Shown here: positions 1-32,000 of the stretch, piece after piece
Position numbering within the stretch: position 1 is the stretch's first letter
How the letters are laid out: every line of letters starts with the position of its first letter
Source: Fidelibacterota bacterium
Lineage (GTDB): Bacteria; Fidelibacterota; Fidelibacteria; Fidelibacterales; Fidelibacteraceae
Assembly: GCA_030156395.1 (NCBI GenBank)
Contig: JASGMP010000003.1
Location: forward strand, 32,711-64,710
Length of the DNA stretch: 32,000 nucleotides
Reading direction: 5' to 3'
Notes under the pieces: generated by a model
Databases searched by the model: none
Told to the model about the DNA's origin: nothing
The model's input: the letters and a program-made list of their open reading frames with translations, nothing else
Made by a program: the position numbers and the translations under genes

Positions 1-110
1 AAGAACCAGTTCATTCAGTTGCCGTGAAGGAATTCCCAAGGGTTTGAATTGTCCGAAACGGGGTGGATTTTTAACGTGCCTGCTTTTTTGGGGTCTGGCC
101 ATGGCTAATC

Positions 111-1184
111 CTATATGTTAAATCGAATGTTTATAATATCACCATCCTGTACAATATAGTCCTTTCCTTCCAGGCGGACCTGACCATTTGCTTTTGCTTT
201 CGCCATAGATTTGGTTTCCATAAACACATCATAGGAAATGACCTCAGCCCGGATAAACCCCTTTTCCAGATCGGAGTGTATCGTACCAGCTGCTGCAGGT
301 GCTGTGAGTCCCTGCCGGAGCGTCCAGGCTCTGACTTCATCTTCCCCCACTGTAAAAAAACTTAAAAGTCCCAGTCCTTCATAAGCTGCGCGGATCACAT
401 GATGGATGGCCGGTTCGTCGATTCCCAATTCTTCCATGAAAAGTGCCCGGTCTTCTTCCTCCAATTCCTGAATTTCCTTCTCGGACAGGGCAGATACGGC
501 AGTTACAGCCATATCTGGAAATGTTTCTTTTACCTGACGAATATATACATTCCGTTCTTGGTACCGGGTCTCACTGCAATTCAAAACAGCCAGAAAAGGC
601 TTGGCAGATAAAAACTGAAAACCCCGGATTCGTTTTTCTTCTTCCTCGGTAAATGAAATCTCCCGAATCGGTTTTCCAGCATCCAACGTTTCTTTGCATC
701 GTATCAGAATGTCATGTTCATGCTTATCATACTGGGGAGCGCCTCGCTGTTTCAGATGTTCTACTTTCTCAAGTCGGTTCTCGGCAACCATCAGGTCGGC
801 AAATTGAATTTCCTCTTCCAGGTGCCGGATTTCGCCGGGAGGATCGATAGTCACGGCTTTCCCGTCGTCCCCATAACCTTCAAAAACCCGGATTACAGCC
901 ACCAGACCGTCTACCTGGCGGACTGCCTCCAGATATTTCGAGGATGTATCATGCCGATTCCCCGATGGGATACCCATAATATCAATGCAATTGAATGTAG
1001 CATGTGTTGTTTTTTTCGGCTTGAAAATTTCTGAAAGAGTATCTACACGAGGATCGGGAACCACCACTCTGCCCCGCCGGGATTCTGCCAGGCCGGACCG
1101 GAGGATTTCAAAATGATTTCCTGTGAGAAGTTCAAAGAGGGTGCTTTTTCCTGAAAATTTTACACCGATGAATCCAAGTTCCAT
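111..1184 (-). CDS. ychF: Ribosome-binding ATPase YchF (Obg/OLA1 family)
   Basis: 357-aa ORF. It has an N-terminal P-loop region (GFIGVKFSGKSTLFELLTG), a helical insert and a TGS-type C-terminus (GKDYIVQDGDIINIRFN), which is the YchF layout. AGGAG lies just upstream of the ATG at 1184. The Walker A context is slightly atypical (VKFSGKS rather than LPNVGKS). Confidence 0.85.
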   Translation of the reverse strand: MELGFIGVKFSGKSTLFELLTGNHFEILRSGLAESRRGRVVVPDPRVDTLSEIFKPKKTTHATFNCIDIMGIPSGNRHDTSSKYLEAVRQVDGLVAVIRVFEGYGDDGKAVTIDPPGEIRHLEEEIQFADLMVAENRLEKVEHLKQRGAPQYDKHEHDILIRCKETLDAGKPIREISFTEEEEKRIRGFQFLSAKPFLAVLNCSETRYQERNVYIRQVKETFPDMAVTAVSALSEKEIQELEEEDRALFMEELGIDEPAIHHVIRAAYEGLGLLSFFTVGEDEVRAWTLRQGLTAPAAAGTIHSDLEKGFIRAEVISYDVFMETKSMAKAKANGQVRLEGKDYIVQDGDIINIRFNI

Positions 1185-1238
1185 AAGTCTCCTGATCTAT
1201 TTTTGTTGGAGAAGTGTACGAAATGTCCTGCCAATAGA

Positions 1239-1943
1239 TTACTGAATTTTTTGAATGGAAGCATCAATATAGATTTCTACACGCCGGTTTTGGTTTCTCC
1301 CCGATTCGGTCTCGTTGGATGCCACGGGGTTGAACTCACCAAAGCCGGCCACAGCAAAACGTTCTTCAGGAATTCCTGTTTCCTGATGTAAAATCCGCAT
1401 CACACTCTGAGCCCGGGCAGCGCTTAGTTCCCAGTTGTCCCTAAACCGGACATTGGGTCCAAGGGGGACATTATCCGTATGCCCCTCTATGCGGATTTCC
1501 ACCTGCCAGGCCAGGCCGTTTTCCTGCAGTTCACGTAGCATCGGCCCATGTTCCGTTTGAGTTAAGTCCAAAATATTCAGGGTACGAATCGCATGGGACA
1601 GATCTGTCAGTTGACGCCTGAACTCTGGAAGGGGTTCAGCCTCTCCCGGCTTAAACAATGATTCACCGCGGATGGTAATCTGCACACCTTTTGAATGATA
1701 GTTCACAGTAAAGACTGATAAATTCTGCTTTTCAATAGCTTCGCGGATCTCCCGGCCGGTTTCTTCCAGCCGGTCATGGGTCCATTGGTGGATCCGGCTG
1801 ATTTCACCGGATTGGCGTGCAATCATCATGATGAAAAATGTCAACAAAAGGGTCATGATATCACCAAAAGAAAGAATCCACCCGGAGCGGATAGCTTTTT
1901 CACGACTGGATGAGTTATTCTGCCGTGTGGAAAAAAATTTCAT
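1239..1943 (-). CDS. motB: MotB-type stator subunit (TM with conserved Asp + OmpA-like peptidoglycan-binding domain)
   Basis: 234-aa ORF with an ATGA overlap to the upstream gene. The single N-terminal TM carries the MotB signature GWILSFGDIMTLLLTFFIMM (Asp28). The C-terminal OmpA-like domain reads EGHTDNVP...NWELSAARAQSV...NRRVEIY. Confidence 0.75.
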   Translation of the reverse strand: MKFFSTRQNNSSSREKAIRSGWILSFGDIMTLLLTFFIMMIARQSGEISRIHQWTHDRLEETGREIREAIEKQNLSVFTVNYHSKGVQITIRGESLFKPGEAEPLPEFRRQLTDLSHAIRTLNILDLTQTEHGPMLRELQENGLAWQVEIRIEGHTDNVPLGPNVRFRDNWELSAARAQSVMRILHQETGIPEERFAVAGFGEFNPVASNETESGRNQNRRVEIYIDASIQKIQ

Positions 1944-2635
1944 GATTGTCCGCTTCGTTTGTTAATCATGTTCACCTTAATATAGATTTCAACCCGGCGG
2001 TTCTCATCCCATTTTTTCACGTCATGCAGAGGATGAAAGGATCCGTATCCTGCAATGGAAAAATAATTCTCCGGCACCGGCAAACGAGATTGCAGATATT
2101 GCATCACCTGATAAGCCCGGGCTGTGGACAGATCCCAATTATCCGAGAAGCGTTGTGTTCGTATCGGTTGCTGATCTGAATGTCCTTCAATCCGGATATC
2201 CGTATCGATGTCGTAACCATACGATTCAATCCGGGCTATCTGATCCCGGTACTTCGACTCCAGCAGGGGAAGATCGGTTTCGTTGATCAAACTCACCAGT
2301 TGGGCCAGATAGGGATAAAAATTGGGATTGATTTCATCCGAAGCTGAATTGAAAAAAGGCTGGGCTCCTACCTGGGAAGGAATGAGGATTTTAATCCCTT
2401 TTGTTCCGGTGTTTTCAATATACAGCCAATCTATTCCTTCCCGCACCTTGATCTGTTCCAGCTGACGACCGATCTGGGCGGTCAGATTATCTGAAAAACG
2501 GAATACAGAAGTCGCTTCATGGGTCGCCCGGCTGACAAAAAGGAGGAAAAAGGCCAGGACTCCTGTAAGCAGGGAGGCGTATATAAGTTTCCAGCCGTCT
2601 CGGTCGAATGCTTTTTGACCTATCCCATCATCCAT
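1940..2635 (-). CDS. MotB-like paralog lacking the channel Asp (Asp->Ser), OmpA-like C-terminal domain
   Basis: 231-aa ORF overlapping the motA stop by 8 nt. The architecture matches MotB: TM WKLIYASLLTGVLAFFLLFV plus OmpA-like IEGHSDQQP...NWDLSTARAYQV...NRRVEIY. The position that is YAD/YSD/FGD in MotB proteins reads YAS (Ser21). Confidence 0.7.
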   Translation of the reverse strand: MDDGIGQKAFDRDGWKLIYASLLTGVLAFFLLFVSRATHEATSVFRFSDNLTAQIGRQLEQIKVREGIDWLYIENTGTKGIKILIPSQVGAQPFFNSASDEINPNFYPYLAQLVSLINETDLPLLESKYRDQIARIESYGYDIDTDIRIEGHSDQQPIRTQRFSDNWDLSTARAYQVMQYLQSRLPVPENYFSIAGYGSFHPLHDVKKWDENRRVEIYIKVNMINKRSGQS

Positions 2636-3449
2636 TATGGCGTTTCAGTGTATCTTTTTCTGCTTTGGGTATAAAGGTCAACAGTTTCTCTTCCATGATC
2701 AGGGGATGTTCCCGGGCATGAAGGCTTAATATACCTGTCAGAATGATTTCGTTGATAAAAACTTCTTCATCCGATCTGGTTTTCAGTTTTCCACCAATAG
2801 GAAGAAAGACAAGATTCGCCAGAAGAACCCCGTAAAAAGTCGTGACCAGGGCCCTTCCCATCCCACTCAGAAGGGATGTCATCATCACCTGAGTATCTTG
2901 GGCAAAGGTCATCACACCGGTCACCTGACTCTGTTGTGTCATCATCAGGATAAGTCCCATCACAGTTCCCAACAGCCCGAAAGCAGGGGCATAGGACCCC
3001 ATATTGTAAAACATCTCCTGGCCATTCCGATGCCGGATAACCATATTCGTCAATTCGCTTCTTAAAAAGCGCTCCAGTTTTTCATTGTCTTTTTCGATCA
3101 AGGCCATTTCGATACCCGTTTGCATAAAACGGTTTTTCATGTCCGGAAGCTTGTCTTCCAGAGAAAGCAGTCCCTTTTCTCGTATCAGCCGGCTGTAATC
3201 CACGAGCTGATGAATAATTTTCAGGCTTTCCTGCTGGTGACTGGCAAAAGCTTTGCCAGTCACTTTCAAAAGACCGAGAAACTGTTTGAAGGGATAATTG
3301 ATCATTGTAGCGGCCAGGGTCCCACCGAGCACCACCGCCATGGCATTCCAGTTCAGAAAGGTGTTGGGGATGCTGAATGATTCATCCATCATACCAAAGG
3401 CAATGAGCCCAAGTCCAATAAGTAAACCAAAAAGTGTTGCAATATCCAT
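2628..3449 (-). CDS. motA: MotA/PomA-type stator channel subunit
   Basis: Four-TM MotA pattern: cytoplasmic loop IREKGLLSLED, TM3 YAPAFGLLGTVMGL, TM4 TTFYGVLLANLVFLPIG. The ORF track begins at a GTG (3461). The first ATG (MDIATLFG...) is at 3449 and is used here; the start is uncertain by 12 nt. Confidence 0.8.
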   Translation of the reverse strand: MDIATLFGLLIGLGLIAFGMMDESFSIPNTFLNWNAMAVVLGGTLAATMINYPFKQFLGLLKVTGKAFASHQQESLKIIHQLVDYSRLIREKGLLSLEDKLPDMKNRFMQTGIEMALIEKDNEKLERFLRSELTNMVIRHRNGQEMFYNMGSYAPAFGLLGTVMGLILMMTQQSQVTGVMTFAQDTQVMMTSLLSGMGRALVTTFYGVLLANLVFLPIGGKLKTRSDEEVFINEIILTGILSLHAREHPLIMEEKLLTFIPKAEKDTLKRHNG

Positions 3450-3491
3450 GACTAATCCCACTATTTTTCAAGTAAAATACCTTTTATTTTA

Positions 3492-4655
3492 TTAATCATC
3501 AAGGACAATGAAAGACCGGCGCTGTGGGTCTTTACAATGGACATGGAATGGTGTAAGCAGATCATTTTTCAATATGTCTTCCAAATTCTCCACTTTTTCC
3601 ATCCAGATGGCATGGGGAATAGAATGTCCCAGCAGCAAAAGTCGTCCACCTTCTGGTGAGTCGGATACCTTAAAATCCAGTCCTTTGCAACAACTACCTG
3701 TTCTTCCGTTTATAAAAATCCCATTTCCTGCGAAAATCGGTGCCGTCCAAAAATAGCGCCAGGGATAAGAGAGGGTTTCTGGTATTTTCCCGGTCCGGGA
3801 ATCTCTGTAAAGAACAGCCGTATCCCGTAGGACATCACCTATTGTCAGATCCAAAGAGAAGACACCGGTATTGGAAATATCAGGGATCAGGACTTGTGTT
3901 TTTTTCTCCTTGAGGATAGATTCCGCTTTTTGAGCATCCACATCGGTATCGAAGCGTGTTGTCGATCCGTAATAAAAGGTGGTGAGAGCAGCAAAGAGCC
4001 AATCTGCCGGATCTGTCATCTGTTTGGCAAAAAGGGTCTCTCCTTCCCGAAAAAGGGAGAGTTCCTTGCCCACAGATTGTGCCGCAGAAAGGAGATTATA
4101 CTGTGAAAACTCATACCATATCTCTTCTTTAGAAAAAAAGAGGGCTGGATGATCCAGGGAAACATAGGGGATATCAAAGGGATTTTCAGCTTCAGGACGG
4201 GTGTGTAGGAGAAAATGAACAACACTATGAATGGATTCATAAGTTCCTGTGGGGCCTTTCAAGATATATTCTTCCGGTAGAATTACATCTCCCGGGAGGG
4301 GAAAGGTGGAAGCGCTGTCGGAATTGGCAGCAAAAAATGCCGGAATACCCCCATCCAACAGGGCATGAAAGAGAAAAATCGTTTCCGGAGACAGATCCGG
4401 TTTCAGGCAGACCTTTGAAGAAACATTCAGTCCTTCCTTTTTTAACGCATCCGACAGCAGCCTGATACCGGAGCCCCACTCTTTAAATGTAAAAGGGGGA
4501 ACATCTTTCCAGATAAATGCGGGTTTATCCGGCAGATAGCGCCGGTGCTGAATCAGAACCGTACCAAAATTGGGGAAGGGGACAATTTCTTCATCATAGG
4601 GGATCCCCAGATACGTGTGATATTTTTCGGGGACAAGTGTACGAATCATACTCAT
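3492..4655 (-). CDS. Hypothetical protein, ANL (AMP-dependent synthetase)-like N-terminal domain with degenerate motifs
   Basis: 387-aa ORF with a 4-nt overlap to the upstream gene. By eye it resembles the large N-domain of adenylate-forming enzymes (LPDKPAFIW...FTFKEWGSGIRLLSDALKKEGL). Where the TSGTTGxPKG loop is expected it reads LFFSKEEIWYEFSQYNLL, and there is no C-terminal subdomain. The ORF is likely real; the product call is weak. Confidence 0.4.
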   Translation of the reverse strand: MSMIRTLVPEKYHTYLGIPYDEEIVPFPNFGTVLIQHRRYLPDKPAFIWKDVPPFTFKEWGSGIRLLSDALKKEGLNVSSKVCLKPDLSPETIFLFHALLDGGIPAFFAANSDSASTFPLPGDVILPEEYILKGPTGTYESIHSVVHFLLHTRPEAENPFDIPYVSLDHPALFFSKEEIWYEFSQYNLLSAAQSVGKELSLFREGETLFAKQMTDPADWLFAALTTFYYGSTTRFDTDVDAQKAESILKEKKTQVLIPDISNTGVFSLDLTIGDVLRDTAVLYRDSRTGKIPETLSYPWRYFWTAPIFAGNGIFINGRTGSCCKGLDFKVSDSPEGGRLLLLGHSIPHAIWMEKVENLEDILKNDLLTPFHVHCKDPQRRSFIVLDD

Positions 4656-5251
4656 AATTCAAAAATTTCCGATAAACGTGTGTAAAAGTTGTTGTTCAAT
4701 CGCCCGAGAGGATCCAGTTTGCTTAGGCTTATCCTGTCTCCATCCATGATACCATCATCCAAATGAAAGAGCAGGATCTCTCCTAGAATCAGTACAGATG
4801 AACCGGGATGATTTTCACCGACATCGACCCATTTCAGTATCTTGCATTCCATGGCTGCCGGAGATTCTTTGATCCGTGGACAGGAAATCTTTTCACAGGA
4901 AATGGGTGTCAGTCCCGCCCGGGAAAATTCATCTGTTCCCGGAGGTTCATCCTGAGCCGTTAAAACCATGGAGCTTCCCAGGGACACAGGCACACTGTTA
5001 ACGGCAAAAAAGCCGGTATCCCGAATATTTGCAAGGGTATCTTTTATATGGGGTTTGTCCCGCCGCCGGGCAATGGAAACAGCAAGCACCGGAGGATTGC
5101 TGCTGATACCGGTAAAATAACTGTAAGGGGCCAGATTGTTTACGCCGTCAACTGATACAGTGGAAATCCAGGCCACAGGACGGGGGACAATCAGAGACGC
5201 CATTAAATGGTATGTTTTTCTGTAAGGATGGTTTGAAGGATCAAAAATCAT
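4652..5251 (-). CDS. Flavin reductase-like FMN-binding domain protein
   Basis: 199-aa ORF with the flavin reductase family pattern LIVPRPVAWISTVSVDGVNNLAPYSYF...KDTLANIRDTGFFAVN...DEFSRAGLTP. Confidence 0.75.
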   Translation of the reverse strand: MIFDPSNHPYRKTYHLMASLIVPRPVAWISTVSVDGVNNLAPYSYFTGISSNPPVLAVSIARRRDKPHIKDTLANIRDTGFFAVNSVPVSLGSSMVLTAQDEPPGTDEFSRAGLTPISCEKISCPRIKESPAAMECKILKWVDVGENHPGSSVLILGEILLFHLDDGIMDGDRISLSKLDPLGRLNNNFYTRLSEIFEL

Positions 5252-5291
5252 GATTTTTCCAGGTTATTGAAAGTCTCTACCGGGAGTGCGC

Positions 5292-6944
5292 TTAATTCAT
5301 ATCAATTTGCTCAGGATTCATAAATTTCTCTGCATACCAACGGTATACTTTGGCTTCCTTGAAAAAGGCAAAGAGATCTGGATCGATATGATAATCTTTC
5401 ACCATGAACTCCATAATTTTCATAGCTTCGGAAAGAGTTTTTCCCTTTTTGTAGGGTCTGTCCGGTGCTGTCAGGGCTTCAAAAATATCAGCCATGGCCA
5501 TAATACGTGCCGGCAATTCCAAATTTTCAGCTTTCAGCCCTTTGGGATATCCCGAACCATCCATCCGTTCATGATGCTTGGCTGCATAAGATGGGACATT
5601 TTTCAATTTTTTGGGGAAAGGTAGCTGTGAGAGCATCTTATCGGTCACAACGGCGTGATTCTGAATGATTTGTCGTTCAGCCTCCGTCAGTGTGCCTTTG
5701 GAAATTTGCAGATTGAGAATTTCGTCTTCCGTAAGAACAGGGGTGCGTTTCCCGTCAATCAAGACATGGGTTCGTGCAATGTTGCAAATCCGGTCCTTAT
5801 ATTCGGGTTTAAGAAATTCACCGCCTGTATTCATCCGCTGAATAAACGTGTAATCCTCACTAATTTTCCGGATTTCTTCTTCCAGCCTTTTCATCAGATT
5901 ATCCCGTTCAGCCTGGGCAATGGAATCTTCAGGAGATCCTGCCAAGGCTTTCCACATCTCAATTTCGCGATCTTTTTTCAGCAATTCAAAACGAAGGAAA
6001 ACCGTATGGATCCGGTCATAAATCGTTTCCAGTTTTGTTGCTTTATCCACCACATATTCAGGTGTGGTAATTTTGCCGATGTCGTGAAGAAGTCCGGCAA
6101 AACGGATTTCCTCAATTTCATCTTCACTGTAGTGGACATCCTTAAAAAACCCCTCCGGGCTTTCAGAAATCTGCTGTGCGAGATATACCGCCAGTTCCGC
6201 CACCCTCTCGATATGCCCGCTTGTATATTTGGATTTTTCATCAATCGCCGAAGCTATAACGCGGATAATGGAATTCAATAACTCTTCAAGGCTTTGAATC
6301 AGTCGCTTTTCTGTAATCGCCACAGCTGCCTGACTGCCCAGGGCTTCTGTCAAAACCTGGGATTCAGGGCTAAAGGCAATGGTATTCCCCGATTCATCCT
6401 TGGCATTAATCAATTGGAGCACACCAATGACTTCATTCACGTGATTCAGCATCGGCAGTGCCAGCATAGACTGGGTCCGGTAACCGGTTTTTTGATCAAA
6501 CTGCCGGGTTCCCGTGAAATTAAAATCCTTTACCTCATAGACATCTTCAAAATTTAGTGTTTTTTTCTTCAAAGCAACATAAGCCGCAACCATTTCCAGA
6601 TAAGGGGTTCCATCCTCGTTATACAATTTCACCGGATACCAGTCGATAGGATTCCCTGACATTCCCCCCATCCGGATATTCATGGAATCTGTATGGACAA
6701 TACTGAAGTGTAGTTTTTTCTCATCCTCTGACATCATATACAGCGTAGCGGCATCCGCTCCTGTGATTTTCTTCGCATAGGTGACAATATTTTCCAGAAG
6801 GATATCCTGGTCTTTTTCGGTACTGAGAGAAGTCCCCACGGAGACAAAAACATGAACCCTGTCCTCAAGTGTTCTGATAAGTTCAATCAGTTCTTCTTTG
6901 GATTTAGAGGAAAGGGCTTCGGAAGAGATCACAGGTATTTTCAT
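5292..6944 (-). CDS. GAF-domain HD-GYP phosphodiesterase (c-di-GMP hydrolase family)
   Basis: An N-terminal GAF-like sensor region is followed by HD-GYP motifs LLHDIGKITTP ... KHHERMDGSGYPKGL. The track start at 7004 would overlap the upstream gene by 59 nt. The ATG at 6944 (MKIPVISS...) abuts that gene's stop and is preferred. Confidence 0.85.
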   Translation of the reverse strand: MKIPVISSEALSSKSKEELIELIRTLEDRVHVFVSVGTSLSTEKDQDILLENIVTYAKKITGADAATLYMMSEDEKKLHFSIVHTDSMNIRMGGMSGNPIDWYPVKLYNEDGTPYLEMVAAYVALKKKTLNFEDVYEVKDFNFTGTRQFDQKTGYRTQSMLALPMLNHVNEVIGVLQLINAKDESGNTIAFSPESQVLTEALGSQAAVAITEKRLIQSLEELLNSIIRVIASAIDEKSKYTSGHIERVAELAVYLAQQISESPEGFFKDVHYSEDEIEEIRFAGLLHDIGKITTPEYVVDKATKLETIYDRIHTVFLRFELLKKDREIEMWKALAGSPEDSIAQAERDNLMKRLEEEIRKISEDYTFIQRMNTGGEFLKPEYKDRICNIARTHVLIDGKRTPVLTEDEILNLQISKGTLTEAERQIIQNHAVVTDKMLSQLPFPKKLKNVPSYAAKHHERMDGSGYPKGLKAENLELPARIMAMADIFEALTAPDRPYKKGKTLSEAMKIMEFMVKDYHIDPDLFAFFKEAKVYRWYAEKFMNPEQIDMN

Positions 6945-6945
6945 G

Positions 6946-7701
6946 TTAAAAGATATCAAAATACATGAGTTTAATTTCACGGTTAAAGGATTCCACATTT
7001 TCACCCCAGATGAGATTGTTCAGATCCACTTCCAGGTAGAGATTTTCGGTAATTCCCACCCGAAGTCCCGTATTCAGAAAACCATATCCACCGGAAATTT
7101 TGAATTTTTTTAAATCTGAAAATTTTTCATAGTTGAGGGCGGCATCATATTCAACCATAAGGGAGAACTGGGGGTTCAGCTCAATAGCTGCGCCGGCAAA
7201 GAAAGAAGGCATATAGGTGCTGTCCGGTTGTTCAAGGGAATAATTTACCCCGCCGTGGAGGCTTGTATTGCCGATAAAATGCCAGTTTTTACTGAGGACT
7301 GAATAAAAACCGGGGGATGGAATTTCATAATTTCCATCTGTATAGGTTCCATAGCCTTGGGAAGAAAATCCCACTGATACTCCTGGTTTTTTCATCCCTT
7401 CATCGATCAATCGGTATTTGACACTCACACCAGGCTGGGGATTCCAGGTGATGGTTTCATGACCGATTATGTGAGATCCGCCATAGGATACCCCCATGGA
7501 AAAACGGTCTGTCAACCCCACAGTTGCCCCGATAAGAACCCCACCATTGGTGGTAAAACGCAAGTCTGTCAGGTAAGATCCCCGTGCCAACGTGGCAACC
7601 GTCGGGGTATTGATGAGCTGAACCGGTGCTGGGACAAACTGGGCCGCCAGTGTACCTGCCAAAAGCAGGAACAGGAGGGTTATTTTTACACAATACTTCA
7701 T
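6946..7701 (-). CDS. Exported beta-barrel-type outer membrane protein, unknown function
   Basis: 251-aa ORF. It has a signal peptide (MKYCVKITLLFLLLAGTLAAQ) and a Gly/aromatic-rich alternating strand pattern. The C-terminal ...IKLMYFDIF ends in Phe, resembling an OMP beta-signal. AAGGGGA RBS upstream. Confidence 0.6.
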   Translation of the reverse strand: MKYCVKITLLFLLLAGTLAAQFVPAPVQLINTPTVATLARGSYLTDLRFTTNGGVLIGATVGLTDRFSMGVSYGGSHIIGHETITWNPQPGVSVKYRLIDEGMKKPGVSVGFSSQGYGTYTDGNYEIPSPGFYSVLSKNWHFIGNTSLHGGVNYSLEQPDSTYMPSFFAGAAIELNPQFSLMVEYDAALNYEKFSDLKKFKISGGYGFLNTGLRVGITENLYLEVDLNNLIWGENVESFNREIKLMYFDIF

Positions 7702-7719
7702 GGTTTTCCCCTTTAGTTA

Positions 7720-8688
7720 TCAAACTGCATCAGATGTTACGAACAAGTTTTCAATTTTTTTCAAATAATTCTTCAAAAGCCTCTTCTCTTCACAGGTCTT
7801 CTGCAAGCTCTGCAATTCATCAACGGCTTCCTTCCGGTCCCGGATCAGCTGGGTAAGAAATTTAATCAATCCTTTATCATTCCGTGTTGCCAGCATACGT
7901 AACACTTCATCCCACTGATCCAGCATTTCATACTGGACAAAAATGTTTCCTTTCAGCAATTGAATGGTTTTTTCACGTTCTTCCAGCAAAATCCGTTTTG
8001 TAGTACTGAAATTTTCGTCCAGGCACAAGATAGAGCGAATCTCTTTGATTATTTTGTGAATGGTTTCCACCTCTTTTTTCCAAAAGGCATCTCCTTGTCC
8101 CATGGCCAGCAAAAAGGCATGGAGGGCTTGAAAATCCGGTAGCAATTCTCCAGGAAGTTTCATGGTCAGTTTGTCAAAATCCACTATTTGGATCAGGACA
8201 AGGGGAATCAGATAATCCAAGGCTGTTTTTTGCAACTCATCGGGATGAACTATCTTTTCCGGAAACCGTTCAATTTTATTCAAAAAGTCTGCTTTCCGTT
8301 CTGGATGGAAACTTTTTTCCAATTGGAAGGGTAATTTTTTCCGCCGGCTTTCAAAATCCTGCCGTTGAAGTGTTTCTACATAAAGGGCTCCGCGAAGGGC
8401 TCCTTTGCGGTTTTGATAGGCCGATGTCTCAAAATAGAGAATCCGATCCTGATGGAAGCTGTATACCTGACAGATATTCAAAATCCTTTGTAAAACCCTA
8501 ATCTCCCGGGATAAATTATCGTGACCGGTTGCAACACCTAAAAGGTGAGCCGAGACCATGCTTCTTCGGATGGACTCGGTCAGGGTTTCCGTTTGGTGTA
8601 TATCTGTTTCGCCACGGCTGATGGCATCTATACAGTCATAGGCTGACTGAAGTGAATTGAAAAAAAAAACTTTGAGTCCGTGAATCAT
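7720..8688 (-). CDS. Hypothetical protein (helical, no recognised motif)
   Basis: 322-aa ORF with an AGGAG RBS upstream of the ATG at 8688. It sits in the co-directional gene run. I recognise no family signature. Confidence 0.5.
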   Translation of the reverse strand: MIHGLKVFFFNSLQSAYDCIDAISRGETDIHQTETLTESIRRSMVSAHLLGVATGHDNLSREIRVLQRILNICQVYSFHQDRILYFETSAYQNRKGALRGALYVETLQRQDFESRRKKLPFQLEKSFHPERKADFLNKIERFPEKIVHPDELQKTALDYLIPLVLIQIVDFDKLTMKLPGELLPDFQALHAFLLAMGQGDAFWKKEVETIHKIIKEIRSILCLDENFSTTKRILLEEREKTIQLLKGNIFVQYEMLDQWDEVLRMLATRNDKGLIKFLTQLIRDRKEAVDELQSLQKTCEEKRLLKNYLKKIENLFVTSDAV

Positions 8689-8706
8689 CCAGCCATTCTC
8701 CTGTGA

Positions 8707-9201
8707 TCAAAACGTATCCAATAAACGAGGGGAAGCATAGCTAAGCAAATGTCCTTTATGGATATCCGGTTTATCCTGAAAAGAGACCAGAGCGCAATCG
8801 CCGGGACTCATGTGGAATCCCCGAAAAACATCCAGACCGATCAGAACGCTCAAAAGTTGCCCCAGAGTTGGCTGGTGTCCCACAATCCATAAACAGGAAG
8901 GCAAATCCATCCCGGCCAACCATGAAATGATTTCTCCTGCAGAGCCATCCAGAACCAAAGGATCGGTCTGAATCATATCCCGGCTTACGTGGAAAATATT
9001 GCCCACAATCATTGCCGTTTGACGGGTTCGCATCGCCGGGCTGGTAAACATTTTGTCCGGTTTGGGAAACCAGGAATGAATCAGAGGGATAAACTGCAAG
9101 AGTTTTTGGCGTCCTTCTTCCGTTAAATTTCTATCTGAATCGCTATCATGGTGCCTTTCCCGAGGTTCGGCAAGTCCATGACGCATAAGGACGAGATTCA
9201 T
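8707..9201 (-). CDS. sixA: SixA-type phosphohistidine phosphatase (histidine phosphatase superfamily)
   Basis: 164-aa ORF with an N-terminal RHG motif (LVLMRHGLAEP) and a second His in WIVGHQPTL. The size is typical of SixA. Confidence 0.7.
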   Translation of the reverse strand: MNLVLMRHGLAEPRERHHDSDSDRNLTEEGRQKLLQFIPLIHSWFPKPDKMFTSPAMRTRQTAMIVGNIFHVSRDMIQTDPLVLDGSAGEIISWLAGMDLPSCLWIVGHQPTLGQLLSVLIGLDVFRGFHMSPGDCALVSFQDKPDIHKGHLLSYASPRLLDTF

Positions 9202-9262
9202 GGAAAGCCCTGTCGTTTATTGTTAAAGAAATGTAATAACTTTTTATTTTTAAATCGACTGT

Positions 9263-10087
9263 TTACTCGTCACGGATTCCCTGATAATCAGGGGCAATTT
9301 CCCGGAGCGCTGCATCCATCCGTCTTTGGACCTGTTTGGCAAATTTCCGCCTTTCCTCTATCGAAGAATCGTCATAATCGGGAATAATAGGTTCACAGAT
9401 TTTGAATTTCAAATCAATGCTGCGAAAAGTAAGGAGGCGCATGGCATGGGGGATAAATGGTGCACCTCCGTACCATGCGATCAGATCTTTTTGGTCTGGG
9501 GGGACCGGTTTTCCATCGATAGCGATCACGGTACTCACAACAGGAAGCACTGGGGCTTTCAGCCGGTTGGCAGGGACAAACAAGGCGGATTTAAAGCCCT
9601 TTAGATAGGTGCTGTCTGTGGTTGTGCCTTCCGGGAAAAAAATGATGTTAATTCCCTTTTTAAGTTTTTTCATAAGAACTTCGATATAAGTCCCGGATAA
9701 TCCACCTTTTTCCCGGTTTACAAATACAACTCCCCCGATCCGGGCAGCATAACCAAAAACAGGCCAATCGCGGATTTCCGATTTGGAAACAGGAACAGCA
9801 GGGACCACAGACATGGTGCTCAAAGCTTCCACATAGCTGTAATGGTTGGCCACAACCAGATAGCCATTTCGTGAAGGAATGTTTTCCATGCCTTCAACCT
9901 GAATACGGACATCACAGATCCATCGGATCAGGGTGCAAAAGGGTTTGATGATATAAAATATCATTTGATCCCCTTTTGTCCGGCTGAAAAGCGAGATCAC
10001 CCCTTTGAGCAGACCAAAAAAAATAATTGAAAAAAGAAATAAAAGGAGGATGCTGACAATTCTGAAAAATCGGCGAATGGACGTCAT
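9263..10087 (-). CDS. plsC: 1-acyl-sn-glycerol-3-phosphate acyltransferase family protein (PlsC-like)
   Basis: 274-aa ORF with an N-terminal TM. Acyltransferase motif I is VVANHYSYVEA (H-x4-acidic) and motif III is FFPEGTTT. Confidence 0.7.
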   Translation of the reverse strand: MTSIRRFFRIVSILLLFLFSIIFFGLLKGVISLFSRTKGDQMIFYIIKPFCTLIRWICDVRIQVEGMENIPSRNGYLVVANHYSYVEALSTMSVVPAVPVSKSEIRDWPVFGYAARIGGVVFVNREKGGLSGTYIEVLMKKLKKGINIIFFPEGTTTDSTYLKGFKSALFVPANRLKAPVLPVVSTVIAIDGKPVPPDQKDLIAWYGGAPFIPHAMRLLTFRSIDLKFKICEPIIPDYDDSSIEERRKFAKQVQRRMDAALREIAPDYQGIRDE

Positions 10088-10093
10088 GGTAGA

Positions 10094-10531
10094 TTAAATT
10101 CCGGATTCTAATTGGGATTCGATATCATATTTATGCTGTGTTTCTTCTTCAGCAAGCTTCAAAAAAAGATCCCGGGTTGCCGAGCCCACCGGTGCCTGAT
10201 CCGCCAGGATCAGATACAATTCGCGGGCATCATTCTCAAAATCAGCCGCCATCAGTAGGATGTCTTCCGTTGTTAAGTCTTTTAATTTGGATTGAATGTC
10301 CTTTTCGTCACTTAGGTGGAGATCCAGTATTGGGTCGTTCGTCTGATTCAGAAATTCACGAATGTCCAGATTCTCCAGTTTTTCCCGGTGTTCTTCTTCC
10401 ATAGCTTTCATCCTGAGGAGCATTTCGCGGGTACGTGGATTCTCCACAAGATTGGCAAGGCGTTCATAACGGCTGGCGGCCTTTTTTTCCTGGTCAATGG
10501 CAAATTCAATAATTTCTTCTAAGCGGGGCAT
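10094..10531 (-). CDS. Rubrerythrin/ferritin-like di-iron four-helix-bundle protein (no rubredoxin domain)
   Basis: 145-aa ORF with a GAGGAG RBS and two E-x-x-H motifs (AMEEEHRE and AEEETQHKY) in a helical repeat pattern. Confidence 0.65.
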   Translation of the reverse strand: MPRLEEIIEFAIDQEKKAASRYERLANLVENPRTREMLLRMKAMEEEHREKLENLDIREFLNQTNDPILDLHLSDEKDIQSKLKDLTTEDILLMAADFENDARELYLILADQAPVGSATRDLFLKLAEEETQHKYDIESQLESGI

Positions 10532-10553
10532 ATTAATCTCCTCATTACATGAT

Positions 10554-10590
10554 TGTGAAAAAATGCCGGACAGGACACATCCCGTCCGGC
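10554..10590 (-). terminator. Rho-independent terminator closing the rotor-stator operon
   Basis: GC-rich hairpin GCCGGAC-A-GG / acacat / CC-C-GTCCGGC at 10565-10590. On the minus strand it is followed immediately by ATTTTTTTC. It lies about 30 nt downstream of the FliG-like stop at 10622. The plus-strand side has no T-tract, so it acts on the minus strand only. Confidence 0.75.
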
Positions 10591-10621
10591 AATAAATCTC
10601 AATGTATCAGACCGTTTGCTT

Positions 10622-11557
10622 TTATTCCACCATATCCGTATCGAGAAAATCCTCAATATCAAATTTTCCCTCGGCGGCCAGCTGTTTAACGGCTTGAATC
10701 AGTTTGCGCCGTGCACTTTCCACTTTCCGCCGGGGTTGAGGGCCTTCTACATCCTTTATTTCATCTTCCAGCATAATCTGGGTTTTCTGTGGCAAATTTT
10801 CCCGGATATAGGTGACAAATTCTTCGTTCATTCCTTTCAGTGCCAAAGCCAGGTCATTTAGTTCTACACTTTTCAATGCCTCCCGGACCACATCCACAGG
10901 GAGTTTGTCAAAGCTGTCGAAGGGAATGTAATACTTCGCCAGATCCCGGGCCAGTTCCGGATCTTCATGTTGCACATGATTTACAAACTGTTCTTCAAAA
11001 TCCGGTTCCAGTTTACTGAGAATGTCAGCAATCTGTTTGGAGCCCCCTTTATTAAAATGGGCTTTATGGGGAACCAGCCGGGCTTTTTCACGAATATCAT
11101 TCTCAATGTTGATAATCCCTTCATAAGGGATTTTATCTAAGTCATTCATCTGCATCAGAACCCGGGCCCGCTCATCCTCTTCCATATTTTTAATCACATC
11201 CACCTGAATTTCAATACTTAGCTGGCTCAGGACAAGGGCTTTTACCAGCTCACTTTCCGGTTCCAGAAGGTATTTGATTTGATCCGATGACATGGGCTTT
11301 AAAAAATCAAAAAGCACTTTCTGATCTCCATCGCTGACAGCCCGGATTTTTTCAGACATAAGCTGAAAATAATACTCTTCCAAAACCTTTCTTTTCAGGT
11401 CAAACGGCACCTTGATCAGCGTTTCGGCATGGCGGCGCAATTTGTTCAGTTGTGCCTGGGAAAGGTGCCGGAACAGGGAGACGGATAAATTATCTCCCAG
11501 CATTTTATAAATGATAGCGGCCCTGTCCAGATTGGAAAGTTTTTGAGGATCACTCAT
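10622..11557 (-). CDS. fliG: FliG-like rotor/switch protein (N, M and C domains recognisable)
   Basis: 311 aa from the ATG at 11557, with an AAGGAGA RBS and an 8-nt overlap with the upstream stop. The track's longer start at 11656 lies inside the upstream gene. FliG hallmarks seen: N-domain LDRAAIIYKMLGDNLSVSLFRHLSQAQLNKL; M-domain LLEPESELVKALVLSQL (the EHPQ position reads EPES); a GG linker (NKGGSKQIADIL); C-domain EDPELARDL...LALALKGMNEE...NLPQKTQIMLEDEIKDVEGP...AAEGKFDI. Confidence 0.7.
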   Translation of the reverse strand: MSDPQKLSNLDRAAIIYKMLGDNLSVSLFRHLSQAQLNKLRRHAETLIKVPFDLKRKVLEEYYFQLMSEKIRAVSDGDQKVLFDFLKPMSSDQIKYLLEPESELVKALVLSQLSIEIQVDVIKNMEEDERARVLMQMNDLDKIPYEGIINIENDIREKARLVPHKAHFNKGGSKQIADILSKLEPDFEEQFVNHVQHEDPELARDLAKYYIPFDSFDKLPVDVVREALKSVELNDLALALKGMNEEFVTYIRENLPQKTQIMLEDEIKDVEGPQPRRKVESARRKLIQAVKQLAAEGKFDIEDFLDTDMVE

Positions 11558-13106
11558 TTTTCCGTTCTCCTTTATCTTCCGCCTGGTCTGCGGGCGTTTC
11601 ATCTTCTTCCATCCAATCCCGGATAATCTTGCTGGCAGCATCGGGATTGGCGACACTCATGTTGACAATATTTTTTCGGATCCCTTCCAGTTCCGCCTGC
11701 TTTTCAGCCATATCGGACCCCTGATCCGGTTCCCGTTCAAGTTTACTCTCTTTCTTGTTTTCGTGCAGTTCTTTCAGAATCTTTTCCCGGATAGCCTCCT
11801 CGTTGCCGGCTGCCGGCTGCCGGGTCGGTGATTCTTCTTCCTGACGCGCAATTTTTCCACGGTTCAAGATCAAAACAATCAGCACAACCACAGCCGCAAT
11901 CAGCACCGCCAAAAGACCCCAGAACCACCAGGGGATTTGAGCCTTTTGCATACTCATCAATTCTTTTTGCGTTTCAGAAAGAAGAGAGATTTTTTCGGCA
12001 ATGGCTTCTTCCAGCTCTTCTTTTTCCCGAAGCATGCTATCCGATGCCGCCCGGGTGCTTTCACGGTCTTCAACGGCCATCTGCTGAGTTGCCAGCTGAA
12101 GTTTCAATGCGGCGATTTCATCTCGGAGTTCCTGCAAGCGGGTGGTATCACGCCCCAGCATTTCAAGCCGGAGTTTCTGCTCCGTAATCATCTTTTGAGT
12201 TTCCAGATCATCAGCCAAGGACTGCCGGGTATTGAGTTTATCAATGATTTTAAGCAGCATATTTTCTGTCGGTGTGGGTTCACTGCTCCGGGGTGCTTGT
12301 ATCTGCTGTTGTTGTGAGAGACGTTCAATTTGATCCTGAATCTGGCGAATCAGTTCCTGGGTTTCATCGGTTCGTTCCCGTTCTTCACGGGAAGGTTGAT
12401 ACTCTACAGCCCCAGGTACAACACCTGTTTTCACGCCGGCTATCAATTGATCTTCACTGAAGGTCGTTGTCATAATACTCAGCATATCTCCCCGGGAGCG
12501 ATCAAAATGGGAAGCAACCATGGCCACCTGGCGAATAGATTCCACCAGATCGGGATCAATGCCTTCTTTTAGAATGATGCTGATGTCCAGTTTCCGGACT
12601 TTTGGAATCAGGGGAACAGATCGTGCCACAGAACGGCTTTTGAGTCTTTCCGGTTCTATATCCCCCACCCCGGGCAGAACGGCTGTCTGTTCTTCACGAA
12701 TCCGAGATGTATCCGAAGGCAATTCTTCTGTTAGAATATCCATTCCCCGATCACCTATCCGTGTGGGGATACCCGGAAGAATTTCATTGTATTCCTCTTC
12801 GTAGGTCCTCCCACTTTTCTGAGCTTTTTCAGTTTCAGAAGCCGCTTGTGTTGGTCGGCGTCCCGGGGTTGCCGGTTCATATACTTCCTCGACCCGCTGA
12901 TCGGGAACAAAATCCAAATCGGCTTTCACATCAACAATAAAATGATTGTTCCCGAGAATGCGTTCTATCGCCTGGGAAATTTTATTCTGGAGTGCCTGTT
13001 CGAGTTCGAGTTTCTGGGACAGATAATTCGGGGATTGACCACTCAGCATCACTGCTGTTAACAGAATTATTGTCAGAGTTAAAAACATACGATTCCGACA
13101 ATTCAT
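11550..13106 (-). CDS. FliF-like ring protein: TM1, RBM3/collar-like periplasmic domain, long coiled-coil insert, TM2, FliG-binding-like C-terminus
   Basis: 518-aa ORF with an AAGGAGAG RBS. By-eye matches to remembered Salmonella FliF segments: aa 31-78 LELEQALQNKISQAIERILGNNHFIVDVKADLDFVPDQRVEEVYEP (start of RBM3); aa 166-216 KVRKLDISIILKEGIDPDLVESIRQVAMVASHFDRSRGDMLSIMTTTF (end of RBM3, RGD..v....F); aa 476-500 IRKNIVNMSVANPDAASKIIRDWMEED (C-terminal FliG-binding helix region). TM helices lie at about aa 8-22 and 391-415. A Gln/Glu/Leu-rich heptad region spans about aa 240-389. Confidence 0.6.
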   Translation of the reverse strand: MNCRNRMFLTLTIILLTAVMLSGQSPNYLSQKLELEQALQNKISQAIERILGNNHFIVDVKADLDFVPDQRVEEVYEPATPGRRPTQAASETEKAQKSGRTYEEEYNEILPGIPTRIGDRGMDILTEELPSDTSRIREEQTAVLPGVGDIEPERLKSRSVARSVPLIPKVRKLDISIILKEGIDPDLVESIRQVAMVASHFDRSRGDMLSIMTTTFSEDQLIAGVKTGVVPGAVEYQPSREERERTDETQELIRQIQDQIERLSQQQQIQAPRSSEPTPTENMLLKIIDKLNTRQSLADDLETQKMITEQKLRLEMLGRDTTRLQELRDEIAALKLQLATQQMAVEDRESTRAASDSMLREKEELEEAIAEKISLLSETQKELMSMQKAQIPWWFWGLLAVLIAAVVVLIVLILNRGKIARQEEESPTRQPAAGNEEAIREKILKELHENKKESKLEREPDQGSDMAEKQAELEGIRKNIVNMSVANPDAASKIIRDWMEEDETPADQAEDKGERKNE

Positions 13107-13121
13107 TGTAGCTCTCCTTTA

Positions 13122-13781
13122 TTAAGATATTGCCAGGAATGTGATTTCTACCCGGCGGTTCCGGCTTTTGTTTTCCGGACTTGTATTGGGTTTTTTAGGC
13201 CGGGTATGGGCAAAACCGATGGCTCTGAACCTTTGCGGATCAATGCCCTGTGAAATATAATAATTGACGACCTGAGAGGCCCGGGCCGCCGACAATTCCC
13301 AGTTTGACGGATACTTATCCGAATGGATGGGATCACTGTCTGTATGCCCCTCCACCGCAATCTGATAAATGGAATTTTTAATCTTTGGAATAAATTTATC
13401 CAGGATGGGATAGACCTGGGGATTCAGTTCTGCACTGCCCCGAGTAAAGAGAATATCGGCCACAATAGAAATAGTGACCCCTCTGTAAGAATGGGTAACT
13501 TCTACATATTCATTCAGATTCTCTTTGTTGACAATCTCCTTTACATCCTTGTCAATCTGAGCCAGAGAAACCCGCCCGGTTCTTTCAGAAGGTTTGACTC
13601 CCAGCTCCTTTCCCATAGCCTCACTGAACTGTTCAATCTTTACAGGATCAATGGTAGACATGGAAAAAAGCAGGACAAAAAAGGTCATGAGCAGTGTCAT
13701 GATATCCGAATAGGTGACAAGCCACTCTTCCGTATCTGTTTCTTCCGGAGGAAGAGGTGATTTTTTCGTTGTTTCTTCCAT
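13122..13781 (-). CDS. motB: MotB stator subunit (conserved TM Asp, OmpA-like PG-binding domain)
   Basis: 219-aa ORF with a 1-nt TGATG overlap to motA. The TM EWLVTYSDIMTLLMTFFVLLF carries Asp26. The C-terminal domain reads VEGHTDSDP...NWELSAARASQV...NRRVEITF. Confidence 0.85.
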   Translation of the reverse strand: MEETTKKSPLPPEETDTEEWLVTYSDIMTLLMTFFVLLFSMSTIDPVKIEQFSEAMGKELGVKPSERTGRVSLAQIDKDVKEIVNKENLNEYVEVTHSYRGVTISIVADILFTRGSAELNPQVYPILDKFIPKIKNSIYQIAVEGHTDSDPIHSDKYPSNWELSAARASQVVNYYISQGIDPQRFRAIGFAHTRPKKPNTSPENKSRNRRVEITFLAIS

Positions 13782-14575
13782 CAGCTTTTACGTTCTTCTT
13801 CACGGATCCAGTCCCGTGGCGGGAGAAAGGAATTCAATTTTTCCCGGACAATAAGGGGGTGTTTCCGGTGATAGAGAAGACAGATTCCTTCGATAAGCAT
13901 CAATTGCAACATAGATGCTTTCTGAATGCGGGAATCGATTTTAGCGGCAGCCGGATTGAAAAAGAGATTTGCCAGAATGGCTCCATAAAAGGTTGTTACA
14001 ATGGCAGCCCCCATACCTTTTCCAAGCTGCTCGGCCATATCGCCTGAGGCGTCGCTCACACTCATCCCATAGAGCATCACAACCAATCCGATAAGGGTTC
14101 CGATCATTCCAAAGGCAGGAGAGAACTTTCCCATGGTTTTTACCACATTCACTTCCCCTTTTTCACGCTGTTCCCGGTTTACAATTCTCGATGTCAGGAT
14201 TTCCCGGATATCAGCATCACTGTAGCCGTCTATCACAAGCTGGATGCCATCTTTCAAAAAGGGGTGTTTCACCTCTTCAATATGTTTTTCCAGTTCTGCG
14301 GGCCCCCGCCGGGCAAAAGCTGCCAGTTCCGTAATCTGGCGGACCAGCATTTGCATATCCCGCTGTTCTTTTCTAAAGACAATGCCAATAACCTTAAAAA
14401 CGCGGCCTACTTCATGAAGTGGAAAGGCAATCAGAGTAGCGGCCAGGGATCCTCCCAAAACTATGGCAAGTGAGGGCAAGGACCAGAACATCCGGTAATC
14501 CTGAGTAAGCAAGGTAATCCCATAAAAGATCAATCCCAAGCCCATAAAAATCCCTAAGATGCTTGCAAAATCCAT
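13781..14575 (-). CDS. motA: MotA/PomA stator channel subunit
   Basis: 264-aa ORF with an AAGGAG RBS. Cytoplasmic loop LAAFARRGPAELEKHIEEVKHPFLKDGIQLVIDG; TM3 SPAFGMIGTLIGL; TM4 TTFYGAILANLFFNPAAAK. This is the canonical MotA layout. Confidence 0.85.
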   Translation of the reverse strand: MDFASILGIFMGLGLIFYGITLLTQDYRMFWSLPSLAIVLGGSLAATLIAFPLHEVGRVFKVIGIVFRKEQRDMQMLVRQITELAAFARRGPAELEKHIEEVKHPFLKDGIQLVIDGYSDADIREILTSRIVNREQREKGEVNVVKTMGKFSPAFGMIGTLIGLVVMLYGMSVSDASGDMAEQLGKGMGAAIVTTFYGAILANLFFNPAAAKIDSRIQKASMLQLMLIEGICLLYHRKHPLIVREKLNSFLPPRDWIREEERKS

Positions 14576-14584
14576 TCAGTCTCC

Positions 14585-15925
14585 TTAGTTATTGTTCATG
14601 AAGGATCCAGTCCGTGAGCGGGTTTCCTGGAGGACCTTCAGAATATTGCGGACATCATCATATTCCGGGTCGATTTGCAGTGCCAGGTTCCAATTGATAG
14701 TGGCCCTTTGGATATCTCCCATTTTGTAATAAATGGATCCGCGTCGTGCATAAGCCAGAGAAAGGTTGGGATTAAGCTGTATCGCAATATCCACTTCATT
14801 CAGTGCCTGCATATAATCGCCGGCATAAAAATATCGAAGGCTCCGGCTCAAATGTTTCAGAGCCAGATTGATATTTTGCTGCATTACATGTTGCTGAAGC
14901 TTCACCGATTGCAGAGAATCTTCCAAAACGGATTTCTGTTGCCGAAGCTGAGCGATGGTATTATTCAGATCATCTACCGTCTGGACGGAAATCCTCAGGG
15001 AATCCCGGAGCCCCATAATGGTAGCATCCGCTTCTCTGAGCAGGGAATCCAGTTCCGCGCCGTATTCAGTTTCTGATGTTTGTATTCCTGAAGCTCCATC
15101 CATAACGGCTGGTATCCCGCTCTGACGTGGGGTTCGTTCCGGCATCACCCGGGGAATCGCCAGTGTTAGTCCCAGGGAAATGGCCGGTAGATCCTTTTCA
15201 TTGCCCTTCCCAAAATTCGGCAACCACTGCATCTGGGAAATCCCCAGATTCAAACGGTATTCTGCTGTCAGGGGAATTTGCATCCCCAGATTCAGTCCTC
15301 CTCCATCAAATTCACCGATGAGGTTAATGCCACCACGATCTGCCATCATGCCCGTCTTGAACAAAAAACCGGCAAAAACGCCGATGCTTGTCGTCGTATC
15401 ATTACTGGAAAAACCCCGGGAAAATCCCCCGCTTCCCGCACCCATATAGGTATTAAATCCCGTTTCTCCTATCATTTTTTCAGTAGAAATTACAGCAAAA
15501 ACAGAAAAATCCTGATTATCCACCTGCATTTTGCCGTCGATATCCCTCAAGACAAAATCCCAAAGACCCACAGCCATTGAAATATCCCCGTACGCCATGA
15601 CCCGTTTCGTCAGGTGCAACCCATATTCCACATCGGTAGTACTCATGGAAGTAACATCATAGGGTTGAATCACAGAAAGTCCCACATTCAGTGAATTGAT
15701 AATATCCATATCAAAAAAGACACCTTTGGACATACGAAAATCCTCAATCCCATACAGATCTGAAGCGAAGCCGGTGCGGAAAAGGAAAGGAGACTGCTCC
15801 ACAGAACTTGACGGCACCCGCATCATAGATCCTGGTTTCATAAAGGAGACATGTGAGGATGCGTAGGCTGTATGGCCAGATAGTGCTACGCTCAACAGGA
15901 AAAACAGCCATTTTAATTGTTTCAT
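14585..15925 (-). CDS. Exported beta-rich (barrel-like) domain fused to coiled coil and C-terminal TPR repeats
   Basis: Start chosen at the ATG at 15925, which gives the signal peptide MKQLKWLFFLLSVALSGHTAYASS. The track start at 16069 overlaps the upstream gene by 128 nt. About 300 aa are Gly/aromatic-rich strands, followed by a heptad region (LNNTIAQLRQQKSVLEDSLQSVKLQQ) and TPRs (YFYAGDYMQALNEVDIAIQLNPNLSLAYARRGSIYYKMGDIQRATINWNLALQIDPEY). Confidence 0.6.
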   Translation of the reverse strand: MKQLKWLFFLLSVALSGHTAYASSHVSFMKPGSMMRVPSSSVEQSPFLFRTGFASDLYGIEDFRMSKGVFFDMDIINSLNVGLSVIQPYDVTSMSTTDVEYGLHLTKRVMAYGDISMAVGLWDFVLRDIDGKMQVDNQDFSVFAVISTEKMIGETGFNTYMGAGSGGFSRGFSSNDTTTSIGVFAGFLFKTGMMADRGGINLIGEFDGGGLNLGMQIPLTAEYRLNLGISQMQWLPNFGKGNEKDLPAISLGLTLAIPRVMPERTPRQSGIPAVMDGASGIQTSETEYGAELDSLLREADATIMGLRDSLRISVQTVDDLNNTIAQLRQQKSVLEDSLQSVKLQQHVMQQNINLALKHLSRSLRYFYAGDYMQALNEVDIAIQLNPNLSLAYARRGSIYYKMGDIQRATINWNLALQIDPEYDDVRNILKVLQETRSRTGSFMNNN

Positions 15926-15941
15926 TTTTTTATCACTTTTA

Positions 15942-16598
15942 TCACTGACTTTTTTGTAATTCTTTCCGGGCAAGGGCCGAATATCTGGACTCCGGATATG
16001 CCTGAAGATATACCTGAAAATAGTGATTCGATTCGGTTTGTTTCCCGAGATTCCTGAAACTGACGGCAAGCAGGATCAGAGCATTTTCCCGAAAAACCTC
16101 GCTCTCTTCGGAAATCAATTCCTGAAGAAGGACCACTGCCTCATTGTAGTTGTCTTGCCGAAAAGCACATTCCCCCAGCCAATAGAGGGCACTAAGGTTC
16201 AGTTCTTTTTCCTGGGTATTGTCTCTTACCTGCCGCAACAATTCGGCCGCCTTTCCATAGTCTCCGGCCGTAAAATGACGAAGAGCCCGGGCATAAAGCT
16301 GCTGTTCAATAAGGGGAATTCCCGGATCATCCGGCATTTTTTCTGTCATTTGTTGATTCTCTTTCAGGGTTTCTTTTAACTGCTGAACTTCTTGCTCCAG
16401 GTGTTTTATACGCTTCAGCAATGTTTCAAGAGAAACAGATTCACCTGTATCGGATTCGGAAATCTGCTGATAAGCCATAACAGAATCCCGCATGCTGGCC
16501 CGTTCCGGAAAAAGCATATCCATATCCAGCATCGGATCCTGCGAAAACGCAAGAGTAGCAAAACATGTCAAAGAACAGACAAAACATAATAATTTCAT
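15942..16598 (-). CDS. Periplasmic CpoB/YbgF-like protein (signal peptide, coiled coil, TPR)
   Basis: 218-aa ORF. Signal peptide MKLLCFVCSLTCFATLAFSQ, a short coiled coil (LETLLKRIKHLEQEVQQLKETLKE), and YbgF-type TPRs (YARALRHFTAGDYGKAAELLRQV...ALYWLGECAFRQDNYNEAVVLLQELI...YPESRYSALARKEL). Confidence 0.6.
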   Translation of the reverse strand: MKLLCFVCSLTCFATLAFSQDPMLDMDMLFPERASMRDSVMAYQQISESDTGESVSLETLLKRIKHLEQEVQQLKETLKENQQMTEKMPDDPGIPLIEQQLYARALRHFTAGDYGKAAELLRQVRDNTQEKELNLSALYWLGECAFRQDNYNEAVVLLQELISEESEVFRENALILLAVSFRNLGKQTESNHYFQVYLQAYPESRYSALARKELQKSQ

Positions 16599-16599
16599 G

Positions 16600-17541
16600 T
16601 CAGAACTGTCCTGAATTAATCATATCCCGAACCTTGCTGACCAATTCGCTTTCCGGATACTCTTCCAGCAGTGTTTTAAAAGCCTCAAGACCTTCCACTT
16701 GCCGGCCCATTTTCAGGTAGGAAAGTCCGATTTTGAACTGGGCATGATCGGCTTTATTCCCGTTCGGCAGTGTTTTGACTTTTTCAAATTCCTCAATCGC
16801 CCGGCTATAGAGCCCTTGGGCATAATACCCTTCTCCTATCCAGTATTGACAATTGTCGGAATAATCATGATCCGGAGCAATTCGAATCAATTCCCTAAAT
16901 TCCTCGATGGCTTTATTCCGTTGCCTGTCAAACAACAAGTCCAGGGCATCCTGATACCGCTGCAGATATTCATCCTGAGTCAGATCCATCACAGGACTGA
17001 TCGCCGCATCCAGAGCACATGTATCGGTTGCAACTTTTTCTGAAACCGTATCTGTTTTTACCGGTTCATCCCGGGTGATAACTTGTAATAAATTTTGTTC
17101 GGATTCTTTGACAGCCGCCGTTTCCAAGGCTTTTCGAATGGAATCCTGCGAGGCATTCAGGTACGATTGAAGCAATTCATTTTGCCGTTTCAATTCCAGG
17201 TTTTTTTCATCCAGCTCCGAGAGCATACCTTCCAGCTCTTCAGCGGACAGTTTCTCATTTATCAACCTGGCACGAAGAGAATCTCGATGGTTTTCCAGCT
17301 CAATAATATTGGATTTCAGTTCACTGATTTCACTCTGGAGGATAATAATCTGATTTTTCAGATCTAGGATCTCAATGGTTTTCTGCTGAACCTCTTGTTC
17401 GCGTCTCCGCAAATCGTCTTCAGTCCGCTGTAATTTTTCAGGGGGAACATCCGGTCGGGATCCGCCACAGGAAACAAAAAAAAGGACGGGGACAAGAAGA
17501 ACGATCATCGCATGCGGTAACGCAAAGACTCGCCTAATCAT
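16600..17541 (-). CDS. Lipoprotein with long coiled coil and CpoB/YbgF-like TPR C-terminus
   Basis: The ATG at 17541 gives a lipoprotein signal MIRRVFALPHAMIVLLVPVLFFVSCGG. The track start at 17586 is a TTG inside the upstream gene. The heptad region includes LKNQIIILQSEISELKSNIIELENHRDSL. The C-terminal TPRs read YQDALDLLFDRQRNKAIEEFRELIRIAPDHDYSDNCQYWIGEGYYAQGLYSRAIEEFEKV...YPESELVSKVRDMI. Confidence 0.6.
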   Translation of the reverse strand: MIRRVFALPHAMIVLLVPVLFFVSCGGSRPDVPPEKLQRTEDDLRRREQEVQQKTIEILDLKNQIIILQSEISELKSNIIELENHRDSLRARLINEKLSAEELEGMLSELDEKNLELKRQNELLQSYLNASQDSIRKALETAAVKESEQNLLQVITRDEPVKTDTVSEKVATDTCALDAAISPVMDLTQDEYLQRYQDALDLLFDRQRNKAIEEFRELIRIAPDHDYSDNCQYWIGEGYYAQGLYSRAIEEFEKVKTLPNGNKADHAQFKIGLSYLKMGRQVEGLEAFKTLLEEYPESELVSKVRDMINSGQF

Positions 17542-18460
17542 ATTCCTCCCAATTAATGCTGTATGAATAACCAATAAATGTACCAAAAGAAGTCGGGATA
17601 TTCAATGTGAACCTTCCTGTGGCGCCGGGCAGCAGGGCAGCATCGGAACTAACCCCGCTGGCATAATTCATAAAAGATCCTTTGACGAAAGTTGTCAGGG
17701 TTTTTGTCTCGCCACTCCAGTTCATACGAAAAACAAAGGTAACCTTCACAAAATCAGCACGACGGGCACCAATATTCTTTACCTCTCCTGAAAAAATACG
17801 ATTTCCCGAGAGATCGGTACTTTCACGGATATTTCCCACCAAAATACAATTGGCATTGACCGCTGAGGGTGAAGGTCTGTCCGGCAACTCAAGTGGGGAA
17901 ATGGTCTCCGCCGTTGGTGCAGATATCAGCCTCTCTGCAGCCTGATTCTGTGTAACGGCTGGACTTTCAATCGCCGATGAGGGAATATTATCTACAATAC
18001 GCACCACTTCATCACGAGGAATGACTACGTATCCGATAAGTGTTTGAATTTTTAAAATATCACTATCCTGATACATAATCTTGCCAAACACACTGGTCCC
18101 GTTTTGAAGGATTATTTCTTTGTTGTAAATTTTCAGAGGGTTTTCCCAAAGGCTGGATTGAGCTTTCAGCTCTTTCAGCTCGGATTCCAGATATTTAATC
18201 CGCGCTCCCTGTTTTTTTAATTCATAGGAGAGCTCATTCAACACAAAGGGATAATCCCGTTCCTGAATCACACTATCCCTGTTTCCGGATCCTGTGATCT
18301 CATTCATCTCCTGTTGGATTAAATCATTCTGCAAGGCTATTTCAGCGGAATCACCTGCAAACACTTCGTCCTCTTCGGGACCTTCGCCCCCCCTGAACCA
18401 GGCACAACCTGACAACAACACCAAAACGGTTCCCAAACGAAGCCATCGATTGAGGGACAT
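17534..18460 (-). CDS. Lipoprotein, unknown function (coiled coil + two small beta domains)
   Basis: 308-aa ORF and first gene of the operon. Canonical lipobox LVLLSGC, a short coiled coil (IKYLESELKELKAQ), and a beta-rich C-terminal domain (FSGEVKNIGARRADFVKVTFVFRM...). I cannot name a family with confidence. Confidence 0.55.
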   Translation of the reverse strand: MSLNRWLRLGTVLVLLSGCAWFRGGEGPEEDEVFAGDSAEIALQNDLIQQEMNEITGSGNRDSVIQERDYPFVLNELSYELKKQGARIKYLESELKELKAQSSLWENPLKIYNKEIILQNGTSVFGKIMYQDSDILKIQTLIGYVVIPRDEVVRIVDNIPSSAIESPAVTQNQAAERLISAPTAETISPLELPDRPSPSAVNANCILVGNIRESTDLSGNRIFSGEVKNIGARRADFVKVTFVFRMNWSGETKTLTTFVKGSFMNYASGVSSDAALLPGATGRFTLNIPTSFGTFIGYSYSINWEEYD

Positions 18461-18532
18461 CCTGTTTTCCTTTTTTATTCTGAATTTACGGTTGTTGAAT
18501 CACAACTTTCAACATATATACATACTTAAAAA

Positions 18533-18561
18533 AATATAAATTCAAAACACATGAAAGTCAA
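18533..18561 (-). promoter_or_regulatory. Sigma70-type promoter candidate for the eight-gene operon
   Basis: The minus strand reads TTGACT (18561-18556), a 17-nt spacer, then TATATT (18538-18533). It lies about 70 nt upstream of the ATG at 18460, in an AT-rich 193-nt intergenic region. Confidence 0.5.
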
Positions 18562-18599
18562 GATAAAAACTATATATCATTGTTTTAAACCCTTTCATT

Positions 18600-18631
18600 A
18601 AAAAATTTGTTGAGACTTTTCTTAAAAGTCC
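18600..18631 (-). terminator. Weak terminator-like hairpin after the eRF1-like gene
   Basis: The minus strand reads GGACTTTT-AAG-AAAAGTCT (7 Watson-Crick pairs plus one G-U), then CAACAAA and TTTTTT. The stem is AT-rich and the T-tract is displaced, so support is low. Confidence 0.3.
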
Positions 18632-18653
18632 CTGCATTATCAACAAGTTACGG

Positions 18654-19778
18654 TCAATATCGAAGTAATCCGCACACGGGAGAGAATTCGCCCATCTCCG
18701 AGGAGATGAATTCAATTTTCGCCCCGGTATCTAAAGCCATGTGAATCAGTTCGTCGGTGATATCCAGAGTCCGCTCCATAGGATGGCCGCAGTTGGGGCA
18801 TACATCTTCTTCCTCCGTTGTCATGTACAGGCACCATTTACATACTCTGCCTTTAGTTTGAAAACCCTCCTGGATCATCAGCATATCTACCCGCCCCTGC
18901 TGGAGGGCTTCTTCCGTCTGATGTATGCCGGCAACCCCCTTATGGTTTTTGTGAAATTCATTGGCAAACATGTTCAGAATGTCTTTCTCAAAATCTATGC
19001 GGCATCCCGGAATTTCTTTATCCACAAGCTGAAAAACTTTATCCATGGAAAGATTGGGGTCTACCGGAATTTCACGGGCGATTTTATCCTTCAAGCCCGA
19101 TTTGAGATAGTTCGCAAAATCAGACATACTCTCCCGGAGTCCACCTAAAAGGATCCAGTCAAAATGGTATTTTTGATCCAGGGTATCCAGTTGTGCTGCC
19201 ACATTTTTAAAATGTTTAGCCACAACTTCTTCCCGGTGACGTTCATTTTTCCGCTCTTCCATGCCACCAAAACCACCTTCATTGGCATCTTCAGGAAGCA
19301 AATTCACCACATTGAAAAGTTCCTCCTTATTCCCAAGATGATTCATAAGAATCTTAGCCTTTCCCTGATCCACCAGAACAATGGCATAATTCCGTTCATG
19401 GCTGATGCCTTCCAGAAAAGGGCGCAGATAAGGACGATCCTGTATCACCATCATATTTTCCACGGGAAATCCCAAATGAATTACCCTCCATACATACGCC
19501 CGGTTGGATGAGATCATCATTAACGACCGGCGTTCTTCTCCCAGCTGATTTTTGAGAAATTTGATAATGCCCTCCACATCTTTCTCAACCGACATTTTCT
19601 CCTGATCCGAAAGGTTTTTATAAAATGTCTTGTCCTTTTTTTGTTTAAACATGTTATTTACCACAATATCTGCATTCCGGAGCTTTTGGGATGTTGATAC
19701 GTCAAGATAAACCGTTGTGACGGGATTTCCCTCGGTTTTCAGGGTTTGCAGAGACTGAATTACCGTTACTGAATTCAT
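18654..19778 (-). CDS. Bacterial eRF1/Pelota-like (baeRF-type) protein with inserted CxxC...CxxC zinc ribbon
   Basis: 374-aa ORF with an AAGGAGGG RBS. The N-terminal ...PVTTVYLDVS is typical of bacterial eRF1-like families. A Gly-rich loop (EGGFGGMEERKNERH) sits where eRF1 carries GGQ. Domain-3-like GVAGIHQTEEALQQGRVDMLMI and the C-terminal ...VCGLLRY resemble the eRF1/Pelota GGIxAxLRY end. The zinc ribbon is CKWCLYMTTEEEDVCPNCGHPM. Confidence 0.55.
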   Translation of the reverse strand: MNSVTVIQSLQTLKTEGNPVTTVYLDVSTSQKLRNADIVVNNMFKQKKDKTFYKNLSDQEKMSVEKDVEGIIKFLKNQLGEERRSLMMISSNRAYVWRVIHLGFPVENMMVIQDRPYLRPFLEGISHERNYAIVLVDQGKAKILMNHLGNKEELFNVVNLLPEDANEGGFGGMEERKNERHREEVVAKHFKNVAAQLDTLDQKYHFDWILLGGLRESMSDFANYLKSGLKDKIAREIPVDPNLSMDKVFQLVDKEIPGCRIDFEKDILNMFANEFHKNHKGVAGIHQTEEALQQGRVDMLMIQEGFQTKGRVCKWCLYMTTEEEDVCPNCGHPMERTLDITDELIHMALDTGAKIEFISSEMGEFSPVCGLLRY

Positions 19779-19843
19779 ATCAGCCCTCCTTAAACTAATG
19801 GTTATGTTGGGATATTTATGTTATACAAGGCATATCTATTTTC

Positions 19844-19873
19844 AATATACGGGATGTTTGTTTCACTTTTCAA
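19844..19873 (-). promoter_or_regulatory. Sigma70-type promoter candidate for the eRF1-like gene
   Basis: The minus strand reads TTGAAA (19873-19868), an 18-nt spacer, then TATATT (19849-19844), about 65 nt upstream of the ATG at 19778. The 9-mer TATTGAAAA occurs twice (19839-19847 and 19867-19875 in plus-strand coordinates). Confidence 0.45.
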
Positions 19874-19954
19874 TAGTTTTACTCGGCATACTTCAGAATG
19901 TTGCTTTCTATTTTCCGTCTTTTTTCCTTACCTTTTCAGGGTAAAGGGGGTCTT

Positions 19955-20377
19955 ATGAAATCACTGACAAAATACCTTACATTTAACATTCCCACACGGA
20001 TGGATTTTGTAAATATAACCGGACAGGTGGAAGATCTCGTTCGTGAATCGGGCATACAGGAGGGATTGTGCCTGGTTAATGCTATGCACATAACCGCTTC
20101 AGTTTTCATTAATGATGATGAACCTGGGCTACATCAGGATTATAAGCGCTGGCTGGAAAAACTGGCCCCCTTTGATCCGGGTACAGATCTCTATGCCCAC
20201 AACCGGACCGGAGAAGATAACGGCGATGCCCACCATAAGCGACAAATTATGGGACGTGAGGTCGTTGTGGGCATCACAAAGGGCCGTCTTGATTTCGGCC
20301 CGTGGGAACAGATTTTTTACGGCGAATTCGACGGACGCAGACCCAAACGGGTTCTGGTGAAAATGATAGGAGAATAA
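19955..20377 (+). CDS. yjbQ: YjbQ/UPF0047 family protein (secondary thiamine-phosphate synthase-type)
   Basis: The ATG at 19955 is preceded by AAGGGGG. The track start at 19898 adds 19 non-conserved residues. The family pattern is present throughout ([22 protein letters not shown]...[21 protein letters not shown]...[38 protein letters not shown]). Confidence 0.8.
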
Positions 20378-20385
20378 AGTTTCCT

Positions 20386-20691
20386 ATGGATGAGAGTCTC
20401 ATACAATCCCTCCGGGCACATATTGACAGGATTGACAAATCGCTGGTTGATCTTTTATCCCAAAGAATGGAGCTGGCATATCAGATCGGAAAGGAGAAAG
20501 GGAAAACAGGGCAACCGGTAACGGTCTTGGCCCGTGAAGAAGAAATTTACCACTCTCTGGAAGGTCTGAATTCCCGCTTTTTATCATCTGAAGACCTGAA
20601 AGCCATATTTGCACAGATCATTGCCCTGGGCCGTAAAGCCGGGGAAGAGGGGGCCAGAGAAGTAAATCAAAAGATAGGACAAACATCATGA
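20386..20691 (+). CDS. Chorismate mutase, AroQ class (monofunctional)
   Basis: 101 aa from the ATG at 20386. Pattern LRAHIDRIDKSLVDLLSQRMELAYQIGKEK...VLAREEEI. ATGA overlap with the DAHP synthase start. The track's upstream extension overlaps yjbQ. Confidence 0.8.
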   Translation: MDESLIQSLRAHIDRIDKSLVDLLSQRMELAYQIGKEKGKTGQPVTVLAREEEIYHSLEGLNSRFLSSEDLKAIFAQIIALGRKAGEEGAREVNQKIGQTS

Positions 20692-21710
20692 TTATTGTCA
20701 TGAACCCGGATGCAAAAGAAGCCCAGATTGAACAAATCTCAGAACATTTGCACAAATTGGATCTGAAAATTCACAAATCCCAGGGTGAGGATCACATGAT
20801 TCTGGGAGTTATCGGAGATATATCCCGGGTCGATATCGAAAAAGTCAAAGGATTTGACGGTGTTAACAAGGTTATCCGGATATCCGAAAGTTACAAGCAG
20901 TGTTCCCGGACATTTAAACCCACAAATACCGTTGTCCATGTAGGGAAAATCCCCTTTGGAGGCAGGGAAATTGCTGTCATCGCCGGCCCCTGTTCTGTGG
21001 AAAACGAAAAGATGGTACATAAACTCTCTCGGGAAATCAAACGGTACGGTGCCCATGTACTCAGGGGTGGCGCTTATAAACCCAGGTCATCCCCCTATAC
21101 GTTTCAAGGTTTGGGAGAAGAGGGACTAAAATACCTGCAGGATGCTGCTTTTGCATCGGGAATCCCTTGTGTTTCCGAAGTCATGGCCATATCAGATATA
21201 GATCTATTTTGCAAGTATGTAGATGCCCTGCAGGTAGGTGCCCGAAATATGCAGAATTACAGCCTTCTCAAAGCTCTGGGGACTGTAAACAAGCCGATAA
21301 TCCTCAAGCGGGGCATTTCCGCCACCGTGGAAGAGTGGCTGAATGCTGCCGAATATATTGTAAATGGCGGCAATTCACAGGTTATCTTATGCGAGCGGGG
21401 AATCCGGACATTTGAAAATTCAACCCGTTTTACCCTGGATCTTTCGTCCGTCCCCGTGGTGAAAAAATTGTCCCATCTGCCTATCATTGTGGATCCAAGC
21501 CATGCTATGGGAAACCGGGATCTTGTGGTTCCCATGGCTCGGGCCGCGGTGGCCGCCGGAGCAGACGGAATTATGGTGGAAGTCCACGACGACCCCAACA
21601 ACGCCCTCTCTGACGGTCCCCAATCTCTCTATCCCAAACAATTCAACCACCTTATGAAAGAGCTCCATATTATCAGCCAGGTCATCGGGAGGGGATTGCT
21701 GAAGAAATGA
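20688..21710 (+). CDS. aroF: 3-deoxy-7-phosphoheptulonate (DAHP) synthase, type I-beta with N-terminal ferredoxin-like regulatory domain
   Basis: 340 aa, colinear by eye with the Thermotoga-type DAHPS. N-terminal MIIVMNPDAKEAQIEQI...ILGVIGD is followed by IAGPCSVEN...VLRGGAYKPRSSPYTFQGLGEEGLKYL...IVDPSHA. Confidence 0.9.
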   Translation: MIIVMNPDAKEAQIEQISEHLHKLDLKIHKSQGEDHMILGVIGDISRVDIEKVKGFDGVNKVIRISESYKQCSRTFKPTNTVVHVGKIPFGGREIAVIAGPCSVENEKMVHKLSREIKRYGAHVLRGGAYKPRSSPYTFQGLGEEGLKYLQDAAFASGIPCVSEVMAISDIDLFCKYVDALQVGARNMQNYSLLKALGTVNKPIILKRGISATVEEWLNAAEYIVNGGNSQVILCERGIRTFENSTRFTLDLSSVPVVKKLSHLPIIVDPSHAMGNRDLVVPMARAAVAAGADGIMVEVHDDPNNALSDGPQSLYPKQFNHLMKELHIISQVIGRGLLKK

Positions 21711-23014
21711 AATCCCGTGAATTTGCAGTTATCGGTTACGGCCGTTTCGGTCGGGTATTTGCATCCATCCTTAGCCGCTACGGAAATGTATCTGTTTATG
21801 ATATCCATCCCTTTACCCCTGAAAAGAAAATCCAACAGGTATCCCTGGAGGAAGCGCTTCAAAAAGAGGTAATTTTCCTTTGTATCCCCATATCAGCCAT
21901 CCCAGCCTTTCTTCATGAGAACCGGAACAAAATAAATCCGTCATCCACCATGATAGACACAGGATCAGTCAAAATGTATCCCATACGATGGATGGATGAG
22001 ATAATCCCGCATATCCCCCACCTGGGAATCCATCCCCTTTTTGGGCCGGACAGTTACGCGGAAAACCGGGTCAATCTGATTATCCTGACACCTTCCAATC
22101 AATATCCGCAACTGGCTGAAATTTGGCGGGATACTTTTCAGGAATGGCATTTTTTTACCCGGATTCTAAGCCCGGATGAGCATGATAAACACATTGCCAA
22201 ATCCCAGGGACTCACTCATTTTATCGGAAATATTCTTTTGACCCTGAATTTACCGGAGTCTAAAACACCCACAAAGGGGTATGGAATGCTCCGGGCTGTG
22301 GAAGCTTTTTGCAGCAACGACACGCCCCAGCTTTTCAGAGATATGCTGATGTACAATGAACACTCCTCAGAGATGTTCAGGGCATTTATGAAAGCAACCC
22401 ATACCGTCGCGTCCCTGATACGTAAGGAATCTTTCAGCATCCAAAAAGAGAAGATTCGTGTCGGAGCCATGGGCGACGAAGGGAGTTTTTCCCATGAGGC
22501 CGCATTACAATACATCCGGGATCATCAGCTGGTGAATGGAGAAGTGCTTTGCCTAACATCAGCAGAAAATGTCCTGGAACATCTTGAACTGGGGCGAATC
22601 GACATCGGTCTGCTACCTATTCAAAATGCCGTAGGCGGCGTGGTTCAGGAAACCCTGACTCATCTGGCGGGAACCCGCTGCAAAATTTCCGGTCATTTCC
22701 CTTTTCTGGTCAAACAGTGTCTTTTGTCCCGGCAGGATTTTGAAGGGAAACCAGCTTCCATTCATTCACATCCTCAGGCACTTCGGCAATGCAAAAGCTA
22801 CCTGAGCACCCATTATCCGGATGTTCCCCAGATAGAAGAACGGGATACTGCTGCCGCAGCTGCCATGCTGTCTCGGGGAGATCTTCCCCCGAATGCCTTT
22901 GTGATTGCCCCTGAAACCTGTGTAAAATTGCATCATTTAAAACTGGTCCGGTCCGGTATTCAGGATTTGGACTACAATATCACGGATTTTATTTCCGTTA
23001 TCATGGATGATTGA
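21707..23014 (+). CDS. Fusion protein: prephenate dehydrogenase (TyrA) N-terminal + prephenate dehydratase (PheA PDT domain) C-terminal, no ACT domain
   Basis: aa 1-245: Rossmann motif AVIGYGRFG, catalytic region GIHPLFGPD, DEHDKHIAKSQGLTHFIG (TyrA). aa 249-435: GDEGSFSHEAA, GLLPIQNAVGGVVQETL, SHPQALRQCKSYL, RDTAAAAAML, NITDF (PDT). The protein ends a few residues after the NxTRF-equivalent motif, where an ACT domain would normally begin. Confidence 0.8.
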   Translation: MKSREFAVIGYGRFGRVFASILSRYGNVSVYDIHPFTPEKKIQQVSLEEALQKEVIFLCIPISAIPAFLHENRNKINPSSTMIDTGSVKMYPIRWMDEIIPHIPHLGIHPLFGPDSYAENRVNLIILTPSNQYPQLAEIWRDTFQEWHFFTRILSPDEHDKHIAKSQGLTHFIGNILLTLNLPESKTPTKGYGMLRAVEAFCSNDTPQLFRDMLMYNEHSSEMFRAFMKATHTVASLIRKESFSIQKEKIRVGAMGDEGSFSHEAALQYIRDHQLVNGEVLCLTSAENVLEHLELGRIDIGLLPIQNAVGGVVQETLTHLAGTRCKISGHFPFLVKQCLLSRQDFEGKPASIHSHPQALRQCKSYLSTHYPDVPQIEERDTAAAAAMLSRGDLPPNAFVIAPETCVKLHHLKLVRSGIQDLDYNITDFISVIMDD

Positions 23015-24296
23015 AAACACCTACCAAATAACACCCGCTGAACGGGTCCGTGGAAATATTTCATTACCGGGGGACAAATCCATCAGTCACCGGGCTTTGA
23101 TTTTTGCCGCTATTGCCAAAGGAAAATCTAAAATCCGCTATCTGAATACCGGAGTGGATGTCCTTTCTACTATTGCCTGCCTGCAAAAAGTGGGGGTCCA
23201 TTTCCAGCTGGGCCGATATACCGTCAATGTAAAGAGCCCGGGATTACATGGCTGGACTGGAGAGGATAAAACGGCTTTCAATTGCGGCAATTCCGGAACC
23301 ACCACCCGACTGCTGGCAGGACTTCTTCCCGGACAGTCCTTTGAATCGGTACTGTATGGTGACGAATCACTTTCCCGCAGGCCTATGGGACGGATTATTG
23401 AGCCCCTGTCGAAAATGAATGCCCTTTTTAACAGCACCGATGGCCATCTGCCATTAACCATTTTCCCTTCTAAACTCAAGGGAATCCGTTATACCCTGCC
23501 GGTGGCCAGTGCTCAGGTCAAATCCGCCATTCTGCTGGCAGGCCTACTGGCAGAAGGGAAAACCCAGATAACTGAACCGGTCCAGTGCCGTGATCACACC
23601 GAACGGATGATGAAAATGCTGGGTATTCCTATCTTCAAAAAGAAAAACACGTGGACAGTTCATACACTTAAACGACCGATTGCTGGATTTGAATATAATG
23701 TTCCTGCCGATCCTTCTTCGGCGGCATTCTGGATGGCGGCGGCTCTTATATTGCCAAAAAGCCGCATTGTTCTGAGCAATGTCAGTCTGAATCCCACGCG
23801 CATAACCTTTCTCCAACTTTTGCAAAAAGCCGGTGCAGATATCCGCTGCAGTAAAGAAACAAGAAGTCATGAACCTTATGGCGACATTGTGGTTAAAAGT
23901 TCAGAACTCCAGGGATTTTCAATTACCTCCAGGAACATTCCCGGCCTTATTGATGAAATCCCCATACTGGCTCTCATTGCCACCCAGGCAAAAGGCATCA
24001 CTCGCATCCGAGGTGCCCGGGAACTTCGGGTAAAAGAAAGCGACCGGATCGCCACAACTGTTGCCTGTTTGAAAACCCTGGGTGCCGAGATTGAAGAACA
24101 CGAGGATGGCATGACAATTTACGGCCCCACCCCCCTTCACGGCGGGACCGTCAAAGCCTATATGGATCACCGGATTGCCATGACGATGGCCATTGCCGGG
24201 TTGATTGCTTCGGATCCGGTAAATATCGAAGATTACTCCGTAGTGGATATCAGTTATCCGGATTTCTTCAGCACCCTTGAAAAAATCCGGCAGTAA
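23007..24296 (+). CDS. aroA: 3-phosphoshikimate 1-carboxyvinyltransferase (EPSP synthase), class II-type motifs
   Basis: 429 aa. Motifs LPGDKSISHRALIFAA, SAQVKSAILLAGL, RDHTE, NPTR, and the C-terminal DHRIAMTMAIAGL. Confidence 0.92.
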   Translation: MIENTYQITPAERVRGNISLPGDKSISHRALIFAAIAKGKSKIRYLNTGVDVLSTIACLQKVGVHFQLGRYTVNVKSPGLHGWTGEDKTAFNCGNSGTTTRLLAGLLPGQSFESVLYGDESLSRRPMGRIIEPLSKMNALFNSTDGHLPLTIFPSKLKGIRYTLPVASAQVKSAILLAGLLAEGKTQITEPVQCRDHTERMMKMLGIPIFKKKNTWTVHTLKRPIAGFEYNVPADPSSAAFWMAAALILPKSRIVLSNVSLNPTRITFLQLLQKAGADIRCSKETRSHEPYGDIVVKSSELQGFSITSRNIPGLIDEIPILALIATQAKGITRIRGARELRVKESDRIATTVACLKTLGAEIEEHEDGMTIYGPTPLHGGTVKAYMDHRIAMTMAIAGLIASDPVNIEDYSVVDISYPDFFSTLEKIRQ

Positions 24297-25124
24297 ATGA
24301 TGAAACTGGGAATTATCGGGCATCATATTGCCTACTCCATCAGTCCAAAACTTCACACCCTTATCGGCAGAGAATCAGGCCTGTCTTCACTCTGTTACGA
24401 ACGGCTTGATATTCCGCCATCTGACCTGGAAAAAACCCTGATCCATTTGCAACAGGAGGGATATACAGGCGTCAACATCACCATCCCCTATAAAAAAGAG
24501 GTCCTTGCCTATACCCGGCAACAGGATATCAGTGTAAAAGAATGTGGCGCGGCGAATACGCTGTTTTTTTCCCCCTCAGGAATTCAGGCCTGGAACACAG
24601 ATATGACAGGATTGGTCCGGGTTTTAAAAAGCGGTGGTTATACAACATTTAACCGCTATGTCCTGTTTGGATATGGTGGCGTAGCTCCGGCGGTTGTCAA
24701 TGCCCTGAAAGCCCACGAGATTCATGCCATCTATATTGCCGGGAGGTCTCCTGAAGCTATCCGGACATTCTGCGCCCGATTCAATCTGCTGCCTTATTCA
24801 GAAAAAGAAACTGATTCAGGATCTACCCTTTGGATCAATGCCACTCCGGCAGGATCAGTCAATCATTCGGATATTCCGGCAGGGTTTCAGGTCATACCGA
24901 AGTCAGGAGACCGTTTTCTTGATTTGAATTATGCGCCTCTTCCCACTCATTTCCAACGTTATTTCAAGAAATACGGCATAGAAACGGCAGATGGGCTCGG
25001 ACTTCTCATTGAACAGGCTCTGGACAGTCAGATCATCTGGCGAAACGATCCCAGCATTACAAAAAACATCAACCGGGAATCACTTCGCCGTGAGATCATA
25101 AAACAAATGGGGATATCAACATGA
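24297..25124 (+). CDS. aroE: Shikimate dehydrogenase
   Basis: 275 aa. Motifs LGIIGHHIAYSISPKLH, GVNITIPYKKEV, GAANTL and a GYGGVAPA Rossmann motif. It starts immediately after the aroA TAA; ATG ATG, so the start is 24297 or 24300. Confidence 0.88.
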   Translation: MMKLGIIGHHIAYSISPKLHTLIGRESGLSSLCYERLDIPPSDLEKTLIHLQQEGYTGVNITIPYKKEVLAYTRQQDISVKECGAANTLFFSPSGIQAWNTDMTGLVRVLKSGGYTTFNRYVLFGYGGVAPAVVNALKAHEIHAIYIAGRSPEAIRTFCARFNLLPYSEKETDSGSTLWINATPAGSVNHSDIPAGFQVIPKSGDRFLDLNYAPLPTHFQRYFKKYGIETADGLGLLIEQALDSQIIWRNDPSITKNINRESLRREIIKQMGIST

Positions 25125-26260
25125 AACGAATCCAATATATTACTGCCGGTGAAAGTCACGGACCAGCCCTTAGCGTGATCATCCATGGACTACCGGCAGG
25201 ATTTCGGCTGAATGTAGATGAAATCAATCATCAGCTAAGCCGCCGTCAAAAAGGTTACGGACGAGGTGGCCGGATGGCAATTGAAAAAGATCAGGTAGAA
25301 ATCCTTTCCGGTCTGAGAAACAGCATCACCCTGGGGAGTCCCCTCTCCTGTATCATCCGAAACCGTGATTTTGAAAACTGGAAAAAAGTTATGGATCCGG
25401 TTCAAGCGGATGTATCGGAAAAAATTTCCATTCCCCGCCCTGGTCATGCGGATTACGCAGGCATGCTGAAGTATAAAACCGACGACCTTCGGAATATTCT
25501 GGAACGGGCCAGTGCCCGGGAAACCGCAGTCCGGACTGTTACCGGAGCCGTATGCCGCCAGTTCCTGGAAAATGTCGGAATCTCCCTTCATTCCATCGTC
25601 ACGCGGATCGGTCCCGCCGGCATGGATCCGGAGGACTTACCTCCTATCACTGAATGGAATCGGGCAGAAAACTCTCCGGTGCGCTGCCCGGATCCAAAAA
25701 CGGAAAAAAGAATGATGGAAGTTATTGATACAGCCCGGAAAGAGGGAGATTCTCTGGGGGGTTTGTTCCGAATTGCCGTTCAAAATCTGCCAGTCGGGCT
25801 GGGAAGCCATACTCAATGGAATGAGCGACTGACATCCATGATTGCCGCCCAGATCCTGGGGATTCCCGCCATTCGCGGGATCGAATTCGGCCTGGGTTTT
25901 AAAACTGCTGAAATCCCCGGAAGCCGTGTTCATGATCCCTTTGAAATAAAAGATGGAAAAATAAGCCGGAGTACCAACCACAGCGGGGGTATTGAAGGCG
26001 GCATGAGCAACGGGAGTGACCTGATTTTTTCCGCTGTGATGAAACCCATTCCCACCCTTGCCAAGCCACTGGCCAGTGTGGATTTGAAAACGGGAAAACA
26101 AACCTCTGCACATAAAGAAAGGACAGACAGTTGTGCTGTTCCCGCAGCCTCTGTAGTAGCTGAAAATGTCACAGCCATTCCACTCCTTGATGCTTTTCTC
26201 ATGAAATTCGGCGGGGACAGCTGGGATGAAACACTGAAGCACCGGGATGCATCCCAATGA
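25121..26260 (+). CDS. aroC: Chorismate synthase
   Basis: 379 aa. Motifs ITAGESHGPAL, LSRRQKGYGRGGRM, RPGHADYAG, ERASARETA, GGIEGGMSNG. ATGA overlap with aroE. Confidence 0.92.
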   Translation: MKRIQYITAGESHGPALSVIIHGLPAGFRLNVDEINHQLSRRQKGYGRGGRMAIEKDQVEILSGLRNSITLGSPLSCIIRNRDFENWKKVMDPVQADVSEKISIPRPGHADYAGMLKYKTDDLRNILERASARETAVRTVTGAVCRQFLENVGISLHSIVTRIGPAGMDPEDLPPITEWNRAENSPVRCPDPKTEKRMMEVIDTARKEGDSLGGLFRIAVQNLPVGLGSHTQWNERLTSMIAAQILGIPAIRGIEFGLGFKTAEIPGSRVHDPFEIKDGKISRSTNHSGGIEGGMSNGSDLIFSAVMKPIPTLAKPLASVDLKTGKQTSAHKERTDSCAVPAASVVAENVTAIPLLDAFLMKFGGDSWDETLKHRDASQ

Positions 26261-26769
26261 TCATCTTTCTGACAGGTATGATGGGAACCGGGAAAACCAA
26301 AGCAGGTCAGGTTTTGGCAGATACCCTCAAATGCCCCTTTGTAGATCTGGATCTTTACCTGGAAAAAAAAACCGGAAAAAGCATTTCTGACATCTTCCGG
26401 ACGGAAGGTGAAGCTGCTTTCCGGAAACTGGAAAGGGAGATCAAACAAGATCCTTTTCTTAATACGACGGATATGGTGATCGCCACGGGCGGTGGTTTCC
26501 CCCTGGATGAGGGGAACCGGGAATGGATGCAATCTACAGGAGTGGTCATTTGGCTGCAGGCTGAACCCCGGACGATCCTGAAGCGTGTTCAAACAAGTGA
26601 CAACAGGCCTCTGCTGCCACGGCCTCTCCGGCTTGATCACATTCAGGAAATCCTGGAAAAACGGACTTTTGTTTATAAACAAGCGAATTATTATATTCAA
26701 ACTGACGGAAAAAGCATCCAGGACATTGTCCGTGAAATCCTTGAAAAAGTAGAAAAGAACCATGCATAA
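26257..26769 (+). CDS. aroK: Shikimate kinase
   Basis: 170 aa. P-loop IFLTGMMGTGKTKAG, then FVDLDLYLEKKTGKSISDIF...GEAAFRKLE and ATGGG. ATGA overlap with aroC. Confidence 0.9.
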   Translation: MIIFLTGMMGTGKTKAGQVLADTLKCPFVDLDLYLEKKTGKSISDIFRTEGEAAFRKLEREIKQDPFLNTTDMVIATGGGFPLDEGNREWMQSTGVVIWLQAEPRTILKRVQTSDNRPLLPRPLRLDHIQEILEKRTFVYKQANYYIQTDGKSIQDIVREILEKVEKNHA

Positions 26770-27871
26770 AATACGAGTAGATCTTCACGAACGCAGTTAC
26801 CCCATCTATGTAAAGAACGAGAGTCTTCCCACGGTGGGAAACATTTTGAAACAATTGAATATTAACCCACAGGTAGTATTGGTATCCAGTCAGAATGTCT
26901 CGGCCCTTTATAAGGATGTTGTGGAAAAATCATTGAAAGAAGAGGGCTTTCAGGTTCATTATATTCTCATGCCCAGCGGGGAAGCCAACAAGAACCTGAA
27001 AACAGTACAGTATTTGTATGATACCATGCTGGATTTGAAGATAGACCGGGGATCCACCGTCATTGCCCTGGGAGGCGGCGTGGTAGGGGATACCGCCGGT
27101 TTTCTGGCCGCCACCATGTACCGGGGCATGAATCTGGTACAGATTCCCACGACCCTTTTAGCTCAGGTGGATTCTTCCATCGGCGGGAAAGTGGGCATCA
27201 ATCATGCCCGGGGAAAAAACCTGATCGGTGCCATCTATCAGCCGAAAATTGTAATCGTTGATCCAACGGTCCTTAAAACCCTGGAGTTCCGCCAGCGGGT
27301 TTCCGGCTTTGGAGAGGTGATTAAATATGGATTTATCCGGGATCGTATTTTTACCCAGTTTCTCCTGGAAAATTTTTCCGATATCCTGACTCTGAAAAAC
27401 CTGGATCATGTGAATGCCGCCATTATCCGGGCTATTGAGATCAAATCCTTCATTGTATCGGCGGATGAATATGAAAGCAATTTGCGCATGGTATTGAATT
27501 TTGGTCATACCGTTGGTCATGCGGTGGAACATACAGCCGGTTACGGAACCTACACCCATGGCGAGGCGGTAATTATCGGCATGTGCGCCGCTTTAAAACT
27601 CAGTACCGACATGGGGCTTCTTCCCGGGGAAATCGCTCAGCAATATATCCAGCACTTAAGACATATTCCCATTCCAGGATCCCTGAAAAAATACGATATT
27701 GACCGGATGTACGAAGCCATGACGCACGACAAAAAAGTACGAAACGGTAAAATCCAGTTTGTTCTTCTTCAGAAAATCGGTGACGCCGTGATCCGGGATG
27801 ATGTTCCCAAATCTATGATTTATGAAACCCTTGAATGGGTAAAGGACCTTCAGTTTGTCAGCCATATCTGA
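26762..27871 (+). CDS. aroB: 3-dehydroquinate synthase
   Basis: 369 aa. Motifs LGGGVVGDTAGFLAATMYRGMNLVQIPTTLLAQVDSSIGGKVGIN, NFGHTVGHAVE, HGEAV. 8-nt overlap with aroK. Confidence 0.92.
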   Translation: MHKIRVDLHERSYPIYVKNESLPTVGNILKQLNINPQVVLVSSQNVSALYKDVVEKSLKEEGFQVHYILMPSGEANKNLKTVQYLYDTMLDLKIDRGSTVIALGGGVVGDTAGFLAATMYRGMNLVQIPTTLLAQVDSSIGGKVGINHARGKNLIGAIYQPKIVIVDPTVLKTLEFRQRVSGFGEVIKYGFIRDRIFTQFLLENFSDILTLKNLDHVNAAIIRAIEIKSFIVSADEYESNLRMVLNFGHTVGHAVEHTAGYGTYTHGEAVIIGMCAALKLSTDMGLLPGEIAQQYIQHLRHIPIPGSLKKYDIDRMYEAMTHDKKVRNGKIQFVLLQKIGDAVIRDDVPKSMIYETLEWVKDLQFVSHI

Positions 27872-28322
27872 AAAAAAGCTCAAAATCCTTGTGCTTCATG
27901 GCCCTAATTTGAACCTTCTGGGGCACCGGGATCCCAAACACTATGGCCGTTTGACACTGGACAAGCTGAACACGCTCATCCGAAAAAAAGCCCGGGAGCT
28001 GGATGTAGATGTAAAGTTTTATCAGACCAATTACGAAGGGGACCTGGTAACTCTTTTGCAACGGCAGCGGAAATATGTAGATGGTATCCTGATAAATCCA
28101 GCTGCTTATACCCATACCAGCATTGCCATCCGGGATGCCATTGAGCTGATAAAAATCCCAGTTGTAGAAATTCATTTGTCCGATATTCAATCACGTGAAC
28201 CCTTTCGCCGGGAATCCATGATCCGGGATGTGTGCCTGGCTACATTTTCCGGGAAAAAAGAGCAAAGTTACCTGGAAGGCCTGGAATTTCTTGTGGGACG
28301 GCTGAAATCTCCAGGTTTGTAA
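27855..28322 (+). CDS. aroQ: Type II 3-dehydroquinate dehydratase
   Basis: 155 aa. Motifs ILVLHGPNLNLLGHRDPKHYG, INPAAYTHTSIAIRDA, EIHLSDIQSREPFRR. 17-nt overlap with aroB. Confidence 0.9.
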   Translation: MSAISEKKLKILVLHGPNLNLLGHRDPKHYGRLTLDKLNTLIRKKARELDVDVKFYQTNYEGDLVTLLQRQRKYVDGILINPAAYTHTSIAIRDAIELIKIPVVEIHLSDIQSREPFRRESMIRDVCLATFSGKKEQSYLEGLEFLVGRLKSPGL

Positions 28323-28393
28323 CTTTTTTTCTTTTAACCGCCTAAAAACAAACGTGATGTTTAAAAGGTTAAAAGAAAAACAGGAGACACAAA

Positions 28394-28882
28394 ATGAAAA
28401 AAAACTGGTTTGTGATTCCCATACTGATCCTGGCTATGATGTTGACGGGATGTGACAAGAACAAAGAAAATCTAAAAGATGCACCAGATTTTACACTCCG
28501 TAACGGATATGGAGAAACCTTCACCTTATCTGATCAAAAGGGAAAGATGGTGATAATAAACTTCTGGGCAACCTGGTGTCCACCCTGTCAACGGGAAATT
28601 CCCGATTTTATCGATTTATATCAAAAGTACAAAGAAGACGGTCTTATGATTGTTGGGGTTTCGGTTGATCAGACCGGTTGGGATGTCGTGGATAAATATA
28701 TTCAGAACATGGGGATTCAATATCCCGTCATGATGTTCACACCGGATGTGATTCGGAATTATGATAATTTTCAAAGTATTCCCACAACCTTCATCATCGA
28801 TAAAAAGGGCCGGATCGTAAATAAAATAACCGGCTATCGTCCCCGGACCTTCTGGGAGGAAGAAATCAAAAAAATCCTGTAA
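28394..28882 (+). CDS. TlpA/ResA-like thiol-disulfide oxidoreductase lipoprotein (thioredoxin fold)
   Basis: 162 aa with an AGGAG RBS. Lipobox MMLTGC and active site WATWCPPCQREIP. Confidence 0.85.
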   Translation: MKKNWFVIPILILAMMLTGCDKNKENLKDAPDFTLRNGYGETFTLSDQKGKMVIINFWATWCPPCQREIPDFIDLYQKYKEDGLMIVGVSVDQTGWDVVDKYIQNMGIQYPVMMFTPDVIRNYDNFQSIPTTFIIDKKGRIVNKITGYRPRTFWEEEIKKIL

Positions 28883-28899
28883 CCCTGTGATAAGGAAAC

Positions 28900-29580
28900 A
28901 TGGACAAGGATCCGAAGAATGATCTTAAAATATCCGCCTCATTGGTTTGGAGTCCGATAGGATTCTATCAGCAGATCTTTTTGTGGCTCATTGCGGCCAC
29001 CATTCCGGCGATTGTTTTTCTTTTCTATTCCATAAATCCCATCAAATACCAATCTTTATACAGATGGTTAACCCGTGTAGGGGGATTATTTGCACTGGAA
29101 AATCTTGTCCTAGATCTTATCCTGGGTCTTTTGGTAGGAACGCTTTTATCCTTCCTTTTCCTTTTGCTGGAATGGCTTATCAGCCACATCAAGGGTGAAT
29201 CCCCGACTGAGCGCCTTTCCCGGCAGGACGAGCTTATCCCCCAAACCCCCGTTCAGCGCCGCTGGGCTTTTGCCATTAACCTGAGTGCCTCTTTGGTGGA
29301 AGAGATTCTTTTTCGGGCCTACCTTTTTATGGCACTGATAACTCTGTGGAATCACTGGCTTTGGGCAGCTCTGCTCCTGTCTGCTATCTTTGCCTTTGTC
29401 CACACAAATATGCAGCAGATGAGTGCCACCGTATGGATTTTTATCACCAGCCTGATCCTCTCGTATTTTACCGTCACCCGGCAAAGTCTTATCATGCCCT
29501 GGGGAATCCACCTGAGCGTAAACCTGATGAATCTCTTCATTTTTCCCAAAGCTGCAAAGGTCTTTTTCCATGAGAGTTAG
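28900..29580 (+). CDS. CPBP family intramembrane glutamic endopeptidase (CAAX protease-like)
   Basis: 226-aa polytopic membrane protein. Motif 1 EEILFRAYLF, motif 2 FAFVHTN, motif 3 GIHLSVNLMN. Confidence 0.8.
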   Translation: MDKDPKNDLKISASLVWSPIGFYQQIFLWLIAATIPAIVFLFYSINPIKYQSLYRWLTRVGGLFALENLVLDLILGLLVGTLLSFLFLLLEWLISHIKGESPTERLSRQDELIPQTPVQRRWAFAINLSASLVEEILFRAYLFMALITLWNHWLWAALLLSAIFAFVHTNMQQMSATVWIFITSLILSYFTVTRQSLIMPWGIHLSVNLMNLFIFPKAAKVFFHES

Positions 29581-30004
29581 TCCTATACAACGGGTTTCTG
29601 CAATCCTGATCCTCATTGCCGTCATAATCTGGTTCTTCAATACAACCCTGATCCGGAACCTGCCGGAAGCCCCTCTTATCCTGTCCGGAGAATGGATTAT
29701 TCTGTCGGAGGATCCTGAAGCCGATGCTTATTTTTTCGAGGAAGTTCTTCACATGAAAAAAGTTGAGCCCGTGATCACAAAAGGCAAGATCTCTTATGTT
29801 TTCGATAAAGGATTCATTATAAGGGATGGAATCGCCGGCACCGATACCCTTGTCATGCATGTGAGTGATATAAATCGGGCCTGGGATGAAATCCTGGCTT
29901 CGCCGGTACGGATCATCGCCGCTCCAGAAGAGAGCTCCGGTGAAGGTCAAAAAGCTCTGTTTATCCTCCCCGGTGGTCAAATTACAGTCCTGGTGGAACG
30001 ATGA
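29570..30004 (+). CDS. Membrane-anchored hypothetical protein, possible glyoxalase/VOC-like fold
   Basis: 144 aa with an 11-nt overlap to the CPBP gene. It has an N-terminal TM (VSAILILIAVIIWFF) and a beta-alpha-beta-like C-terminal part (LVMHVSDINRAWDEIL...ALFILPGGQITVLVE). The fold call is a guess. Confidence 0.3.
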   Translation: MRVSPIQRVSAILILIAVIIWFFNTTLIRNLPEAPLILSGEWIILSEDPEADAYFFEEVLHMKKVEPVITKGKISYVFDKGFIIRDGIAGTDTLVMHVSDINRAWDEILASPVRIIAAPEESSGEGQKALFILPGGQITVLVER

Positions 30005-30744
30005 AAACCAACTTGAACATGATTGTATCCCTCTTCATAGTCCTTTTCTTGCTTCCGGACAAACTTTTTCCCCAACGTATCTATGCCTTTGAACAATTCC
30101 TGGAAAATGTCCGGATAAAACGGGAAAAGGACTTTCAATCCCTGGGTTGTTACATGTTTGCTTTTCATCGGGAACATATTATTCGTGAAGATTCCCTGAG
30201 CACCCGCATGATCCTCAGGGGACGAGAATACCATCATAAAAATCTGCCTATTGTTCGGGTGTATGAGACACTCCGCATCAACGGGGTCCCGGTTGATACG
30301 TTACTGAAACCGGATACACTTCTGGCACAAGAAAACAAACCCGAATTTTATGATGAAAATTTTCATCAATACTACATGATCCGGGATTTGGGAAAAACCT
30401 CTTTGAACAACACGGAAATGCGTCTTTTGGAATTTATTCCCAGGGGTGAAACTTCCGGACTCATGAAGGGCAAGGTTTGGATAGATCCCAAAACATACGG
30501 AATCATCAAAATGGTCCTTGAACCCCATCCTCTTCCAGTAGGCTTTACAAAAATGGAGATCGAAATCTTCAATACTTACGATGATAAAGGACGGATCATC
30601 CGCTTTGGCATGCAATCCCTAAGCCATATCATCACCGTTGATAAACAGATGGAAATCCGGATAAGGGAACGCTACAGTCACTATGAAAGATACCCTGATT
30701 CATTATGCGATTCATTAAATACACATTACTCATCACAGCCATAA
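30001..30744 (+). CDS. Exported protein, possible LolA-like / outer-membrane lipoprotein-sorting fold
   Basis: 247 aa with an ATGA overlap and a signal-like N-terminus (MIVSLFIVLFLLP). The segment MKGKVWIDPKTYGIIKMV resembles LolA-like family proteins. Weak call. Confidence 0.35.
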   Translation: MKTNLNMIVSLFIVLFLLPDKLFPQRIYAFEQFLENVRIKREKDFQSLGCYMFAFHREHIIREDSLSTRMILRGREYHHKNLPIVRVYETLRINGVPVDTLLKPDTLLAQENKPEFYDENFHQYYMIRDLGKTSLNNTEMRLLEFIPRGETSGLMKGKVWIDPKTYGIIKMVLEPHPLPVGFTKMEIEIFNTYDDKGRIIRFGMQSLSHIITVDKQMEIRIRERYSHYERYPDSLCDSLNTHYSSQP

Positions 30745-31571
30745 TAACCCCCCTGACCGCATCAGACCTCAACCGAAGCGAACTGGTGATTGAGGATCAT
30801 CATTTTTATTTTTACTATAATCTATCCAATATGGGTCTGGGTTATCAAACAACACCCCGTTTTGCCGAACTTATGCAGCTGGAGATCAGGGGCTATCCCA
30901 AAACGCTGGCCGGATCCCTCGCTTACCGTATTGACCCGGAGTTGTATGATGCAGGTGTCTTCAATTACTGGAATTTCTGGAATATTTACGCCAATTCACA
31001 ACGCCCTTATCATTTGCGTCTTTTTTACGGGGAAATCCGCCGGCAACAGGATAAAGGATATAATGTCCGGGGAGCGTTTTTTTCATTTAGTCATCTTCTA
31101 AGCATTGGAAAAGATATTATTCCTTATTCCAGCATGGAAGTCGGATTTGAAAACAAACACATCGAATATTTTTCGGATCTTGCGCAGGAAATATTCACCC
31201 GGCGGTTCTCACTGCTTTTCATCGGCAGAGATTTGGATGATCAAATTATTAAATTTACTTTCAACAGGAAGGGGGTCTCATCGGAAAAGATACCTCAGAT
31301 TCAGCTCCCCAATACTCTGGTTCGATTTTCCACCAACTGGAGTCTTCAAACACCTTACGACCGCCGGGCGGAGCTGCTTTTCGGGCGGGCCTACCAAATA
31401 CATGTCCGCTCGTTTCGTTTTTACGTGACACCTTATCTGGGTGCCAGACTGTATTTACCTGTCACCATCAATTTGGATAACACCTTCATTATTGACACAT
31501 ATCCCCTGAGCCTTATACCTGTTTTTCAGCTCGAGTGTTATTTCCCAGATAAAATTCTGGTCACTGACTAA
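30705..31571 (+). CDS. Exported aromatic-rich beta protein, unknown function
   Basis: 288 aa with signal peptide MRFIKYTLLITAIITPLTAS and a 40-nt overlap with the upstream gene. Alternating aromatic strand pattern; no motif recognised. Confidence 0.4.
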   Translation: MRFIKYTLLITAIITPLTASDLNRSELVIEDHHFYFYYNLSNMGLGYQTTPRFAELMQLEIRGYPKTLAGSLAYRIDPELYDAGVFNYWNFWNIYANSQRPYHLRLFYGEIRRQQDKGYNVRGAFFSFSHLLSIGKDIIPYSSMEVGFENKHIEYFSDLAQEIFTRRFSLLFIGRDLDDQIIKFTFNRKGVSSEKIPQIQLPNTLVRFSTNWSLQTPYDRRAELLFGRAYQIHVRSFRFYVTPYLGARLYLPVTINLDNTFIIDTYPLSLIPVFQLECYFPDKILVTD

Positions 31572-31589
31572 TTTTTTAAGCTGATTTGA

Positions 31590-31618
31590 TTGAAACTTAG
31601 CAGGCTTTTGGATATATT
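31590..31618 (+). promoter_or_regulatory. Sigma70-type promoter candidate for the citD-like gene
   Basis: TTGAAA (31590-31595), a 17-nt spacer, then TATATT (31613-31618), about 90 nt upstream of the TTG start. CAGGAG RBS at 31695-31700. Confidence 0.45.
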
Positions 31619-31708
31619 CTTTCACAAACTTAACGAGCTTTGAAAACGCTCCTCATTTCTGATTGGAATGGCTCTATAAGCCTATTATGATAAACAGGAG
31701 AAAAACCA

Positions 31709-32000
31709 TTGAGTGACTCTTATACATCGGGCAACGCAGGTCCTTCAGCCCAGGGGGACTGTTTTGTAACCCTGACACTGAAGGAATCCGGTGGAATCAC
31801 CGTAAATATCCAGAGTAAAGTCGCAGATCTTTTCGGAAAATCCATACGTGATCTTTGTCTGGACATGATGGAATACTACGGCATTCCAGATGCCCATCTA
31901 ACGATAGAAGATCAGGGTGCCCTGCCGTTTACCTTGAGAGCCAGACTGGAAGCGGCTGTTCGAAAAGCATTTCCTGACAGCAAGCCTTTTCGGGTTACGG
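31709..32000 (+). CDS. citD: Citrate lyase acyl carrier protein (gamma subunit)-like, 5' partial (runs off window)
   Basis: Absent from the ORF track because it is open at the window end. My own translation from TTG 31709 reads LSDSYTSGNAGPSAQGDCFVTLTLKESGGITVNIQSKVADLFGKSIRDLCLDMMEYYGIPDAHLTIEDQGALPFTLRARLEAAVRKAF. This is colinear by eye with E. coli CitD (…AGTLESGDVMIRI…INSSVEKQFG…DDKGALDCILRARLEA…). Confidence 0.6.
   Translation, partial: MSDSYTSGNAGPSAQGDCFVTLTLKESGGITVNIQSKVADLFGKSIRDLCLDMMEYYGIPDAHLTIEDQGALPFTLRARLEAAVRKAFPDSKPFRVT

Follow-up and report, generated by a model that had tools for sequence, protein, structure and literature searches.

An eight-gene operon in a 32,000-nucleotide stretch of Fidelibacterota DNA (the whole of which is called the window) encodes a flagellar-type rotor and stator together with four exported partners. 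It probably specifies a previously undescribed rotary envelope machine, because the torque core is kept, there is no sign of the remaining flagellum, and linkers to the outer membrane are present. Our preferred reading (probability about 0.6) is a stand-alone ion-driven rotor-stator machine that descends from the flagellar basal body without belonging to a flagellum. Missing are the features by which a flagellar rotor is linked to secretion and switching: RBM1/RBM2 of FliF, the EHPQR motif of FliG, and nearby genes for the export gate, rod, hook, filament, FliM, and FliN. The phylum holding this tightly conserved flagellar torque-core operon (Marinimicrobia/SAR406) is abundant and mostly uncultured.

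Layout and conservation of the operon

A check of the window's open reading frames gave eight co-directional genes (g1 to g8) in one operon, running from 18460 to 10622 on the minus strand; these are listed with the associated control elements and a second set of MotAB-type genes.

18533-18561, minus strand: promoter-like element TTGACT-17-TATATT, upstream of g1
17534-18460, minus strand: g1, lipoprotein, 308 aa (lipobox LSGC)
16600-17541, minus strand: g2, lipoprotein, 313 aa (lipobox FVSC), coiled coil of about 130 aa and YbgF/CpoB-type TPR domain
15942-16598, minus strand: g3, secreted protein, 218 aa, short coiled coil and YbgF-type TPR domain
14585-15925, minus strand: g4, 446 aa, signal peptide, outer-membrane beta-barrel, helix, and C-terminal TPR (AlphaFold model)
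13781-14575, minus strand: g5, flagellar-type MotA, 264 aa (MotA_ExbB 1.9e-25)
13122-13781, minus strand: g6, MotB, 219 aa, plug, channel Asp26, and OmpA-type peptidoglycan-binding domain (HMM matches)
11550-13106, minus strand: g7, FliF-like, 518 aa (Pfam YscJ_FliF_C 1.8e-7, above the Pfam cut-off)
10622-11557, minus strand: g8, FliG-like, 311 aa, N, M, and C domains (Pfam FliG_N, FliG_M, and FliG_C, each above cut-off)
10554-10591, minus strand: intrinsic terminator 3' of g8, 12-bp stem (10591-10564) with 8 G-C pairs, 4-nt loop, and TTTTTT
2628-3461, minus strand: MotA2 of a second stator set (NCBIfam MotP 7e-53, Pfam)
1940-2635, minus strand: MotB-like protein of the second set, lacking the channel Asp (Pfam)
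1239-1943, minus strand: MotB2 of the second set, with plug and Asp (Pfam)

The junctions from g1 to g8 are, in order, an 8-nt overlap, gaps of 1, 16, and 9 nt, a 1-nt overlap (g5/g6), a 15-nt gap (g6/g7), and an 8-nt overlap (g7/g8), computed with g2, g4, and g8 starts that are those of independent gene calls on identical contigs; the gene array and junction lengths of the initial annotation were thus reproduced exactly. Both elements by which that annotation had bracketed the operon were found, and the terminator is strong; the promoter-like element, the top match of a consensus scan (10/12), is weak as stand-alone evidence because such matches are not enriched in the window (20, versus 13.7 ± 4.1 in shuffles), and the consensus is that of sigma-70, which the phylum may not use. 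The genes beyond g8 encode a rubrerythrin-like protein, an acyltransferase, and a histidine phosphatase, unrelated to the operon as had been supposed.

The window is approximately 97% identical to Marinimicrobia bacterium 46_43. The operon was located at 41 loci from species-level genomes, which with few exceptions bear the title Marinimicrobia, Neomarinimicrobiota, or Fidelibacterota (carriers include LGGY01, CP070656.1, and CP070638.1), and gene order is identical in all 33 of these that are long enough to show it, with FliG identities of 30-97%. The arrangement is far beyond chance, and the neighbourhood, whose conservation in related genomes the initial annotation had proposed to check, is conserved across the whole phylum. 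All eight genes have dN/dS values of 0.04-0.15 between the window and one relative (L011). Flanking genes are unrelated and differ from locus to locus; the conserved flanking ORF families that were scanned are all housekeeping, none flagellar.

Rotor, stator, and envelope partners

At its N-terminus the FliF-like protein g7 carries a hydrophobic helix; beyond this come an RBM3 domain that a collar-like insert divides (residues ~34-220), long helices (240-388), a second transmembrane helix (TM2, 393-421), and a cytoplasmic tail terminating in SVANPDAASKIIRDWMEE. By phmmer it matches Vibrio FliF 8z5s (residues 268-455) and FliF 9yh6 (5e-6), with the C-terminal tail aligned to EPELAAQVVKNWMND; in flagella, the FliF C-terminal motif binds the N domain of FliG. 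The AlphaFold model is of moderate confidence (pLDDT 63, about 80 across the RBM elements); FliF accounts, at modest E-values (best 5.5e-5), for all of the top nine Foldseek matches, eight being structures of the MS ring or of RBM3/collar (S-ring). Little or no variation is seen at RGD205-207, P488, A491, and W498. RBM3 is the ring-forming module of FliF, and RBM1/RBM2 make up the inner ring that encircles the export gate. The Pfam scan gave no match of g7 to PF01514 (RBM1/RBM2), the one FliF/FliG domain of the initial annotation that failed to appear; YscJ_FliF_C and the three FliG domains are significant. On this evidence, g7 retains the ring-forming RBM3/collar, TM2, and the FliG-binding motif at its C-terminus, and lacks RBM1/RBM2.

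The FliG-like protein g8 matches all three FliG domain models (FliG_N 2e-12, FliG_M 5e-9, FliG_C 4e-22), and its family profile matches Thermotoga maritima FliG (1lkv, 2e-36; full-length 3hjl, 3e-30). Torque-helix residues K241, K258, D265, E266, and R276 are present; of the FliM-binding EHPQR motif, the Glu alone is retained. The full set of torque-helix charges occurs in the clade of the window, and the helix is truncated in most clades; the torque interface is not canonical everywhere, since in the marine and Fidelibacterota clades the helix is 4 residues shorter and has a single acidic residue left. No protein of the operon reaches an NCBIfam equivalog cut-off (g8 scores 94.5 of the 226.7 bits set for FliG, and g7 35.9 of the 129.75 bits set for FliF); this fits divergence, and it also means that flagellar functions cannot simply be transferred to these proteins.

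Matches to MotA, MotB/OmpA, and YbgF-type TPR models are likewise significant, as anticipated. The MotA protein g5 resembles MotP (7.5e-54) and PomA (2.8e-44) among NCBIfam models, against 0.04 for TolQ, and its top PDB match is Clostridium sporogenes MotA (1e-43). R89 and E96, equivalent to the FliG-contacting residues R90 and E98 of E. coli MotA, are invariant in 36/36 sequences; P153 is also invariant. In g6 (MotB_plug 1.8e-19, OmpA 3.9e-20, MotD/MotS 1e-50), Asp26 is present in 37 of 39 aligned sequences. Together g5 and g6 are a flagellar-type 5:2 stator with channel Asp, plug, peptidoglycan anchor, and FliG-contacting MotA charges. In the second stator set (1239-3461), MotA2 is MotP/PomA-like and has an Arg and a Glu spaced as are R90 and E98 of E. 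coli; we infer a possible association of this set with the operon.

The four exported partners (a lipoprotein, two YbgF-type TPR proteins, and a barrel-helix-TPR protein) are co-inherited with rotor and stator. The lipoprotein g1, with an invariant Cys19 among its relatives, comprises a helix, an SH3-like segment, a Pro-rich linker, and a beta-rich C-terminal domain, the last of which is highly conserved. The Pfam scan matched it to no family and a search for PDB sequence relatives found none; residues 113-156 give a weak NCBIfam match (Lepto_7_Nterm). A g1 homologue is the first gene in 33/33 complete loci (E 1e-73 to 1e-188). Both g2 (1.1e-18, 68 bits) and g3 (5e-15, 56 bits) match TIGR02795 (tol_pal_ybgF) below its cut-off of 90.1, and both match TPR_6 (1.4e-12 and 5.8e-13, respectively); six loci have a single TPR gene between g1 and g4. 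The description of g4 as a barrel-TPR fusion is supported by its AlphaFold model (pLDDT 75.8), in which a barrel (~47-258) is followed by an 80-residue helix (286-368, ~12 nm) and TPRs (371-445). Foldseek likens the barrel to the outer-membrane barrels FapF, OmpG, a COG4313 channel, PorV, and VhGalP, and the tail to consensus TPRs. Among the accessory genes g4 is the best conserved (E 1e-90 to 1e-268), with 1,258 homologues at E ≤ 1e-3.

Proposed machine and alternative readings

In the machine that we propose, ion flow through peptidoglycan-anchored MotAB would drive rotation of a FliG ring sitting on an inner-membrane ring of the FliF-like protein, whose long periplasmic helices would raise the RBM3 ring into the periplasm, where the TPRs of g4, and perhaps also g1-g3, would engage it; such engagement would in turn pass force or rotation on to the outer membrane or cell surface. 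Candidate outputs are envelope remodelling, a surface structure, and the movement of outer-membrane proteins.

The rest of a flagellum was sought in several ways. A Pfam scan covering every ORF of 110 aa or more detected none of fliH/I/J, fliM/N, flhA/B, fliPQR, and the rod, hook, and filament genes in the window; the statement that it holds no other flagellar gene stands for these, and fails for the MotAB-type set at 1239-3461. Pfam annotation of 10 kb to either side of three related loci revealed no flagellar gene. In 8 of 12 published Marinisomatota MAGs, one of them 93% complete, fliG is found with neither fliM nor fliNY; in the other 4 all three are absent, and fliM, fliNY, and che genes occur in 0/12 (PMC10359470, supplement 4). 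The sole isolate of the phylum, which may or may not carry the operon, is non-motile (PMC11652737). Indirect evidence, from the window, the annotated flanks, and the published MAG table, thus points to the absence of flagellar genes from carrier genomes.

These data bear on whether the operon could instead be a strongly derived basal-body sub-operon belonging to a true flagellum, with the other genes elsewhere and the TPR and barrel proteins serving as motor accessories similar to PflA/PflB or collar proteins. All four core proteins do belong to flagellar families, the second stator set recalls dual-stator flagellar motors, and complex motors with periplasmic TPR scaffolds are known. However, the missing inner ring of FliF and FliM-binding motif of FliG, the MAGs with fliG (8/12) and no fliM or fliNY, the annotated flanks, and the non-motile isolate make such a sub-operon quite improbable. 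That isolate, and the reduced set of flagellar genes, would also suit the functionless, decaying remains of a lost flagellum, but this is contradicted by the conservation data: reading frames are intact, order persists in 33/33 loci at 30-97% identity, dN/dS is low, functional residues are invariant, and non-flagellar partners are inherited with the core. We regard decay as barely credible.

A force-transducing system without continuous rotation, working in the manner of Tol-Pal or TonB, is conceivable though unlikely; MotAB would exert its pull on a stationary platform of FliG/FliF-like proteins and energise outer-membrane tethering, constriction, or transport by way of the g4 barrel. Such a platform would accord with the two YbgF/CpoB-type TPR proteins, a barrel akin to secretion or diffusion channels (FapF, OmpG), the peptidoglycan anchoring of MotB, and the torque helix truncated in most clades. 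Yet the stator is flagellar-type and not of the TolQR/ExbBD kind, MotA R89/E96 and the FliG-like C domain are strongly constrained, and RBM3 builds rings; at least one relative (L012) also has a separate Pal-like and YbgF-like pair near the operon. Of the three readings offered by the initial annotation, the best fit is an envelope machine, rotary or force-transducing, that is non-flagellar, given the lack of RBM1/RBM2 and of the FliM-binding motif and the MAGs with fliG only. The least support goes to an intermediate linking Tol-Pal and flagella; the flagellar-type stator (MotP/PomA 1e-54 against TolQ 0.04) makes derivation from the flagellar motor more likely.

Comparison with known systems

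The operon shares homologous protein families with the flagellar motor core (FliF MS ring, FliG, and MotA/MotB or PomA/PomB), down to the MotA Arg/Glu pair, the FliG torque-helix charges, the MotB Asp, plug, and OmpA domain, the FliF RBM3/collar and C-terminal FliG-binding motif, and adjoining FliF and FliG genes with overlapping stop and start. It differs in a FliF without RBM1/RBM2 and with a helical segment of ~150 residues between RBM3 and TM2, in a FliG without the EHPQR site, and in the lack, in operon and flanks, of genes for FliM/FliN, export apparatus, rod, hook, and filament; it adds a lipoprotein, TPR proteins, and an outer-membrane barrel. TPR and coiled-coil periplasmic proteins alongside a MotAB-driven rotor are also found in Campylobacter and Helicobacter (PflA/PflB) and spirochaetes (collar proteins), and those of the operon presumably surround its rotor. 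The known scaffolds decorate a complete flagellum, whereas the operon has an outer-membrane barrel partner, and Pfam and NCBIfam searches gave generic TPR matches only, with no sequence relationship to the scaffolds.

Tol-Pal with CpoB (YbgF) has in common with the operon a YbgF-type TPR domain after a coiled coil (g2, g3) and an ion-driven inner-membrane motor linked to peptidoglycan and outer membrane. In contrast, g2 and g3 fall under the TIGR02795 cut-off, the operon has no TolQ/R/A/B or Pal gene, its motor pairs flagellar-type MotAB with a FliG/FliF rotor, and L012 carries its Pal-like and YbgF-like pair separately.

Related modules occur in other lineages, where loci L052-L060 (GC 41-69%) encode natural FliF(RBM3)::FliG fusion proteins. 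Like the operon, they combine an RBM3-only FliF part and a complete FliG-like part with an adjoining g4-type TPR protein (E 1e-6 to 2e-26) and an outer-membrane barrel protein, and MotA/MotB lie directly downstream in three contexts. Unlike in the operon, the rotor is one polypeptide and barrel and TPR are separate proteins; their barrel has no detectable homology to that of g4, and no g1-g3 homologues were found at these loci.

The phylum of the operon and Bacteroidota both belong to the FCB group. GldLM/PorLM, which serves gliding and type 9 secretion in Bacteroidota, offers the nearest parallel in possible working, as an ion-driven rotary motor in the inner membrane acts through the periplasm, with a GldKN/PorKN track, on outer-membrane beta-barrels of the SprF/PorG type (PMC12635249). 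The operon's motor consists of MotAB, FliG, and FliF homologues and not of GldL/GldM, the operon yielded no homologue of GldK/N, and its coupling to the barrel is presumed. The parallel extends to the barrels themselves: that of g4 resembles PorV among others, and one fusion locus has a PorP/SprF-like barrel.

Operon layout and genomic setting

ORF calling in the window yields eight open reading frames running in one direction on the minus strand, here called g1 to g8 in order of transcription.

17534-18460, minus: g1, lipoprotein
16600-17541, minus: g2, TPR protein
15942-16598, minus: g3, TPR protein
14585-15925, minus: g4, barrel-TPR protein
13781-14575, minus: g5, MotA
13122-13781, minus: g6, MotB
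11550-13106, minus: g7, FliF-like protein
10622-11557, minus: g8, FliG-like protein

With start codons taken from independent gene calls on identical metagenomic contigs and from family alignments, the junctions are -8, +1, +16, +9, -1, +15, and -8 nt, the same as those in the initial annotation. The terminator proposed there is strong (10591-10564; its 12-bp stem contains 8 G-C pairs and precedes a T-run). The proposed promoter stands in part: TTGACT-17-TATATT at 18561-18533 is the best match of a consensus scan, but such promoter-like matches as a class (20 versus 13.7 +/- 4.1) are not above chance.

Pfam analysis of the other window ORFs of at least 110 aa revealed no export-gate, rod, hook, filament, or FliM/FliN genes, and Rfam revealed no RNA families in the window; these remaining ORFs are housekeeping, including a shikimate/aromatic amino-acid operon, YchF, an HD-GYP/GAF protein, and a peroxiredoxin. 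The earlier statement that the 32 kb contain no other flagellar gene therefore holds for those gene classes but not for stators, since a second flagellar-type stator set lies at 1239-3461. The features outside the operon are as follows.

1239-4655, minus: second stator cluster (MotA2, MotB-like protein, MotB2, and the preceding 387-aa protein)
1239-1943, minus: MotB2 of the second stator set, with plug and Asp
1940-2635, minus: MotB-like protein of the second stator set, channel Asp replaced by Ser
2628-3461, minus: MotA2 (MotP 7e-53; R...E spacing of E. coli R90/E98 kept)
3492-4655, minus: 387-aa protein of no family, preceding the second stator set
5292-7004, minus: GAF and HD/HD_5 (HD-GYP-type) protein
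18654-19778, minus: bacterial eRF1-like gene (baeRF family 10; ribosome-hibernation-factor-like)
20302-28322, plus: compact aromatic amino-acid operon, part 1 (chorismate mutase, DAHP synthase, prephenate dehydrogenase/dehydratase fusion, EPSP synthase, shikimate dehydrogenase)
20302-28322, plus: the same operon, part 2 (chorismate synthase, shikimate kinase, dehydroquinate synthase, type II dehydroquinase)

Dual-stator flagellar motors provide a precedent for two stator sets acting on one rotor, and by analogy we conjecture that the second set may be an alternative stator feeding the same rotor as the operon. The GAF and HD/HD_5 protein may be a cyclic-nucleotide phosphodiesterase; its gene, with the second stator set on one side and the operon on the other, is seen at that position in the same species only. 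The baeRF gene, co-directional with the operon, lies directly upstream of it in the window's own clade and in the closest relatives (loci L007, L009-L013, L015, and L017-L021). It was considered as a member of the system and rejected, being syntenic in nine loci only; since most marine loci lack it there, it probably represents an unrelated neighbor.

Rotor, stator, and their interfaces

The g8 protein contains the N, M, and C domains of FliG (PF14842, PF14841, and PF01706), each above its Pfam cut-off, in agreement with its original designation as FliG-like. The g8 family profile matches the structures of T. maritima FliG (2e-36) and A. aeolicus FliG (3e-30), with full-length 3hjl aligned over residues 3-303. 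The protein scores below the FliG equivalog cut-off (TIGR00207; 94.5 bits, cut-off 226.7); identity to canonical FliG is 20-24%, and no matches were found between ~44% and 24%.

The g7 protein covers the RBM3/collar part of FliF alone. The Pfam family YscJ_FliF_C (PF08345) matches at 1.8e-7, above the cut-off, so that the FliF-like assignment is sound for the C-terminal region of FliF only; RBM1/RBM2 were not found (no PF01514 match, and only ~30 residues before RBM3). A phmmer alignment to Vibrio FliF spans Vibrio residues 268-455. The AlphaFold model shows alpha-beta-beta ... beta-beta-alpha elements at pLDDT ~80. Its best nine Foldseek matches, of moderate statistics, are FliF without exception, and eight of the nine show the MS ring or RBM3/collar (S ring). 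After RBM3, long helices take up ~150 residues; a transmembrane helix comes next, and the cytoplasmic tail behind it ends NPDAASKIIRDWMEE. Hydrophobic helices are predicted at 3-22 and 393-421. The tail aligns, below threshold, with the FliG-binding C-terminus of Vibrio FliF (EPELAAQVVKNWMND), and family members show little or no variation at its residues P488, A491, and W498.

Of the two stator proteins, g5 matches the NCBIfam models MotP (7.5e-54) and PomA (2.8e-44), below their equivalog cut-offs but far ahead of TolQ (0.04), and its best PDB match is C. sporogenes MotA (1e-43); judged from these matches, it is a flagellar-type MotA. The g6 protein is a MotB with a plug (PF13677, 1.8e-19) and an OmpA domain (PF00691, 3.9e-20), and the channel aspartate, Asp26, is conserved in the family alignment. 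Pfam, NCBIfam, and PDB matches thus confirm the pair as MotA and MotB of the flagellar type, a stator class also termed FIT (PMC12505986). The initial annotation had offered, as one reading, a relic or intermediate between Tol-Pal-like systems and the flagellum; this idea was rejected because the stator is of the flagellar type.

In E. coli, MotA R90 and E98 touch FliG (PMC12505986); the equivalent residues, R89 and E96, are invariant in 36/36 family members, as is the channel proline P153. On the rotor side, the torque helix of g8 in the window's clade has K241, K258, D265, E266, and R276 at the positions of E. coli K264, R281, D288, D289, and R297. In the marine and Fidelibacterota clades (loci L025-L051) this helix is four residues shorter (QAMYEP-KEGP versus QIMLEDEIKDVEGP; window-equivalent 262-272), with only K/R258 and E264 persisting and the acidic pair (E. 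coli D288/D289) lost; MotA R89/E96 stay invariant despite the shortening.

The EHPQR motif of the FliG M domain binds FliM, and RBM1/RBM2 of FliF form the interface to the export gate. In the M domain of g8, the Glu of this motif (E101) alone is conserved, and the His, Gln, and Arg positions are replaced. Taken together, the preserved MotA, MotB, FliG, and FliF-tail residues and the lost EHPQR motif and RBM1/RBM2 suggest that the stator-rotor and FliF-FliG interfaces look preserved and that the interfaces to the switch complex and the export gate are gone.

Exported partners and FliF::FliG fusions

The first four genes encode exported proteins. The lipobox Cys of the lipoprotein g1 is invariant in the family alignment; the protein belongs to no Pfam family, and its family profile (A4) found no relative among solved structures. 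Both g2 and g3 consist of a coiled coil followed by a YbgF/CpoB-type TPR domain, and the earlier description of them as YbgF-type is supported by matches to TIGR02795 that fall below the family cut-off of 90.1 (g2, 1e-18, 68 bits; g3, 5e-15, 56 bits). The tolQRAB-pal-cpoB context was not found, there being no Tol or Pal gene in the operon. At locus L012, from the close relative UBA6817, an OmpA/Pal-like gene and, after it, a gene for a YbgF-like coiled-coil TPR protein form a separate pair ~3 kb downstream of the operon (13875-15300); this pair suggests that the two YbgF-type genes of the operon are paralogues of a genuine Tol-Pal CpoB. In the AlphaFold model of g4 (pLDDT 76), a signal peptide and a beta domain are followed by an 80-residue helix and a TPR domain; in structure comparison of this model, the beta domain resembles the outer-membrane barrels FapF, OmpG, the COG4313 channel, PorV, and VhGalP.

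Among 1.84 billion representative proteins, the FliG-like family profile has 198 matches at E<=1e-30. Of the 150 best, ~37 have lengths of 560-725 aa, with a complete FliG-like region formed by the C-terminal 300 residues. In their N-terminal halves they have a signal or transmembrane segment, an RBM3-like region, an insert rich in Pro, and a transmembrane helix. About half of these proteins match the Marinimicrobia FliF-like profile over the RBM3-like region (1e-5 to 6e-15), and two match Pfam YscJ_FliF_C there. We read these proteins (P0196-P0325) as natural FliF(RBM3)::FliG fusions with no RBM1/RBM2-type part.

Seven distinct fusion contexts were examined, from several lineages with GC contents of 41-69% (loci L052-L060). 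The fusion always adjoins a small TPR protein with a specific match (E 1e-6 to 2e-26) to the TPR at the C-terminus of g4, is usually preceded by a ~350-aa protein ending in the outer-membrane barrel signal GYDLxLGIRF, and in three contexts (L055, L056, and L059/L060) is directly followed by MotA and MotB. These shared elements define a recurring core of a g4-type TPR, a FliF-RBM3/FliG rotor, MotAB, and an outer-membrane barrel, and this core points to the g4 TPR as a direct partner of the rotor. Homology between the g4 barrel and the ~350-aa barrels is not claimed (hhalign probability 7%, no similarity). Neighbor-joining splits of the Marinimicrobia, fusion-type, and canonical FliG domains give three nearly clean groups in an unrooted tree that cannot resolve whether the two non-canonical groups are sisters; the mean pairwise score between these two is barely higher (100 versus 94 bits).

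Individual fusion loci have further neighbors. The L055 context runs on into a MoxR/DUF58/VWA (Bat-like) operon, and a PorP/SprF-like barrel is encoded at L052. At L057/L058, a gene (8456-8797) immediately upstream of the TPR and FliF::FliG pair, and divergent from it, encodes a PilZ-domain protein; PilZ proteins brake flagellar motors via FliG/MotA in other bacteria, so control of the fusion system by c-di-GMP is conceivable by analogy.

Distribution, interpretation, and comparison with known systems

Identical copies of the FliG-like protein occur on metagenomic contigs, and at this gene the window is ~97% identical to Marinimicrobia bacterium 46_43, known from an oil-reservoir metagenome (PMC4725000). 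With each species represented by one genome, the scan yielded 41 loci, and the titles of nearly all name Marinimicrobia, Neomarinimicrobiota, or Fidelibacterota; the exceptions are a few labeled "uncultured bacterium" or Lentisphaeria and one 3-kb contig labeled Bathyarchaeota. The last (L047, JAUVYS010000166.1) is a 3.1-kb contig with MotA, MotB, FliF-like, and FliG-like genes in a "Candidatus Bathyarchaeota archaeon" MAG; it and the Lentisphaeria-labeled MAGs (L031, L036, and L045) most likely represent binning or labeling errors and not true occurrences outside the phylum.

A search of every locus for ORFs matching the eight window proteins showed g1, TPR gene(s), g4, MotA, MotB, FliF-like, and FliG-like in this order in 33/33 loci with enough upstream DNA, and the neighborhood, whose conservation the initial annotation had proposed to test, is thus conserved; six of the 33 have a single TPR gene instead of two, and eight truncated loci show the partial order expected. 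The flanks vary by clade and are housekeeping (NUDIX, methyltransferase, SSB, UPRTase, LptD, and MgsA). In one clade (L007/L015, 10945-12159, and six similar loci), an extra gene for a 404-aa TPR protein directly follows the FliG-like gene on the same strand and may encode a ninth component there. Values of dN/dS against the closest relative are 0.04-0.15 for all eight genes, lowest for the FliG-like gene; together with the conserved order, they indicate that the operon is a functional unit and not a relic.

One alternative is that these are accessory genes of a true flagellum encoded elsewhere. Neither flhA/B, fliP/Q/R, and fliH/I/J nor rod, hook, and filament genes were found in the 32-kb window or in the Pfam-annotated flanks (+/-10 kb) of related loci, where the conserved families scanned are housekeeping; FliM and FliN were not found in the window. 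A published table scores fliG, fliM, and fliNY in MAGs from oxygen-deficient zones (PMC10359470, supplement 4). In the 12 rows read from that table for Marinisomatota, another name of the phylum, fliG occurs alone in eight (one MAG being 93% complete and 0% contaminated), four have none of the three genes, and fliM, fliNY, cheA, cheB, and cheR occur in 0/12 (PMC10359470). The phylum has a sole isolate, Fidelibacter multiformis, whose published description gives it as non-motile (PMC11652737). Table and isolate are indirect evidence, consistent with no flagellum elsewhere, and fliG matches in Marinisomatota genomes should not be taken as evidence of flagellar motility. The other alternative is a non-rotary force transducer of the Tol-Pal kind, to be weighed with the YbgF-type domains of g2 and g3 on one side and the flagellar-type stator on the other.

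We have classified the operon as probably a flagellar-motor-derived rotor-stator without a flagellum, on the grounds that its proteins fall short of the equivalogs, lack RBM1/RBM2 and an intact EHPQR motif, and lie in DNA without the defining features of a flagellum wherever it was inspected. The loss of the secretion and switch interfaces and the conservation of the operon also favor the earlier proposal of a non-flagellar rotary or force-transducing envelope machine. Residue comparisons indicate a flagellar-type stator and a FliG/FliF-like rotor with kept contact residues and with secretion and switch interfaces lost; co-inheritance with the exported TPR, lipoprotein, and barrel proteins is obligatory. 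In the mechanism we propose, peptidoglycan-anchored MotAB would turn a FliG-like ring borne by a FliF-like ring, and the long periplasmic helices would hold the RBM3 ring off the inner membrane. The g4 TPR, hanging from its barrel on a ~12-nm helix, would dock onto the RBM3 ring, and force would thus reach the outer membrane.

There is a substantial chance that the operon is a new class of envelope motor. The broader reading, to which we assign a probability of about 0.4, is an unrecognized class of flagellar-motor-derived rotary machines without type III secretion (FliF-RBM3/FliG ring, MotAB, conserved TPR partner, and outer-membrane barrel), universal in SAR406/Marinimicrobia, with FliF::FliG fusions in other phyla, that delivers torque to the outer membrane or cell surface. 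In the literature searched, whose coverage is partial, no prior description of the operon or of natural FliF::FliG fusions was found. Whether sub-assemblies of the flagellar motor can work alone has long been debated (bioRxiv 10.1101/2024.12.05.626484), and the operon offers a concrete case: a self-contained rotor-stator core under strong purifying selection throughout one of the ocean's most abundant phyla, without secretion, axial, or switch parts. If the broader reading is true, the machine would join the flagellum and the GldLM/Agl gliding motors as a third type of motor that spans the envelope, and would be a living example of a use for "half a flagellar motor." If it rotates, FliG and MotA also generate torque outside flagella; the operon could also reveal a new way of energizing the outer membrane.

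Compared with the flagellum, the operon has superfamily members of FliG, FliF (C-terminal region), MotA, and MotB that score below equivalog cut-offs; RBM1/RBM2 and EHPQR, which help define the flagellar proteins, are missing, and the defining features of the flagellum as a system are absent from every DNA stretch inspected (the window and annotated flanks). In contrast to CpoB/YbgF of Tol-Pal, g2 and g3 lie below the TIGR02795 cut-off and are not accompanied by Tol/Pal genes. The nearest working analogue is GldLM of Bacteroidota, a likeness of function only; none of the eight proteins has a Pfam or NCBIfam match to GldL, GldM, GldK, or GldN. GldLM powers a track in the periplasm, and this track pulls barrels of the SprF/PorG type through the outer membrane (PMC12635249).

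What the first reader, a model, noticed from the sequence alone, without database searches (positions are those of the whole stretch)
11550..13106. FliF-like protein reduced to an RBM3/collar-like domain, with a ~150-170 aa coiled-coil inserted before TM2
Seen in sequence: right after TM1 (aa 8-22) the protein reads LELEQALQNKISQAIERILGNNHFIVDVKADLDFVPDQRVEEVYEP. A Pro/Gly/charged segment with LPGIP and LPGVG follows, then KVRKLDISIILKEGIDPDLVESIRQVAMVASHFDRSRGDMLSIMTTTF. After that comes a Q/E/L-rich heptad region (about aa 240-389; nt about 11937-12458 including linker), TM2 (IPWWFWGLLAVLIAAVVVLIVLIL) and a charged tail containing NPDAASKIIRDWMEED.

Established knowledge (from memory of Salmonella FliF, not a computed alignment): these three blocks resemble the beginning of RBM3 (...VTAQLDFANKEQTEEHYSP), the end of RBM3 (...RLSVAVLV...GFSDKRGDTLNVVNSPF) and the FliG-binding C-terminal helix (...DPRVVALVIRQWM...). 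In FliF, RBM1 and RBM2 precede RBM3 and surround the type III export gate, and TM2 follows RBM3 almost directly.

Inference: the protein could form an S-ring/collar-type ring but has no domains to house an export gate. The coiled-coil could hold that ring well away from the inner membrane, towards the peptidoglycan and outer-membrane partners encoded upstream.
Basis: partly seen in the sequence, partly recalled or inferred. Interest (0 to 1): 0.8.

Follow-up and report, generated by a model that had tools for sequence, protein, structure and literature searches.

The report
Flagellar-type rotor ring without a flagellum
This gene encodes a cut-down relative of the flagellar base-ring protein FliF, and it sits in a conserved eight-gene operon found across the abundant ocean phylum Marinimicrobia (SAR406), which looks like a flagellar-style rotary motor with no flagellum attached.

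Summary
ORF 11550-13106 (-) encodes 518 aa with every quoted motif in place.

Sequence profiles and a predicted structure match only the RBM3/beta-collar part of FliF:
- Pfam PF08345 scores above its cut-off.
- hhalign maps aa 32-219 onto E. coli FliF 235-432 (E 1e-6).
- The top 18 Foldseek PDB hits are all FliF S-rings.

RBM1 and RBM2 are absent. A helical segment of 121-206 aa separates RBM3 from TM2 in all 81 family members; Salmonella has about 17 aa there. The C-terminal helix with an invariant Trp is colinear with the FliG-binding end of FliF.

The gene is the seventh of a fixed operon: lipoprotein, three coiled-coil/TPR proteins, MotA, MotB, FliF-like, FliG-like. The operon occurs in at least 85 Marinimicrobia genomes and is under strong purifying selection. 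The stator catalytic residues and torque residues are invariant. No other flagellar or chemotaxis gene lies within 10 kb of any copy.

Best reading: this is the rotor ring of a MotAB-driven machine that has no export apparatus. What the machine drives is unknown. I found no published description.

The parts
18533..18561 (-). Sigma-70-like promoter match (TTGACT-17-TATATT) upstream of the first operon gene
   Evidence: This is a consensus match only. The promoter type used by this phylum is unknown.
17534..18460 (-). g1: conserved lipoprotein, 308 aa. It has a LSGC lipobox, a coiled-coil helix at aa 67-106, a small beta-barrel at 114-157 and a beta-sandwich at 205-305.
   Evidence: Sequence. 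No Pfam or PDB sequence relative. AF2 pLDDT 71. Best Foldseek hit is the trimeric lipoprotein SadB, 4c47, E 5e-4, which is weak. It is about 50% identical across the phylum and found in 65 of 86 loci; contig ends explain its absence elsewhere. More than 2000 homologues.
16600..17541 (-). g2: probable lipoprotein (FVSC) with a long coiled coil and a YbgF/CpoB-like TPR domain
   Evidence: NCBIfam tol_pal_ybgF E 9.5e-19 and CpoB E 5.8e-12, both below their cut-offs.
15942..16598 (-). g3: secreted protein with a coiled coil and a YbgF/CpoB-like TPR domain
   Evidence: tol_pal_ybgF E 5.1e-15.
14585..15928 (-). g4: secreted protein with a beta-rich N-terminal domain (no relatives found), a coiled coil and a C-terminal TPR domain
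   Evidence: Found in 75 of 86 loci, always directly upstream of MotA.
13781..14575 (-). MotA: flagellar-type stator A subunit (PomA/MotP-like)
   Evidence: Pfam MotA_ExbB. NCBIfam MotP/MotA/PomA E 1e-44 to 1e-54, below equivalog cut-offs. PDB C. sporogenes MotA E 1e-43. The equivalents of E. coli R90, E98, P173 and P222 are invariant in 71 of 71 family members.
13122..13781 (-). MotB: stator B subunit with plug and OmpA-like peptidoglycan-binding domain
   Evidence: Pfam MotB_plug E 1.8e-19 and OmpA E 3.9e-20. The equivalent of E. coli D32 is invariant in 72 of 72.
11550..13106 (-). FliF-like protein, 518 aa (the finding)
13038..13088 (-). N-terminal hydrophobic segment (aa 7-23): probably a cleavable signal peptide, alternatively TM1
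   Evidence: Basic n-region, uncharged stretch of 11-22 aa (median 17), G/A/S at position -1 in 71 of 73, and a conserved Gln at +1 (invariant in the 14-member alignment). Not confirmed with a dedicated predictor.
12867..13031 (-). RBM3a-like part (aa 26-80): helix 26-51, strands 56-66 and 71-76
   Evidence: AF2. Aligns to E. coli FliF from residue 235 and to Vibrio FliF from 268.
12636..12866 (-). Beta-collar-equivalent insertion (aa 81-157), with G112-I113-P114 invariant or nearly so in the ILPGIP motif
   Evidence: Disordered in the monomer model. Variable in length across the family. [quoted passage not shown]
12456..12635 (-). RBM3b-like part (aa 158-217): strands 158-163 and 168-179, helix 185-198, and the invariant FDRxRGD..MT..F motif
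   Evidence: Aligns to E. coli FliF ...GFSEKRGDSLNVVNSPF, which ends at residue 429.
11946..12389 (-). Helical stalk (aa 240-387): H240-269, a Pro-rich break, then one 109-residue helix 279-387
   Evidence: AF2 pLDDT 85-92. The family linker is 121-206 aa, median 155, in 81 of 81 members. dN/dS is 0.05. Heptad signal is weak.
11859..11936 (-). TM2 (aa 391-416), with positive residues on the C-terminal side
   Evidence: Hydropathy and AF2 helix 394-423.
11601..11714 (-). Cytoplasmic helices (aa 465-502) carrying the putative FliG-binding motif IRKNIVNMSVANPDAASKIIRDWMEED; W498 is invariant
   Evidence: Colinear match to Vibrio FliF 552-580, 5.5 bits.
10622..11557 (-). FliG-like protein, 311 aa. 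Its true start is the ATG at 11557, which overlaps the FliF-like stop by 8 nt.
   Evidence: Pfam FliG_N, FliG_M and FliG_C all hit. PDB T. maritima FliG E 3.6e-18. The 8-nt overlap is also seen in L001 and L005. Torque-helix charges are partly kept; of the EHPQR motif, H, Q and R are lost.
10564..10591 (-). Intrinsic-terminator-like hairpin (12-bp stem, 8 GC pairs, T-run) 30 nt after the FliG-like stop

Best explanation
The protein is a FliF derivative that keeps only three parts of FliF: the S-ring/beta-collar module (RBM3), one C-terminal transmembrane helix, and the cytoplasmic FliG-binding tail. It has lost RBM1/RBM2 and gained a helical stalk of about 150 residues between the ring domain and the membrane.

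Proposed mechanism:
(i) The RBM3 domains oligomerise into a large ring in the periplasm, as isolated Salmonella RBM3 does.
(ii) After signal-peptide cleavage, each subunit is held only by its C-terminal TM helix. The stalk (about 16 nm if the 109-residue helix is straight) therefore places the ring near the peptidoglycan or outer membrane.
(iii) The C-terminal helix docks into the N-domain of the co-translated FliG-like protein, building a FliG ring under the membrane with no FliM/FliN switch.
(iv) Peptidoglycan-anchored MotA5B2-type stators use ion flow to push on the FliG C-domain and turn the whole ring.
(v) The rotating collar engages the four envelope proteins encoded upstream (two lipoproteins, CpoB-like TPR proteins) instead of a rod.

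There is no export gate, rod, hook or filament, so the output is a periplasmic or outer-membrane process that remains unidentified.

Shown: domain identity, absence of RBM1/2, the helical insertion, operon conservation, conserved stator and torque residues, purifying selection.
Inferred: ring formation, FliG docking, rotation, stalk geometry, partners.
For: RBM3 identity:
- Pfam PF08345 above its cut-off.
- phmmer and profile hits only to FliF.
- hhalign aligns aa 32-219 to E. coli FliF 235-432, probability 90.7%, E 1.2e-6.
- The AF2 fold and Foldseek top 18 hits are all FliF S-rings.

No export-gate housing: RBM2 forms the inner ring that holds the export complex (PMC11739650), and RBM2 is absent here.

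Stalk: a helical linker of 121-206 aa in 81 of 81 members, compared with 17 aa in Salmonella (RBM3 ends at 438, TM2 starts at 455; PMC11739650). dN/dS is 0.05.

Coupling to FliG: the two genes overlap by 8 nt; the FliG-like protein has N, M and C domains; W498 is invariant and the tail is colinear with the Vibrio FliF C-terminus.

Working stator: MotA R89, E96, P153 and P208 and MotB D26 are invariant. MotB has a plug and an OmpA domain, which are the hallmarks of flagellar-type stators (PMC12505986).

Module conservation: the order g1-g2/g3-g4-MotA-MotB-FliF-like-FliG-like is the same in every locus with enough flank, among 86 loci with differing neighbours. dN/dS is 0.02-0.13.

No other flagellar genes: 30 E. 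coli flagellar and chemotaxis proteins searched against 1.44 Mb of these loci hit only FliF (RBM3 region), FliG, MotA and MotB. The only isolate of the phylum is non-motile (PMC11652737).
Against: - No experiment or oligomer model was possible. Ring formation, stoichiometry, FliG docking and rotation are all inferred by homology.
- The C-terminal match to FliF is not significant on its own.
- In most family members the equivalents of FliG D288/D289 fall in a 4-residue deletion, so the rotor-stator interface is not fully canonical.
- Heptad periodicity of the stalk is weak, so the helices could pack as a compact bundle rather than an extended stalk.
- If the N-terminal segment is an uncleaved TM1, the ring must sit on the membrane and the stalk geometry fails.
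- Whole genomes could not be inspected. Flagellar genes elsewhere in these genomes are not excluded, and one paper scores Marinimicrobia MAGs as having 'flagellar assembly' genes (10.1101/2020.06.03.132969), although this cluster itself might explain that.
- I could not establish whether the non-motile isolate carries the cluster.
Confidence: 0.6

Rival explanations
1. The module is a Tol-Pal-like, non-rotary envelope tether. The FliF-like protein would act like TolA: a membrane-anchored long helix with a distal globular domain that reaches outer-membrane or peptidoglycan partners. MotAB would energise conformational cycling rather than continuous rotation, and no closed ring would be needed.
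For: Two operon proteins have a coiled coil plus a YbgF/CpoB-type TPR domain. MotB binds peptidoglycan. The layout of one TM helix, a long helix and a distal domain resembles TolA (established knowledge). The heptad signal is weak, as in TolA domain II.
Against: The distal domain is specifically an S-ring/RBM3 fold with a collar insertion, which is a ring-building module (PMC8786727, PMC11739650). Energy coupling goes through a complete three-domain FliG and a flagellar-type MotA with invariant torque residues. TolQR/ExbBD instead contact the TolA/TonB TM helix directly. MotA here is the flagellar type, not the TolQ/ExbB type: tolQ E 0.04 and exbB E 0.013, against MotP 7.5e-54.
Confidence: 0.15
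2. The module is an accessory or alternative rotor of a genuine flagellum whose remaining genes lie elsewhere in the genome.
For: The genes are annotated as FliF/FliG/MotA/MotB by public pipelines. One study lists 'flagellar assembly' genes in Marinimicrobia MAGs. A second flagellar-type stator set lies 7 kb away.
Against: Without RBM1/RBM2 the ring cannot house the export gate (PMC11739650). No FlhA, FliI, FliP, rod, hook, FliM, FliN or Che homologue was found in 1.44 Mb around 86 copies. The operon partners are non-flagellar lipoproteins and TPR proteins. The H, Q and R positions of the FliM-binding EHPQR motif are not kept. The phylum's only isolate is non-motile.
Confidence: 0.07
3. The module is a decaying relic of a lost flagellum and has no current function.
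For: Only four flagellar homologues remain. The FliF is truncated. FliG has lost switch motifs.
Against: ORFs are intact in all 81 complete copies. dN/dS is 0.02-0.13, including the novel stalk at 0.05. Catalytic residues are invariant. Synteny with four non-flagellar genes is fixed across a whole phylum at 23-100% identity. The genes are translationally coupled and end in a strong terminator.
Confidence: 0.03
4. The module is an anti-phage defence system of the Zorya type, in which a MotAB-like motor senses envelope perturbation.
For: MotB matches ZorB models in PADLOC (E 5e-24). Zorya systems use MotAB homologues and long helical tails (PMC12505986 mentions Zorya as distant relatives).
Against: MotA, the FliF-like protein, the FliG-like protein and g1-g4 hit no PADLOC model, and there is no ZorA, ZorC or ZorD. 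The locus is a phylum-wide, syntenic core-genome operon next to housekeeping genes, not a variable island.
Confidence: 0.02

Closest known systems
FliF, the flagellar MS-ring protein (Salmonella/E. coli/Vibrio; PF08345 plus the RBM1-RBM2 region; TIGR00206)
   Same: It has the RBM3a / beta-collar insertion / RBM3b module, including the conserved ...RGD..N/S.V/M..F end motif. A TM helix follows, with a cytoplasmic tail ending in an I-R-x-W-M/L helix. The gene is immediately followed by, and overlaps, a fliG-type gene.
   Different: There is no RBM1, no RBM2 and no DQxGxxL hinge. The N-terminal segment is probably a cleaved signal peptide rather than TM1. A helical stalk of 121-206 aa replaces the 17-aa connection between RBM3 and TM2. 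It scores 36 bits against the 130-bit TIGR00206 cut-off. It is not linked to fliE or fliHIJ, or to any export or axial gene.
SpoIIIAG (sporulation channel ring of Firmicutes)
   Same: A single RBM-type domain with a beta insertion forms a large periplasm-like ring on its own, anchored by one TM helix, with no RBM1/2.
   Different: The similarity is only remote (Foldseek E 0.22, rank 38). SpoIIIAG has an N-terminal anchor, no FliG-binding tail, no MotAB partner, and belongs to a different phylum and operon.
Flagellar rotor-stator core (FliG ring plus MotA5B2/PomAB)
   Same: The FliG-like protein has three domains with a Gly-Gly linker and basic and acidic torque-helix residues. MotA keeps the R90, E98, P173 and P222 equivalents. 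MotB keeps the D32 equivalent, the plug and the OmpA domain.
   Different: There is no FliM/FliN, and the H, Q and R of EHPQR are lost. Most members have a 4-residue deletion at the D288/D289 position. The motor would drive a periplasmic ring rather than a rod and filament.
Tol-Pal with CpoB (YbgF), and the GldLM/PorLM motor of the Bacteroidota type IX secretion and gliding system
   Same: Both are ion-driven MotAB-family motors in the inner membrane that transmit force across the periplasm to outer-membrane lipoprotein and TPR partners. CpoB-like coiled-coil/TPR proteins are encoded in the operon. Marinimicrobia belong to the same FCB superphylum and carry Por-type secretion tails.
   Different: Those systems use TolQ/ExbB- or GldL-type A subunits and a shaft protein (TolA, GldM) that sits inside the motor. 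Here a flagellar-type stator acts on a separate FliG/FliF-type rotor.
Periplasmic stator scaffolds of elaborated flagellar motors (Campylobacter PflA/PflB TPR proteins; Borrelia collar protein FlcA, TPR)
   Same: TPR or coiled-coil periplasmic proteins and lipoproteins are encoded with, or act on, MotB-type stators. This point rests on my own knowledge and was not tested here.
   Different: No sequence relationship was detected, and those scaffolds surround a complete flagellar basal body.

Membership tests
FliF (flagellar MS-ring protein) | RBM3 with beta-collar insertion (S-ring domain; Pfam PF08345) | tested here: met
   PF08345 scores 32.2 bits against a cut-off of 23.8. hhalign maps aa 32-219 to E. 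coli FliF 235-432, E 1.2e-6. The Foldseek top 18 hits are FliF RBM3 rings, E about 1e-6.
FliF (flagellar MS-ring protein) | RBM1 and RBM2 domains (Salmonella residues 60-215) that form the inner M-ring and house the export gate | tested here: not met
   No further Pfam family reached E 0.1 in the N-terminal region. Only about 7 residues precede the first RBM3 helix. These domains are absent in all 14 aligned relatives and all 81 family ORFs.
FliF (flagellar MS-ring protein) | Two transmembrane helices flanking the periplasmic region | tested here: inconclusive
   TM2 is clear. The N-terminal segment has signal-peptide features: uncharged stretch with median 17 aa, G/A/S at -1 in 71 of 73, conserved Gln at +1. 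No dedicated signal-peptide predictor was available.
FliF (flagellar MS-ring protein) | C-terminal cytoplasmic helix that binds the FliG N-domain | tested here: inconclusive
   There is a colinear match to Vibrio FliF 552-580 of only 5.5 bits. W498 is invariant. The downstream FliG-like protein has a FliG_N domain. Binding itself cannot be tested with these tools.
FliF (flagellar MS-ring protein) | Full-length equivalog score (TIGR00206 cut-off 129.75 bits) | tested here: not met
   35.9 bits, matching model positions 240-314 only.
FliF (flagellar MS-ring protein) | Genomic association with flagellar export and axial genes | tested here: not met
   Zero hits for FlhA, FlhB, FliH, FliI, FliJ, FliP, FliQ, FliE, FlgB-L, FliM, FliN and Che proteins in 1.44 Mb around 86 copies. 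Whole genomes were not inspected.
SctJ/PrgK/YscJ (injectisome inner-ring lipoprotein) | N-terminal lipobox plus RBM1-RBM2 architecture | tested here: not met
   No lipobox is present (Cys3 precedes the hydrophobic region). There is no Pfam match to an RBM1-RBM2 region, and no SctJ/PrgK structure in the Foldseek top 50 or in the PDB profile search.
SpoIIIAG | RBM-type ring domain related to SpoIIIAG, in a spoIIIA operon | tested here: not met
   Foldseek 5wc3 E 0.22, rank 38. There is no sequence hit, and the operon content is unrelated.
Flagellar-type stator (the 'FIT' clade of PMC12505986), tested on the adjacent MotA/MotB | Expanded torque-generating cytoplasmic domain in A; plug plus OmpA-like domain in B; conserved R90, E98, P173, P222 and D32 equivalents | tested here: met
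   The NCBIfam equivalog cut-offs are not reached (183 bits against 394 for MotP), so this is a divergent member.
FliG, tested on the adjacent gene | N, M and C domains; torque-helix charges; EHPQR motif for FliM binding | tested here: inconclusive
   All three Pfam domains score above their cut-offs. K/R257, E263, E270 and K/R275-R276 are conserved, but the D288/D289 equivalents are deleted in 62 of 73 members. EHPQR is reduced to an invariant Glu, plus Pro in 50 of 73. TIGR00207 scores 94 bits against a cut-off of 227.
Zorya anti-phage system | ZorA plus ZorB with ZorC/D or ZorE | tested here: not met
   Only the generic ZorB/MotB match was found. There is no ZorA and no accessory hit.

The most novel reading that the evidence does not exclude
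Marinimicrobia (SAR406), one of the most abundant bacterial groups of the dark ocean, carry a previously undescribed class of envelope-spanning rotary machine. It would be a flagellar-type FliG/MotAB motor that turns an RBM3-only FliF ring raised on a helical stalk of about 16 nm. That ring would drive a non-flagellar output at the peptidoglycan or outer membrane through four dedicated lipoprotein/TPR proteins, for example surface translocation, secretion or envelope remodelling. This would be the first FliF/FliG rotor known to work outside a flagellum, and a natural 'minimal' rotor-stator system.
Probability: 0.45. Interest if true: 0.9.

Novelty: new variant of a known kind. Interest (0 to 1): 0.8.

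Why it matters
FliF and FliG are thought of as flagellum-only parts. A phylum-wide operon under selection that keeps just the S-ring/collar module, FliG and a flagellar-type stator, with no export apparatus, rod, hook, filament or switch, has four consequences.

(1) The flagellar torque-generating core can be re-used for another job. This bears on how modular the motor is and on scenarios for its origin or reduction.

(2) It offers a naturally minimal rotor-stator pair for structural and biophysical work: RBM3 ring, FliG and MotAB only.

(3) It points to an unknown envelope function in SAR406/Marinimicrobia, which are abundant and have only one cultured isolate.

(4) It warns that metagenomic trait inference counting fliF, fliG, motA and motB as 'flagellar assembly' or 'motility' will mis-score this phylum.

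Tried and rejected
- Re-searching the word-indexed protein database with the family alignment found no new members. The exhaustive HMM search was needed to see the family's breadth.
- Nine literature searches found no description of this cluster. The MotAB evolution paper does not mention it.
- Heptad test: periodicity at 3.5 residues was not significant, so I do not call the stalk a canonical coiled coil.
- Identity of g1: there is no Pfam or PDB sequence relative. Foldseek gives only a weak SadB-like lipoprotein resemblance and generic beta-sandwiches. The function is left open.
- The N-terminal domain of g4 has no relatives; only generic TPR hits were found.
- PADLOC rejects Zorya.
- Whole-genome absence of flagellar genes could not be tested, because only +/-10 kb around each copy is available.

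Full report
**Observation**

ORF 11550-13106 on the minus strand encodes a 518-aa protein. These are the N-terminal hydrophobic segment (aa 7-25), the block at 33-78, LPGIP (110-114), LPGVG (144-148), the block at 169-216 ending SIMTTTF, an E/Q/L-rich 173-aa segment (218-390), TM2 (391-414) and NPDAASKIIRDWMEED (487-502).

**Identity of the periplasmic domain**

Pfam finds PF08345 (the family that models the start of FliF RBM3) at aa 48-96, with 32.2 bits against a cut-off of 23.8. No other family reached E 0.1 in the N-terminal region. NCBIfam's full-length FliF equivalog matches only model positions 240-314, with 36 bits against a 130-bit cut-off.

phmmer against all PDB chains hits only FliF proteins. 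Vibrio FliF 268-455 aligns to query 34-220 (E 4e-5), including the ...RGD.L..... F end motif. A profile of 14 family members again hits only FliF. It adds a third colinear piece, Vibrio 552-580, aligned to the family's C-terminal helix at 5.5 bits. hhalign of that profile against E. coli FliF aligns family aa 32-219 to FliF 235-432 (probability 90.7%, E 1.2e-6).

Published domain limits for Salmonella FliF are RBM1 60-124, RBM2 125-215, RBM3a 228-270, beta-collar 271-381, RBM3b 382-438 and TM2 455-475 (PMC11739650). The match therefore covers RBM3 and nothing else.

An AlphaFold2 model built on the 14-sequence alignment has pLDDT 65 and pTM 0.25. Its elements in order are:
- helix 26-51
- strands 56-66 and 71-76
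- a disordered insertion, 77-157
- strands 158-163 and 168-179
- helix 185-198
- helix 240-269
- one uninterrupted helix 279-387 (pLDDT 85-92)
- the TM helix
- three cytoplasmic helices

Foldseek against the PDB returns 18 FliF RBM3/S-ring structures at E about 1e-6. A four-log gap follows. SpoIIIAG appears only at E 0.22, and no SctJ/PrgK is listed.

**What is missing and what is added**

Only about 7 residues separate the N-terminal hydrophobic segment from the first RBM3 helix, so RBM1, RBM2 and the DQxGxxL hinge are absent. This holds for all 14 aligned relatives (23-80% identity) and for 81 family ORFs recovered from genomes. In those 81 ORFs the distance from the end of RBM3 to TM2 is 121-206 aa (median 155). 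In Salmonella it is 17 aa. The helical insertion is thus a defining and conserved feature of the family, and its dN/dS is 0.05.

I could not show that it is a canonical coiled coil. The hydrophobic periodicity peaks at 3.4 residues, and 8.5% of shuffles reach the observed power at 3.5.

**The N-terminus**

Across 73 distinct members the segment has a basic n-region and an uncharged stretch of 11-22 residues (median 17). It has G/A/S at position -1 in 71 of 73, followed by a conserved Gln (invariant in the 14-member alignment).

This matters for geometry. An uncleaved anchor 7 residues from RBM3 would pin the ring to the membrane. Cleavage leaves each subunit held only by TM2, at the far end of a helix of up to about 16 nm.

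**Context**

The gene is the seventh of an eight-gene minus-strand operon with overlapping or nearly abutting genes. A promoter-like site lies at 18561-18533 and a strong terminator-like hairpin at 10591-10564. The genes are:
- g1 (17534-18460): a lipoprotein with a coiled coil, a small beta-barrel and a beta-sandwich.
- g2 and g3: a coiled coil plus a YbgF/CpoB-like TPR domain; g2 has a lipobox-like FVSC.
- g4: a signal peptide, a beta-rich domain, a coiled coil and a TPR domain.
- MotA (13781-14575). Its closest solved relative is C. sporogenes MotA, E 1e-43.
- MotB (13122-13781), with plug and OmpA domains.
- The FliF-like protein.
- A FliG-like protein (10622-11557) with FliG_N, FliG_M and FliG_C domains. 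Its start overlaps the FliF-like stop by 8 nt, as it does in related contigs.

**Distribution**

- The word-indexed search found 21 relatives, all from Marinimicrobia or unnamed metagenome sequences.
- The exhaustive HMM search found 410 cluster representatives at E<1e-3, 49 of them at E<1e-30.
- Named members are from Fidelibacterota or Neomarinimicrobiota.
- A scan of one genome per species returned 85 loci, nearly all labelled Marinimicrobia, Neomarinimicrobiota or Fidelibacterota. They include marine SAR406 single-cell genomes. The window is about 91% identical to 'Marinimicrobia bacterium 46_43'.

tblastn of the eight window proteins against the loci shows the same gene order and strand wherever the contig extends far enough: MotB in 82 of 86, FliG-like in 80, MotA in 77, g4 in 75 and g1 in 65. 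The outside neighbours differ between clades.

Pairwise dN/dS is 0.02-0.13 for the FliF-like, FliG-like, MotA, MotB and g1 genes.

**Functional residues**

| Protein | Residue (E. coli equivalent) | Conservation |
|---|---|---|
| MotA | R89 (R90), E96 (E98), P153 (P173), P208 (P222) | 71 of 71 |
| MotB | D26 (D32) | 72 of 72 |
| FliG-like | K/R257 (R281) | 73 of 73 |
| FliG-like | E263, E270 | 70 of 73 each |
| FliG-like | K/R275-R276, Gly-Gly linker | kept |
| FliG-like | D288/D289 equivalents | in a 4-residue deletion in 62 of 73 |
| FliG-like | FliM-binding EHPQR motif | reduced to an invariant Glu, plus Pro in 50 of 73 |

The loss of most of the EHPQR motif fits the absence of FliM and FliN. 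The remnants of a FliM-binding motif and the flagellar-type stator suggest descent from a complete flagellar motor. That is inference.

**Absence of the rest of the flagellum**

Thirty E. coli flagellar and chemotaxis proteins were searched by tblastn against 1.44 Mb (the window plus 86 loci). Only FliF (residues 238-438), FliG, MotA and MotB gave hits. FlhA, FlhB, FliH/I/J, FliP/Q, FliE, FlgB-L, FliM/N and CheA/W/Y gave none. The only cultured member of the phylum is described as non-motile (PMC11652737). Whole genomes could not be examined.

**Mechanism**

[quoted passage not shown] It also shows that RBM2 forms the inner ring that houses the export complex, that the collar holds the proximal rod, and that a flexible chain at its top (305-354) affects rod attachment (PMC11739650, PMC8786727). 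The family's nearly invariant G-I-P of ILPGIP aligns to E. coli FliF 302-305, at the base of that chain.

I therefore propose a ring of RBM3 domains with a collar, raised on helical stalks. It would be tied through TM2 and the C-terminal helix to a FliG-only ring and turned by peptidoglycan-anchored MotAB. The collar loops would hold one or more of g1-g4 in place of a rod. Domain identities, operon conservation and residue conservation are shown. Ring formation, docking, rotation, height above the membrane and partners are inferred.

**Rivals**

- A TolA-like non-rotary tether. The CpoB-like partners fit this, but the FliG-mediated coupling and the ring-building fold do not.
- An accessory rotor of a real flagellum. 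This is not excluded genome-wide, but no linked genes exist and there is no gate housing.
- A decaying relic. Purifying selection rejects it.
- Zorya-type defence. PADLOC finds only a generic ZorB/MotB match.

**Novelty**

The protein fails FliF membership on RBM1/2, on the equivalog score and on genomic association. It is not SctJ or SpoIIIAG. It is best filed as a new variant built from flagellar rotor parts. Nine literature searches found no description. Public annotations call it 'FliF/YscJ' or 'FliF C-terminal domain-containing protein'. At least one study lists 'flagellar assembly' genes in Marinimicrobia MAGs, which may be this cluster.

Noticed in passing
window 1239-4655 (-): There is a second flagellar-type stator set: MotA2 (2628-3461), which is 32% identical to the operon MotA with NCBIfam MotP/MotA/PomA E about 1e-50, followed by two MotB-like OmpA proteins (1940-2635 and 1239-1943). 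An unknown 387-aa ORF (3492-4655) precedes it. The arrangement is the same in L001. It could be an alternative stator for the same rotor, as in bacteria with dual stators.
   Followed up: partly
window 18654-19778 (-): A gene of bacterial eRF1-like release factor family 10 (baeRF_family10 plus eRF1 domain 3) lies directly upstream of the operon on the same strand. It is conserved there in L001 and L005 but not in L003, so it is probably not part of the module.
   Followed up: partly
window 17534-18460 (g1) and proteins P0192-P0293: g1 has more than 2000 homologues. Many marine SAR406 versions are about 100 aa longer and carry a CarboxypepD_reg (PF13620) beta-sandwich domain. Several sit on contigs of 1.2-2.0 Mb that look like near-complete genomes.
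   Followed up: no
L013, L017, L021, L025 and other marine-clade loci (C-terminus of the FliF-like ORF): In marine clades the cytoplasmic tail of the FliF-like protein ends in a Pro/Glu-rich stretch followed by a run of 6-10 lysines. The window's clade lacks this.
   Followed up: no
L028/L050 (MAG NP55), L046/L066 (UBA2125), L063/L071: Some metagenome-assembled genomes contain two separate copies of the cluster. These may be paralogous systems, strain mixtures or binning artefacts. L064 and L066, from two different MAGs, gave the same locus length and the same match statistics; I did not compare their sequences.
   Followed up: no
window 5292-7004 (-): A GAF plus HD-GYP-type (HD_5) protein, possibly a c-di-GMP phosphodiesterase, lies between the operon and the second stator set. 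It is conserved in L001 but absent from the L003 and L005 neighbourhoods.
   Followed up: no
window 19898-28322 (+): A complete shikimate/chorismate pathway block lies divergently next to the operon: chorismate mutase, DAHP synthase, prephenate dehydrogenase/dehydratase, EPSP synthase, shikimate dehydrogenase, chorismate synthase, shikimate kinase, DHQ synthase and DHQ dehydratase. This is ordinary housekeeping context and supports a core-genome location.
   Followed up: yes
L061 (labelled SAR86 cluster) and L003/L077 (labelled Lentisphaeria): Two loci carrying the full Marinimicrobia-type cluster come from MAGs labelled as other phyla. This probably reflects mis-binning or mis-labelling rather than horizontal transfer.
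   Followed up: no
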